Source: Candidatus Poseidoniia archaeon
GTDB taxonomy: Archaea > Thermoplasmatota > Poseidoniia > MGIII > CG-Epi1
Direction of reading: 5' to 3'
Assembly (NCBI GenBank): GCA_022449785.1
Contig: JAKURQ010000005.1
Location: 1-48,397 of the forward strand
Length of the DNA: 48,397 nucleotides
Positions 1 through 48,397 of the stretch are shown in pieces. The notes under the pieces were generated by a model that was not told the origin of the DNA, did not search any database, and saw only the letters and a program-made list of their open reading frames with translations. Position numbers and translations under genes: made by a program. How positions within the stretch are numbered: position 1 is the first letter of the stretch; every line of letters begins with the position of its first letter.

Positions 1-534
1 ATCTCTTGTGATGAATGTGAAGATTTAGTTATTGATGGTAGCAACGCTAAGTTTAGCGCTACTCAACCAGTAACTATTGCTTTTGGAAAAGCTCAAGACA
101 CAAGTGAATGTGACGCAATTGTAACTATTGGTGAAGGAGGTTATTCCTTTGAACCAGCTGAAATCACAATTTCAGAAGGAGATACAGTTTGCTGGATTTG
201 GAAAGATACAGCAGATGTTCATAATGTAGTAGAGATTGCAACAAAGTTCGATGCAGACATGAACCTTGAAGATGCCAAGATTGGTTTCTACAGTGGTGAA
301 TCTGCTACTACAGTTGATTTCAGACATACATTTACTGAAAACGACAAGACACATTACTATGTTTGTGAACCACATGCAACTATGGGAATGGTTGGTACAG
401 TAACTGTTGGAAATGGAACAGAAGCTGATCCAATTCAAGCAATCGCTGATGAATCAGGATTGCCAAGCATTAGTTTCGCAGTTGGTGCACTTGTATTAGT
501 CGGCGCAGCAGGTCTACGTCGCAGAATACACTAA
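1..534 (+). CDS. Cupredoxin (plastocyanin/halocyanin-like type-1 blue copper protein), 5'-truncated by the window edge, with a C-terminal membrane anchor
   Basis: Frame 1 is open from nt 1 (my translation), upstream of the listed 259..534 ORF. Type-1 Cu ligand pattern: His in ADVHNVV and C-x-P-H-x2-M in YYVCEPHATMGMVGTVTV. The C-terminus GLPSISFAVGALVLVGAAGLRRRIH is a hydrophobic helix plus basic tail. Confidence 0.8.
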   Translation: MSCDECEDLVIDGSNAKFSATQPVTIAFGKAQDTSECDAIVTIGEGGYSFEPAEITISEGDTVCWIWKDTADVHNVVEIATKFDADMNLEDAKIGFYSGESATTVDFRHTFTENDKTHYYVCEPHATMGMVGTVTVGNGTEADPIQAIADESGLPSISFAVGALVLVGAAGLRRRIH

Positions 535-564
535 GCATAAATATCTGGGTAATACCCCTCTGTT

Positions 565-1053
565 ATGACAGAGGGGATACCAGTAGTCAGAATGTATACT
601 GACGAAAGTGGTCACACTAGATTTGCAAAGATGCGAATCCCGGTAGTAAGCAAGACAGGTCTTGGTTCTGTAGGCCTATTTTCATCACTGTTCGTTAATG
701 AGAATATTGATGATAATACTGGAGATTTGAAAACTCAGTTTGCGCTTACACCAGTTCCAGAAAATCTAGAAGGAGAAGGTCCTAAGCTTGCACATACAGC
801 ACCTAGGAGGCAACTTGTATTGACTTTAAGCGGTTGTTTAGAGTTCAAAAGCTGTGATGTTGACACAGAAGATGAAGAGCATAAAGTCATCATCCGTAGA
901 GGGGATATTCTATTGGCCGAGGATTTGGAAGGAGCAGGTCACGTCTGGCGCTTCATTGAGGCTCAGGATGGCCACCTTTATCCTTGGATAAGATGCTACA
1001 TACACCTTGGAGAAGAATACGAACATTTTGTTTCACAACTAGTAGAAAATTAA
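565..1053 (+). CDS. Hypothetical protein, possibly cupin-fold
   Basis: 162-aa ORF with no competing frame. The segments HTAPRRQLVLTLSGCLEF ... GDILLAEDLEGAGHVWRF resemble cupin beta-barrel motifs. Weak assignment. Confidence 0.45.
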   Translation: MTEGIPVVRMYTDESGHTRFAKMRIPVVSKTGLGSVGLFSSLFVNENIDDNTGDLKTQFALTPVPENLEGEGPKLAHTAPRRQLVLTLSGCLEFKSCDVDTEDEEHKVIIRRGDILLAEDLEGAGHVWRFIEAQDGHLYPWIRCYIHLGEEYEHFVSQLVEN

Positions 1054-1098
1054 GCATTAGGACTTAAGTTTAATAAGGGCAGATTTTAGATTTAAATT

Positions 1099-3726
1099 AT
1101 GGGTAAGGAAATGTCACCAAAGATGCGTTGGCAATTGTCAATGATAGCCTTTGTTTTCTTCTTCATTATCGTTCTTGCAGGTTTTTCACCAGACGTTGGT
1201 CGAGAAATGAGTCAGAGAGAAGAATTTTCTTATCCAGATAGTGATGTTTGGAAAGCATCAGATAGAGCCGAAGAGAAGATGCCTGAAGAATACTGGATGG
1301 TTTTCCAGATTGTTATGGGCGATTCAGAGGATTCTGAAGACCATAATGCCTTGGACTTTGAAGTATTTAGAGAAACTACCAATCGAAATGATCAGTTAAG
1401 AGCAGATAATGATACAAGTCAATATTTTGATGTTAAATTCAATTGGCAAGTTAATCAGAATGAACTTTCTACTATGTGGGGTTTACCAGATACAGTTCGC
1501 TCCACAATGAACAACGAGACTCCAGTTACGTCAGTAATAGGCTATACAGGTTCAAATTATGAAGACGCAAGCCAAGAGGATTTTACTTATGTTCTAAATG
1601 CTTTATTCAATATTCGTTCTGAAGATGGTACATTCGTATACAGAGGTTTGGTTTCTCCTGATCTTTGTGTAGTAACAGACAATGAATGTACCAAACCACG
1701 TGATGATTACGATTATAATATTGAAGCTTATGCTACAGGAACATCATATTGGAAAGCTAAAGGTTTCACAATGATAGGTGAAGCTAATTCAACACGTCTC
1801 TTTGCAGACTATCCTCGACAAAGAGGTGATTATGAACACTTTGAATATTGGGAACAGAAAGTTGATGCTTACTATCTTGATCCTCTAGCATCAGATGAAG
1901 ATGTAGATTTCTATTCTTATCTTGCATTTGGTCTTGAACTAGATGATCAGATAAATTCTACAGCACCCTTGATTGTGATTTCTTTTGTTTTGATGGTTCT
2001 CTTGTTGTTTTTCTATTTCCGTAATTTAGGTGATGTGTTGGTAAGTGGCTTAGGTTTAGCTTTGTTGATGGTTTGCATGATAGCAAATTCATTTTGGCTT
2101 GGTTTCCCTCAAACACAACTTGCTGCAATGCTACCGATTCTAATGTTGGCTTTAGGAGTGGATTTTGTGATTCACAGTCTCACGCGTTGGCGTAGATTAA
2201 CACTTGAACATCCTTTGTATCCTCATCATCCACAAGAAGCTAGTTTTCATGGCGCTCTGGGTTCAATTAGAACACTTTTTCCAGCTCTCGGTGTAGCTAC
2301 GATAACGACAGTAGTAGCATTTGGAACTGCTACCTTAAGCAATATTCCTGATTTATTTGAATGGGGAATTCTTGGACCAATTGGAATTATTCAAGCTTAT
2401 TTGATAATGGGCGTTTTTGCACCTATATTGAGAAGTTATTTTCCTCCACCTAAACCTGCTGAAGATGTAGGCGAAAAAGGCCTAATCTCAAAAATTGGAG
2501 CTTATTTTAGTGTTAAACAATTATCTTCACTGATGGTAAATCGTTCACTTACTATGCTAATTGTTTTCTTGTTTATTACGATTATTTTATCCCCAATTGT
2601 TCTTGGCAATCCCGAATCGACATTTGATGTAAAAGAATATGCAGATAATGATTCTCGATTTATTCAAACAGTTATTATTGGTCAGGCAACATTTACAGAA
2701 CAAGGAGAACCTGGATATTACGTAATAGAAGGTGAAAATCTTGCAACTTATGAAACCATAGTTGAAATTGATAATATGGAGGTAGAAATTGCAAATCAAA
2801 ATGTAAGTGCTCGTTGGTTAGGCAGTGTACCTTACATAATCCGAACACAAGTTCTGTTAGCTACAAATATAGAAAATAAGGGATATGTTCCTCAAACAGT
2901 TAATCAAACAACAGGATTTCCTACTTCCGAAGAAGAAATTTACAAAGTTTTAGCAGACGTTTACAAAAATGGGACAATTAATCTCGAAGGAACATACTAT
3001 GTTTCACCATCAGAAGCTAGAGAGCTGTATCGCCTTGAAAACGGTAAGATGACGATGGCAAGATCCTGGTTTATAGTTGAGAGGCCGGACGATATTTATG
3101 GTTTAATGAAAGAGCAAAAAGAGCAGTTAGATTCCGCCAGTCAAGGTCTTAATTCGATAGAGGGAGTCTCGGCACAAGTTGCAGGTTTGAGTTATGAAAG
3201 ATATGTGTATGTCTTAGAAATAACAGATAGTTTCCAAGAAAGTTTGGCAGTAGCAATTATTTTAGCTTTTTTGATTGTACTCTTTGTTCTTAGAGATGTG
3301 AGACTGAGTTTGATAACAATTTTACCAGTTGTTGCGATTACTCTATGGTTGAGAGGTGGAATGGTTCTAACAGGGACTTCTATCAATCTAGTTACAGTAC
3401 AAATATCAAGTTTAGCAATAGGTTTGGGCGTGGATTATGCAATTCACATGGTCCAGAGAGTAAGAGAAGCTAGGTTTGACAATCCTGACGGAACACAAGA
3501 AGAATGGATGGCTGAAAGTTTAGACGAAACAGGGAATAATGTTGCTATGTCGGCATTCACTGATTTCGTAGGTTTCATGGTTCTAACTTTATCCATTATG
3601 CCTCTGTTTGTTACATTTGGACTAATAATGGCAATTATGATTTTCCTTTCATTTGTTGCAGCCGTAATTATGCTTCCAGCATTACTCTATCAATTTGGTA
3701 ATCTAGAAAAGAAATCTTCCCTCTAA
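1099..3726 (+). CDS. RND-superfamily/MMPL-like exporter (sterol-sensing-domain type, 12-TM with two large extracytoplasmic domains)
   Basis: 875 aa with two TM bundles, each containing the conserved GVD(F/Y)xIH motif (LALGVDFVIHSLTRW and GLGVDYAIHMVQRVRE). A large soluble domain precedes each bundle, as in COG1033-type predicted exporters. Confidence 0.8.
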   Translation: MGKEMSPKMRWQLSMIAFVFFFIIVLAGFSPDVGREMSQREEFSYPDSDVWKASDRAEEKMPEEYWMVFQIVMGDSEDSEDHNALDFEVFRETTNRNDQLRADNDTSQYFDVKFNWQVNQNELSTMWGLPDTVRSTMNNETPVTSVIGYTGSNYEDASQEDFTYVLNALFNIRSEDGTFVYRGLVSPDLCVVTDNECTKPRDDYDYNIEAYATGTSYWKAKGFTMIGEANSTRLFADYPRQRGDYEHFEYWEQKVDAYYLDPLASDEDVDFYSYLAFGLELDDQINSTAPLIVISFVLMVLLLFFYFRNLGDVLVSGLGLALLMVCMIANSFWLGFPQTQLAAMLPILMLALGVDFVIHSLTRWRRLTLEHPLYPHHPQEASFHGALGSIRTLFPALGVATITTVVAFGTATLSNIPDLFEWGILGPIGIIQAYLIMGVFAPILRSYFPPPKPAEDVGEKGLISKIGAYFSVKQLSSLMVNRSLTMLIVFLFITIILSPIVLGNPESTFDVKEYADNDSRFIQTVIIGQATFTEQGEPGYYVIEGENLATYETIVEIDNMEVEIANQNVSARWLGSVPYIIRTQVLLATNIENKGYVPQTVNQTTGFPTSEEEIYKVLADVYKNGTINLEGTYYVSPSEARELYRLENGKMTMARSWFIVERPDDIYGLMKEQKEQLDSASQGLNSIEGVSAQVAGLSYERYVYVLEITDSFQESLAVAIILAFLIVLFVLRDVRLSLITILPVVAITLWLRGGMVLTGTSINLVTVQISSLAIGLGVDYAIHMVQRVREARFDNPDGTQEEWMAESLDETGNNVAMSAFTDFVGFMVLTLSIMPLFVTFGLIMAIMIFLSFVAAVIMLPALLYQFGNLEKKSSL

Positions 3727-5453
3727 AATCCGCTTCTTTTGAATTTTTTATCTAGTTCTGAAGGTGTAATGGTCATTACAGTAGGTCTACCATGTACACA
3801 AGCATAAGGATTTGGAATTGATTCCATTTCTCTTATGACAAATTCCATTTGAGCCATTGTTAATTTATCGCCAGCACGTAAAGCAGAATGACATGCAACA
3901 GTATACATCATGTAAGTGTGTTTTTCCTCTGCAGATTTCATAGAACCACTCTCTACGATATCGTCTATTGCCTCTCTAATTCTCTCAGGTTCTGAACCGG
4001 CTAATAATGCAGGTACACTTCTTATCATGAAGGAAGAAGGCCCAAATTTTTCTACGTCAAATCCCATATCATTTACTTCAGGAAGAATTCCTTCAAAAGC
4101 AGTTGATTCGCTTTTTGATAATTCTAGTGAGATAGGTTTCAGAAGATCTTGTTTTCCGACTCTTTTGAATTGTGCTTGATCCTTCAAACGTTCATACATT
4201 ACTCTTTCATGCGCAGCGTGAAAATCAATAATGTAAAGTCCATCTAAACCCATAGCAACAATATATTTGTTTTCAATTAGTGCTAATGGCCTCATAGAAG
4301 GCATGTTTGTCTCTACTTCTTCTTCATTCAATTCAACATCAAATTCTTGTTGCAAACTATCAATAGAATTTACGGGCGTAGCTCTTGATTTAGACGAAGT
4401 CGTAGGCATAGGTGTTCCAAAAATTGAGTCAGTTTTACTACTTTCAAGATTGACATTAGCAATCAGAGCTTGTTCAGATAAAATATTCTTTATTATTTCT
4501 CGAAGTGATTTGTTTACTTTCTCTTCTCTAGCAATTCGAACTATGGTTTTAGCAGGATGTACATTCACATCAACATCTTTTGCAGGAATTTCCAAGAACA
4601 ATGCACCTATCGGAAAATGCCCATCATGTAGCAAACTTCCATAGGCTCCCTTAATCGAATAACAAATATTTCGTGCTTGCACAGGTCTTCCGTTTACATG
4701 CAGATACAATCCAGCCATTGACTTTCTAGAAACAGCCGGTCTTGTTAGAAAACCTTCAAGACGTAATCCATCAGCTTCTCCACTCATTTCAATCAATTCT
4801 TTCGAAGCATCCCTGCCAAGCAAGACTCCAATTCTAGTTTTCAAATCTGATGCGGGTGCATCAATTAGTTTCCTTTCACCATGAACCAAATTAAACGCTA
4901 CATCAGGCCTACGAATCGCTTCTGTTGTCACAATTTTGACTATATGTTGAAGTTCCGTCGCTACTCTCTTAAGATGCTTTGATCTTGCTGGTGTATTGAA
5001 GAAAAGGTCCGCAACTTCTATTGTTGTTCCTTGTGGTGAAGCATGTTCTTCAACCTCCAAATTATTATTTCCTTCTATTGTGATTCTAGTTCCAACATCA
5101 GTTCCTTTTCTACATGTTGTAATCCTTAGTCGTGATACTGAAGCTATAGATGGTAAGGCTTCACCTCTGAATCCAGAAGTATTAACGTCTTGTAAATCAT
5201 CAAAAGAGCGTATTTTTGAAGTCGAATGCTTTTGGAAGGCTAATTTTGCATCTTCCGCATCCATTCCATCTCCATCATCTCTAACTAGGACTAAGGAGGT
5301 ACCACCTTCTTCGATTCTAATCCAAATATTCTTTGCATTTGCATCTAGTGAATTTTCAACAAGTTCTTTGACGACAGAGGCCGGCCTTTCGATTACTTCA
5401 CCAGCAGCAATTTGGTTAATTGTGTGGTCATCTAGAACTTGAATTTTACCCAT
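3723..5453 (-). CDS. mutL: DNA mismatch repair protein MutL (endonuclease-proficient type)
   Basis: The N-terminus has the GHKL ATPase motifs of MutL (INQIAAGEVIERPASVVKELVENSLDA, DDGDGM). The C-terminus has DFHAAHERVMYE (the DQHAx2Ex4E endonuclease motif), ACHSALRAG, CVHGRP and FKR. Confidence 0.95.
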   Translation of the reverse strand: MGKIQVLDDHTINQIAAGEVIERPASVVKELVENSLDANAKNIWIRIEEGGTSLVLVRDDGDGMDAEDAKLAFQKHSTSKIRSFDDLQDVNTSGFRGEALPSIASVSRLRITTCRKGTDVGTRITIEGNNNLEVEEHASPQGTTIEVADLFFNTPARSKHLKRVATELQHIVKIVTTEAIRRPDVAFNLVHGERKLIDAPASDLKTRIGVLLGRDASKELIEMSGEADGLRLEGFLTRPAVSRKSMAGLYLHVNGRPVQARNICYSIKGAYGSLLHDGHFPIGALFLEIPAKDVDVNVHPAKTIVRIAREEKVNKSLREIIKNILSEQALIANVNLESSKTDSIFGTPMPTTSSKSRATPVNSIDSLQQEFDVELNEEEVETNMPSMRPLALIENKYIVAMGLDGLYIIDFHAAHERVMYERLKDQAQFKRVGKQDLLKPISLELSKSESTAFEGILPEVNDMGFDVEKFGPSSFMIRSVPALLAGSEPERIREAIDDIVESGSMKSAEEKHTYMMYTVACHSALRAGDKLTMAQMEFVIREMESIPNPYACVHGRPTVMTITPSELDKKFKRSGF

Positions 5454-5548
5454 GCTTGGAAGTCCCTAATTGTGCCCCCTCTAAATGACCTTTTTTGACA
5501 TTGTTAATTAACAGATGCATTTTTTTAGGGGATATTGATTCGTAGTAT

Positions 5549-6370
5549 ATGGAAGAAGAATTAGAGCAAGAAGAACAACAAGATGAGGATCAAAAGTTAT
5601 TCAAACCAAGTAAGAAGGGATTTTTCACATTGTTACTTGAATCTTTTAAATTTTTCACATTAAACTTGCCTGCTATTGCTACAATAGTTGTTCCTGTTTT
5701 TTTAATAGTAGAATATTTGGTTCCCCTTCTATCAACCTTCGTTGATGATTTAGCAAATGAGTTAACAGGGTGGAAGTTTATTGATAATTTCTTGAGTGGA
5801 GTTATAGAATACATAACGATTGAATTCATTCGCCAATTAATTGGCGGAATTGCTTGGATTGCAGTCATTAGAGTTATTGCAGGCGCAATGCACGGAGAAA
5901 AGATTCCTGGTGTTCAAGCACTAAAGGATGGGACAAATATGCTACCTATGTATTTTGTAACTGCCGTAATCTTCTATGTTTTTTGGATTATCACTTCACT
6001 GTTACTGATTATTCCAGGAATAATTTTTGCAGTTTATTGTGCTTTTTGGCAGTACAGTTATGTTTTGAGAGGAAAAGGAGCGTTTTCCGCATTAACTTAT
6101 AGTTATTCTTTAGTTAAAGATGATTTTGTGCGCGTATTCTTGAACGTTTTTGGTATAATGGTGTTCCTCATTGTGTTTGATTATTTCCTACTTGAATTTA
6201 TTTCTACTACAATAGCTGGGGCAGTTGATTCTGAGGAAGGCTTACTTTATGGGATAGTTAATGCAATTATTATGGCATTAGGGAAAGTTCTTGAATTAGG
6301 TATAGAAATAATCTTCCTTATGATGCTGTTTATGACTTTAGAAGAGGAAAATACTGAAACACATATTTAG
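5549..6370 (+). CDS. Polytopic membrane protein with an acidic N-terminus, function unknown
   Basis: 273 aa. The N-terminus is acidic (EEELEQEEQQDEDQ) and is followed by about 6 hydrophobic helices. Confidence 0.6.
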   Translation: MEEELEQEEQQDEDQKLFKPSKKGFFTLLLESFKFFTLNLPAIATIVVPVFLIVEYLVPLLSTFVDDLANELTGWKFIDNFLSGVIEYITIEFIRQLIGGIAWIAVIRVIAGAMHGEKIPGVQALKDGTNMLPMYFVTAVIFYVFWIITSLLLIIPGIIFAVYCAFWQYSYVLRGKGAFSALTYSYSLVKDDFVRVFLNVFGIMVFLIVFDYFLLEFISTTIAGAVDSEEGLLYGIVNAIIMALGKVLELGIEIIFLMMLFMTLEEENTETHI

Positions 6371-6403
6371 TCACATTAGTATAGATAACCAGAGGCGATA
6401 CCT

Positions 6404-6637
6404 TTGGAACGAATCGAAGCAATGAAATGGACAGGTACAGGTTTAATTCTGACTGGAATTTTACTTACTAATTTAGATCAATATCCAATGAATATATTTT
6501 TTCATGGAGCCGGAGTTCTATTTTGGTCAACAGCAGGTTATATGACTAATGATAAACCAATAATGGCTAATTTCGGGTTACAAATTCCCTTATTTATTAT
6601 TGGATATACTAAATTATTTCTTGAGTTTTATAATTAA
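6404..6637 (+). CDS. Small membrane protein (about 72-77 aa, 2-3 TM), function unknown
   Basis: The listed ORF starts at TTG 6404. An in-frame ATG at 6422 (MKWTGTGLILTGILL...) is a more plausible start. The sequence is hydrophobic throughout. Confidence 0.45.
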   Translation: MERIEAMKWTGTGLILTGILLTNLDQYPMNIFFHGAGVLFWSTAGYMTNDKPIMANFGLQIPLFIIGYTKLFLEFYN

Positions 6638-7560
6638 TTTAGTTCTATGTCAGAAGTTCCTTTTACAGGAATGCCTTCGTAAGTTACAGTAATTTTAATG
6701 ATACATGTTGAATTACAAATATCAAAATTATTTTCAAATATAGCAATTTTTTCGTTTGTCTCCCACAAATCTATTTTTTCTCCTGATTCAATAATTGTAC
6801 ATTTAGCTGGCGAAACTAAATCTGAATTTGAAAGGGCTGGAAATTCACTATTACCAATGGTTCCAATCATAAATGATACATATCGTGGTTCATCATCATC
6901 ATTGTAATAACTTGTAAATTTTATTTTGTAATAATTTTCATTAATTTTTACAATGTATATCTTATCTTCAACTTCTATACGGTGTGTGGTTATTTTGTAA
7001 TCATACCAATCCAATCTTTCTTCACTTGTTTCCGTAAAATCTTGATTGGGTACCTCATTCAACTCCTCGAATGTTTTATCCTCTATGATAGTCCCAGTTA
7101 CATTCTCAGAAAGGTAAATATCAGTCTTAGAGAATCGGATGTCATAAGCAGTTTCATCAGTTTCCTTTAATTCTCCTAAATTGACGTGTGTAAAGTCTTC
7201 TTCAGAAGTCGCATCTATAACTACACTGAATGTTTCCCCATCTGAACTTAGTTTTGGAGAAACTTTTGCATTTCCAATATCTTTAGATGTAAAATTTCCC
7301 TTTGAACAGTCCATAGTTTCAGTTTCATTTTGAATACTAATACTTAATTTCGACCATTCCAAGCTTTCTTCTGATTTTGAAAATGATAATTCAAAAAGGG
7401 AATTATTTCGTTCATTTGTTAGATTATTAGATGAATCATTTGCAACAAAAATATTGTTTGTTCCTAAGTCTTCTTCATACGAACTTATCATAAAACTCCA
7501 TATTCCTCCAATTACTAATATTAGACTAACCAGCCCTATTCCAATTTGTTTTAAATTCAT
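6634..7560 (-). CDS. N-terminally anchored extracytoplasmic protein, HmuY-like domain (tentative); last gene of the ABC operon
   Basis: N-terminal TM (IGIGLVSLILVIGGIWSFMI). The blocks AYDIRFSKTDIYLSEN and DWYDYKITTHRIEVEDKIYIVKINENYYKIKFTSYYND resemble the WDxAFxR and vyiVrt..G.yaKv.ft.Y signatures of HmuY-family proteins. Its ATG overlaps the phnE-like stop (ATGA at 7557-7560). Confidence 0.4.
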   Translation of the reverse strand: MNLKQIGIGLVSLILVIGGIWSFMISSYEEDLGTNNIFVANDSSNNLTNERNNSLFELSFSKSEESLEWSKLSISIQNETETMDCSKGNFTSKDIGNAKVSPKLSSDGETFSVVIDATSEEDFTHVNLGELKETDETAYDIRFSKTDIYLSENVTGTIIEDKTFEELNEVPNQDFTETSEERLDWYDYKITTHRIEVEDKIYIVKINENYYKIKFTSYYNDDDEPRYVSFMIGTIGNSEFPALSNSDLVSPAKCTIIESGEKIDLWETNEKIAIFENNFDICNSTCIIKITVTYEGIPVKGTSDIELN

Positions 7561-8426
7561 TTTTTTGCTCTGAAAATGTTACCAAATAAAGATGGAGATT
7601 TGAAAGTTGCATCATCTACAAAGTAGGATCTTGCCTTTATTGAAATTAAATCAATAGCTATCACAACAAAAAATAGAATAATTAATAATGCAATTACTTT
7701 ATCATACTGTAAGAATTTCAGATATGTTGAGATATAATATCCAATTCCACCAGCCCCTACAATTCCTATAACAGACCCATGTCTTACATTGTATTCAAAC
7801 ATGAAAAACAATTGAGAAATTAGATTATTTGCAGTTTCAGGTATTACTACTCTCTGAATCATTTCACTATTTTTTAGTCCCATCGCTTTTGCTGCATCTA
7901 AAGGATCATTAGATAGTCCTTCTATAGTTTCATATTGTAATTTCCCTAAATATCCAACAGTGTAGAATGTCATGGCCAGAACTCCTGAAACTGGTCCCAA
8001 TCCGACAAGTATAACAAAGAAAATCGCCCAAATAATACTCGGTAAAGTTCTCATTGCCGCTAGTAAGAATCTGAATGGTATTGCTATCGAATCACTGTAT
8101 AAATTTCTGGAAGCTAAAGTGGCAAGTGGTAAACTAATAATGAAGCCAAATCCTGTTGAAACAAAGGCAATTTTCAATGTTTCCATAATACCAATGTATG
8201 CTGGTGAGCAAAGAAAATCCCAGCTTCTTTCACAAGAGGGATATGATCGCGCTTCTATAACTTTCCAATTAGGAGGCCATAAGGATTCGCGGAAAAATCT
8301 TGAAAGATTTTCTAAACTATTCTCAAGGCTTGCCCAATTTCCATCTACGAGATCAACGAATATTAGGTATGTAGTAAAGAGTATGAAAGTTAGGAATATA
8401 GGATATTTTCTTCTCGCGATATTCAT
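7557..8426 (-). CDS. phnE: ABC transporter permease, PhnE type
   Basis: 289 aa and about 6 TM. PhnE-like N-terminal region (LWPPNW ... METLKIAFVSTGFGFIISLPLATLASRNL) and EAA-loop region (YETIEGLSNDPLDAAKAMGL). It overlaps the upstream ATPase gene by 4 nt. Confidence 0.85.
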   Translation of the reverse strand: MNIARRKYPIFLTFILFTTYLIFVDLVDGNWASLENSLENLSRFFRESLWPPNWKVIEARSYPSCERSWDFLCSPAYIGIMETLKIAFVSTGFGFIISLPLATLASRNLYSDSIAIPFRFLLAAMRTLPSIIWAIFFVILVGLGPVSGVLAMTFYTVGYLGKLQYETIEGLSNDPLDAAKAMGLKNSEMIQRVVIPETANNLISQLFFMFEYNVRHGSVIGIVGAGGIGYYISTYLKFLQYDKVIALLIILFFVVIAIDLISIKARSYFVDDATFKSPSLFGNIFRAKK

Positions 8427-9112
8427 ATTTTGACCTCGCTCAGAATCGAATAATCACTTTCTTCATTTTTTTCTAATTTAAAACAACGTTCAGCAAGTCT
8501 TGCTCGTTCAATATTATGCTCTACTATTACTAAAGTAGTATTGTTGCTTGTGACATACTCAAGCATAGATTTCCAAACATTCTCTACAGTCTTGTCATCC
8601 AATTCACTAAGAAATTCATCTGCTAGGATTAATTTAGGGCCTTGAGCTATTGTTCTTGCTATTGCTACTCTTCTTTGTTGCCCTCCAGAAAGTCGTTTTA
8701 CCGGTTCGTCTATCTTATCAGACAAATTCATTAATTCGATTGTTTCTTTTACTTTATCGATAACTTTCTCTTCATGAAAACCAGATATAGATCTTAGAAT
8801 AGATTCATTGCATATGGCCCCTTCTAGTACGTTGGAGTAAACAGTTTCATGCTTGATTAAGCCTAGTTTTTGGGGAATGTATCCTATAACGCCTCTAGCA
8901 GATACTCCTTCAGTATCAAAAACTTTCAAAGTTCCACTTATCGGATTTACTAAACGTGCGATGCTCTTTAGAAATGTAGTTTTACCTATTCCAGATTCAC
9001 CTACTATTGATACTATTTCACCTTGCTCAATTTCTAGGTTGTCTATTTCACCTAAGATTGAATCTGGTGAATAACCTATCTTTAAATTAACAGCATGGAT
9101 GACACTACTCAT
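8423..9112 (-). CDS. phnC: ABC transporter ATP-binding protein, PhnC type
   Basis: Walker A GESGIGKTT, ABC signature LSGGQQRRVAIAR, Walker B LILADEFLSELD, H-loop VIVEHN. Confidence 0.9.
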   Translation of the reverse strand: MSSVIHAVNLKIGYSPDSILGEIDNLEIEQGEIVSIVGESGIGKTTFLKSIARLVNPISGTLKVFDTEGVSARGVIGYIPQKLGLIKHETVYSNVLEGAICNESILRSISGFHEEKVIDKVKETIELMNLSDKIDEPVKRLSGGQQRRVAIARTIAQGPKLILADEFLSELDDKTVENVWKSMLEYVTSNNTTLVIVEHNIERARLAERCFKLEKNEESDYSILSEVKI

Positions 9113-9180
9113 AGACGCCTCTAGGAGTCCTCCGTATTGGACGCACTATTTACCACTACATCATAGGAACTCTGAGGTGT

Positions 9181-9241
9181 TTGCTCATTGAGCAAGGTGT
9201 GAATTCCCTCATCGATATACTGGGACGTGTTGCGATGAGGG
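9181..9241 (-). promoter_or_regulatory. Intercistronic stem-loops between the binding-protein gene and the ATPase gene (putative mRNA stabiliser or partial terminator)
   Basis: CCCTCATCG (9206-9214) pairs with CGATGAGGG (9233-9241), giving a 9-bp stem with an 18-nt loop that starts 17 nt after the stop codon. A second palindrome is TTGCTCA-t-TGAGCAA (9181-9195). The 145-nt spacer is visibly more GC-rich than its surroundings. Confidence 0.35.
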
Positions 9242-9257
9242 GATAGCACCGTAAATC

Positions 9258-11366
9258 CTAGCCTGAGATTTCGTACTTCGTATCGTAGTACGTGCTTATT
9301 CCTGGAATAGCAGCAATAAGACTACTATAGGAACCAAGATGTTCCTGTGCATTTGCTTCTACTAATCCTGGAGTTCCCAAGACATTTGCTAAAATGTTTC
9401 CACCACATGCATTTTCATTCGATTCAGAATCAACCTGATGTGTAATTATATTATAGCATCCAGTATAAGTTTCACCTTGCATTTCATAGTCTACAACATA
9501 CATTTCATTATTCAGTGCAAGAAGGGCATTCAGAATTGCAGTTCTAGTTTGAACATTTAAATTTTCAGGGTTATACATTACAGGGTGTGATGGAGCTTGC
9601 CCAAAGGCAGGTAGAGCTACATATTCATCCCGTGGTAAACACCAATCTTCATTAAGACTAGAATCTTCATTTCCACAATATCCATCCACAGTTGAATCTT
9701 TAGCAAATGCAACATCACCAACACCTTCAGACAAACATTTTACAGCTCCAGAATAGCCGTAGTATGTTGTTCCAGAGTCAGGTATGCTTGCATCTTCATT
9801 GAAGAAAGCGTGAATTGTATCTCTTAAAGATTCGATATCATCATCGTCTCCAACTACTTCTGCATATTCATTAGAAATCAAGTATCCCATAGGTAGCAAC
9901 ATTCCTGCAGATTTCAACCATCCAGTATGACATGAGGTCTTACCTTCAAGTAATGCAAATGGATCGGTACTGTCATCGTCATCTTGGTAAGCAGCAGCCA
10001 TCTCAGAATCTTTGTGAACCCATGCGTGTGCATTGTAGTAAGTTCTACCATCTGATTTTTTGTCAGCAGCCATTGTAGCTAAGCCATATTGCTTCCAACC
10101 AACCCATGCAGCTCCTCCATCCATAAATGCAATGTCTGCGTTACCGAATCTTAATGCTTCGATTATTGCACCTTCTGAAGTTACAGGATACAATGTTACT
10201 TCTACACCAGTTTCAGCTGCTATGAAATCTGCTAAAGCTTGTGGGTTTTCTTCAGGGCTTCCTGAGTAATCATCTTTTAGTTCAAAAGCAATTCTAATCT
10301 CTGAAATTGTTGGAGTTACAGTTTCATTTATTGAGAATTTATCGCTATAATAAGCATTGATTCCAGGAATGTCTCCTATTAATCCACCGTAAGATCCTAG
10401 ATGAGTAGCTGCGTCTGTTGTAACAATACCAGGAGTTCCTAGAACTGCGTCAAGAATGGCAGTTCCTTCATCGTTATCTTTCATTCCAACAAGAGCATCT
10501 TGAACTTTTGTTTTTGTGTCATCATTTACAAATTCAGGATTATACATTACAGGATGTGAAGGTGCTGAACCGTAAGAAGGAAGTAAGATGTAATCATCTT
10601 CTGGAAGACACCAGTCTTCATTATCAGCAGCATTTTCATTTCCACAATAACCTGGAACAGTTGAGTCTTTCGCAAAGGCCACATCTCCGACCCCTTCAGA
10701 AAGACACTTTACAGCACCAGAATAACCATAGTATGTTGTTCCAGAGTCAGGTATGCTTGCATCTTCATTGAAAAAGTTAGTTACAGTACTTCTTAATGAT
10801 TCAATGTCATTAGGATCGCCTACAACGTTTGCATATCCATTACCAATAAGGAAACCCATTGGCAACAACATTCCAGCAGATTTCAACCAACCAGTATGAC
10901 ATGAGGTCTTGCCTGCTAATAATGAGAAAGGATCTGTGGTATCATCATCATCTAAGTATGCTGTAGCCATTTCAGAATCTTTCAAAACAACGGCATGAGC
11001 ATCGTAGTATGTTCTGCCATCTGATTTTTGATCGGCAGCTAATGCATCAAGTCCATACTGTTGCCACCCAATCCATGCAGCAGCTCCATCCATGAATGCA
11101 ATATGAGCATTTCCAAATCTTAGTGCCTCAATTATTGCACCTTCGGATGTTATTGGATATAGTTCTACATCCATATCAAGTTCTTTGGCCAAATAATCAG
11201 CCATGACTTGTGGATTCTCATCAGGATTTTCATAATCTTCTTTTACTTCATATGCGATTATGAACTTCTCTTTTTGAGTTTCTTCATCATCACTATCCAA
11301 ACAACCAGTAAAACTGGTTAGTACGAATAGCATAGCGAGCCCAAATACAGCAGTTTTTTCCAACAT
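9258..11366 (-). CDS. Bilobal transferrin-like substrate-binding lipoprotein (type II PBP, PhnD/transferrin lineage); predicted Fe(III)-binding
   Basis: Signal peptide plus lipobox (LTSFTGC). Two homologous lobes each contain FMDG, TYY(D/N)AHA, KTSCHTGWLKSAGMLLPMG, YYGYSGAVKCLSEGVGDVAFAKDSTV and APSHPVMYNP. These match the transferrin blocks LDAG, [48 protein letters not shown] and PSHTVV. Confidence 0.8.
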   Translation of the reverse strand: MLEKTAVFGLAMLFVLTSFTGCLDSDDEETQKEKFIIAYEVKEDYENPDENPQVMADYLAKELDMDVELYPITSEGAIIEALRFGNAHIAFMDGAAAWIGWQQYGLDALAADQKSDGRTYYDAHAVVLKDSEMATAYLDDDDTTDPFSLLAGKTSCHTGWLKSAGMLLPMGFLIGNGYANVVGDPNDIESLRSTVTNFFNEDASIPDSGTTYYGYSGAVKCLSEGVGDVAFAKDSTVPGYCGNENAADNEDWCLPEDDYILLPSYGSAPSHPVMYNPEFVNDDTKTKVQDALVGMKDNDEGTAILDAVLGTPGIVTTDAATHLGSYGGLIGDIPGINAYYSDKFSINETVTPTISEIRIAFELKDDYSGSPEENPQALADFIAAETGVEVTLYPVTSEGAIIEALRFGNADIAFMDGGAAWVGWKQYGLATMAADKKSDGRTYYNAHAWVHKDSEMAAAYQDDDDSTDPFALLEGKTSCHTGWLKSAGMLLPMGYLISNEYAEVVGDDDDIESLRDTIHAFFNEDASIPDSGTTYYGYSGAVKCLSEGVGDVAFAKDSTVDGYCGNEDSSLNEDWCLPRDEYVALPAFGQAPSHPVMYNPENLNVQTRTAILNALLALNNEMYVVDYEMQGETYTGCYNIITHQVDSESNENACGGNILANVLGTPGLVEANAQEHLGSYSSLIAAIPGISTYYDTKYEISG
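9261..11270 (-). repeat. Intragenic tandem duplication: lobe 1 (aa ~33-345, nt 10332-11270) and lobe 2 (aa ~355-702, nt 9261-10304)
   Basis: Long collinear blocks of identical residues link the two halves at an offset of 323 codons. A 43-nt perfect DNA identity occurs at 9761-9803 and 10730-10772. Confidence 0.9.
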
Positions 11367-11377
11367 TTTTTTGGTTC

Positions 11378-11448
11378 CTAGGGTTTAGGCAACCCTAAAT
11401 TAGGTGAGCCTAAAAAATGATGCTATATATAGTTTAGGTTTACCTAAA
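11378..11448. promoter_or_regulatory. Three DtxR/IdeR-box-like palindromes in the divergent promoter region
   Basis: TAGGGTTTAGGCAACCCTAA (11379-11398), TTAGGTGAGCCTAA (11400-11413) and TTTAGGTTTACCTAAA (11433-11448). Compare the classical DtxR/IdeR operator TTAGGTTAG(C/G)CTAACCTAA. Confidence 0.55.
11424..11431 (+). promoter_or_regulatory. TATA-like box for the DtxR-family gene
   Basis: TATATATA is centred about 27-30 nt upstream of ATG 11458, which implies a leaderless or near-leaderless transcript. Palindrome 3 lies between the TATA box and the start. Confidence 0.4.
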
Positions 11449-11457
11449 TTTTTTATA

Positions 11458-12138
11458 ATGCCTTACCTCAGCCCAAGTATGGCTAGTATGGATGCTCTAT
11501 CTGAAAGCGCAGAAATGATGATAAAGAATATCAATGAATTAGCTTCTAATGGTGAAAGAGTCCGAACCTCGGACCTTTCTGCTAAAACTGAATTGAAACC
11601 TGCCAGTGTTACAGAAATGATTCAAAGACTTGGAGAAATTGGATTAGTAGATTATGAACCGTATCACGGTGTTCATCTTACAAAACAAGGTCAACATGTT
11701 GCCGATGTAATTGATCATAGATTCAATATACTTCAAAGATTTTTAACAGAGATATTAGGCGTTGAAGCTGAAGAGGCAGCTGAAGTTGCTTGTAGAATGG
11801 AACATATATTGACAAGAGATGTTGAGAACCGGCTTAGTGATTTTTTAGGAGTCAAAAAGGGTACTGACTCAGATTTATTTTGTCATCAAGTAAATGTAGA
11901 ACCAGAAAGCGAACCTGAATTTGTCCCATTGTCTAGTTTCAAAGAAGGTAAAACAGGCAAAGTTCGTATAGTTATGGAAAAGAGTGACTTAACTTCTACT
12001 TTAGAAAAAGCTGGTTTGGCTCCAGGCCGTACAATTATTGTGAAGAAGGCTAATGGTAAATCATATGACATTGAAACAGAGGATGGTACATTGTCTCTCG
12101 ACAGTGATTTAGCATCAAAAATAATAGTACAGAATTAA
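11458..12138 (+). CDS. DtxR/IdeR-family metal-dependent transcriptional repressor with a C-terminal FeoA (SH3-like) domain
   Basis: wHTH plus dimerisation region aligns to DtxR (SESAEMMIKNINEL..., ASVTEMIQRLGEIGLV, HRFNILQRFLTEILGV, VACRMEHILTRDVENRL). The Met/Cys/Glu/His primary-site residues are conserved. FeoA-like tail: GKTGKVRIV...AGLAPGRTIIV. The listed ORF starts at GTG 11404, inside the operator palindromes, so ATG 11458 is preferred. Confidence 0.88.
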   Translation: MPYLSPSMASMDALSESAEMMIKNINELASNGERVRTSDLSAKTELKPASVTEMIQRLGEIGLVDYEPYHGVHLTKQGQHVADVIDHRFNILQRFLTEILGVEAEEAAEVACRMEHILTRDVENRLSDFLGVKKGTDSDLFCHQVNVEPESEPEFVPLSSFKEGKTGKVRIVMEKSDLTSTLEKAGLAPGRTIIVKKANGKSYDIETEDGTLSLDSDLASKIIVQN

Positions 12139-12494
12139 TGGCTTCAAAAGGCGTTCTTTACATTATCATTAGTGGACCTGACAGTCATCAAAGAGCTATG
12201 GAAGGCCTTAGAATGGCCGAATATCAATCTGGTGACGGAACGCATGGTGTTGCACTAATGCTCCAAGGCGAAGGCGTTGAATGGCTAAGAGAAGGTGGAG
12301 AAGATTATAGAAAAGAGATCCAAACATCTATTGGAGTTGTCCATGAGCTTGGTGCACCAGTCTTTGTATGTGGTGCTTCTCTCAATGAAAGAGGGCTAAC
12401 TGCAACTATGAAGGATTATAAATTTACCAATTCATCAGCTCCTAAACGAATAAGTCAAGTTGTTAACAAAGGATGGCAACTAGCTGTTTTTTAG
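12138..12494 (+). CDS. DsrE/DsrF-like family protein
   Basis: 118 aa. GVLYIIISGPDSHQRAMEGLRMA ... VALMLQGEGVEWL ... VFVCGASLNERGL matches the DsrE-like fold pattern. The ATG overlaps the repressor stop (TAATG). Confidence 0.55.
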   Translation: MASKGVLYIIISGPDSHQRAMEGLRMAEYQSGDGTHGVALMLQGEGVEWLREGGEDYRKEIQTSIGVVHELGAPVFVCGASLNERGLTATMKDYKFTNSSAPKRISQVVNKGWQLAVF

Positions 12495-13955
12495 GTTCCA
12501 GAAAGAATTAAACAATTTTAGTTCGGATTCTCCCCATATGTCAAGTTTGTAAGTAGCATAAAGGAATATTAATCCATAAACAACAGAGCTTCCAATCAAA
12601 AGCAGAATGTCAGAAAGATTCAATGATAACAGAGCAATAACGGGAATTCCTGCGAGCAACGATATTACAATTATAGAGAAAATCTTTTTCCAGGGATAAA
12701 CCTCTGAAATTTTTAATTGTAATGTAGATATTGATTGGTAACTTATTAAAAACATTGAAAGCCATGTAACTGTAACAGTTGCAAATGGTATTCCAAACAA
12801 TCTATTTTCTCCTTCTAATGTTGTAATTAAGTAATAACTAAGGAATATGTTGATTGTTGACATTAAAATTGCCAATCTTAGTAAAAATTTTGTCTGCCCA
12901 CTTGCCATCAGAATCCATCCTATTCTAAATGGATAAGTTGGGAGAAGTATCATGTAAATAGTAAAAATAGGAACAGCATCTTCGAATTTTTCAGTGAACA
13001 TTGTCAGTATTAATGGTTCAGCAACTAGTATTAGAAAAATCGTTAAAGGGAAAAATAAAAAGACTAACTTTTCAACACTTTGATTATACAAATCTCTCAT
13101 TTCGGCTAAATTATTGTCTTTGTGTGCTTTGGATAAGCGAGGAGTAACGACTTGACCTGCAGATTGTACAATCCAACCAAATATAGGAGCCCATAAGGAT
13201 CCTAGATAATAAATACCAAAAATAGAAGTTGAGAAAAACATGGCAACCATGTATTTGTCTATATTTACATTTATCACTCCAATCATCGCAGTTAGGCCAA
13301 CTGGAATTCCATAAGCTAATTGTTCTTTGTAGTATGATTTCCCCGTATGTTTTTTGTTCAGATAGTTAAAATAAATATATCCTAAGACTACAATAGCCTT
13401 CAAAATTGCAGTAGCTATTATTCCATGTACCATTCCCAAAGTAGAGGGGTTAATCCATGCAGCAGAAGGCAAAACTATGATATCAATTAAAGTAAAACCA
13501 ATCATACATTGCATTGCCAATGATTCTTTACCCTCTACAACCAATAAGTTCTGAAGTGGCATCACCAAAAGCATAATTCCAGTGTATACGCCAATCAAAA
13601 ATATGAAAGGTTGAAGATGATGTTCAGGGAACATATAATTCATTAATTCCGAACCTCCCCAAGTTGCCATTACAACGAATATTGATGAAAAAGCAACTAT
13701 AGACCAAGTTTGCTTAACAAGCATCGAATGATTTTCTTTTTCACTTCTAGGATAGAAATAAAGTAATGATTGAGGTATTCCAAGCAGTAAAATGGCTTGT
13801 ATTATGGAGTAAATCATGACCAATTGTTGATATGAACCATAATCTTCTTTCAACAACAATCGAGTAAGTGCAATAGGAATGACTAAACTAATTAAGAAAG
13901 ACAAGGCTCTTCCATATATCAAAATTATAATTCTTCTAGATAGCTCCATGTTCAT
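12480..13955 (-). CDS. Oligosaccharide/polysaccharide flippase (MOP superfamily, Wzx/RfbX-like)
   Basis: 491 aa, about 12-14 TM. The N-terminus is typical of polysaccharide biosynthesis proteins (RALSFLISLVIPIALTRLLLKEDYGSYQQ). Confidence 0.8.
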   Translation of the reverse strand: MNMELSRRIIILIYGRALSFLISLVIPIALTRLLLKEDYGSYQQLVMIYSIIQAILLLGIPQSLLYFYPRSEKENHSMLVKQTWSIVAFSSIFVVMATWGGSELMNYMFPEHHLQPFIFLIGVYTGIMLLVMPLQNLLVVEGKESLAMQCMIGFTLIDIIVLPSAAWINPSTLGMVHGIIATAILKAIVVLGYIYFNYLNKKHTGKSYYKEQLAYGIPVGLTAMIGVINVNIDKYMVAMFFSTSIFGIYYLGSLWAPIFGWIVQSAGQVVTPRLSKAHKDNNLAEMRDLYNQSVEKLVFLFFPLTIFLILVAEPLILTMFTEKFEDAVPIFTIYMILLPTYPFRIGWILMASGQTKFLLRLAILMSTINIFLSYYLITTLEGENRLFGIPFATVTVTWLSMFLISYQSISTLQLKISEVYPWKKIFSIIVISLLAGIPVIALLSLNLSDILLLIGSSVVYGLIFLYATYKLDIWGESELKLFNSFWNLKNS

Positions 13956-14107
13956 TCCCTCCTAAAATTTGGTTTGCCTTGAATATCATCTTAACTCGTA
14001 TTATCAGCTGTTCTAGGTCAATAGGGTATTATACTTATTGTGCAGGAACACTTAAGTTTAACAGTTTCAAGTTACTATAGAGAGATTATTGATGGACGGT
14101 ATATTTT

Positions 14108-14827
14108 GTGAAGGATGACGCCAATATCACATTCAGCCACAATCTAGAGGCCGTTTCTTCCGATGATGGAATGCGGTTTCAACGTGAAAAATTTTGTCCA
14201 AGGATAGAAAAGGCCAAAGACTTTCTTGGAGTGCCTATAGCCGATGCTCGAATTCTTGACATTGGAATTGGTTATGGATCTTTTTTGAATATACTCGAAC
14301 AAGATTATGGGATACGGAATTTGTTTGGGATGGATCCTTTTCCTAAGTCTCTAGAAATATCCAGAAAAAATACTAATGCAGATTTACGCCAAGGTGATAT
14401 TGACGACAAAGACTGGCCCTTTTCGGAACCTTTTGATATGATTACCTGTTTTGATGTAGTCGAGCATCTAGAGAAACCAAGTGTTTTCTTCACTAGGTCG
14501 GCCAGATATCTCAAGCCCAATGGGTTGGTGCTTGTTACCACTCCCAATAAAATGCTACCTTACCATATGAGAAAGTTACCATTTATTGGAAAGCCTGATC
14601 TTAATCCCACTCACATTAATGTCCGAGTTCCTGAATACTGGAGAAGATTGGCTATAGGTGTAGGATATAAGATTCTTGATGAGTGGATGGGAGAACATTT
14701 AACCCATATCAACTTTGTTCCCTCTATTTTGAGTGCGGCACTCAACAAAATAGGTCTTGACCCAAGGAAAATTACTGGACTAAATCATTTCCAACAATCT
14801 TTTTGTCTATTGCTCAGAAAGATTTGA
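14108..14827 (+). CDS. Class I SAM-dependent methyltransferase
   Basis: Motif I ILDIGIGYGSFL and motif II/III FDMITCFDVVEHLEKP ... LKPNGLVLVTTPN. GTG start, with TATA-like CTATAGAG about 26 nt upstream. Confidence 0.8.
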   Translation: MKDDANITFSHNLEAVSSDDGMRFQREKFCPRIEKAKDFLGVPIADARILDIGIGYGSFLNILEQDYGIRNLFGMDPFPKSLEISRKNTNADLRQGDIDDKDWPFSEPFDMITCFDVVEHLEKPSVFFTRSARYLKPNGLVLVTTPNKMLPYHMRKLPFIGKPDLNPTHINVRVPEYWRRLAIGVGYKILDEWMGEHLTHINFVPSILSAALNKIGLDPRKITGLNHFQQSFCLLLRKI

Positions 14828-16001
14828 ATTGTTCATATAATCTAACCAATTTCTGACTTTCAACTTCCCAGCTATATTTTCCAGATGCGGCAGTCCGTCC
14901 GTTAGTCCCTAGACTCTTGCGAAGTTCAGCGTCTCCATATAATTCCTCTATTCTTGCTGCTAAGTCCTTGATGTTTCCTGATTCGAAGACTAAGCCTGCC
15001 CTCGTTTCTTTCACGATTCTTTCAAGAGGTTTACAATTGCTTACTATTACTGGTTTTCCTCCGAGCATGTACTGGAATAATTTGTGAGGTATTGTAGCGT
15101 CAGTATGAGCGTGCTTCTGGTGAGGAATTATCCCTATATCACACTCCATAATCGTGTTTGGAACTTCTTCTAGTGGTCGCCATGGAACTAAATCTATCTT
15201 GTTAGCTATCCCTAGGTCTTTTGCAATTTCTTGTAATTCCTTGGCGTAAGCTCCCTTAGCCCCTATAATTCTTAACAACAGGTTGCGGTGCTTTAACTCA
15301 ACTAATGCCTTTATGACTTCATCTAGGCCTCTATGAGGACGAACACCGCCAACATATACTATTCGAATTGTATCATCTTCGATTATGTTTGTCGTGGCAA
15401 GTGTATCGAACCATGTCTTTTCCTCTACATTCATAACAATAGTCATGTTTTCCGATTTGACGGTCTCTGATTCTTGAAGTCTATGTGCCGCTTCATCCAC
15501 TACTGTGATTACTTTGTTGGCAAGAGGGAGAATTCTCTTCTCATAGCGCTGCCACCTCCTGTAATCATCTCCAAACCATACCAGTGGATCACGAATAGTT
15601 TCACTCCATAGCTGTTTGGCCGCTGGATAATTCTCATGCATGTCCGCAACAACAGGTATGTTGAATTCTCGTGCTATTTCTATAGTTGTGCCAACTAATG
15701 GAAGATCGTGGACGTGGAGGATTTCTATGTTGTTTCTCTTTACAAAGCTTCTTATTCTATTATTCCAGAAACTACTTTTGAATGATGTTTGAAAACGAAG
15801 CCAATCTAAGCGTCTGCGAAATGAAGTAGGTGGTGCATATCTATCTGTAATTGCTCCTGAAATATTTTCCCTATTTGGTTCCGCATTCCTGCGTTCGGCA
15901 AGAACAAATAGATGGTGACCAGCTTCTATCAGAGACCTGATTTCTTTCTCGAGGCGTATATCTGGAGGATATGGCTTACACAGTATCATTCCGATATGCA
16001 T
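14814..16001 (-). CDS. Glycosyltransferase, GT-B fold (GT4-like)
   Basis: 395 aa. The N-terminal domain is MHIGMILCKPYPPDIRLEKE...HVHDLP. The C-terminal domain has GT1/GT4-type features (LLRIIGAKG ... CDIGIIPH ... KLFQYMLGGKPVIVSN). Confidence 0.85.
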   Translation of the reverse strand: MHIGMILCKPYPPDIRLEKEIRSLIEAGHHLFVLAERRNAEPNRENISGAITDRYAPPTSFRRRLDWLRFQTSFKSSFWNNRIRSFVKRNNIEILHVHDLPLVGTTIEIAREFNIPVVADMHENYPAAKQLWSETIRDPLVWFGDDYRRWQRYEKRILPLANKVITVVDEAAHRLQESETVKSENMTIVMNVEEKTWFDTLATTNIIEDDTIRIVYVGGVRPHRGLDEVIKALVELKHRNLLLRIIGAKGAYAKELQEIAKDLGIANKIDLVPWRPLEEVPNTIMECDIGIIPHQKHAHTDATIPHKLFQYMLGGKPVIVSNCKPLERIVKETRAGLVFESGNIKDLAARIEELYGDAELRKSLGTNGRTAASGKYSWEVESQKLVRLYEQFKSF

Positions 16002-16126
16002 TGGTCATGTGTGGTTCAGCTCAATTTAAGTATTCCTTATGTATCAAAAAGACTATATTCAGGCTTCTTCCTACATTAGAATATAGTTGCTCAAAGATTT
16101 TTGGGCAAGTTTATGAGGAAACAAAA

Positions 16127-16441
16127 ATGAGTACAATAAACGTAACAGATGCCGATTTTCAAGACACACTTCAAAATAATAATTTAGTCTTAGTTGATTT
16201 TTGGGCTCCCTGGTGTGGACCATGTCGAGCAGTTGCCCCTGTTTTAGAGGAAATAGCTAGTGAGAATTCAAACGTAGTTATAGCTAAAATGAATACAGAT
16301 GAAAATCCCAATACAGCATCACAACATGGAATTATGTCAATACCAACTATGATGATTTTCAAAAATGGAGAACTTGTTGATAGATTAGTAGGGGCATTAC
16401 CAAAACCAGCTATAATGGAAAAATTACAACCGCACTTTTAA
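16127..16441 (+). CDS. trxA: Thioredoxin
   Basis: MSTINVTDADFQ...VLVDFWAPWCGPCRAVAPVLEE has the WCGPC active site and is 104 aa from ATG 16127. GAGG lies about 9 nt upstream. The longer listed ORF from 15971 is a non-homologous extension that overlaps the divergent GT gene. Confidence 0.92.
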   Translation: MSTINVTDADFQDTLQNNNLVLVDFWAPWCGPCRAVAPVLEEIASENSNVVIAKMNTDENPNTASQHGIMSIPTMMIFKNGELVDRLVGALPKPAIMEKLQPHF

Positions 16442-18765
16442 TTTCCAGCAAAAGGCCTTCTAGACCAAAGAACAAACGCGATCATTCCTATACCAAATCC
16501 AGTTAATCCGGCAACAATGGCTGCATTCTTTATTGTCCAGAAACCACTCTCTTCTTTCAAGGTAACAACTCCATTTTGAATATCGAGCCTACTTAGATTA
16601 AAAGCATTAAAGTTCATTTCAATAAAATTAGTTCCATTGTAAGTAGCCGAAGGTTCTCCAAATTCCAGTTTAGAGATACATGCTTGGTTTGGAGTATTCA
16701 TGTTAACTCCATCTGTGGAACATGCATAATCTGCATAATTTGTTAAATTTTCATCTACATAATGGTTTTCTGAACCCATTATTAATCTAACATTTACATC
16801 ATATGGAACCCGAGGCTCCCAAAATTCTTCAAGCGTTGCTCCTTGTGTTGGTTTGATACCCACAGCAGTCCCTTCTATTCCAAAAACCCAAAGATGACCA
16901 CTACTTGATTCATCTACAGATATTGTATATTCTTTAGCATTTGTATTGGTTCCAATACTTTGTGAATTATCATTTGAGCCATCACTATTTGTGTCAATTG
17001 ATAATTCTAAGTCTGCCACCGTAAATCTATCTGTGTTTACTTGTGGGTAAGATAACACTATTTCAGCACTTATAGTTCCCTCTGGAACGTGAACGTAATG
17101 AGTTGAGTCAGTCACATAAGTTCCACCACTGCCAACAAAGTATGCCCATTCTCCTTTCCACTCAGCCTTTAACGTATCTGTAAATTCTCTAGCCTTGTGA
17201 ATATGAGATATTCCTAACATTGCATCTCTAGCATCAAAAACAGTTACCATTTCATTATCAGGGATTCCATCTCCATTTTCATCTGCAGTTCTCAAACTTT
17301 CCAAGGTCAATGCCATTTGAACAGCAAGTTTTGTGTCAATTAATCCGTGACCTTGTCCCCAATCATGTTTCATTCCTGTATTACTTACAGTACCATTTGC
17401 GTTTGGTTGCCCTCCCTCAATGTAACGTCCTGAGAGCTCCAAAATTAGTTCGGCTTCACTAACGTAAGTATCAGTTCTATCTCCATACCATTCACCTTCA
17501 GTGGTTTCATGATCTTCGTAAATGTAATCAGCAACACCCAATGAAGGTGCAGCTTGGTATAGCAATGTAGCTACTCCTGCAATATGTGGTGTAGCCATAG
17601 AAGTTCCTGATATTGCCATGTAATACAAGTCATCATCAGTTGGCCTTTGTATTATATCAATTAAGGTAGCCCTTGGAGCAGTAGCCCAGATATTGACTCC
17701 TGGAGCTCCAATATCAGGCCAAGTTTGTGGCTTTGACATATCACCTCTAGATGAAAAGTCAGCTATTCCTGAACCATCATGCTCAAGTGCTGCAACTCCA
17801 ATTACTAATGGAATATTCGAGTAAGGATTTGTTTGTAAATCACTACCATCTCCTCCAGAATTTCCTGCTGCAAACACAGAAACTACATTATTATCATACT
17901 GCAAATTAAAAACAGCTTGAGAAATTGCATTAGAAGGATCATATTCTGAACCTGAACTTCCCCATGAGTTTGAAGTGACTCTGATATTCATTGGATTTGC
18001 ATCAGGTCTTGAATTGTCATAAACCCATTCAAATGCTTCTACTGCATTGTCTATGAATGCAATGTCGCCAACACCCATTCCAACTAATGTTGCACCCGGA
18101 GCGACTCCTTTCTTAGCACCTGCAGATGCATCTCCATTACCTCCAACAGTTCCAGCACAGTGTGTTCCGTGGCCACTTGAAGTATCTGAATTTTCAGCTT
18201 CTATCCAAGTTCTAGTTGCTCTATCAAATTTATACGAAACTGTTTTACCTTCATCATAATCAAAATCTGGATGACCTGCATCTACTCCTGTATCAATGAT
18301 TACTGCAGCGACCCCAGTCCCATCAATATACTCATGTTGATTAGATTGATCTGCGACAATATTTTCGTCTTCATCAATAATAACAGTTTGCCATGCTTCT
18401 ACTGCATTGATTACTCTAGTAGTATCTTGCATGTAATATTCCATTTGTGTATTATGTTCTATCCAAAAAATGTCATCTTGTCTACTTAAATCCTTTATTT
18501 GAGATGCTGTAGCTTTCCCATAGAATCCATCAATAAATTCAAAAATACTTATAATTTCTACACCTATTCCTTCTGCAGTCGCTAAGTGTTCTTCTGTTAA
18601 GGTAGGTCTATATTGAACTATAAATTCGATATCAGAATTATTGTTTGCGTCGTTAATTGCCCGAATAATATTAGGATGCAATACGTTTTCATTCGCGTTA
18701 GCAGACGTAACCGTCGGACTAACCAAAAGTAGTGCAATAACAATTAATGCTTTGAAGCGCTCCAT
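16438..18765 (-). CDS. Secreted subtilisin-like serine protease (peptidase S8) with propeptide, C-terminal beta-rich domains and a C-terminal TM anchor
   Basis: Signal peptide MERFKALIVIALLLVSPTVTSANA. Catalytic triad motifs VIIDTGVDAGHPDF, GHGTHCAGTVGG and SGTSMATPHIAGVATLL. C-terminus AAIVAGLTGFGIGMIAFVLWSRRP. Confidence 0.92.
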   Translation of the reverse strand: MERFKALIVIALLLVSPTVTSANANENVLHPNIIRAINDANNNSDIEFIVQYRPTLTEEHLATAEGIGVEIISIFEFIDGFYGKATASQIKDLSRQDDIFWIEHNTQMEYYMQDTTRVINAVEAWQTVIIDEDENIVADQSNQHEYIDGTGVAAVIIDTGVDAGHPDFDYDEGKTVSYKFDRATRTWIEAENSDTSSGHGTHCAGTVGGNGDASAGAKKGVAPGATLVGMGVGDIAFIDNAVEAFEWVYDNSRPDANPMNIRVTSNSWGSSGSEYDPSNAISQAVFNLQYDNNVVSVFAAGNSGGDGSDLQTNPYSNIPLVIGVAALEHDGSGIADFSSRGDMSKPQTWPDIGAPGVNIWATAPRATLIDIIQRPTDDDLYYMAISGTSMATPHIAGVATLLYQAAPSLGVADYIYEDHETTEGEWYGDRTDTYVSEAELILELSGRYIEGGQPNANGTVSNTGMKHDWGQGHGLIDTKLAVQMALTLESLRTADENGDGIPDNEMVTVFDARDAMLGISHIHKAREFTDTLKAEWKGEWAYFVGSGGTYVTDSTHYVHVPEGTISAEIVLSYPQVNTDRFTVADLELSIDTNSDGSNDNSQSIGTNTNAKEYTISVDESSSGHLWVFGIEGTAVGIKPTQGATLEEFWEPRVPYDVNVRLIMGSENHYVDENLTNYADYACSTDGVNMNTPNQACISKLEFGEPSATYNGTNFIEMNFNAFNLSRLDIQNGVVTLKEESGFWTIKNAAIVAGLTGFGIGMIAFVLWSRRPFAGN

Positions 18766-18797
18766 AATCTGTTTTCATTGAGGCAGGATAAAAACTT

Positions 18798-19361
18798 TTA
18801 GTTGTCTAATACTCTTACGTTAGCTTCTTTCAATTCTTTCAAAAGTTCAATGCTATCATTCATAGATAGACAACATTTTAAAGTATAAACTTCATACATT
18901 CTATGAAAACTACTGGCTAAAATATCAACACCTTTTTCATGATTTTTGAAAGTTACATTGATTATTTTTTTCAAAGGTATTCCTCCACTAAGAGGTTCTC
19001 CCTCCATCATTGGCCCTATAGCATCAAAATTCATATCTCCTCCTTCAAATACTAAATGATCTCCATAAATCATCAACCATCTTCCCTTTCTATTCACATC
19101 TTCCCAAGCCGATGATGCAGGTAGTGGAGGTCCATCTTCAGCTAATAAGTCATCTTTATTATCAATCCAGTTATCATCATTCCATGGTTCAACTGGCATT
19201 CTTTCTTCCAACAATAAAGAAACGGGAATCCAATCATCATTATCAAAAAAAGTTGCCTCTTTTGTTAATTCTCCACTTTTCACATCATTAATGATTCTAT
19301 CCAATGGAATTGGTCCGTAGACCTCTTCTTCTACTTTTACAAGAAATTCTTCTTTCTCCAT
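18798..19361 (-). CDS. Cytoplasmic protein with an N-terminal GYF_2-like domain and a C-terminal PH-like domain (tentative)
   Basis: VYGPIPLDRIINDVKSGELTKEATFFDNDDWIPVSLLL fits the GYF-type pattern. The C-terminal half (GRWLMIYGDHLVFEGG...IPLKKIINVTFKN) resembles bacterial PH-like domains. Confidence 0.4.
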   Translation of the reverse strand: MEKEEFLVKVEEEVYGPIPLDRIINDVKSGELTKEATFFDNDDWIPVSLLLEERMPVEPWNDDNWIDNKDDLLAEDGPPLPASSAWEDVNRKGRWLMIYGDHLVFEGGDMNFDAIGPMMEGEPLSGGIPLKKIINVTFKNHEKGVDILASSFHRMYEVYTLKCCLSMNDSIELLKELKEANVRVLDN

Positions 19362-20732
19362 TTAGGCCTCGTATACGTATGCACTTCTTGAATCTAGGTC
19401 TGGAATTTCTCCAAGCTTCCAACCCTCTGCCGTTGTTTCAGCAAAATAATAACCTATTTCATTCTCCTCTCCTTCGTTTAAAATGTAATAGATTCCTTCA
19501 GCCCCTGTCAAATTTACACCAACTGCCGCATGGCCATAATCATCCCAAGCTTCAGGTATTAAGACCATAGCAGCTTCGTATCCTAAGGATTCTAACAAAG
19601 AGATTAAAAGTGCTGAACTGTCTTCGCAATCTCCCGTTTGTTCAACTAATGTTTCAATAGGATATCTTGGATATTCTCCAACTCCAGCAGTTAGATTATC
19701 TTCTGAATATTTTAAAGATTGAACAAAACTCATAATGAAATTTACTTCTGACAAGCTGTCAAATCCTTTTTCATTTGATAAACTTCTAAGAATTTGTGCT
19801 ATCTCTACAACAGCCGTTTCCTCTTTAGTGACGAATTTAATGTAATCACTGTATTCCACAACATAATGCCCTTGATTTTTGTAATATGCGTATCTTTGAG
19901 GATCAAAATTATAGCTTAATTGGTATTCGACGGTATTGTATTTCCAAGTATAAGATAGTAAATATCCAAAAGAGTAGGTTTCAATCTCAATATAGATTCT
20001 TGCATCATCATTTTCGTTTGAATCATCTAAAGATCCATCTAGCGTCCAATTTTTAACACGGTTAAATGAGTTTGTAGTATAATTATACAAAATGGTTGCC
20101 CAGTATGTCTCGTTGGATTCACTTATATCAAATTCTTCAGGATTTCTGAATTTGTAGTAAATTGCAACAATTGTAAATTCATATTCGGTTTGATTATCAG
20201 GTATGTTTAGTTCAAAATCACTATTCAGCGTGTATGTTTCTTGCCATGGGACTCTCCATGGGGTGTTGTCATTATCAAAACGATGAAGTTGCTCTTCACC
20301 TTGATACAAATAAATTACTAAAGGCGCGTCTGGACGATTATTCTGTTTATCTATTAACTCAACCCACCCCACATTAAATTTCAAGGCCACATCGTGAAAA
20401 GGATTTATGTCTGTAAGATCAAGGAATCCATCATTATCATCGTCTAAGTCTTCATTATCGCCAATTCCATCTAAATCATTATCATTATATTCATTAGAAT
20501 TATTTGGAAAATAATCATCAGTGTCATTATAACCATCATTATCATCGTCTAAGTCCTCATTATCTCCAATCCCATCTTGGTCACTATCTTTCCATTCATT
20601 TGCATTATCTGGAAAATCATCACTATCATTTGGAACTCCATCAAAATCTCTGTCATACATGTATTCACTAGTAAAAATGCCAAGAAAAGCACCCACAAGC
20701 AGAATCAAAATTATTTTATTATTTCGGTTCAT
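19362..20732 (-). CDS. Membrane-anchored extracellular protein: thrombospondin type-3-like Ca-binding repeats plus a C-terminal transglutaminase-like cysteine protease domain
   Basis: N-terminal TM. Two DxDxDGxxDxxD-type repeats (DSDQDGIGDNEDLDDDNDGY and DNDLDGIGDNEDLDDDNDGF). Transglutaminase-core motif TGDCEDSSALLISLLESLGYEA...YGHAAVGV. Confidence 0.65.
   Translation of the reverse strand: MNRNNKIILILLVGAFLGIFTSEYMYDRDFDGVPNDSDDFPDNANEWKDSDQDGIGDNEDLDDDNDGYNDTDDYFPNNSNEYNDNDLDGIGDNEDLDDDNDGFLDLTDINPFHDVALKFNVGWVELIDKQNNRPDAPLVIYLYQGEEQLHRFDNDNTPWRVPWQETYTLNSDFELNIPDNQTEYEFTIVAIYYKFRNPEEFDISESNETYWATILYNYTTNSFNRVKNWTLDGSLDDSNENDDARIYIEIETYSFGYLLSYTWKYNTVEYQLSYNFDPQRYAYYKNQGHYVVEYSDYIKFVTKEETAVVEIAQILRSLSNEKGFDSLSEVNFIMSFVQSLKYSEDNLTAGVGEYPRYPIETLVEQTGDCEDSSALLISLLESLGYEAAMVLIPEAWDDYGHAAVGVNLTGAEGIYYILNEGEENEIGYYFAETTAEGWKLGEIPDLDSRSAYVYEA
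20428..20577 (-). repeat. 105-bp-period tandem repeat encoding the two TSP3-like Ca-binding repeats
   Basis: The 45-nt cores at 20428-20472 and 20533-20577 are nearly identical (ccatcattatcatcgtctaagtcYtcattatcKccaatYccatct). Confidence 0.85.
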
Positions 20733-21373
20733 TATAATTCCAGTAGTGCAGGTAATTCGTTCATATTCATGAAAGGTATTGCACCAGCATGCCTCAATTG
20801 TTCTTCTGAAAAAAGGTTGTTTATTATTCCGTAAACTTCCATTTCCGCATTCACAGCAGCAGTTACTCCAGTAACACTATCTTCTATAACAGCACATTCA
20901 CTTGGTACAAATCCCATCTTTTTAGCCGCATAAAGAAAAAGCTCAGGTGAAGGTTTTGGTTTAGAAACTTCTGAAGCCGTGAATATGTTTTCATCGAAAA
21001 AATCATAAAGTTTTGTTAATCTTAGAGAATGTCTAACGTGCGTGGGCTCTCCATTCGAAGCCACACATATGGGAATCTTTATTTTTTCTAGAAGTTCTTT
21101 AACTCCTTTGACAGGCCTGAGTTTTGATTCCCATGATTCATTAACTCTTTGAATTAATCTTGGTAACCAATCATTTGGTAAGTCATTTCCAGATAACTCT
21201 CTCATTTTGTACACAACACCATCAAGTGTTTTTCCTCCGAATGTAGCACTAGCTTCTTCCCCACTCATCTCAATACCCAATTCACTAGCCATTTCGGCAA
21301 TTACTTGGTTAGTAATAGCTTCACTATCCACTAAGGTTCCATCACAATCAAAGATGATACATTTCGGTGTCAT
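20732..21373 (-). CDS. HAD-superfamily hydrolase (beta-phosphoglucomutase/phosphatase-like, subfamily IA)
   Basis: Motif I IIFDCDGTLVDSE, motif II VASNG, motif III/IV K...IEDSVTGVTAA. Confidence 0.85.
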   Translation of the reverse strand: MTPKCIIFDCDGTLVDSEAITNQVIAEMASELGIEMSGEEASATFGGKTLDGVVYKMRELSGNDLPNDWLPRLIQRVNESWESKLRPVKGVKELLEKIKIPICVASNGEPTHVRHSLRLTKLYDFFDENIFTASEVSKPKPSPELFLYAAKKMGFVPSECAVIEDSVTGVTAAVNAEMEVYGIINNLFSEEQLRHAGAIPFMNMNELPALLEL

Positions 21374-22671
21374 TAGTAAACCGTCACATCCTCAGATTTC
21401 ATTATTTCTCTAAGGAAAGATGTAGCATATGTACCCTTGTGTAGCCAAAAATCAAAAACAGGAGCCCCCTCTTCATCAATTTTCCATTCCAAATCATTGA
21501 TCTTTTGAGTAAGTGGTCTATGCATTCCTAATGAAGTCAATTCTGGTACGCCTTCTATTCTAAAATCCTTAAAATCTACATTTTCTTCTTTCATGACTAT
21601 TTTTTCCAATTCACCTTGAAATCCATTTGTATGCTCGCTTTTCATTCCAGGTAGAAGTCCTACAACCCATGCCTTCCCCTCCCGACATCTCTTTTCTAAT
21701 TTCTTTTGATTATATTTAGTGACTTCAATAATCCTTCTTTGGTCAGGCCCTTCATAAGAATCTGCAGGAATCACATTATCGCCTATTAATGGAATATGAA
21801 TACTATTTCCACTATCAATTCGCATATCGATAATCCTATTGAAAATTGCACTTTGGTATGCATGGACAAACATTTTTGACAAATTTTCAGGCAATTGTTT
21901 CAAGGCCCCAATATAATCTCCTTTTTTTCTTGTAAGATATCCTATCATTTGTCTTTCGAATAGCATACTGCGAGGATAATTTTCTAGAGCTGCATTCAAA
22001 TCCCTCGTTTCTTTTAGATCTCTTCTTGCCTCAAATCCTGAGAATTTTTCATCACCATCTGATAAATAAGACCAAACTGCACCTTCATAGTCTCCTTTTA
22101 CAATCTTTTCACCTACAGTATGTGTTATTGGTCTTATAGCTCCAAATCTTTGAATTCCAAAGTAATTAGGAAAACCACTTTTTAATTCATCAATTATAGT
22201 TCTAATATCTTTTTCATTTGTAACTGAATTAGATACCTTGATTGTGAATCTATTACCTACTAAATTCCCTAGCCTAATTGGTTTTATTGTTCGATGACAA
22301 AATTCAACTTTTACATTTTCTATTTTTATCTTTTCTATTTTACTTTGCTGAGCCATGACTGAAAAATATTGAGTTGTCAAAGCTCTTTTGTCTTTAGTTC
22401 CAGCAAATCCAATTGCTTTTTGTCCAATTCCTAGTTCTTTTGCTAGCTCTTTAACTAGAACATGTGTATCCCAATTCTTTGCAGTTATTCTAACAATAGA
22501 ATGTTTTCCATGTTTATTTTCCTTCGCCCAAATCCAATGAGATTTTTCATTATTAGAAATAATTTCATCAACCTTAAAATCTTCAGGTTTCTTGCGTAAT
22601 TTCCCACCAATACCTTTTGAGTTTGATAAATATCTCTCTTTTCCTACTTCCGGTCTAGCCGGTGAATTCAT
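21373..22671 (-). CDS. truD: tRNA pseudouridine synthase TruD/Pus7 family
   Basis: FKVDEI near the N-terminus, catalytic-Asp block GFAGTKDKRALTTQ, and NYFGIQRFG. Confidence 0.9.
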   Translation of the reverse strand: MNSPARPEVGKERYLSNSKGIGGKLRKKPEDFKVDEIISNNEKSHWIWAKENKHGKHSIVRITAKNWDTHVLVKELAKELGIGQKAIGFAGTKDKRALTTQYFSVMAQQSKIEKIKIENVKVEFCHRTIKPIRLGNLVGNRFTIKVSNSVTNEKDIRTIIDELKSGFPNYFGIQRFGAIRPITHTVGEKIVKGDYEGAVWSYLSDGDEKFSGFEARRDLKETRDLNAALENYPRSMLFERQMIGYLTRKKGDYIGALKQLPENLSKMFVHAYQSAIFNRIIDMRIDSGNSIHIPLIGDNVIPADSYEGPDQRRIIEVTKYNQKKLEKRCREGKAWVVGLLPGMKSEHTNGFQGELEKIVMKEENVDFKDFRIEGVPELTSLGMHRPLTQKINDLEWKIDEEGAPVFDFWLHKGTYATSFLREIMKSEDVTVY

Positions 22672-22674
22672 GTC

Positions 22675-22938
22675 CTAAGCTAATTTATCGCGGATTGTCT
22701 TTATGTCTCCGACGATGATGTCCATAGCTTTTTGGATTGCTTTTTTAGGAGTGCCCTTTTTCGTTCTAACATAAAATTTAGGACTGTCCAAAACGATGTG
22801 TCCCATGTAATAAGATGCATAATCAACATCAGGATTGGCAAGTGTATGGTTCATTAGTGGACCTAACAAAGTTTCGTTAGCACCACGTATTTCAATTTCC
22901 AATTCGTTCTTGGTCTTGTTAATTACGGAAACTTCCAT
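22675..22938 (-). CDS. rpoL: DNA-directed RNA polymerase subunit L (Rpo11)
   Basis: 87 aa. ELEIEIRGANETLLGPLMNHTLANPDVDYASYYMGHIVLDSPKFYVRT matches the RpoL/Rpb11 pattern. Confidence 0.85.
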   Translation of the reverse strand: MEVSVINKTKNELEIEIRGANETLLGPLMNHTLANPDVDYASYYMGHIVLDSPKFYVRTKKGTPKKAIQKAMDIIVGDIKTIRDKLA

Positions 22939-22963
22939 GGAGTTGTGCGGACTTAGAGGGGTA

Positions 22964-23995
22964 TTATAAAGATTGGGCGAGTTTTACAGCTTCACGCCTT
23001 TTTGTTTTTGGAGCGTTTGTTTTTATCCCAAGAGGTGAAAATATACTTGAACTGGCAAAGTATCCTAGCTCTTCTAAACATTTTATTATTTTATCACGTT
23101 TAGGTGTTTGCCCCACCTTTGCATTTCTAGCAATATCATTTATATCATATAAACCAGGAGGACCATTTGCTTCATTTCTAAGTGTCTGGAAGAATTTACC
23201 TAATTTTCCTTCACAATCAGTAGGTACTAAATTTTCATTTATTATTTTATCAACCCAAAGTGGCCCTCCTGCATCTTTTTCTTCCTTATCGATGACCTCC
23301 ATATCTAGATTAATCCATTTTAGTTTTGTATTATTTTTCTTGACTAACCTAATGAAGACTCGTAGATGATGCCCCTCAGAATAACACAATAAAGGTTCTA
23401 TTCCTTTTCCTATATCAGATGCAATTGAGTGTATTTTTGCTAATAATATTCGAACGCCAATTTCTTTAGCAGAAACCCATTTCATTGACCTAGCCCCATA
23501 TCTTTTCATGCAAATTGATGGTTTTGCTCCACATAGAACAGCAGTGTCAGTTGCAGAAACTCCTAGAATTCCATTGTCATTTAATCCTTTGATTGCAGCT
23601 TCTAGAAAGGGAGCTGGTGTTCCAAAGGGATCAATGTCAATACAATCATATTTCATTCTTTTCAATAGTTCTTCTACAGGTTCATTGTAAACTTCAGCAA
23701 CAATACCATTCAGTTTTAGGTTTTCTACAATAGTTTTTGTGGATAGTTGCGAAGTGTCACAAAATTCTACATTTAGGCCAGCTTCAAGTGCGAGTCTAAT
23801 TCCTCTTATTCCAGATGCTGCCAATCCATCAAGTACTTTACCTTTTATTTCTAATTCTTTTGCAAAAGCAATATGCAAATCCCTGCTCATTTTCATAGCA
23901 GGATTATAGAATACGCCTTTTGCTTTTCCAGGTCCTTTGTCTTTGCCTGAAAGATTTGCCTTGAATACCGCTTTTCCTTCTTGATGTTCCTTCAC
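22964..23995 (-). CDS. trm1: tRNA (guanine(26)-N2)-dimethyltransferase Trm1
   Basis: FYNPAMKMSRDL, SAM-binding VLDGLAASGIRGIRLALE, and DIDPFGTPAPFL. Confidence 0.9.
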   Translation of the reverse strand: MKEHQEGKAVFKANLSGKDKGPGKAKGVFYNPAMKMSRDLHIAFAKELEIKGKVLDGLAASGIRGIRLALEAGLNVEFCDTSQLSTKTIVENLKLNGIVAEVYNEPVEELLKRMKYDCIDIDPFGTPAPFLEAAIKGLNDNGILGVSATDTAVLCGAKPSICMKRYGARSMKWVSAKEIGVRILLAKIHSIASDIGKGIEPLLCYSEGHHLRVFIRLVKKNNTKLKWINLDMEVIDKEEKDAGGPLWVDKIINENLVPTDCEGKLGKFFQTLRNEANGPPGLYDINDIARNAKVGQTPKRDKIIKCLEELGYFASSSIFSPLGIKTNAPKTKRREAVKLAQSL

Positions 23996-24552
23996 ACCAT
24001 TCCAGTTTTCAATATATTAACAGCTTTTGAAGGCAGAATAGCTGAATTTATGGGAGTCACTTCTAGTGTTCTTAGATCATCTCTCTTACGGATTGATTGT
24101 AACAATGGATTCCTTGATCTTTTGTGCATTGTAATTAGCATTGGTTTTCCGCATTTCAGTGCTTCTTTGAGTATAGCACTGAATTCTTTTGATTCAGATA
24201 CTAATTTCCCTACTTCATCCACTAAAATAAGGTCTGCATCTTCAATAGCTCTGGCAACAGAATCCGTTGCGATTCTATTAACTGCATCTAATCTAATTCC
24301 CAATGGTGTTGATTCAGGTGTCTTTCCAGGAACTCTTGGTTTTACATCCCACCTTACTGATGCCGAGAGTTCTTCTTCACCAGTAGTATAATCCTTCAAA
24401 TTGTATCCAATCAATTCGCCCTCTTCGTGAATAGGGTGTGTGGTAAATCCACCGATACTAAATTTATCTTCAATCATTTTAGCTATTCTGAGGACAGTTT
24501 TTGTTTTACCAGTACCTGGCTGGCCAGAGATAGCTACCTTTACGGGAATCAT
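23992..24552 (-). CDS. Nucleoside-triphosphatase, THEP1 family (COG1618)
   Basis: Walker A ISGQPGTGKTK, GGFTT...GELIGY block, Walker B LILVDEVGKL. About 186 aa, as typical for the family. Confidence 0.8.
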   Translation of the reverse strand: MIPVKVAISGQPGTGKTKTVLRIAKMIEDKFSIGGFTTHPIHEEGELIGYNLKDYTTGEEELSASVRWDVKPRVPGKTPESTPLGIRLDAVNRIATDSVARAIEDADLILVDEVGKLVSESKEFSAILKEALKCGKPMLITMHKRSRNPLLQSIRKRDDLRTLEVTPINSAILPSKAVNILKTGMV

Positions 24553-24605
24553 AACTTGGCGGCTATAATTGGCACCTGTGTATAAGTATATGTCTCATTT
24601 CTCAT

Positions 24606-25433
24606 TTAGTTTTTTAGTCTTTCAGGACATCCCTTTCTTCTAGAGCAATTATTACACTTTCCAACTCTTTTATGGTTGCGATGCGCTTCCATTTTTCCCT
24701 TTAGAATGTCATTCATTTCTTCTAATTTTTCATTAACTAATCCTTTCAAATCTGAATCCCATTTTACTTCATGAGGCTCATTTTCAAACCCATATCTTAT
24801 TTGACCATGACTTGGCTTTACTCCAAATGTTTCCTCAGATAATAAACAATAGGCACCAATTTGCAAAACATGACTAAAAAAAGGGGCTTTCGGTCTTCGT
24901 CCTGTTTTTACTTCTACAGGTATACGTTGTTCCTTATCCTTAATTAAATAATCAGGGCGTCCGGCTAAATTGAATTTTGCAGACTTTAACACAGGCGTCT
25001 CCCTAGTAAGTCCATCTGGAGTTTCTATATCTGTTTCTCCTAGTTTATAATCATCTCTTAATTTATCAATCTTTTCAGTAGATACTAATAACCGGTAAAG
25101 GAAAAAAGATGCTACAAGCATCCATCCAATTCCAATTATTAAAAGAATAAAACCAAGATTAATGTCATCATTTGAGATTAATAGGATAATTAGTGCAACA
25201 GTTACTAAGGCCATAATCATAGATACAACAGTTATTAGTGTTGTTGAAGTCTCTCTCGATTTTTCTTCCTCTACAAGGAGATTCTTTAATGAATCTCCCA
25301 TTTCTTTATGTTTCTCAACACCAGTATTTACTTCAGTACCTTCAGCATCTATTCCTTTGAGATCTAAGTGCCAAGATAAGGGGCAATAACCATAGCGTTC
25401 CATTTCTGACGCCGATATAATTTGCTTAGGCAT
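24606..25433 (-). CDS. Cas4-family PD-(D/E)XK nuclease with a 4-Cys cluster and an inserted two-helix membrane hairpin; orphan (no CRISPR-cas nearby)
   Basis: N-terminal Cys (YGYCPLSWHL). Nuclease core GRPDYLIKDKEQRIPVEVKTGR and QIGAYCLL. C-terminal CNNCSRRKGC (CxxCx5C). Residues ~64-116 (nt 25086-25244) form two strongly hydrophobic helices. Confidence 0.7.
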   Translation of the reverse strand: MPKQIISASEMERYGYCPLSWHLDLKGIDAEGTEVNTGVEKHKEMGDSLKNLLVEEEKSRETSTTLITVVSMIMALVTVALIILLISNDDINLGFILLIIGIGWMLVASFFLYRLLVSTEKIDKLRDDYKLGETDIETPDGLTRETPVLKSAKFNLAGRPDYLIKDKEQRIPVEVKTGRRPKAPFFSHVLQIGAYCLLSEETFGVKPSHGQIRYGFENEPHEVKWDSDLKGLVNEKLEEMNDILKGKMEAHRNHKRVGKCNNCSRRKGCPERLKN

Positions 25434-25502
25434 GTGTGTTGAGTCCGGGGTTGAGTCCAGTAATCTGCCAATACACTCTGACTAATAAAAGATATCATCT
25501 AA

Positions 25503-25952
25503 TCAAAAGCTGAAATATTGATCATGCCAAGCTAAATTTCCATAATCTTTTATTTTATAATTATAAACAATGTTTTGTTTCCCTTCATTACTATTAAATT
25601 CTACAACAATAACCAAATCATATTCATCTGCATGTGGCCCATCGAAAATTAATGGAGGAAGTTTAACAGATTGTTTTGCTTTTAGTATTCCTGGATAATT
25701 AGTTTCAGTTACTAACATTTCAGTTCCGTTCCAAATTGAACTCTTAACTTTCAAATCAGTTATTTCTTGAGTACCTGCATTGTTCATTTTTGATTGTACA
25801 AATAAAGCAGAATAGGAACTATGGTAGACAGTATCTATCTCAACCTCTGTTCTTGGTATAACATACGAATAACAGATGAAAATTAGAAACAATGCAAGGA
25901 TAACAGTACCTGTTTTCACTAATACTCGTTTTTGTTCTTTACTAAAAATCAT
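25503..25952 (-). CDS. Small N-terminally anchored protein with a beta-rich ectodomain; 4-nt overlap with the giant upstream gene
   Basis: 149 aa. TM VLVKTGTVILALFLIFICYSYVI is followed by a beta-strand-like pattern. Its start overlaps the giant gene's stop (25949-25952). Confidence 0.5.
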   Translation of the reverse strand: MIFSKEQKRVLVKTGTVILALFLIFICYSYVIPRTEVEIDTVYHSSYSALFVQSKMNNAGTQEITDLKVKSSIWNGTEMLVTETNYPGILKAKQSVKLPPLIFDGPHADEYDLVIVVEFNSNEGKQNIVYNYKIKDYGNLAWHDQYFSF

Positions 25953-28900
25953 ATACTTGCCTCCAGAGATGCAATTAAACTCATTCCAGGTTCTGGAAGG
26001 ATGTAATGTTTTTCATCTTGCCCCAATTCAGTATCCATTCCATTTTTCTGTACTCCTAACCAAGTAGGTAGAATGTGATGATCAGCTACGCTTTTTACAC
26101 GCAAATCCATCATTACAGCAGATGTTTCCAATTCTATAGGGCCTATTTTCAAATTCCCGCCTATAGCAAACGATAGCTCTCCACCCCTTGCATTTGCTAA
26201 TTCAAATACAGGATAAAGACCAAAAATCTGGTTAGGAATGATTTCAACATGCTCTACATCGTTTGCATGAATTATCATATAATCAAGGTAAAATTGAGGA
26301 GTGGCAGGAGAATTTGTAGCTCTCAGATATGCATTTTCAATACCATTTGGAGCATCAATTATGTAATTAATTCCTTCTAACCTCATAGTAGTATTATCTC
26401 CTACATTCGTAACATCAATGAAAGTACCTGAATGCCCTCCAGTAAATCCTTCTTCAACCATAAGTGTAACATCAATTTCTGAGGAACTAGTTGTAACAAA
26501 TACATCAGGGAATCCTTGGAAAACGAATGATTTATCCATGTCGAATTCATAATTTGGATTAATACCCATATGGAATTTTTCTGAGACATCATGAACAATG
26601 GCTTGTGCAGAGCGCCAGTCTCCATAATCCTTATTTGCTGTTTTCACCCAAATATAATCAACTCTCCCTTCAGCTTCATAGATTATATCTATTTGTTTTC
26701 CAAAAATAATATCGGCCCGTAAATCTTTTGGAATTTCTGAGAAATAAATCTCATTGTAAGAATTTCCAGATTGGTTATGAGTTTTAAGATATGAATTGCC
26801 CATTCCTCCAGTTTGTTTAACATCGAATATGGCATCTAAATCACGATCTTGACTTTTACCAATATTGAAGTATGCATCAATATTGTTGTTAATCCCTACT
26901 TCATCTAGGAAGAGTTCAATTGCAGTTTCATTTCTTCCTCGATCTAAGTCAAGATAAATCCATTCAGTTACAGGCGACCAGTCACCTAATTTTAGATTAA
27001 TAATGTCTGGTTCACCAAAATCGGTGTCAAGTATTGCAGAGGTTACTGTCCCTTCTAGATACAAACGCAGTGCATCACCTTGATCATTCTGCCTTAAAAC
27101 AATTCCGTGTGTCCATGCCAGATCCATTCCAGATACATTTCCTGAATCAAGACTTAGTATGACCCTTGATGGGGCTTCAGATGCATTGAAATTCACTCCT
27201 ATTTGATCACCTAAACTAACATCTAGATTAATGACTTCAGGTACGTCAGGCACAGCCAATTCAAGTTTACTCATTGAGCTTTTATCTTCTACAGCAGCGT
27301 ATACGGAACCTAATGGTTTATTTGATTTGAATGTTACATTGCCAACCAATGAAGATTCTTCTGCTGTTTTACCTCCTGTTCGTTCACTATCATCTAAGAA
27401 TACTGAGGCATTAAGATCAAAATTGTCTGGCAAGTCATCTATTCTCAATAGTATACTCTTATTGGCAAAATTATTCACATCAACCAATAGTCGATTCATA
27501 GCAGGAACATCATTGTTAAAATCCTCTAACTTAATGTCTAATTTTGTCCCTTCATCTTCAGGATCCCACAATTTAACACCAATATTCGGAGAAATTCCTC
27601 TAATGTATCCTTTCATGTTCATTCCGCCTTCATCAGACATGTCAAGAGTGATTCCTTCAGTCCAATATGTTTCTAATCCTTCAGTATCTCCCAACTCAAT
27701 TTCAATTGCAACAAGATCAATAGCTTGATTTGAATTTATTTCAAAATCTAATAAATCATCTTTAATGTCCATTTGTACTTCCATATTTCCAGGTAAATTT
27801 GGAACAAAAGCTTCTATTCGGTAAGGATTTTCTTCTTCAAATTGTTCAATTACTAAGTAAACAGGACCAACCTGTTTGTTTGTATTCATTGTTAAATTTC
27901 CTTTAAGAGTTAAATTTTCAACAGTAGCATTGAGAGTTAAATCAGCATTAAGTGTTAAATCCAGACCAACGGGTATATCTTCAACAAATGCAGTTACTTT
28001 TGGACCAATAATTCCCTCTTCTTGGAATATAATATATTCAGCAGTGTCTCTAGCATTAAAATCCTCAAGTTCTAGTTCTAAATCTATTTTGTCGCCTCTT
28101 GAAGTGTAATTTGCATCAACAGACTGAGGTAATCCTTTCAGTAGTAGCCTTGCTCCAAGAATGGTTCCTCCTTCAACATCTTTTTGACTAGACCAAAGAC
28201 CTTCCACCCATCGAGGTTCTTCATCTAATAATTCTATGTTTCCTTTATCAACCCATGCAGTTACTGAAACTTCTTCATCTATATTGTAGAGGAATCTTGC
28301 AACAGTTTCAAATGATTCTACATTTGTAACTAAATTAACAGACAAACCTGCAACAGTATCTACCAAAGCCTTGCCAACATCAGATAGAGCTTCTATAAAT
28401 CTAGCAACATCTCTTAAGTCATTCACCTCTCCTACGTCACCCCCAATCACAGTATTAGCATCAAGCATAGGAACTGTTACAATAATTTCAGCAGGCAATG
28501 TGTCAACAAATACATAGGCATCAAGTCCTTGATAATCTTCCTCATAAATGGTGTCATCTATTGCTCCCACTTTGAATTGAACTGGTTGTTTATGGTTAAT
28601 TTTGAAATCTGCCAATTCTCCACTTCCATCATCATCGAGCCTCAGTGATTGCAACCAGCTCAAATTACCTGATAAACTTGCAGTTTCATTTTGAGCCCCC
28701 ATATTATTCTGATAAAGCATTACAGAACTGCCATTGTATTGAGAATGATTCCATACCCAAGAAGTAGCTTTCCCATCTTCAGTAGCATTTGTTATTGCAA
28801 AAGTGAAATTAAACCAACTATCTGTGATTAGTCTTAGATTGCCAGATGAACTAACTATTTCAGCAGAACCAGGCAAGTGTTCTAACTTAAGTCTAGAGTA

Positions 28901-31390
28901 AATTCCACTTGCAAAACTTGTAAAAATTATATTGTCAATTATTTCATTAGCTTCGCTTCCACCAGCATAATTTAAATTTCCATTATCAACATTCAGAGTA
29001 ATATTACTAGGTATGTTGCTCAGAGTGATATTGGCCCAATGAGTAGTATCTCCTGCGTTATCAATTCCTTCAAAATAAACTCTAAATGGCTTATCTCTAT
29101 TTGGATCCATTGCTAATGAGATATTTGTAATTCCTTCTCTTGAAAAGAAGTCAATATCTCCTATGTCCGTGATTCTAGCACTGAAACTATAATCTTCATT
29201 TTTTGAGGAAATCGCAGATCTAAAATCAGGAGCGTTAGAATTCAAGTATGCAGATTCGTTATATATTGCAAAGAAATCGTCTTCGCTTCCATCCTTCAAA
29301 TCTAAATATTTGTCACTAGTTAAAAACACAAATAAGTCTTTGAGGTATACTGGTTCGTTTTGTCTATTTCGCATTCGTATCGCAACTTCACCATCACCTT
29401 CACCTATTGTTGATTGAAGAACTGCTTGAGGGATAGAGCGTAACAAATCCCCAACATACACAATTCTTCCAGCTAAACCTAACAAAATATCACTAATAAA
29501 TGCCCCCACTAATGAACTGTCTAGGCTTGTTTCATCGTCATTTACTGGGATTGTTGAACCGCCTGTTTCATCTAATTTTAGGTTACCTTCAAGAACTAAG
29601 CTTTCCGGTAAATCACTAATTTCAAGACCTGTGAATAATTTATAATCATGATCGGACCAAGTTGCACTTCGTCCATCTTCTGTATAATATTCGTAGTCTC
29701 CATAAACTATGGACTCAACACTTTCAGTTGCATGAAATTCAATCACAGTCCAGTTCTTTTCAGGAGTTGATTCATTCCGAACTTCTAACCATAGTGATGC
29801 TTCAGGCATATTTAATTCATCTAAACATACTTCATTTCCAGACAAATCAATACTACAAACAGGTACTCCTGTTACATCAGCTACGATATGCGAAAGGAAA
29901 GAATCCGTCCCATCATCAGGTTTTAGATTTGCTTCATAATACTGGAAAAACAAATCAAATTTCTTATTTGCTTCGTTAGGATTTGTTGTTTCTGCGGGTG
30001 GTGCATATAATTCAATTGAATCTCTATCTACTCCATTCTTATTCTCTGCAACAATTCGCACTTTTAATTCATCAGGGACTTTGCCTCTTGGATTTTCCAA
30101 ATCAACTTTGATAAATGTTGTTTCTTCAAGTGCATCACCCGGGTTAATTGTAGTTCCACTGCTCCAGTTATATTTCAGATAGCCTATTGCAATTTCAAGA
30201 GAGTCAATTCCATTATTGAATGGATTATTAGTATCATTATTCATCGAAACTGAAATTTCATAAGGAGCATTTACGTAATCTACATCTCCTGGATTTAATC
30301 CAATTCCTCCCCCGTCAGGCCCTATTGTGAATATAAATTCTTCAATTACTACTGTTAAGCTATATTCTTCAGGTACTTCATTTGCAGGAAATTGTGTGTT
30401 GACACCCCATACATAGGTTTGGTCATCATTATCTTCATTTTGATATGTTATACCTCTTACAATAGCCACGTCTAAAGTTTGATTTAAATCTTGTAATTCC
30501 TCGAATTCAAAAGCAATTCCAACATTAGCCTCTAATCCCACATCTCCATCAATTGGATTTACATCTGTCTGGTCATTAATCAGATCATTGATTACAGGTA
30601 CAAGTCTTGCACGTATTTCATCCTCACCATCTTCATCTACATCAATATTGACCCATGCAGCGTCCCCTTCATCTAAGGCATTGACAAATGTCAGGATAAA
30701 TTGTGCAACAATATTCTCTAGACCCAATGATTCTACCCATGCAGCTATTATTGCTGTTGAGGCACCCCATATTGTAGAGGCTAAATTCGCTTCAACAACA
30801 CCTTCTTCACAAGGCGCATCAGGAGGTGCTTCATCCCCACATCCACTTACATCAATAGTCCCATTCCCATTAGCATCATATGCCCAGTAAATCAGATAAG
30901 TTTCTGTAAAAATTGATAGAGCCGTTCCAAGAAATGAGTCTTGGTAAAGATCAGCATCATTCGTCATAGTGTTGATAATATCGGCTTTTATTGGTTCAGG
31001 ATCATTTACGGCAGTAGGTTCTAATCCTCGATTTGCGTAGTCATAAACTACTGTTTCATAATCATTGATGTCAGCTACTACATTCTCGCTTTCATCTTTG
31101 TTATTCATCGAAACTTCTCTGGCTTCAAGTAAAGATAAATCTAGTTCGTTTCCTTCATGAATTGATCTAAGGAAGTTCAATTCATCAATCACAGTTTTGT
31201 TTATTTCATCATTTCTTTGATTTACACTCTGGAAAAAAGTATCAAGTTCTTGTGCAGTTCCATAATTAGCCTCAAGATTGTTTGGACCTGTTGCCGTTGG
31301 CAACAATACAACTTGAAGTACCATCATCAAAATCACCGAAATAGTGATAATCTTTTTTCGATTCATTACTTTGAATGATGATATCTTCAT
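25949..31390 (-). CDS. Giant (~1800 aa) secreted acidic surface protein with internal ~165-185-aa repeat modules, function unknown
   Basis: Uninterrupted ORF. Signal/anchor MNRKKIITISVILMMVLQVVLLPTATG. There are many N-x-S/T sequons and no C-terminal TM. The start is uncertain: TTG 31435 (ORF maximum), ATG 31390 (preferred, TATA-like TTATTTATAG about 26 nt upstream) or ATG 31366. Confidence 0.75.
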   Translation of the reverse strand: MKISSFKVMNRKKIITISVILMMVLQVVLLPTATGPNNLEANYGTAQELDTFFQSVNQRNDEINKTVIDELNFLRSIHEGNELDLSLLEAREVSMNNKDESENVVADINDYETVVYDYANRGLEPTAVNDPEPIKADIINTMTNDADLYQDSFLGTALSIFTETYLIYWAYDANGNGTIDVSGCGDEAPPDAPCEEGVVEANLASTIWGASTAIIAAWVESLGLENIVAQFILTFVNALDEGDAAWVNIDVDEDGEDEIRARLVPVINDLINDQTDVNPIDGDVGLEANVGIAFEFEELQDLNQTLDVAIVRGITYQNEDNDDQTYVWGVNTQFPANEVPEEYSLTVVIEEFIFTIGPDGGGIGLNPGDVDYVNAPYEISVSMNNDTNNPFNNGIDSLEIAIGYLKYNWSSGTTINPGDALEETTFIKVDLENPRGKVPDELKVRIVAENKNGVDRDSIELYAPPAETTNPNEANKKFDLFFQYYEANLKPDDGTDSFLSHIVADVTGVPVCSIDLSGNEVCLDELNMPEASLWLEVRNESTPEKNWTVIEFHATESVESIVYGDYEYYTEDGRSATWSDHDYKLFTGLEISDLPESLVLEGNLKLDETGGSTIPVNDDETSLDSSLVGAFISDILLGLAGRIVYVGDLLRSIPQAVLQSTIGEGDGEVAIRMRNRQNEPVYLKDLFVFLTSDKYLDLKDGSEDDFFAIYNESAYLNSNAPDFRSAISSKNEDYSFSARITDIGDIDFFSREGITNISLAMDPNRDKPFRVYFEGIDNAGDTTHWANITLSNIPSNITLNVDNGNLNYAGGSEANEIIDNIIFTSFASGIYSRLKLEHLPGSAEIVSSSGNLRLITDSWFNFTFAITNATEDGKATSWVWNHSQYNGSSVMLYQNNMGAQNETASLSGNLSWLQSLRLDDDGSGELADFKINHKQPVQFKVGAIDDTIYEEDYQGLDAYVFVDTLPAEIIVTVPMLDANTVIGGDVGEVNDLRDVARFIEALSDVGKALVDTVAGLSVNLVTNVESFETVARFLYNIDEEVSVTAWVDKGNIELLDEEPRWVEGLWSSQKDVEGGTILGARLLLKGLPQSVDANYTSRGDKIDLELELEDFNARDTAEYIIFQEEGIIGPKVTAFVEDIPVGLDLTLNADLTLNATVENLTLKGNLTMNTNKQVGPVYLVIEQFEEENPYRIEAFVPNLPGNMEVQMDIKDDLLDFEINSNQAIDLVAIEIELGDTEGLETYWTEGITLDMSDEGGMNMKGYIRGISPNIGVKLWDPEDEGTKLDIKLEDFNNDVPAMNRLLVDVNNFANKSILLRIDDLPDNFDLNASVFLDDSERTGGKTAEESSLVGNVTFKSNKPLGSVYAAVEDKSSMSKLELAVPDVPEVINLDVSLGDQIGVNFNASEAPSRVILSLDSGNVSGMDLAWTHGIVLRQNDQGDALRLYLEGTVTSAILDTDFGEPDIINLKLGDWSPVTEWIYLDLDRGRNETAIELFLDEVGINNNIDAYFNIGKSQDRDLDAIFDVKQTGGMGNSYLKTHNQSGNSYNEIYFSEIPKDLRADIIFGKQIDIIYEAEGRVDYIWVKTANKDYGDWRSAQAIVHDVSEKFHMGINPNYEFDMDKSFVFQGFPDVFVTTSSSEIDVTLMVEEGFTGGHSGTFIDVTNVGDNTTMRLEGINYIIDAPNGIENAYLRATNSPATPQFYLDYMIIHANDVEHVEIIPNQIFGLYPVFELANARGGELSFAIGGNLKIGPIELETSAVMMDLRVKSVADHHILPTWLGVQKNGMDTELGQDEKHYILPEPGMSLIASLEASI

Positions 31391-31447
31391 TATTATTATT
31401 GAGAAACCATCTCTATAAATAAGGTTATTAGGCAAAATAATAGATGG

Positions 31448-31457
31448 TTTTTATATA
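31448..31457 (+). promoter_or_regulatory. TATA-like box for ftsZ
   Basis: TTTTTATATA is centred about 27 nt upstream of ATG 31480. Confidence 0.4.
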
Positions 31458-31479
31458 GTGAATCATTTACAATGTGAAA

Positions 31480-32571
31480 ATGAGCGACGAGCCTTTACAA
31501 GATATCATCGCAGATGATGGTGCTTTTCAAGGGGAAACCGATGAGAGTGAATTAGAGGCTTTAGTATCTAAATTAAAGACAAATATTTTGATAATAGGCA
31601 GCGGTGGAGCTGGTAATAATACATTAACTAGACTTTACAAAGAAGGTATGACTGCAATTGAACTTCTAGCAGTTAACACAGATGCTCAACATTTGCTCAA
31701 TACACCTATTCCTCATAGAATGCTAATTGGTAAAAAATTAACTAGAGGATTAGGCGCAGGCTCAGAACCGAGTGTTGGTGAAGGTGCAGCAGAAGAAGCA
31801 CGTTTAGACCTCCTTGAAGCTTGTCAAGATGCAGATATTGTTTTTCTGACTGGTGGTCTTGGAGGTGGCACTGGCACAGGTTCACTTCCAGTCTTAGCTA
31901 AAATAGCAAAGGAACGAGGTGCATTGACTATTGCAATAGTCACCCTTCCATTTGGCAATGAAGGTGCTCGACGTAATCGAAATGCAAGATTAGGCTTAGA
32001 GAAGTTGCGCAAGTCAGCAGATACAGTTATTGTTATCCCTAATGATAAATTACTTCAAGATAATATAGCAAATTTACCTTTAAACACTGCTTTTAGACAA
32101 GCAGACGAAATTTTGGGTAATGCAATAAGATGTATGACTGAAATTACTTCTCAGGGAGGTTTGGTCAATATTGATTTTGCAGATATGAGATCTATCATGG
32201 ATGGCGGAGGAGTAGCCATGATTGGAATGGGTGAAGGACAAGGCACTAATCGTGCATCAGATGCAGTTATTGCAGCTTTGACTTCTCCATTATTAGAAAT
32301 AGATATTGCAGCTTCTGAGGGAGCGCTTGTAAATGTCACTGGTGGAGATGATATGACACTACAAGAAGCGCATGAAGTTGTGAAAGAAGTACATAGTAAG
32401 ATTAATAAAGATGCCCGAATCATTTGGGGAGCTTCGATAGATTCTACTCTCGAGCATCAAATACGAGTGATGCTCGTAGTTACTGGTGTCAAATCTCCTC
32501 AGATATTGGGACCGCCGTCGGGAGTGGATGATGGGTTGCAAAATAGATACGGCATAGAGTTCGTACAATAA
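31480..32571 (+). CDS. ftsZ: Cell division protein FtsZ
   Basis: GSGGAGNN, tubulin signature [34 protein letters not shown]. The listed ORF begins at GTG 31474; ATG 31480 fits the TATA spacing. Confidence 0.93.
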
Positions 32572-32575
32572 ACGC

Positions 32576-32815
32576 ATGAGTTTCATAGAAAAAGTATGGC
32601 AAACGCAACATAAGCTTGAGGAACGTTTCAAGCGAATAGGTAGGGGTCAGTATGGCCGTGTTTTACGTTTAGCACGTAAACCAACTACTGATGAGTTTGT
32701 TAAGAGTTCATGGGTAGTAGGTATAGGGATTGCAATTATTGGTTTCATTGGTTTTGTTGTCTATTATATTTGGCTTAAAGCACCACCTATTGTAGCAGAT
32801 TTATTAGGAATTTAG
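32576..32815 (+). CDS. secE: Protein translocase subunit SecE (Sec61-gamma)
   Basis: 79 aa. RVLRLARKPTTDEFVKSSWVVGIGIAIIGFIGFVVYYIW is a single C-terminal TM. The gene sits in the conserved position upstream of spt5/nusG-rpl11. Confidence 0.8.
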   Translation: MSFIEKVWQTQHKLEERFKRIGRGQYGRVLRLARKPTTDEFVKSSWVVGIGIAIIGFIGFVVYYIWLKAPPIVADLLGI

Positions 32816-32819
32816 AAAC

Positions 32820-33374
32820 ATGGCAAGATTCATCGAAGAAGAAGAAAATGATGTTGAAGCTCCAACAGAGCCGTCTTCAGATACGAAGATATACACAATG
32901 AAATCACAAATTGGACATGAGAGAACGGCAAGTGAAAGATTAGCTGACAGAGTAAGGAGAAGTGGAGCTCCAATCTTTTCAATTCTTGCACCTTCTAAAT
33001 TGAGAGGATATATTTTTGTTGAAACAGATAGCCCTGAGGCACTTAGAGACAATCTCAAAGGCTTGACACATGCCAGGGGAATGGTCATGAATAAGGGAAA
33101 AGGATATGGACGTTCTAAAGAACCTGATACTTTTGGAACTACTAGTTTGGAAGAATTAAAACCACATCTTACACCACCTCCTGCAGTTTCAGGTATTGAA
33201 GAAGGAAACATCGTTGAAGTTATTTCAGGTCCTTTCAAGGGTGAAAAAGCCCGTGTTCAACGTATAGATCAGTCAAAAGAAGAAGTTACAGTTGAACTAT
33301 TCGAAGCAATGGTACCAATTCCAATTACAGTACGTGGAGATCACGTTAGAGTTTTAGAAAAAGAGGTTAATTAA
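32820..33374 (+). CDS. spt5: Transcription elongation factor Spt5 (archaeal NusG)
   Basis: NGN domain (IYTMKSQIGHERTASERL...LRGYIFVETD) and KOW motif (GNIVEVISGPFKGEKARVQRID). Confidence 0.9.
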   Translation: MARFIEEEENDVEAPTEPSSDTKIYTMKSQIGHERTASERLADRVRRSGAPIFSILAPSKLRGYIFVETDSPEALRDNLKGLTHARGMVMNKGKGYGRSKEPDTFGTTSLEELKPHLTPPPAVSGIEEGNIVEVISGPFKGEKARVQRIDQSKEEVTVELFEAMVPIPITVRGDHVRVLEKEVN

Positions 33375-33844
33375 TGGCAGAAACAGTTGAAGCATTAGTT
33401 GATGCCGGTAAGGCATCTGCAGGTCCACCATTAGGTCCATCTTTAGGGCCATCCGGTGTAAATGTTAAAGAAGTGATAGATCAAATTAATTCCAAAACTA
33501 AGGATATGGAAGGTATGCAAGTACCTGTAAAAGTCAAAGTTGAGGATGACAAGAGTTTCACAATTGAAGTAGGTACTCCTCCTGCATCATCACTAATTAA
33601 ACAAATACTAAATATTGAAAAAGGTTCAGGAGAAGCAGGCTCAGTAGTTGCAGCAGATTTACCACTAGAAAAAGCAATAAAAGTTGCTAAGCAAAAAGGT
33701 CCTGGATTAACTGGTGGAGACATCAAAGCCATGACTTCGGAAATTCTTGGTGTTGCAAAATCAATGGGTTTGACTTGTGAAGAAAAAGATCCTAAGGAAA
33801 TTCAAGCATCAATAAAGTCTGGTTCTTTAGACGACCGTTTTTAA
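33374..33844 (+). CDS. rpl11: 50S ribosomal protein L11 (uL11)
   Basis: GKASAGPPLGPSLGPSGVNVKEVIDQIN and a C-terminal RNA-binding domain. The start overlaps the spt5 stop (TAATG). Confidence 0.93.
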   Translation: MAETVEALVDAGKASAGPPLGPSLGPSGVNVKEVIDQINSKTKDMEGMQVPVKVKVEDDKSFTIEVGTPPASSLIKQILNIEKGSGEAGSVVAADLPLEKAIKVAKQKGPGLTGGDIKAMTSEILGVAKSMGLTCEEKDPKEIQASIKSGSLDDRF

Positions 33845-34303
33845 TTATAGAAAATTAATATTTTCTTCATCTATCTTGCGGCCACAGTAGGTGCATTGAA
33901 TCTGTATAGATTTATTATCCACAAGACTAAAGTTAGAGGTTGCACCTCTTTCATTGTTACATATACAGTTTTCATTTGGACATTGAACAACATCAGAAAT
34001 AAATTCAGGAATATCAACTATTTTCTTGTCAGCCACAGCATAGTTTCTGATAATATTGACACGTGCGCTAGGAGATAGTAGGGCTAATTTTTCTATTTCA
34101 TTTTCGTCCAATTCTCGATCTTCTACTTTGATAATATCCTTTCGCTTCTGTTTTTTACTTTGAACATTTATGAGCAGACTAATGGTAGTCCCACTATTGC
34201 CTAATTCCAAAATGTCTAAAATTTTCCTTCCCCTTCCAGCTTCGATGTGATCTATTACTGTTCCATTTCGTATAGGTTGAACTTTCAATAAATTTCCACT
34301 CAT
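33845..34303 (-). CDS. pyrI: Aspartate carbamoyltransferase regulatory subunit
   Basis: LKVQPIRNGTVIDHI N-terminus and a C-terminal Zn domain with 4 Cys (CPNENCICNNE ... CTYCGRK). 4-nt overlap with pyrB. Confidence 0.9.
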   Translation of the reverse strand: MSGNLLKVQPIRNGTVIDHIEAGRGRKILDILELGNSGTTISLLINVQSKKQKRKDIIKVEDRELDENEIEKLALLSPSARVNIIRNYAVADKKIVDIPEFISDVVQCPNENCICNNERGATSNFSLVDNKSIQIQCTYCGRKIDEENINFL

Positions 34304-35208
34304 TTATTACCTCTAATCAACTTCTCAAGTAATGCCATTCTTACAGGCACCCCATTGAATGCTTGCCTAAAGTAAGCTGCATGTTTCGTATCATCAACAT
34401 CTGTCGAAATTTCACTAACTCTTGGTAGTGGATGTAAAATTTTCAACTTTGATTTTGCATTTCTTAGCAATTCTGCGTCTATTTTGTAAGCTCCTGCAAC
34501 TTTCTTGTAATCTTCTATGTCTGGAAATCTTTCTTTTTGGATTCTTGTAACATATAGTACATCTAGTTTTCCAAGTATCTTGTTTAAAGTTTCATGTGTT
34601 GACCATTTGTTCTCTAATTCATCAGTAACGTGTTCAGGCATAGACAAACTTTCAGGAGATATAAAGAAGAATCGAGTCTTGAATCTATCAAGGGCTTGTG
34701 ACAGCGAGTGTACGGTCCTTCCATACCTTAAATCCCCTAGCATTCCAACTTTTAGGCCTTCTAATTTTCCAACTTCTTCTTTTATTGTAAAGAGATCCAA
34801 TAATGTTTGTGTAGGATGTTGTCCAGCTCCATCACCACCATTGATGATAGGGACATCAGAAACTTCTGATGCTAATTTAGCAGAACCTTCTCTAGGATGC
34901 CGAAGCACTACCGCATCTGAATATCCAGCCACCATTCGTATTGCATCCGAAAGTGTTTCGCCTTTTAGATGTGAAGTTGCAGAAGGGTCTGCAAATCCGA
35001 TACAACTTCCTCCTAATCTTTGCATTGCACTTTCAAAAGATAATCTAGTTCTAGTTGAGGGTTCAAAGAAACAAGTTGCAAGAATTTTCCCATCTAAAGT
35101 CTTAGATTTCTTATTGCCTTTAGCCACTGGCAACAGTTCCTTTGCACGCTTCAGAATGCCCATGATGCTTTTTTTGTCTAAATCTTCTATGGACACTATG
35201 TGCTTCAT
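34300..35208 (-). CDS. pyrB: Aspartate carbamoyltransferase catalytic subunit
   Basis: FFEPSTRTRLSFESA, HPTQTLLD and LHPLPRV motifs. Confidence 0.95.
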   Translation of the reverse strand: MKHIVSIEDLDKKSIMGILKRAKELLPVAKGNKKSKTLDGKILATCFFEPSTRTRLSFESAMQRLGGSCIGFADPSATSHLKGETLSDAIRMVAGYSDAVVLRHPREGSAKLASEVSDVPIINGGDGAGQHPTQTLLDLFTIKEEVGKLEGLKVGMLGDLRYGRTVHSLSQALDRFKTRFFFISPESLSMPEHVTDELENKWSTHETLNKILGKLDVLYVTRIQKERFPDIEDYKKVAGAYKIDAELLRNAKSKLKILHPLPRVSEISTDVDDTKHAAYFRQAFNGVPVRMALLEKLIRGNK

Positions 35209-35325
35209 GGCCTGCTAACGAAGGGGGTTTTTTAAATTGGCTAATGCCATTTAAATTAAGACCAACACCTCTATAAAGAGGATTTTTAGTCTACCCTAAA
35301 TTTACTTAGGAGTCAGTAATTAATT

Positions 35326-35808
35326 TTGAAAACTTTCCAGACAGTCGATGAAATTGTAGAGCATTATTTCTCTTCTAGCAGTCCCTTCAAGAGTAAAATT
35401 TATTCAGCTCTAGGTTCACTTTTTGTTGTTTTTGCAATTATAGGCATTTGGATTCCAGGATGGCCTACAGTTTCTTGGGCCGTTCCAGCAGCCTTCTTAT
35501 TTTCACTATCTAGTGAAAAATTGTTTAGGTGGACTCTCACTAATGATTATTTTGGCCCTGCATTGTTTAGATACTATGCAACAGGAAAAACACTTCCATA
35601 CCATGTTAAGTTGATTATAGCAGGATTTATTTTTTCCATGTCTAGTGCCTCAGCCTATTTTGTTTGGTTTGTTTCAACCAAAGGAAATGGTGACTTAATG
35701 AGTCCATCTTCTTGGGATGGTGCAGACCCTGGTTTTGGTGCAGGAACAATTCTTTTTGTAGGTCTTATTGGCATTTGGTATGTTTTACTTCAAGTTAAAT
35801 CAAGATAA
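35326..35808 (+). CDS. DUF454 (YbaN-like) inner membrane protein
   Basis: IGIWIPGWPTVSWAVPAAFLFSLSSEKLFRWTLTNDYFGPAL resembles the YbaN family signature. TTG start with GGAG about 14 nt upstream. Confidence 0.55.
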   Translation: MKTFQTVDEIVEHYFSSSSPFKSKIYSALGSLFVVFAIIGIWIPGWPTVSWAVPAAFLFSLSSEKLFRWTLTNDYFGPALFRYYATGKTLPYHVKLIIAGFIFSMSSASAYFVWFVSTKGNGDLMSPSSWDGADPGFGAGTILFVGLIGIWYVLLQVKSR

Positions 35809-35850
35809 TTGTCTGTTAATTCTATAAACCCTTTACCTTATTGAAATACA

Positions 35851-36471
35851 GTGACGGAAGACAATAGAAAGCATAGACATGGAATTTACAAATTATATGC
35901 TCCAATTTATGACAGATTTATGGCGCCTTCTTTTGCAGAAGGTCATTCAAAGATGTACGCCGCTCTTAATCTAAAAAAGGACGATCACATTTTAGAAGTA
36001 GGAGTAGGAACAGGAATTTCATTAACCCACGTTCCAGAATTTGTAAAGGTAGATGCTATAGATTATAGTGAACCAATGCTCGTAAAAGCTCGTAAAAGGC
36101 AAGAAAAAGGAGATTTTGTAGCAGAAATTAATTTTCAACAAATGGATGCACACGTTCTTGAATTTGATACAGATTCCTTTGATCATTGTGTCGTTGCACA
36201 CACTTTAGCAGTAGTCGCTGAACCTGAGGTTGTTCTTAGAGAAATTGTGAGAGTCACTAAACCATCAGGTTTGATAGCTATTGTAAATCATTACAAAGAT
36301 AAAAAGGGAATAATAGGCACATTATGGAATCCTTTCAGAAAGCGATTAGGGCTTGGTAAACATGTAGATTTCAAAGATTTAATCAAAAAATGCAATTTGG
36401 AATTATTAAATGAAGAAAGAGTTAACAATTTTACGACACACACACGAATGTTAGTTTGTAAAAATCCTTAA
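35851..36471 (+). CDS. Class I SAM-dependent methyltransferase (UbiE/COQ5-like)
   Basis: Motif I ILEVGVGTGISL, post-I IDYSEPML, FDHCVVAHTL, LIAIVNH. GTG start. Confidence 0.75.
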   Translation: MTEDNRKHRHGIYKLYAPIYDRFMAPSFAEGHSKMYAALNLKKDDHILEVGVGTGISLTHVPEFVKVDAIDYSEPMLVKARKRQEKGDFVAEINFQQMDAHVLEFDTDSFDHCVVAHTLAVVAEPEVVLREIVRVTKPSGLIAIVNHYKDKKGIIGTLWNPFRKRLGLGKHVDFKDLIKKCNLELLNEERVNNFTTHTRMLVCKNP

Positions 36472-37472
36472 TCTAGTTTATGTTTAATCCAATTTAGTGT
36501 ATCTCTTATTGAATCATTAATTTCTATTGGATTCCAGCCTAATGTTCCTCTAGCTTTACTAGAGTCATAATTTGTTATTTTATTCATGTATTCTTTTACA
36601 GTTTCTGGAGAAACTCTAGGAATATATCCGAACTTAGCCTTTGTAATTTCCCATCTAGCAAAAAGTTTCATCTTCCACATTGGCACGATTTTATTTGGTA
36701 ATTTTAAGTCAGGTTCAAATTCTCTAATAATGTCCATTAATTCGAATCCATCTAAGCACGATGTACACAAGATGTGTCTTCCTTCTGCATTTTCATTCTC
36801 ATATGCTTTCAAGTGACCCAGAGCAACATCTCTAACATCAACATATCCAAAGGTCTGAGGAGGTAGAGCCGGTAATTCTCCTTTCAAAAGCTTGTCGAAT
36901 AGCATTGTGCTAGGAGTATGTCTATGAAAATACGGCCCAATAACTGCAGTAGGATTCATTACTACAAGATTCATTCCTACATTTTTAGCGTAGTCCCAGG
37001 CTCTTTTTTCCGCTTCCGTTTTTGCATATGAATAGGGATGCTTAGATTTATCATTCCAATCATCTTCAGTTAACGCTCTCCCGTTTGGTCCACTTCGACC
37101 TATTGCTGCAGTACTTGATGTAAAAATTACTTTTTTGATTCCTGCTTTGTTTGCAGATTGAAGTGCATTAATTCCTCCAATTATAGAAGGATTAATGATT
37201 TCTTCTTCAGGATTTCTAGCCCAACTTTTGTAGACTGCAGCTACCTGAAACAGACCCTCCATATCTTGCATTGCAGCATCAATGGTTTCAGGTTTCATCA
37301 AGTCTAATTCAACTAAGTCAATGTCTAATTTCGATAAATGGGCTACAAGTTCAGGATTATTTTTATCTCTTACAGATCCTCTAACATTATAGCCTCTTTC
37401 TAATAATAATTTGATTAGAGCGTACCCTACATGCCCATTTGCACCAGTAACTAATACGTTCTTTCCATCCAT
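36468..37472 (-). CDS. NAD(P)-dependent epimerase/dehydratase-family oxidoreductase (extended SDR, aldehyde/cinnamoyl-CoA-reductase-like)
   Basis: Rossmann motif VLVTGANGHVGYAL and catalytic YSYAKTEAEK (YxxxK). Confidence 0.85.
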   Translation of the reverse strand: MDGKNVLVTGANGHVGYALIKLLLERGYNVRGSVRDKNNPELVAHLSKLDIDLVELDLMKPETIDAAMQDMEGLFQVAAVYKSWARNPEEEIINPSIIGGINALQSANKAGIKKVIFTSSTAAIGRSGPNGRALTEDDWNDKSKHPYSYAKTEAEKRAWDYAKNVGMNLVVMNPTAVIGPYFHRHTPSTMLFDKLLKGELPALPPQTFGYVDVRDVALGHLKAYENENAEGRHILCTSCLDGFELMDIIREFEPDLKLPNKIVPMWKMKLFARWEITKAKFGYIPRVSPETVKEYMNKITNYDSSKARGTLGWNPIEINDSIRDTLNWIKHKLD

Positions 37473-38011
37473 TATTTGAACAATTTTTCTCTATAAAATT
37501 TCAGTTCTTCAATAGATTCAATTATATCATCTAGCGCTCTGTGAGTTTCCATTTTAGGAGGCATTTTTGAATCTAATTCAGGATTCCATCTAATTGCTAG
37601 TTCTTTAATCGATGAAACATCTACAACACGATAATGCAATCGTCTTTCCAATGTGTTCATTTGTGCATCCAAGAACCTTCTGTCAGTTCCTATTGAATTA
37701 CCACATAGAGGAGGTCGATATTTTGACCCTAGATGTTCATTTAGAAAATCCAATGTTTGAGCTTCAGCTTCTTCAATGCTAATTTTACTTTCACGTACTT
37801 CATCTAATAATCCTGAGCGATGATGCATTTCATGTACATAATCATTCATTCGTTCTAATATTTTGTCGTGTGCGTGTATCACTAAATCAGGCCCTTCTGC
37901 AATTATATTCAGTTCTGAATCAGTTATGATTGTAGCAATTTCAATAATACGATGTCTCTTTGGATCTAAACCAGTCATTTCCAAATCTAACCATACTAAT
38001 TCTTGAGCCAT
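37472..38011 (-). CDS. orn: Oligoribonuclease (DEDDh 3'-5' exonuclease)
   Basis: LVWLDLEMTGLDP (Exo I), GNSIGTDRRFL (Exo II), HRALDDIIESIEELKFYR (Exo III). 179 aa. Confidence 0.88.
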   Translation of the reverse strand: MAQELVWLDLEMTGLDPKRHRIIEIATIITDSELNIIAEGPDLVIHAHDKILERMNDYVHEMHHRSGLLDEVRESKISIEEAEAQTLDFLNEHLGSKYRPPLCGNSIGTDRRFLDAQMNTLERRLHYRVVDVSSIKELAIRWNPELDSKMPPKMETHRALDDIIESIEELKFYREKLFK

Positions 38012-38063
38012 AACTGTGGATTAAGAGCCTATTAAATAGAATTTGTAGCGATACTGTCCTATA

Positions 38064-39038
38064 GTGCTTTCTAAATGGTTATCTGTGTCATTTTTTGCTC
38101 CTGAAAAATTCACAGAAGAAACGATAGAAAGTCTGAAGACTGAATTAACAGATAAGGCAATTATAGCTGCATCAGGCGGAGTTGATTCTACTATAGCTGC
38201 AGTTTTAGCTTCTAGGGCAGTTGGTGACAACCTTCTTGCCATATATGTCGACACAGGATATATGCGCCTTAATGAATCGGAATTTGTTTCATCAATGCTA
38301 CAGGATTTGGGCGTTAAGCACAAAGTAATAGATGCCTCAAAACAGTTTTATGAAGGACTTCAAGGAGTTACAGATCCTGAAAAAAAGCGTAAGATAATTG
38401 GAGAATTATTTATTCGTGTTTTTGAAGAAGAGGCAAGAAAGTATGGGGGAAAATTCTTGGTTCAAGGAACAATTGCCCCAGATTGGATAGAATCAGGTGG
38501 CGGTATGAGAGACACAATCAAATCACATCACAATGTAGGAGGACTGCCTGAGGATATGGAGATGAAACTCTGTGAACCGATAAGAGAACTTTACAAAGAT
38601 GAAGTGAGAAGTTTGGCTGAATATCTTGAAGTTTCAGTTGCACATCGACAACCATTCCCAGGACCTGGATTAGCAGTTAGAGTAATGGGTGAGGCAACAC
38701 CCAAAAGAGCAGAAATAGTTCGTCAAGCTTGTCATATAGTTGAAAATGAACTTGAATCTGCAGCTAGTGATGGCAAAATGGAGTTGCCTTGGCAATATTT
38801 TGCAGTATTGTTGCCTGTAAAAACAGTAGGCGTTCAAGGCGATGTAAGGGCTTACAGTAATACAATTGCAGTACGTGCAGTTCAAAGTTATGATGCAATG
38901 ACTGCTCAAGCCCTTGATATTCCCCATTCAGTTCTTAGAAAAATATCTGAAAGAATTACAAGAGAATTAAAATCAGATGTAAATCGTGTTGTTTATGATA
39001 TAACCGATAAACCACCAGGCACAATTGAGTGGGAATAG
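38064..39038 (+). CDS. guaA: GMP synthase (glutamine-hydrolysing) subunit B (ATP pyrophosphatase subunit of the split archaeal enzyme)
   Basis: PP-loop AASGGVDSTIAAVL, LVQGTIAPDWIES, HHNVGGLP, and the C-terminal family hallmark PPGTIEWE. The start is GTG 38064 or GTG 38085. Confidence 0.92.
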   Translation: MLSKWLSVSFFAPEKFTEETIESLKTELTDKAIIAASGGVDSTIAAVLASRAVGDNLLAIYVDTGYMRLNESEFVSSMLQDLGVKHKVIDASKQFYEGLQGVTDPEKKRKIIGELFIRVFEEEARKYGGKFLVQGTIAPDWIESGGGMRDTIKSHHNVGGLPEDMEMKLCEPIRELYKDEVRSLAEYLEVSVAHRQPFPGPGLAVRVMGEATPKRAEIVRQACHIVENELESAASDGKMELPWQYFAVLLPVKTVGVQGDVRAYSNTIAVRAVQSYDAMTAQALDIPHSVLRKISERITRELKSDVNRVVYDITDKPPGTIEWE

Positions 39039-39146
39039 TGGTGCCGGGGGCGGGGTTCGAACCCGCGGCCTTCGGATGTCCCAGGCATAGCCGGAACTAT
39101 TTTTACCCTATGAGTCCGACGCTCTACCAGGCTGAGCCACCCCGGC
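39039..39146 (-). tRNA. tRNA with anticodon CAT (elongator tRNA-Met; tRNA-Ile2 not excluded), with a 31-nt intron at the canonical 37/38 position and genomically encoded CCA
   Basis: Reverse complement folds as GCCGGGG-TG-GCTC-AGCCTGGTA-GAGC-G-TCGGA-CTCATA[intron 39078..39108]A-TCCGA-AGGCC-GCGGG-TTCGAAC-CCCGC-CCCCGGC-A-CCA. Anticodon at 39110-39112. All stems are fully paired. Confidence 0.9.
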
Positions 39147-39222
39147 TCCTTCGTGGTTGAATCAATAGGGGTTTTAAGTTTAAGTTTCGGTGATTCTTTA
39201 TAACATCCCCTTAATCCGAGCA

Positions 39223-42200
39223 ATGATGGAAGGTTCAGGTTCTCAGAAACAAACGCCAAACACAGGTACCTATGACCCTGTCACTTTGGAAACTGAAGTA
39301 GCTGAAAGATGGTCTAAGGAGAAGATTTTTGAGAACAGCATAGAACAGCGTAGAAATTCCGATCCATTTACATTTTTGGAAGGTCCTCCTACTGCTAATG
39401 GTAAGCCTGGGATTCATCATGTTTTGTCAAGGCTCTACAAAGATATGGTTTGCAGATGGAAAACAATGGAAGGGCATTTAGTAGAGCGAAAAGGCGGTTG
39501 GGACACGCATGGTTTACCAGTAGAAATTGAGGTACAAAAACAATTGAATTTGATGTCTAATGAGGAAATTGAAGCTTACGGAATGGAAGCCTTTAATCAA
39601 AAATGTAAGGAAAGTGTTTGGACATATGAAGAAGCTTGGAGGGAGATGAGTGAGAGAATGGCTTTCTGGGTTGATATGGATAATCCGTATGTCACATTAC
39701 ATGATGAATACATAGAATCTGCTTGGTGGTCACTGAAGCAAATGCATGACAAAGGGCTTCTTTTTAGAGGACACAAAGTTCTCCCATATTGTCCACAGAC
39801 AGGTACAAGTTATTCATCTCATGAAGTTTCATTAGGTTACAAAGAAGTTGCAGAACCTGCAGTTTATGTTAAATTCAAATTAGTTGATGACAATGCCTCG
39901 ATACTGGCATGGACAACAACACCTTGGACACTTCCAGGAAATGTAGGCCTTGCAGTTGGGCCAGAGGTAACATATTGTAGGGTTCGAATAACTGAACCTC
40001 CTTCAGGAAATTGGGAAGGCCGTGGTGGATCTGAAGTTGGAGATGAATTAATTTTAGCTAAGGATTTAATGTCCGATGTTTTACGTCATCAAGTTGAAGT
40101 AATCGAAGAATTCTCTGGTTCAAAAATAGTTGGTAAGGCCTATCAGCCACTGTTTCCAGGTGCAATAGACAGAGGCGACTCTGATACAGCTTGGACCGTT
40201 GTATCTGCAGATTTTGTAACTACAACAGATGGTACTGGTGTAGTCCATACTGCAGTTATGTATGGTGAAGAAGATTATGCACTTGGTATGGAAGTAGGAT
40301 TTCCAGCACAACACACAGTAGGGATGAATGGTAAATTCATCGAAGGTACACATGAATCATTAGATGGACGTTACGTCAAAGATTGTGATTCAGATATTAT
40401 CGATCTTTTAGAAACTAATAATCTGCTTTATCGTGAGCATATCTACACACACGACTATCCTCACTGTTGGCGAACAGATCATCCGCTTCTTTACTATGCA
40501 ATGGACAGTTGGTTTGTTCGTATGACTGCTGTAAAAGATAAAATAATAAAATTCAATTCAGAAGTCGAATGGGCTCCCGAATGGACAGGTACTGGAAGAG
40601 TAGGAGAATGGCTCAGAAATATCAAAGATTGGGCAATCAGTCGAGAAAGATATTGGGGAACACCAATACCCGTTTGGATATGTCAGGATTGCGGCCATGA
40701 ACATTGTATTGGCAGTATTGAAGAAATGGAATCACTGAAAACTTCAGATTCACCATCTCCTAAAGAATTACATAGGCCATATGTTGATGATGTCAAACTT
40801 GATTGTACCAGTGACAAGTGTAATGGTATAATGATTAGAGAACCGTATGTCATGGATTGTTGGTTTGATTCAGGCTGTGCTTCTTTTGCACAATGGCATT
40901 ATCCTTTTGAGAATGAAGATAAATTCAAAGGAAGTTTTCCAGTAGATTACATTTGTGAGGCCGTAGATCAAACGCGAGGTTGGTTTTACTCACTTCTTGC
41001 AGTTTCAACAACTGTCTTTGATAGCATTTGTTATCATCGTTGTCTTTCACTAGGGCATATTTTAGACAGTGAAGGTAAGAAAATGAGCAAGTCTAAAGGT
41101 AATGTTGTCAATCCGTGGGATCATTTCAACAAAGAAGGAACAGATGCAATTCGTTGGTATATGACTACTCAAAGCGCTCCTTGGAATCCAATGAACTTTG
41201 ATCCTAAAGGTGTTAGGGAAACGTATGCCAAAATGTTCCTAACATTATGGAATGTCCACAGATTCCATGCAGATTATGCTGTTCTAGATAATTTTGACCC
41301 TGATGACAAGTCAACATTTGTACCAGTAGAGAAACGCAGTCCATTGGATAGATGGATTCTTTCTAGAATTTCAACAGTTGCTCAAGATTACCATAATCAA
41401 TTCGTATCTTGGGAATTTCATAAGGCTGGGCGAGACCTAGAAAATTTCGTTATTAATGATCTTTCAAATTGGTATGTCAGACGTTCCCGCCGTCGTTTAT
41501 GGGATGAAGCAGATAGCAACGATAAACGGGCATGCCAACATACATTGCACGAGGTTCTATGCACAGTGAGCAAACTTATGGCTCCTATCTCCCCATTCAT
41601 GTCAGATAGAATTCACCATGACTTGACTGGTGAATCAGTCCATATGGCTGATTGGCCATTAGGTTCTTCATTGGTTGAAAAAAGTCTTCCTCCACAGGAC
41701 TTAGATTTAGAGCAAAAAATGTCTTTGGTTCGAACACTAACTGAGACTGGCCGAAGAATTCGTGTTGATTCTAATAGACGTCAAAGATTACCTTGCCAAT
41801 CTGGCTGGATTGTAGGTGGAATGGACTTAACTGACTTCCACTCTATTATAGCTGAAGAATTGAATGTTGAGAATCTAGAGACTGAAAAGAATCTTGACAG
41901 ATTTCAGCGTATAGAAGTAGTACCAAATCATAAAGTTCTTGGTAAAAAATGCCGAGCAGATTTACCTAAAGTCCTATCAGAATTAGCAAATATTGATTCT
42001 GAAATATTGCTAGCTGATATTGAAAAAGGTAATGTAAATTTAGAAGGATATGATATTACCATGGAAGATGTTTCTCTTCGCCGGGTCGAGAAAGAAGGAT
42101 TTGCAGCTGCAACATTTGCAGATGAAGAATTAGGCGATATTTCTTTAGTTCTGGATATGACAATAAATGAAAACTTGTTATCTAAAGGCTTAGCAAGGGA

Positions 42201-42438
42201 AATTACTCGAAGAGTTCAGTCTAAGCGTAAAGATTTAGATCTTGATTTAGAAGACACAATAACACTTAACGTATGGCTATCTGAGAATAGTCCAAAATTA
42301 AATTCAAGCGACTGGGAATATGTTAAATCAGAAACAAGAGCTAGTTCATCTGATTTACAATATGCTTCACCTTCTGAGGAATCTGAAAGTTTTGAAGTCG
42401 ATGAATTGAAGATTTATTTTAATTTAAAGAAGAATTAA
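39223..42438 (+). CDS. ileS: Isoleucine--tRNA ligase
   Basis: HIGH-region PTANGKPGIHHV, KMSKS (KKMSKSKGN), CP1 editing domain block (WTTTPWTLPGN), Zn-type Cys cluster CQDCGHEHC. The listed ORF starts at GTG 39190; ATG 39223 (MMEGSG) is preferred. Confidence 0.95.
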   Translation: MMEGSGSQKQTPNTGTYDPVTLETEVAERWSKEKIFENSIEQRRNSDPFTFLEGPPTANGKPGIHHVLSRLYKDMVCRWKTMEGHLVERKGGWDTHGLPVEIEVQKQLNLMSNEEIEAYGMEAFNQKCKESVWTYEEAWREMSERMAFWVDMDNPYVTLHDEYIESAWWSLKQMHDKGLLFRGHKVLPYCPQTGTSYSSHEVSLGYKEVAEPAVYVKFKLVDDNASILAWTTTPWTLPGNVGLAVGPEVTYCRVRITEPPSGNWEGRGGSEVGDELILAKDLMSDVLRHQVEVIEEFSGSKIVGKAYQPLFPGAIDRGDSDTAWTVVSADFVTTTDGTGVVHTAVMYGEEDYALGMEVGFPAQHTVGMNGKFIEGTHESLDGRYVKDCDSDIIDLLETNNLLYREHIYTHDYPHCWRTDHPLLYYAMDSWFVRMTAVKDKIIKFNSEVEWAPEWTGTGRVGEWLRNIKDWAISRERYWGTPIPVWICQDCGHEHCIGSIEEMESLKTSDSPSPKELHRPYVDDVKLDCTSDKCNGIMIREPYVMDCWFDSGCASFAQWHYPFENEDKFKGSFPVDYICEAVDQTRGWFYSLLAVSTTVFDSICYHRCLSLGHILDSEGKKMSKSKGNVVNPWDHFNKEGTDAIRWYMTTQSAPWNPMNFDPKGVRETYAKMFLTLWNVHRFHADYAVLDNFDPDDKSTFVPVEKRSPLDRWILSRISTVAQDYHNQFVSWEFHKAGRDLENFVINDLSNWYVRRSRRRLWDEADSNDKRACQHTLHEVLCTVSKLMAPISPFMSDRIHHDLTGESVHMADWPLGSSLVEKSLPPQDLDLEQKMSLVRTLTETGRRIRVDSNRRQRLPCQSGWIVGGMDLTDFHSIIAEELNVENLETEKNLDRFQRIEVVPNHKVLGKKCRADLPKVLSELANIDSEILLADIEKGNVNLEGYDITMEDVSLRRVEKEGFAAATFADEELGDISLVLDMTINENLLSKGLAREITRRVQSKRKDLDLDLEDTITLNVWLSENSPKLNSSDWEYVKSETRASSSDLQYASPSEESESFEVDELKIYFNLKKN

Positions 42439-43989
42439 TTATTTTACAGCTTTGAATTTTGCTTTTTTCTCTCCAGCAGGTTTGAATTTTGGTACTTCCT
42501 TATCAACGGCTTTGAATTGTACAGGTTTTTTCTCTTCTTCAAATGAGGGTATGTCTTTAGACATTTCAAATGTTGGAGCACTACTTATTCCAGACGCTTC
42601 GCCTCCCATCACTTTTACACCACCTGAACCACTACCTAGTGATAGTGAACCAATGCTGCTAGAACTAGTCCCAAGCATACTATCTGTATCTAATTCACTA
42701 AGTTCCATTGAGCCTTTATTCTCAGTTACCTTTGTTTCAGAACTTGGCTTAAATTGTGGTTTTTTGTCAACCCCTGCTTCATTCATTTCTTTAATCGCTT
42801 CAGCGGCAGCATCTTTTACTTCTTTAGAACCATCTCCAGTCATAATTAGTGCTTGATCCATCACTTCAGGCGGCATCTCCCAAGACACTCCTTTTGATAT
42901 TGAACCCAGTGCAGTTATTGCAGTTGCTCTAATTCTTGAATCACGATTTGATGTTTCCTTTAAAATTAACTTAATAAGTTTGGTAAAAGTTTCGTAGTTC
43001 AACTTACTAGCTTTACTCCAGAATTTTTTTACTGTTAAGATATCAGCCTTCATTATAGGACTTATATATTCGTTTAAATTCACAGATTTGTTTCCAACAG
43101 CTTTGAATTTTTTAGGTCCTTTTGTTGCTGATTTCTTTACAACTTTTCTTGCGACTTTGCCTTTCTTTATAGTTGTTTTCTTTCCTGACAGTTCCCTGAC
43201 TTTAAAGATTCGACTTTTTGGTTGTCCTTTATTCTTAGGTACTATTCCACCTTTTCTCTTTGCAGCAATATCAGCTCCACTCTCGACTTCTAAACCAACT
43301 GGAGGTGCAAACAAATCAGAGTTATCTTCTACAGGCATAGGTTCCGGTGCCTGTGTTTCTATAGCAGGAGCAGTTTCATCAAAAGTAACAACAGTACTGA
43401 ATATGTCTTCAAGAAAATCTTCCGGTGAAAGATTCGTGTTACTGGCATTTAGTTCATTCTTTAGAATGTCTTCACCTATTGAAACTACAAACATAAATTT
43501 GTGAATGTCTAGATAATTTGCCATGAAATCTGAAATGGCCATAAATGCACCAGAAGGTGCTCTTTCCATTCCTTGAACGAGAACAACCAGAGGTTTCTTT
43601 TGAAGGCTAATTGAAGCCAGTTTTTTCATTGCTGAATCAAATTGATGTATCAATTCTACACGATTTTCATTTGTTAGATGAGTACTGATTGTTGCTGGTG
43701 CAGATTCATTTATTGATTTAACAAGGTCTGCAGTAGCTCCAGTTGTATCATCATTAGACCTTAATTCGGTAATAATTTGTTGTACTAATGGCATTGACAA
43801 GTCTTTTTCTGAAAGGTATCTTCTAGCATTAAAGTCAATGACACTTAATCCAGCCCCATAGAGATCATTTTCTAAATCAGACATAGCAGTCTTTCTCTCT
43901 CCAAGTGAACCGCCATAAAGTGCAACTAAGGATGGAGGATTTGAGCTTCCAACTAGTTTTATTATTCTCGCAGTAGCTGCAGTCGTCAT
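42439..43989 (-). CDS. Hypothetical multidomain protein: degenerate P-loop-like N-domain, Lys-rich linker, HEAT-like repeat, repeated (K/Q)FK(A/P) motifs
   Basis: 516 aa. VALYGGSLGERKT (imperfect Walker A) and PLVVLVQGMER (Walker-B-like). Basic stretch KRKGGIVPKNKGQPKSR...KKGKVARKVVKKSATKGPKK. HEAT-like SRIRATAITALGSI...EVKDAAAEAIKEM. Five K/QFKA/P repeats. Confidence 0.5.
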   Translation of the reverse strand: MTTAATARIIKLVGSSNPPSLVALYGGSLGERKTAMSDLENDLYGAGLSVIDFNARRYLSEKDLSMPLVQQIITELRSNDDTTGATADLVKSINESAPATISTHLTNENRVELIHQFDSAMKKLASISLQKKPLVVLVQGMERAPSGAFMAISDFMANYLDIHKFMFVVSIGEDILKNELNASNTNLSPEDFLEDIFSTVVTFDETAPAIETQAPEPMPVEDNSDLFAPPVGLEVESGADIAAKRKGGIVPKNKGQPKSRIFKVRELSGKKTTIKKGKVARKVVKKSATKGPKKFKAVGNKSVNLNEYISPIMKADILTVKKFWSKASKLNYETFTKLIKLILKETSNRDSRIRATAITALGSISKGVSWEMPPEVMDQALIMTGDGSKEVKDAAAEAIKEMNEAGVDKKPQFKPSSETKVTENKGSMELSELDTDSMLGTSSSSIGSLSLGSGSGGVKVMGGEASGISSAPTFEMSKDIPSFEEEKKPVQFKAVDKEVPKFKPAGEKKAKFKAVK

Positions 43990-44062
43990 AGAGTATCTCC
44001 GTTACTGGTATTGGAAATCACGATGAAGCTCTCTTTAAAGGTTCTCTACATGGCAAAAGAGC

Positions 44063-44149
44063 GCGGGGGTCGCATAGCCTGGCCAATTGCGCCGGACTTA
44101 AGATCCGGTCCTTAGTGGTACGAGGGTTCGAATCCCTCCCCCCGCACCA
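44063..44149 (+). tRNA. tRNA-Leu (anticodon TAA), class II with long variable arm, encoded CCA
   Basis: GCGGGGG-TC-GCAT-AGCCTGGCCAA-TTGC-G-CCGGA-CTTAAGA-TCCGG-TCCTTAGTGGTAC-GAGGG-TTCGAAT-CCCTC-CCCCCGC-A-CCA. TATA-like CTTTAAAGG lies about 27 nt upstream. Confidence 0.9.
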
Positions 44150-45436
44150 TTACAGGTTCGTCATTAATTCGTTTAATCTCCAAAGGAAAAAGATAGCAAA
44201 GATTAGTGCAAAAACTTGCCAATTTTCTCTTAGAGCTTCACTCCATGTTCTTTTTGACATGGTAAGTAATGGCTCTATACTGGTGAAAAGCCCAACAAAC
44301 AATATGTAAACAGTAGCTAGAATAATCAAAAATCCTATACCTGGTGTGTATGCTACGTTATCTCTGTAGAATTCATTATCTATTAACGTAATACATTCTA
44401 TTTCTCCCCATATTCTTGGTTCCTCCATCCAACATTTGCCCATATTCTCTTCATCTCCTAATAGGTGACTGTCAGATTCTATTGCATTATCGATTAAAGA
44501 TGTGAAAATTAGTAAACTTGCCATTGTAGTTACTAAACATAAAGTAAAGAATATTGCAATCCCTCTTCTGTATTTTTCAGCTCTGAAATTTAAAATAAAG
44601 ACTATAAAACAAAATAATGCAGATAATGTTAAAAGTTGTTCCATAGTGCCAAAAAGAGTGCTACGATAGTTACAGTTATACACCTTCATGACATTATCAG
44701 TACATTGTGGATTTTCATAAATTTCAGCATTTTCATCCAATTCTTCGGCCTGCACACCATCTGTAGATTCAGTTTCCCAATAATCAGAAAAGTAGTTAGC
44801 TTTGAATTCCTCATCCACTAGCCAAGCAGTCTCATCTCCATATACAGTAACACCTTCAACGTGTAGCCAGGCTTGAGTTGGCCCTATCAATAAACACGCT
44901 AAACAAATTAGCGAAATTATTTGGATGCCTCTATCAGCTTCAGCATTAAAATCTTTGAAAGAAAATTTAAATCCATCAAACACAGATCCAGTTTGTTCAG
45001 TGTAAACTTTGTCTTCACCTAGTTTATCATAGTCCACATTTTCAGTACCCTTATCTTCTTCTAAACTCTTCTTAAAATCAGTTACAAATTCATCTTCTTC
45101 ATATAGAACACTTCTTATTTTTTTTCGTTCCCAATACAAAGCCCCGCCAACAATTGCAAGTATAGCAAAAACCAATTGTTGAGCAAGATTTATCTTGGAT
45201 ATTTTATCTAAATATTTAATTTCTTCTTTGGATATTTCACTATCAATACAGCCATCCTCATCTAAATCTTGATCAGGTGCTGGTTTTTCTCTAGGACATT
45301 CATCTTTGTTATCAGTTATACCATCGCCATCACTATCTGTAGTAATTAACGTGGGTTCGTCGTTTCCTGCATAATATGGAAAAATTGCGATTAAGAAGAA
45401 AGCGAATACAACTGCAAGAAATGGCCCATATTTCAT
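44150..45436 (-). CDS. Polytopic membrane protein with an N-terminal TSP3-like Ca-binding repeat, function unknown
   Basis: MKYGPFLAVVFAFFLIAIF signal/TM. DSDGDGITDNKDECP...DQDLDEDGCID. At least 5 further TM helices and Cys-containing loops. ATG 45436 gives an ATGA overlap with the upstream gene (the listed ORF extends to 45460). Confidence 0.55.
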   Translation of the reverse strand: MKYGPFLAVVFAFFLIAIFPYYAGNDEPTLITTDSDGDGITDNKDECPREKPAPDQDLDEDGCIDSEISKEEIKYLDKISKINLAQQLVFAILAIVGGALYWERKKIRSVLYEEDEFVTDFKKSLEEDKGTENVDYDKLGEDKVYTEQTGSVFDGFKFSFKDFNAEADRGIQIISLICLACLLIGPTQAWLHVEGVTVYGDETAWLVDEEFKANYFSDYWETESTDGVQAEELDENAEIYENPQCTDNVMKVYNCNYRSTLFGTMEQLLTLSALFCFIVFILNFRAEKYRRGIAIFFTLCLVTTMASLLIFTSLIDNAIESDSHLLGDEENMGKCWMEEPRIWGEIECITLIDNEFYRDNVAYTPGIGFLIILATVYILFVGLFTSIEPLLTMSKRTWSEALRENWQVFALIFAIFFLWRLNELMTNL

Positions 45437-45789
45437 TGTACTTCGCATTGACCATGGCAATGCCGCCTTTTAGCTATTAGTTTGTAAATGTAGTCTAAAA
45501 CATCCATCATCAAAGGAAGGTGGGCTAAGGCCCAGAGTGGTGTTGCCCACCAAATTTTTCTGCAAATATATACAATGGCTTTTGCACCACCATAAACTTT
45601 GTAATTATTTCCAATTACTTTCATTTCAGGAAAATCTTCTCCTTCCTTCACATCCAACAATTTCATAATTGTTTTGTTTTGTAATGGTTTAATTCTACAA
45701 TTTCGTTTTTCTAATGTGTCTTTGAAGGCATATGCTCCAGAAGTACAAAAATTACATGATGCATCATACAAGACCCATGTTCTTTTCAT
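45433..45789 (-). CDS. Thiol-disulfide oxidoreductase, DCC family (DUF393)
   Basis: WVLYDASCNFCTSGA matches the family's YDGxCxxC motif. About 118 aa. ATG 45789 gives an ATGA overlap with the upstream M50 gene (the listed ORF extends to 45810). Confidence 0.7.
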   Translation of the reverse strand: MKRTWVLYDASCNFCTSGAYAFKDTLEKRNCRIKPLQNKTIMKLLDVKEGEDFPEMKVIGNNYKVYGGAKAIVYICRKIWWATPLWALAHLPLMMDVLDYIYKLIAKRRHCHGQCEVQ

Positions 45790-46511
45790 GATAATGGTGC
45801 GATATTCCAATAAAGCATCGCAACAGAAAAGATTGCGGCAATAATTCCAAAGTAAGCATATTTACTCCAGACAATTATTTTAGATCCATCTAAAGGTTGT
45901 ATGGGAATCATATTAAATCCACCAAGAATTAGATTAATAATCACTATGAATCTTGCTAATTCACCAATTAAAGAGATAGGATAATCTAATCCAACAGTGA
46001 AGAAATAAATTGGGAAGGCAACTAAAGCAATAATAATATTTGAAATAGGACCAACAGCAGCAATAATTCCATTTTGCCTATCAGTTATTCTTCCTGAAAC
46101 CATTACAGCTCCAGGTGCAGCCAATAAAAAACCAAAACTAGACATTAATAAAGCAAAGTATAAACCGTTACGATTTCCTCTATATTCTGCCCAACATCCA
46201 TATTGTTGAGCCATCCATTTATGAGCTAGTTCATGAAGCAAAAATCCAGTCATAACAGCCCCAAAAGCTAGTGGCAGTGTATTGATTAGAATTTCAGGAT
46301 TTTTCATAACTGGTGATAATCCGTTGCTCAATGCAAGTGTGAATGCTACAGTTAATATTCCAATTGACTCAGCAAGCTGTTCTTTTTCATATTTAGAAAA
46401 AGACATTTTCGAATCAGGTCTTCGATTAATTTGAACAGGTTCTCCCCATCCATCAGACATTACGTACCTAACTTGATAATTCTGATTTCCACGTGACGGG
46501 TCTCTCCACAT
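45786..46511 (-). CDS. Site-2 protease family zinc metalloprotease (peptidase M50)
   Basis: HExxH in a TM helix (LHELAHKWMA) and GGFNMIPIQPLDGSKI (NxxPxxxLDG motif). Polytopic. Confidence 0.85.
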   Translation of the reverse strand: MWRDPSRGNQNYQVRYVMSDGWGEPVQINRRPDSKMSFSKYEKEQLAESIGILTVAFTLALSNGLSPVMKNPEILINTLPLAFGAVMTGFLLHELAHKWMAQQYGCWAEYRGNRNGLYFALLMSSFGFLLAAPGAVMVSGRITDRQNGIIAAVGPISNIIIALVAFPIYFFTVGLDYPISLIGELARFIVIINLILGGFNMIPIQPLDGSKIIVWSKYAYFGIIAAIFSVAMLYWNIAPLS

Positions 46512-46583
46512 TAATTGATTCTATACGTGGCGTATTAAGATAGTTATGCAACTAACAGTTTAAACAGCATTATAGTTCAGAAG

Positions 46584-46790
46584 ATGATGAACGAAGTTGA
46601 CACTCTTAAACAAAAGATTGAAGATGAAAGAATTAAGCACAAAAAAGAATTAGAAAGAATTAAAACTGAAAATTATGATGCACTAGAGGCATCTCAAACT
46701 CGTTACCAAGCTGAATTAGAAATACAGAGAACAAATTTCCAACGCCAAATTGAGGAATTGAAAGCTAAGCTTCAGTCATTTGAAGTTTAA
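46584..46790 (+). CDS. Small coiled-coil protein, function unknown
   Basis: 68 aa with a heptad-like charged sequence (KQKIEDERIKHKKELERIKTEN...QIEELKAKLQ). Confidence 0.4.
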   Translation: MMNEVDTLKQKIEDERIKHKKELERIKTENYDALEASQTRYQAELEIQRTNFQRQIEELKAKLQSFEV

Positions 46791-46835
46791 AGTCTCACAT
46801 AATATTAAATTCTAGCTTTCTAAGCAGAATTTTAA

Positions 46836-46913
46836 GCTCTCGTGGTGTAGTCCGGCCCATCATCTCGGCCTTTCGAGCCGAATACCCGGGTTCAAATCCC
46901 GGCGAGAGCACCA
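46836..46913 (+). tRNA. tRNA-Glu (anticodon TTC), encoded CCA
   Basis: GCTCTCG-TG-GTGTAGTCCGGCCCATCAT-C-TCGGC-CTTTCGA-GCCGA-ATAC-CCGGG-TTCAAAT-CCCGG-CGAGAGC-A-CCA. Confidence 0.92.
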
Positions 46914-47072
46914 TTTCCTTTCCAACCTTATATATATCACATCCAAAGTTTTTGTTTCGGGAGAAGCTAGGGTCGTCGTCATTCATGCAGTTGAATGTTC
47001 CCTAGCCTTCCAATTTTTTTGTTTTTGTTCATAGGCTTTCTTCATATAAGGGTTTGAAATGTTGTGAAATAG

Positions 47073-48005
47073 ATGGATCCTAAAGACCTTCGAAAAACAA
47101 TGGTAATCGCTATGTTCGGAGGAGTAGTGGTATCTTTTGCTCCAATTCTTTACGCACTCTCTAATGCAAATCCTCTAACTGGGGCTTTCTTTAGAATGTT
47201 GTACGCTATTCCATTTCTTCTAGTAATTATATTGTTTAGAAGAGCGAAAGATTCACGTTCAAGAAATACAAGATTGATTGCTCTTGTTGCAGGTTTTGCT
47301 TTTTCACTTGATTTCCTTGGTTACCATAGCACAGTCGATTGGATAGGTGCAGGAATAGGAACTTTGATTGGTAACTCCCAAGTAATAATAGTTACATTGA
47401 TGAGTTGGTGGTTATTTGGAGAACGTCCCAATCTTTCAATATTAATTTCATTACCAATTGTAATGATTGGATTATTTCTTATATCTGGAATTTTAGACGA
47501 TGATCCCTATGGTGAATATCCAGTTAGAGGTGTTATTGCAGGTATTTTTACAGCTATATTTTATTCAGCTTTTTTAATTATTTATAGATTTGCTAATAGA
47601 GAATTAGCACCTGCTGTTAATTTACAATTTGATTCAACAGTAGGATGTGCACTTGGACTTCTAATCCTTAGTTTTTTGCCCCTTCAATCTATACATGTTG
47701 AACCAATTGATTTTCAACCTTCATTACCTACACATGGTTGGTTACTGGCACTAGCTATTCTGAGCCAAGTTATGGGTTGGTTAGCTATTGCTTATTCTTT
47801 ACCTCGATTGCCTGCAGCTCATACCTCTTTTGCAATTCTTCTTCAGCCTACTTTTACAATACTTTGGGGAATCATTTTTCTATCCGAATCGCCTTCTTTT
47901 CAACAAGGGATAGGCATGTTTCTAATTCTTGGTTCTATTATTGGTGTAACAGTTTACGGTTCAGTTGATTCTTCTATAGAATCTGAGAATACGAAAGTTT
48001 TATGA
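47073..48005 (+). CDS. EamA/DMT-superfamily transporter (10 TM)
   Basis: 310 aa. Two homologous 5-TM halves typical of EamA domains. TATA-like CATATAAG about 26 nt upstream of the ATG. Confidence 0.8.
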   Translation: MDPKDLRKTMVIAMFGGVVVSFAPILYALSNANPLTGAFFRMLYAIPFLLVIILFRRAKDSRSRNTRLIALVAGFAFSLDFLGYHSTVDWIGAGIGTLIGNSQVIIVTLMSWWLFGERPNLSILISLPIVMIGLFLISGILDDDPYGEYPVRGVIAGIFTAIFYSAFLIIYRFANRELAPAVNLQFDSTVGCALGLLILSFLPLQSIHVEPIDFQPSLPTHGWLLALAILSQVMGWLAIAYSLPRLPAAHTSFAILLQPTFTILWGIIFLSESPSFQQGIGMFLILGSIIGVTVYGSVDSSIESENTKVL

Positions 48006-48027
48006 AAACCTAAATTAATTTAGGATT

Positions 48028-48216
48028 ATGTCTGAAGTGATGTGTATAGTTTGTAACGCAAAAGCATTTGAGATTGAAATTCAAGAAGATAGTGAAGAGA
48101 TTCCTGAATTGAAGAAAGGAAACAAGTACTGTTTAGAATGCTATGGCCCCATTCAAGAACAATTCAAGTTAACATTAGAAGATGTAGCAGATATTTCTTC
48201 TGTTAGCAAAGATTAA
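48028..48216 (+). CDS. Small acidic protein with a putative CxxC...CxxC zinc ribbon
   Basis: 62 aa. CIVCNAKAF ... KYCLECYG. Confidence 0.4.
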   Translation: MSEVMCIVCNAKAFEIEIQEDSEEIPELKKGNKYCLECYGPIQEQFKLTLEDVADISSVSKD

Positions 48217-48218
48217 CT

Positions 48219-48397
48219 TCAATTTTCATTAGTTAAATTTCTATATCTGTATAATGAAACAAGAATTAGTATTACCGTTATAGCAGTGAATACTGGAAGA
48301 AGTAGTTGTCTAAAATCCCAACATTGACTTGCACCTTCTGATTGTGGACATTCTGGATTCTGTGTATAACTAATATAGATTACAGCAGTGAACAGAA
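48219..48397 (-). CDS. 3' end (last 58 codons) of a gene entering from beyond the window; C-terminal TM anchor
   Basis: My translation of the reverse strand gives ...NPECPQSEGASQCWDFRQLLLPVFTAITVILILVSLYRYRNLTNEN-stop (TGA = tca at 48219-48221). It is absent from the ORF track because it is shorter than 60 aa. Confidence 0.3.
   Translation of the reverse strand, partial: LFTAVIYISYTQNPECPQSEGASQCWDFRQLLLPVFTAITVILILVSLYRYRNLTNEN

What the first reader, a model, noticed from the sequence alone, without database searches (positions are those of the whole stretch)
6634..12494. Candidate iron-regulated uptake locus built from a PhnCE-type ABC transporter, a transferrin-like binder, an HmuY-like protein and a divergent DtxR-type repressor
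The gene order on the minus strand is: transferrin-like lipoprotein, a 145-nt structured spacer, the PhnC-type ATPase, the PhnE-type permease (ATGA overlap) and an HmuY-like anchored protein (ATGA overlap). Divergently on the plus strand lie a DtxR/IdeR-family repressor with an FeoA domain and then a DsrE-like protein.

Four independent cues point to iron rather than phosphonate:
- The ligand set of the binding protein.
- A repressor with a Met/Cys/Glu/His iron-type primary site (EMMIKNI and ACRMEH, compared with DtxR TEMYLRTI and ACRWEH).
- DtxR-box-like operators in the shared promoter region.
- An HmuY-like partner.

No C-P lyase or phosphonatase genes are present in the window. As a combination, this looks like an undescribed archaeal Fe(III) acquisition system.
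Basis: inference. Interest (0 to 1): 0.75.

Follow-up and report, generated by a model that had tools for sequence, protein, structure and literature searches.

The report
Archaeal transferrin-type iron uptake operon
A marine planktonic archaeon carries a gene cluster, so far annotated as a phosphonate transporter, that on present evidence is an iron-repressed importer whose binding protein is a true two-lobed relative of animal transferrin; this would change how iron and phosphorus use by very abundant ocean archaea is read.

Summary
All six genes lie at the stated coordinates.

**Binding protein.** It has 702 aa in two tandem lobes. It matches Pfam Transferrin as well as Phosphonate-bd, and its best solved relatives are lactoferrins. 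Both lobes keep the transferrin Asp/Tyr/Tyr/His iron ligands and the anion-site Thr, with Lys at the Arg position. That set is invariant in 242 of 243 lobes of close homologs.

**Repressor.** It keeps the DtxR/IdeR Met/Cys/Glu/His primary site.

**Operators.**
- Three exact TTAGG-N4-CCTAA palindromes fill the divergent promoter (0.07 expected in the window).
- The motif equals the first 14 nt of the DtxR consensus.
- It recurs upstream of the orthologous gene in Marine Group II and III genomes: 145 sites in 1.21 Mb against about 1.3 expected.

**Gene context.**
- An identical regulator and operator cassette drives an FTR1 iron permease instead of the ABC system on one related contig.
- Marine Group II versions of the operon add Fea1/phytotransferrin-like, flavodoxin, FecCD-type and HugZ-like genes.
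- No phosphonate catabolism gene is linked.

**Verdict.** This is an iron-repressed Fe(III) ABC importer and a new variant of a known kind. The HmuY-like assignment stays tentative. No biochemistry exists.

The parts
9258..11366 (-). Two-lobed transferrin-family substrate-binding protein (702 aa), probably lipid-anchored. It has an N-terminal signal with an invariant Gly21-Cys22 (FTGC). Lobes span about residues 34-350 and 357-701.
   Evidence: - Pfam Transferrin 2.2e-39 and Phosphonate-bd 3.8e-44.
- Best solved relatives are lactoferrins at 3e-29; no PhnD appears among the 60 best of 104 hits at E<=10.
- Ligands D93/Y121/T158/K162/Y215/H271 and D416/Y444/T481/K485/Y538/H594 are invariant in 18 homologs, and in 242 of 243 lobes.
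- The two lobes are about 70% identical to each other.
9206..9241 (-). Hairpin immediately after the binding-protein stop codon: a 9-bp stem CCCCUCAUCG/CGAUGAGGG with the loop motif CGUCCCAG.
   Evidence: - MFE -16.7 kcal/mol, z -4.77, 0 of 200 shuffles as stable.
- The Marine Group III loci with this spacer (L004-L006, L008-L011) have a hairpin at the same place, with a different stem sequence and the same CGTCCMAG loop.
- No Rfam match.
9113..9175 (-). Nearly invariant non-coding block just upstream of the ATPase start codon. It holds a TAAATA element and GGAGG/GAGG motifs, so it may be an internal promoter and/or a ribosome-binding leader.
   Evidence: Alignment of six Marine Group III spacers shows runs of invariant columns here, although the flanking proteins are only 68-82% identical. 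It is not significantly structured (z -1.45). The proposed function is inferred only.
8423..9112 (-). ABC transporter ATP-binding subunit, closest to PhnC.
   Evidence: PF00005 at 1e-29. TIGR02315 PhnC is the best NCBIfam hit, but at 148 bits against a cut-off of 266. It is conserved next to the binding-protein gene in 74 of 80 related loci.
7557..8426 (-). ABC transporter permease of the PhnE type. There is a single gene, so presumably a homodimer.
   Evidence: TIGR01097 PhnE at 224.5 bits, above the cut-off of 216.7; PF00528. Its start overlaps the ATPase stop by 4 nt. Conserved in 66 of 80 loci.
6634..7560 (-). Membrane-anchored extracellular protein with a probable HmuY-like beta fold (308 aa). 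Candidate accessory capture protein.
   Evidence: - Pfam HmuY E 8e-5, below the gathering score, but 18 of 18 homologs hit it.
- The AlphaFold model (pLDDT 63) matches the HmuY-family structures BfrB 8b6a (E 3e-4, TM 0.55) and PinO 6r2h.
- 68% identical ortholog at the same position in MGIII CG-Epi1.
- 37-41% homologs lie next to the transporter in Marine Group II, either upstream or downstream.
- One of those has its own operator-like site.
11384..11414 (.). Operators O1 (11384-11399, TTTAGGCAACCCTAAA) and O2 (11399-11414, ATTAGGTGAGCCTAAA). They lie between the TATA box and the binding-protein start, over the expected transcription start of the minus-strand operon.
   Evidence: Exact TTAGG-N4-CCTAA matches. 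The same arrangement is found in MGIII loci L004-L010, L030, L087 and L088. The position relative to the transcription start is inferred from the TATA distance.
11424..11431 (.). TATATATA element, the likely TATA box of the minus-strand transporter operon.
   Evidence: Read directly from the sequence. Conserved between the operators in L004, L087 and L088. No transcription start data are available.
11433..11458 (.). Operator O3 (11433-11448, TTTAGGTTTACCTAAA) followed by TTTTTTATAA. This is a likely autoregulated promoter of the repressor, giving a leaderless or near-leaderless transcript starting at 11479.
   Evidence: Exact motif match; sequence. The spacing from the TATA-like element to ATG 11479 is about 25 nt. 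This reading is an inference.
11479..12138 (+). DtxR/IdeR-family metal-dependent repressor with a C-terminal FeoA/SH3-like domain (219 aa).
   Evidence: - Pfam domains.
- Start set by homology to a 219-aa ortholog.
- Met13, Cys105, Glu108 and His109 align to DtxR Met10, Cys102, Glu105 and His106.
- Ancillary-site positions His79, Glu83 and His98 are Phe, Gln and Ala.
12138..12494 (+). DsrE-like small protein, overlapping the repressor stop by 1 nt. Role unknown.
   Evidence: PF02635 at 4.9e-11. It follows the repressor in every Marine Group III locus seen.
35285..35808 (+). Possible further member of the regulon: an operator-like site (35285-35300, TTTAGTCTACCCTAAA, one mismatch) downstream of a TATAAA, followed by a DUF454 membrane-protein gene (35326-35808).
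   Evidence: MGIII CG-Epi1 has a one-mismatch site at the equivalent place upstream of its DUF454 gene (L004 14648-14663). Weak; not followed further.

Best explanation
**What it is.** The locus is an iron-repressed, high-affinity Fe(III) uptake system of a Marine Group III archaeon.

**How it most likely works.**
1. A surface-anchored, two-lobed transferrin-family protein captures Fe(III) in each lobe. Each lobe uses an Asp, two Tyr and a His, plus a synergistic anion, most likely carbonate, held by Thr and Lys at a helix N-terminus.
2. The loaded lobe docks on a PhnE-type permease dimer.
3. A PhnC-type ATPase dimer powers release and import.
4. A membrane-anchored HmuY-fold protein, translationally coupled to the permease, is an accessory that probably captures or hands over an iron source.
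5. When iron is sufficient, the divergently encoded DtxR-type repressor binds Fe(II) at its Met/Cys/Glu/His site. It then occupies three TTTAGG-N4-CCTAAA operators that flank the TATA box and cover the start regions of both promoters, shutting off the transporter operon and itself.
6. A hairpin after the binding-protein gene probably keeps that mRNA segment more abundant than the transporter part.

**Shown in silico:** gene order, family membership, ligand conservation, operator enrichment and conservation, and gene-context associations.

**Inferred:** the metal bound, the anion, docking, the metal that switches the repressor, promoter positions, and the roles of the hairpin and of the HmuY-like protein.
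For: **Binding protein.**
- Pfam Transferrin above threshold.
- The 60 best solved-structure matches are all transferrins or lactoferrins, best at 3e-29.
- All four iron ligands and the anion Thr align residue by residue in both lobes. They are invariant in orthologs.
- Lys at the Arg position is also the commonest state in ichthyosporean and algal transferrin lobes.

**Regulator.**
- Met/Cys/Glu/His aligns to the DtxR/IdeR primary site. The closest solved Mn-type relative (8pvt) has Asp and Glu at the two discriminating positions.

**Operator.**
- Three exact sites in the window against 0.07 expected.
- The motif is identical to nt 1-14 of the DtxR consensus quoted in PMC7762939.
- 145 exact sites in 1.21 Mb of 80 related loci against about 1.3 expected. 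The nearest gene downstream is a transferrin-like gene for 93, a Fea1-like gene for 15 and the ABC ATPase for 11.
- The motif is present upstream of the gene in Marine Group II loci that have no adjacent regulator.

**Context.**
- The identical regulator protein P0548, with the same three-palindrome and TATATATA region, faces a one-lobed transferrin-like ABC system on one contig and an FTR1 iron permease (8.4e-33) on another, at the same position.
- MGIII CG-Epi1 places flavodoxin beside the module.
- Marine Group II operons add Fea1 (about 1e-24), Peripla_BP_2 + FecCD + ABC, flavodoxin and CREG-barrel/DUF2470 genes.
- No phosphonate catabolic family occurs in the window or among recurrent neighbours.
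Against: - There are no binding, transport or expression data.
- The AlphaFold model of the binding protein was poor (pLDDT 56.6), so site geometry could not be checked.
- The protein scores as well on Pfam Phosphonate-bd as on Transferrin. The permease passes NCBI's PhnE equivalog cut-off. How a PhnE-type channel would pass a cation is unexplained.
- The repressor's best NCBIfam hit is an MntR model, and its ancillary-site residues are not conserved.
- The regulator that reads the operator in Marine Group II was not found within 10 kb of the locus.
- The HmuY assignment is below Pfam's threshold, and a profile search of PDB sequences found nothing significant.
Confidence: 0.75

Rival explanations
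1. It is what automatic annotation says: a PhnCDE-type importer for phosphonate, phosphite or phosphate. The neighbouring metal regulator would then be unrelated or only incidentally linked.
For: - Pfam Phosphonate-bd at 3.8e-44.
- TIGR01097 PhnE above its cut-off, and PhnC the best ATPase hit.
- Sources name homologs 'phosphate/phosphonate transport system substrate-binding protein'.
- Tully 2019 lists phosphonate transport as a Marine Group II core trait.
- A GDPD gene lies beside a one-lobed paralog in a few loci.
Against: - The binding protein fails both PhnD NCBIfam cut-offs: 79.7 against 261.1, and 108.2 against 112.05.
- No PhnD structure is among its 60 best PDB matches.
- The full transferrin ligand set is invariant.
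- No C-P lyase, phosphonatase or other phn catabolic family is in the window or recurrent in 80 loci.
- The promoter carries DtxR-type operators across two archaeal orders.
- The module is exchanged for an FTR1 iron permease behind the same regulator.
Confidence: 0.05
2. It is a metal importer for something other than iron, for example manganese or another hard cation, under a manganese-responsive DtxR/MntR-family repressor.
For: - The best NCBIfam hit of the repressor is an MntR model (1.1e-28).
- The best solved relative (8pvt) carries Mn-type residues.
- JGI names orthologs 'DtxR family Mn-dependent transcriptional regulator'.
- The ancillary site is not conserved.
- From general knowledge, transferrins bind several metal ions in vitro.
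Against: - The two selectivity positions are Met and Cys, as in DtxR/IdeR, and not Asp and Glu as in MntR. The selectivity rule itself is recalled from the literature, not tested here.
- Asp/Tyr/Tyr/His plus an anion is the Fe(III) site of transferrins.
- The co-regulated or neighbouring genes are iron-specific markers: FTR1, Fea1, flavodoxin, FecCD-type importer and a HugZ-like protein.
Confidence: 0.1
3. It is iron-regulated, but the cargo is not free Fe(III) with carbonate. The transferrin-like lobes would receive iron from, or bind, an organic complex (siderophore-like chelate or haem-derived iron) delivered by the HmuY-like protein, which would then be the real specificity determinant.
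For: - The HmuY-fold partner is translationally coupled to the permease.
- It is linked to the transporter in several lineages, and in one of them it carries an operator-like site.
- HmuY-family proteins of Bacteroidota are surface capture proteins for haem (general knowledge).
- Some Marine Group II operons also carry a HugZ-like gene.
Against: - Most Marine Group II loci have the binding protein, ATPase and permease without any HmuY-like gene, so the core system works without it.
- The archaeal family has a single invariant His and no demonstrated haem ligands.
- The HmuY assignment itself is weak.
Confidence: 0.12

Closest known systems
Eukaryotic transferrins and lactoferrins (Pfam PF00405)
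   Same: - Homologous at sequence level (E 3e-29 to lactoferrin).
- Same Asp/Tyr/Tyr/His ligands and anion-site Thr.
- The SCHTG and KCL cysteines align with a transferrin disulphide pair.
- Two tandem lobes of about 330 aa.
   Different: - The host is an archaeon, and the protein has a lipoprotein-type signal.
- The gene sits in an operon with an ABC ATPase and permease, so delivery is presumably by docking on an importer, not by receptor-mediated endocytosis.
- Lys replaces the vertebrate Arg. This state is shared with ichthyosporean transferrins.
- The lobe duplication is independent: the archaeal lobes are 65-72% identical to each other and about 30% to eukaryotic lobes.
Bacterial ferric-ion ABC importers FbpABC / SfuABC / FutABC ('bacterial transferrin' FbpA)
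   Same: The proposed working principle is the same: a surface or periplasmic class II binding protein holds naked Fe(III) with Tyr ligands and a synergistic anion, and feeds an ABC importer that is repressed by iron (general knowledge).
   Different: - The binding protein belongs to a different family (transferrin/PhnD-type, not the FbpA type).
- The permease and ATPase are of the PhnE and PhnC type.
- The binding protein is two-lobed.
- The regulator is DtxR-type rather than Fur.
- There is an HmuY-like accessory gene.
Phosphonate ABC transporter PhnCDE
   Same: The permease passes the PhnE equivalog model. The ATPase is closest to PhnC. The binding protein matches Pfam Phosphonate-bd. The gene order is binding protein, ATPase, permease.
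   Different: - The binding protein fails the PhnD models and carries the transferrin metal site.
- No phn catabolic genes are linked.
- The promoter has DtxR-type operators.
- The neighbours are iron-related.
Phytotransferrin ISIP2a / Fea1 of marine algae
   Same: Both are carbonate-dependent Fe(III) capture at the cell surface of marine plankton. McQuaid et al. 2018, as cited in PMC7676907, trace ISIP2a and transferrin to phosphonate-binding periplasmic proteins. Fea1-family lipoprotein genes sit directly upstream of the transferrin-like gene, behind the same operator, in Marine Group II.
   Different: The window's protein is in the transferrin family proper, not the Fea1 family. The window itself has no Fea1 gene. 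Uptake in algae is endocytic.
DtxR/IdeR iron regulons of actinobacteria, and the archaeal DtxR homolog MDR1 of Archaeoglobus fulgidus
   Same: - Same domain set, including the SH3/FeoA-like domain.
- Same primary-site residues.
- The operator half-site and spacing are identical to nt 1-14 of TTAGGTTAGCCTAACCTAA.
- As recalled for MDR1, there are multiple operators around the start site of an operon that encodes a metal ABC importer, with autoregulation.
   Different: - It is not an ortholog of actinobacterial DtxR: the NCBIfam DtxR model scores 48 bits against a cut-off of 290.
- The ancillary site is not conserved.
- The operator is a 16-bp palindrome repeated two or three times, rather than one 19-bp box.
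- The MDR1 comparison is from memory and was not checked here.
HmuY haemophore-like lipoproteins of Bacteroidota
   Same: There is a weak but consistent Pfam HmuY signal and a fold match to BfrB and PinO. Both are surface proteins encoded next to an uptake transporter.
   Different: The Pfam score is below threshold. The protein has an archaeal N-terminal transmembrane anchor. There is no TonB-dependent partner. Haem ligands are not identifiable, and a profile search of PDB sequences was negative.

Membership tests
Transferrin family (PF00405) | Significant match to the family model and to solved members | tested here: met
   PF00405 at 136 bits against a gathering score of 20.3. Lactoferrin matches at 3e-29, and all 60 best PDB hits are transferrins.
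Transferrin family (PF00405) | Iron ligands Asp, Tyr, Tyr, His in each lobe | tested here: met
   D93/Y121/Y215/H271 and D416/Y444/Y538/H594 align to lactoferrin Asp60/Tyr92/Tyr192/His253 and Asp395/Tyr433/Tyr526/His595. They are invariant in homologs.
Transferrin family (PF00405) | Synergistic-anion site: Thr and Arg at a helix N-terminus | tested here: inconclusive
   Thr158 and Thr481 are conserved. The Arg position is Lys162 and Lys485. Lys is also the commonest state in non-vertebrate transferrin lobes. Anion binding has not been measured.
Transferrin family (PF00405) | Two homologous lobes in one chain | tested here: met
   The lobes align over about 310 residues at roughly 70% identity. 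The duplication is independent of the eukaryotic one.
Transferrin family (PF00405) | Reversible Fe(III) binding | not testable with these tools
   Needs purified protein. The structure model was too poor to inspect the site.
PhnD phosphonate-binding proteins / PhnCDE | Passes the curated PhnD models | tested here: not met
   TIGR03431 at 79.7 bits against 261.1; TIGR01098 at 108.2 against 112.05. Pfam PF12974, a broad model, is matched.
PhnD phosphonate-binding proteins / PhnCDE | Permease and ATPase of PhnE / PhnC type | tested here: inconclusive
   PhnE is met (224.5 against 216.7). PhnC is the best hit but far below its cut-off (148 against 266).
PhnD phosphonate-binding proteins / PhnCDE | Linkage to phosphonate catabolism (C-P lyase, phosphonatase) or phosphate-starvation control | tested here: not met
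   No such family occurs in the window or among recurrent neighbours in 80 loci. The promoter carries DtxR-type operators.
DtxR/IdeR iron-dependent repressors | N-terminal HTH, dimerisation/metal domain and SH3-like C-terminal domain | tested here: met
   PF01325, PF02742 and PF04023 are all above threshold.
DtxR/IdeR iron-dependent repressors | Primary metal site Met10, Cys102, Glu105, His106 | tested here: met
   Met13, Cys105, Glu108 and His109 align to it in IdeR and DtxR structures.
DtxR/IdeR iron-dependent repressors | Ancillary site His79, Glu83, His98 | tested here: not met
   The aligned residues are Phe, Gln and Ala.
DtxR/IdeR iron-dependent repressors | Operator related to TTAGGTTAGCCTAACCTAA in the promoters of iron genes | tested here: met
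   TTAGG-N4-CCTAA equals nt 1-14 of the consensus. It is found upstream of transferrin-like, Fea1-like and FTR1 genes. Binding itself is untested.
DtxR/IdeR iron-dependent repressors | Fe(II)-dependent DNA binding | not testable with these tools
   Needs EMSA or in vivo reporter work.
HmuY family (PF14064) | Passes the family model | tested here: not met
   23.2 bits against a gathering score of 27. All 18 homologs hit at E<0.01.
HmuY family (PF14064) | HmuY beta fold | tested here: inconclusive
   A model of moderate confidence (pLDDT 63) matches BfrB 8b6a at E 3e-4 and TM 0.55 (normalised by target), and PinO 6r2h.
HmuY family (PF14064) | Haem-ligating His/Met pair | not tested
   Only one invariant His (H193), in a low-confidence segment. 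No reliable alignment to HmuY ligands was obtained.

The most novel reading that the evidence does not exclude
The planktonic Marine Group II and III archaea use a genuine transferrin as the binding protein of a PhnCE-type ABC importer. On this reading, the family is the surviving prokaryotic form of the protein from which eukaryotic transferrins arose, after a PhnD-like phosphonate binder switched to carbonate-assisted Fe(III) binding. The converse, capture of a eukaryotic gene, would be a rarer event. Two consequences would follow. The 'phosphonate transport' counted as a core trait of these archaea would really be their main route for inorganic iron. Their iron uptake would also depend on seawater carbonate, as in diatoms.
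Probability: 0.35. Interest if true: 0.85.

Novelty: new variant of a known kind. Interest (0 to 1): 0.72.

Why it matters
Marine Group II and III archaea are among the most abundant heterotrophs of the surface and deep ocean, and none is in culture.

**Ecology and annotation.**
- Genome surveys count a phosphonate transporter among their core traits (Tully 2019).
- If that transporter is an iron importer, their inferred phosphorus physiology loses a pillar. Their iron physiology gains a defined, regulated, high-affinity system with a recognisable operator. That operator can be used to map the iron regulon in metagenomes.

**Evolution.**
- These are close prokaryotic relatives of eukaryotic transferrin that still sit in an ABC-transporter operon.
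- They make the proposed descent of transferrin and phytotransferrin from phosphonate-binding proteins directly testable.
- Marine Group II combines a transferrin-like and a Fea1/phytotransferrin-like gene in one operon. This parallels the iron-starvation gene sets of marine algae.

Tried and rejected
- **Literature.** Ten searches found no paper on transferrin-like proteins in Marine Group II or III. Several apparent hits were the word 'transferring'. McQuaid 2018 and the MGIII paper of Haro-Moreno 2017 are not held. I therefore cannot exclude that the archaeal sequences already appear in a published transferrin tree.\n- **Structure of the binding protein.** The model was too poor to use (pLDDT 56.6) and I did not run a fold search on it.\n- **Spacer as an RNA family.** No Rfam match. 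The whole-spacer fold is not significant. A MAFFT-based consensus fold of the hairpin was out of structural register and uninformative, so the covariation argument rests on folding each sequence separately.\n- **Gene upstream of the Marine Group II binding-protein gene.** The 306-aa gene is not an HmuY-like homolog and has no Pfam match.\n- **HmuY by sequence.** A profile search against PDB sequences gave nothing significant.\n- **Marine Group II regulator.** I looked for a DtxR homolog within 10 kb of the Marine Group II loci and found none. The database hits shown for the repressor were all 68% identical or more and came from MGIII-type contexts.

Full report
**1. What is in the sequence**

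Minus strand, in order of transcription:
- a 702-aa binding protein (9258-11366);
- a 145-nt spacer;
- an ABC ATPase (8423-9112);
- a permease (7557-8426), whose ATG overlaps the ATPase stop by 4 nt;
- a 308-aa membrane-anchored protein (6634-7560), again with a 4-nt overlap.

Plus strand, divergent:
- a DtxR-family regulator;
- a DsrE-like protein (12138-12494), overlapping the regulator by one base.

Family scans gave the following:
- The permease passes NCBI's PhnE equivalog model (224.5 bits, cut-off 216.7).
- The ATPase is closest to PhnC but far below its cut-off.
- The regulator has the three DtxR domains.
- The last gene hits Pfam HmuY at E 8e-5, below the gathering score.

By homology to a 219-aa ortholog, the regulator starts at ATG 11479. 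The longer GTG-initiated ORF would run over the operators. Protein identities of 54-90% and shared gene blocks with 'Marine Group III euryarchaeote CG-Epi1' place the window in a Marine Group III relative.

**2. The binding protein is a transferrin homolog with an intact metal site in both lobes**

- It matches Pfam Transferrin (2.2e-39) as well as Phosphonate-bd (3.8e-44), but fails both curated PhnD models.
- Against all PDB sequences, the 60 best matches are lactoferrins, transferrins and melanotransferrin, the best at 3e-29. With one lobe as query and E up to 10, there are only 104 hits, and again the 60 best are all transferrins.
- From the printed alignments to equine lactoferrin I mapped these residues:

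| Window N-lobe / C-lobe | Lactoferrin N-lobe / C-lobe |
|---|---|
| D93 / D416 | Asp60 / Asp395 |
| Y121 / Y444 | Tyr92 / Tyr433 |
| T158 / T481 | Thr117 (anion site) |
| K162 / K485 | Arg121 |
| Y215 / Y538 | Tyr192 / Tyr526 |
| H271 / H594 | His253 / His595 |

- All twelve residues are invariant in an alignment of 18 homologs down to 65% identity.
- In a profile alignment of all lobes, 242 of 243 lobes from the 120 closest database proteins read D-Y-T-K-Y-H.
- The same alignment shows that Lys at the 'Arg' position is the commonest state in transferrin lobes of ichthyosporeans and a green alga. It is not a defect.
- The two lobes are about 70% identical to each other. N-lobes from Marine Group II and III cluster together, and so do C-lobes. 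Identity to eukaryotic lobes is about 30%. So there was one archaeal duplication, independent of the eukaryotic ones.
- The N-terminus has a hydrophobic signal ending in an invariant Gly-Cys, consistent with a lipid anchor.
- The AlphaFold model was poor (pLDDT 56.6) and was not used.

**3. The family is small and archaeal, and its next relatives are eukaryotic transferrins**

- An exhaustive search of 1.84 billion representatives found only 421 clusters at E<0.001.
- The nearest are from Euryarchaeota, Poseidoniaceae and Thermoplasmatota bins. They include one-lobed (317-358 aa), two-lobed and one three-lobed form. The next are multi-lobed proteins of Chromosphaera, Creolimax, Amoebidium, Ichthyophonus, Sphaeroforma and Bryopsis.
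- In one genome per species, 239 stretches encode a relative. The best 80 are all from Marine Group II (Poseidoniaceae, Thalassarchaeaceae) or Marine Group III. They include the first Marine Group II genome, CM001443.1. Two come from bins labelled as alphaproteobacteria, which look mis-binned.
- Some divergent archaeal paralogs, and some C-lobes, have lost the ligand set. The family is therefore not functionally uniform. The window's protein belongs to the canonical group.

**4. The regulator and its operator**

*Metal sites.*
- Aligned to IdeR and DtxR structures, the regulator has Met13, Cys105, Glu108 and His109 at the positions of the DtxR primary site (Met10, Cys102, Glu105, His106).
- Its closest solved relative, 8pvt, has Asp and Glu at the two discriminating positions.
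- That Met/Cys marks iron-responsive members and Asp/Glu marks manganese-responsive members is established knowledge, recalled from work on DtxR and MntR. It was not tested here.
- The ancillary-site residues His79, Glu83 and His98 are Phe, Gln and Ala.

*Operators in the window.*
- The 112-bp divergent region holds three exact TTAGG-N4-CCTAA palindromes, at 11385-11398, 11400-11413 and 11434-11447.
- They are the only three in the window, with 0.07 expected and 0 of 100 shuffles reaching three.
- The DtxR consensus quoted in PMC7762939 is TTAGGTTAGCCTAACCTAA. Its first 14 nt have exactly this form.

*Promoter reading (inferred).*
- A TATATATA element (11424-11431) lies between O2 and O3.
- O1 and O2 lie where the minus-strand transcript should start.
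- O3 abuts a TTTTTTATAA element about 25 nt before ATG 11479.
- This fits repression of both promoters, and autoregulation. No transcription start data exist.

**5. Comparative genomics**

*Conservation of the module.* It is conserved in Marine Group III genomes as DsrE, regulator, binding protein, ATPase, permease and HmuY-like gene. Outer flanks differ, and in CG-Epi1 a flavodoxin gene lies next to DsrE.

*The operator travels with the gene.*
- Marine Group II loci keep the binding protein, ATPase and permease but have no regulator within 10 kb. Yet the same palindrome sits within about 120 bp upstream of the binding-protein gene.
- Over 80 loci (1.21 Mb) there are 145 exact sites against about 1.3 expected from base composition.
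- The nearest gene start downstream is a transferrin-like gene for 93 sites, a Fea1-like gene for 15 and the ABC ATPase for 11.
- Of 55 canonical two-lobed genes with enough upstream sequence, 50 have a site within 300 bp. In three of the other five (L058, L065, L068) the site lies upstream of a Fea1-like gene that precedes the binding-protein gene; L027 and L028 have no exact site in the locus.

*Iron-related neighbours in Marine Group II.* Several operons carry, behind the operator:
- a lipoprotein of the Fea1 family (about 1e-24), the family of algal phytotransferrins;
- flavodoxin;
- a Peripla_BP_2 + FecCD + ABC importer;
- a CREG-barrel/DUF2470 protein of the HugZ type;
- a separately regulated one-lobed transferrin-like gene.

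*Gene displacement, the most telling case.* The identical regulator protein P0548, with the same three palindromes and TATATATA and at the same position next to mutL, faces two different genes. On one contig it is a one-lobed transferrin-like ABC system. On another it is an FTR1-family iron permease (8.4e-33).

*No phosphonate link.* No phosphonate catabolic family was found in the window or among gene clusters that recur near the locus.

**6. The HmuY-like protein**

- All 18 aligned homologs hit Pfam HmuY at E<0.01, none convincingly.
- A model of moderate confidence (pLDDT 63) matches the HmuY-family structures BfrB (E 3e-4, TM 0.55 by target length) and PinO.
- A sequence-profile search of the PDB found nothing significant.
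- The gene is 68% identical and syntenic in CG-Epi1.
- Homologs of 37-41% identity lie beside the transporter in some Marine Group II genomes, upstream in some and downstream in others. One of them has an operator-like site of its own.
- The link to the transporter is therefore real. The fold assignment is probable. Haem binding is not supported by anything yet.

**7. The spacer**

- The whole 145-nt spacer is not unusually stable (z -1.76) and matches no Rfam family.
- It contains a hairpin right after the stop codon (9206-9241, z -4.8).
- The Marine Group III loci with this spacer (L004-L006, L008-L011) have a hairpin at the same place, with a different stem sequence and the same loop motif CGTCCMAG.
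- The last 60 nt or so before the ATPase start are nearly invariant among these genomes.
- I read the hairpin as an RNA element that sets the ratio of binding protein to transporter. I read the invariant block as an internal promoter or translation leader. Both readings are inferences.

**8. Comparison with what is known, and novelty**

- The system works like bacterial FbpABC-type ferric importers, but with unrelated parts: a transferrin-family, two-lobed binding protein on a PhnCE-type translocator, under a DtxR-type repressor.
- It is a member of the transferrin family by sequence and by ligand set.
- It is not a PhnD by the curated models.
- The regulator is a DtxR-family member with an iron-type primary site, but it is not an ortholog of actinobacterial DtxR.
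- I found no paper describing it. Tully 2019 lists 'transport of phosphonates' as a core Marine Group II trait, which most likely refers to these genes; that link is my inference.
- A review citing McQuaid 2018 states that transferrin and phytotransferrin descend from phosphonate-binding periplasmic proteins. The archaeal proteins fit that picture as a form still attached to its transporter.
All functional statements still await biochemistry and expression data.

Noticed in passing
L087:5113-6000 versus L088:3211-6000: Two contigs encode the identical DtxR-type regulator with the same three-palindrome intergenic region next to mutL. One contig has an FTR1 iron permease where the other has a one-lobed transferrin-like binding protein, ATPase and permease. 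The slot beside the regulator behaves as an exchangeable iron-uptake cassette.
   Followed up: yes
L068:2080-13345, L058:3434-14812, L055:2163-8482: Marine Group II versions of the operon place a Fea1-family (phytotransferrin-type) lipoprotein gene behind the operator, upstream of the transferrin-like gene. Some insert a large CarboxypepD_reg-domain protein, a Peripla_BP_2/FecCD/ABC importer, flavodoxin and a CREG-barrel/DUF2470 (HugZ-like) gene before the PhnC/PhnE-type genes. A published survey had found no PF13883 (CREG) proteins in archaea (PMC7883536).
   Followed up: partly
window 35285-35808; L004:14648-15198: An operator-like site with one mismatch lies just downstream of a TATAAA and 26 nt upstream of a DUF454 (YbaN-like) membrane-protein gene. 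CG-Epi1 has a one-mismatch site at the equivalent place. In Marine Group II locus L063 a DUF454-like gene lies next to the HmuY-like gene. DUF454 may belong to the same regulon.
   Followed up: partly
window 9206-9241 and 9113-9175: A hairpin with covarying stem and a conserved loop CGTCCMAG follows the binding-protein stop codon in Marine Group III genomes. A nearly invariant block of about 60 nt precedes the ATPase start. Neither matches an Rfam family.
   Followed up: partly
window 12138-12494: A DsrE-like gene with a single Cys (VFVCGAS) overlaps the repressor stop by one base. It follows the repressor in every Marine Group III locus, usually with thioredoxin nearby. Its link to iron control is unexplained.
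   Followed up: no
P0122, P0123, P0125, P0128, P0129; L007:11986-14082; C-lobes in L055, L075, L077, L079, L080, L082-L084: Divergent archaeal paralogs, and some C-lobes, of the two-lobed protein have lost most of the iron and anion ligands (for example AHTDPE, NSSDDD). They may bind something else or nothing. L007 carries a canonical and a degenerate copy in tandem.
   Followed up: no
P0031 (1156 aa): A three-lobed relative, 57% identical, has three full transferrin-like lobes and a fragment of a fourth.
   Followed up: no
L054 and L082: Two contigs that carry the archaeal locus sit in bins labelled Rhodobiaceae and Rhodobacteraceae. Their gene content matches Marine Group II, so the bins are probably contaminated.
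   Followed up: no
window 25949-31435: A very long ORF (1828 aa, minus strand) has no Pfam match at E<0.001.
   Followed up: no
L052:4200, L059:4195, L061:4194, L070:4194, L069:4285: An exact operator palindrome also recurs in Marine Group II. There it lies between a sugar-nucleotidyltransferase-like gene and a divergent gene for a membrane protein of about 235 aa (147 aa in L069) with no Pfam match, about 5.8 kb upstream of the binding-protein gene. This is another possible regulon member.
   Followed up: partly
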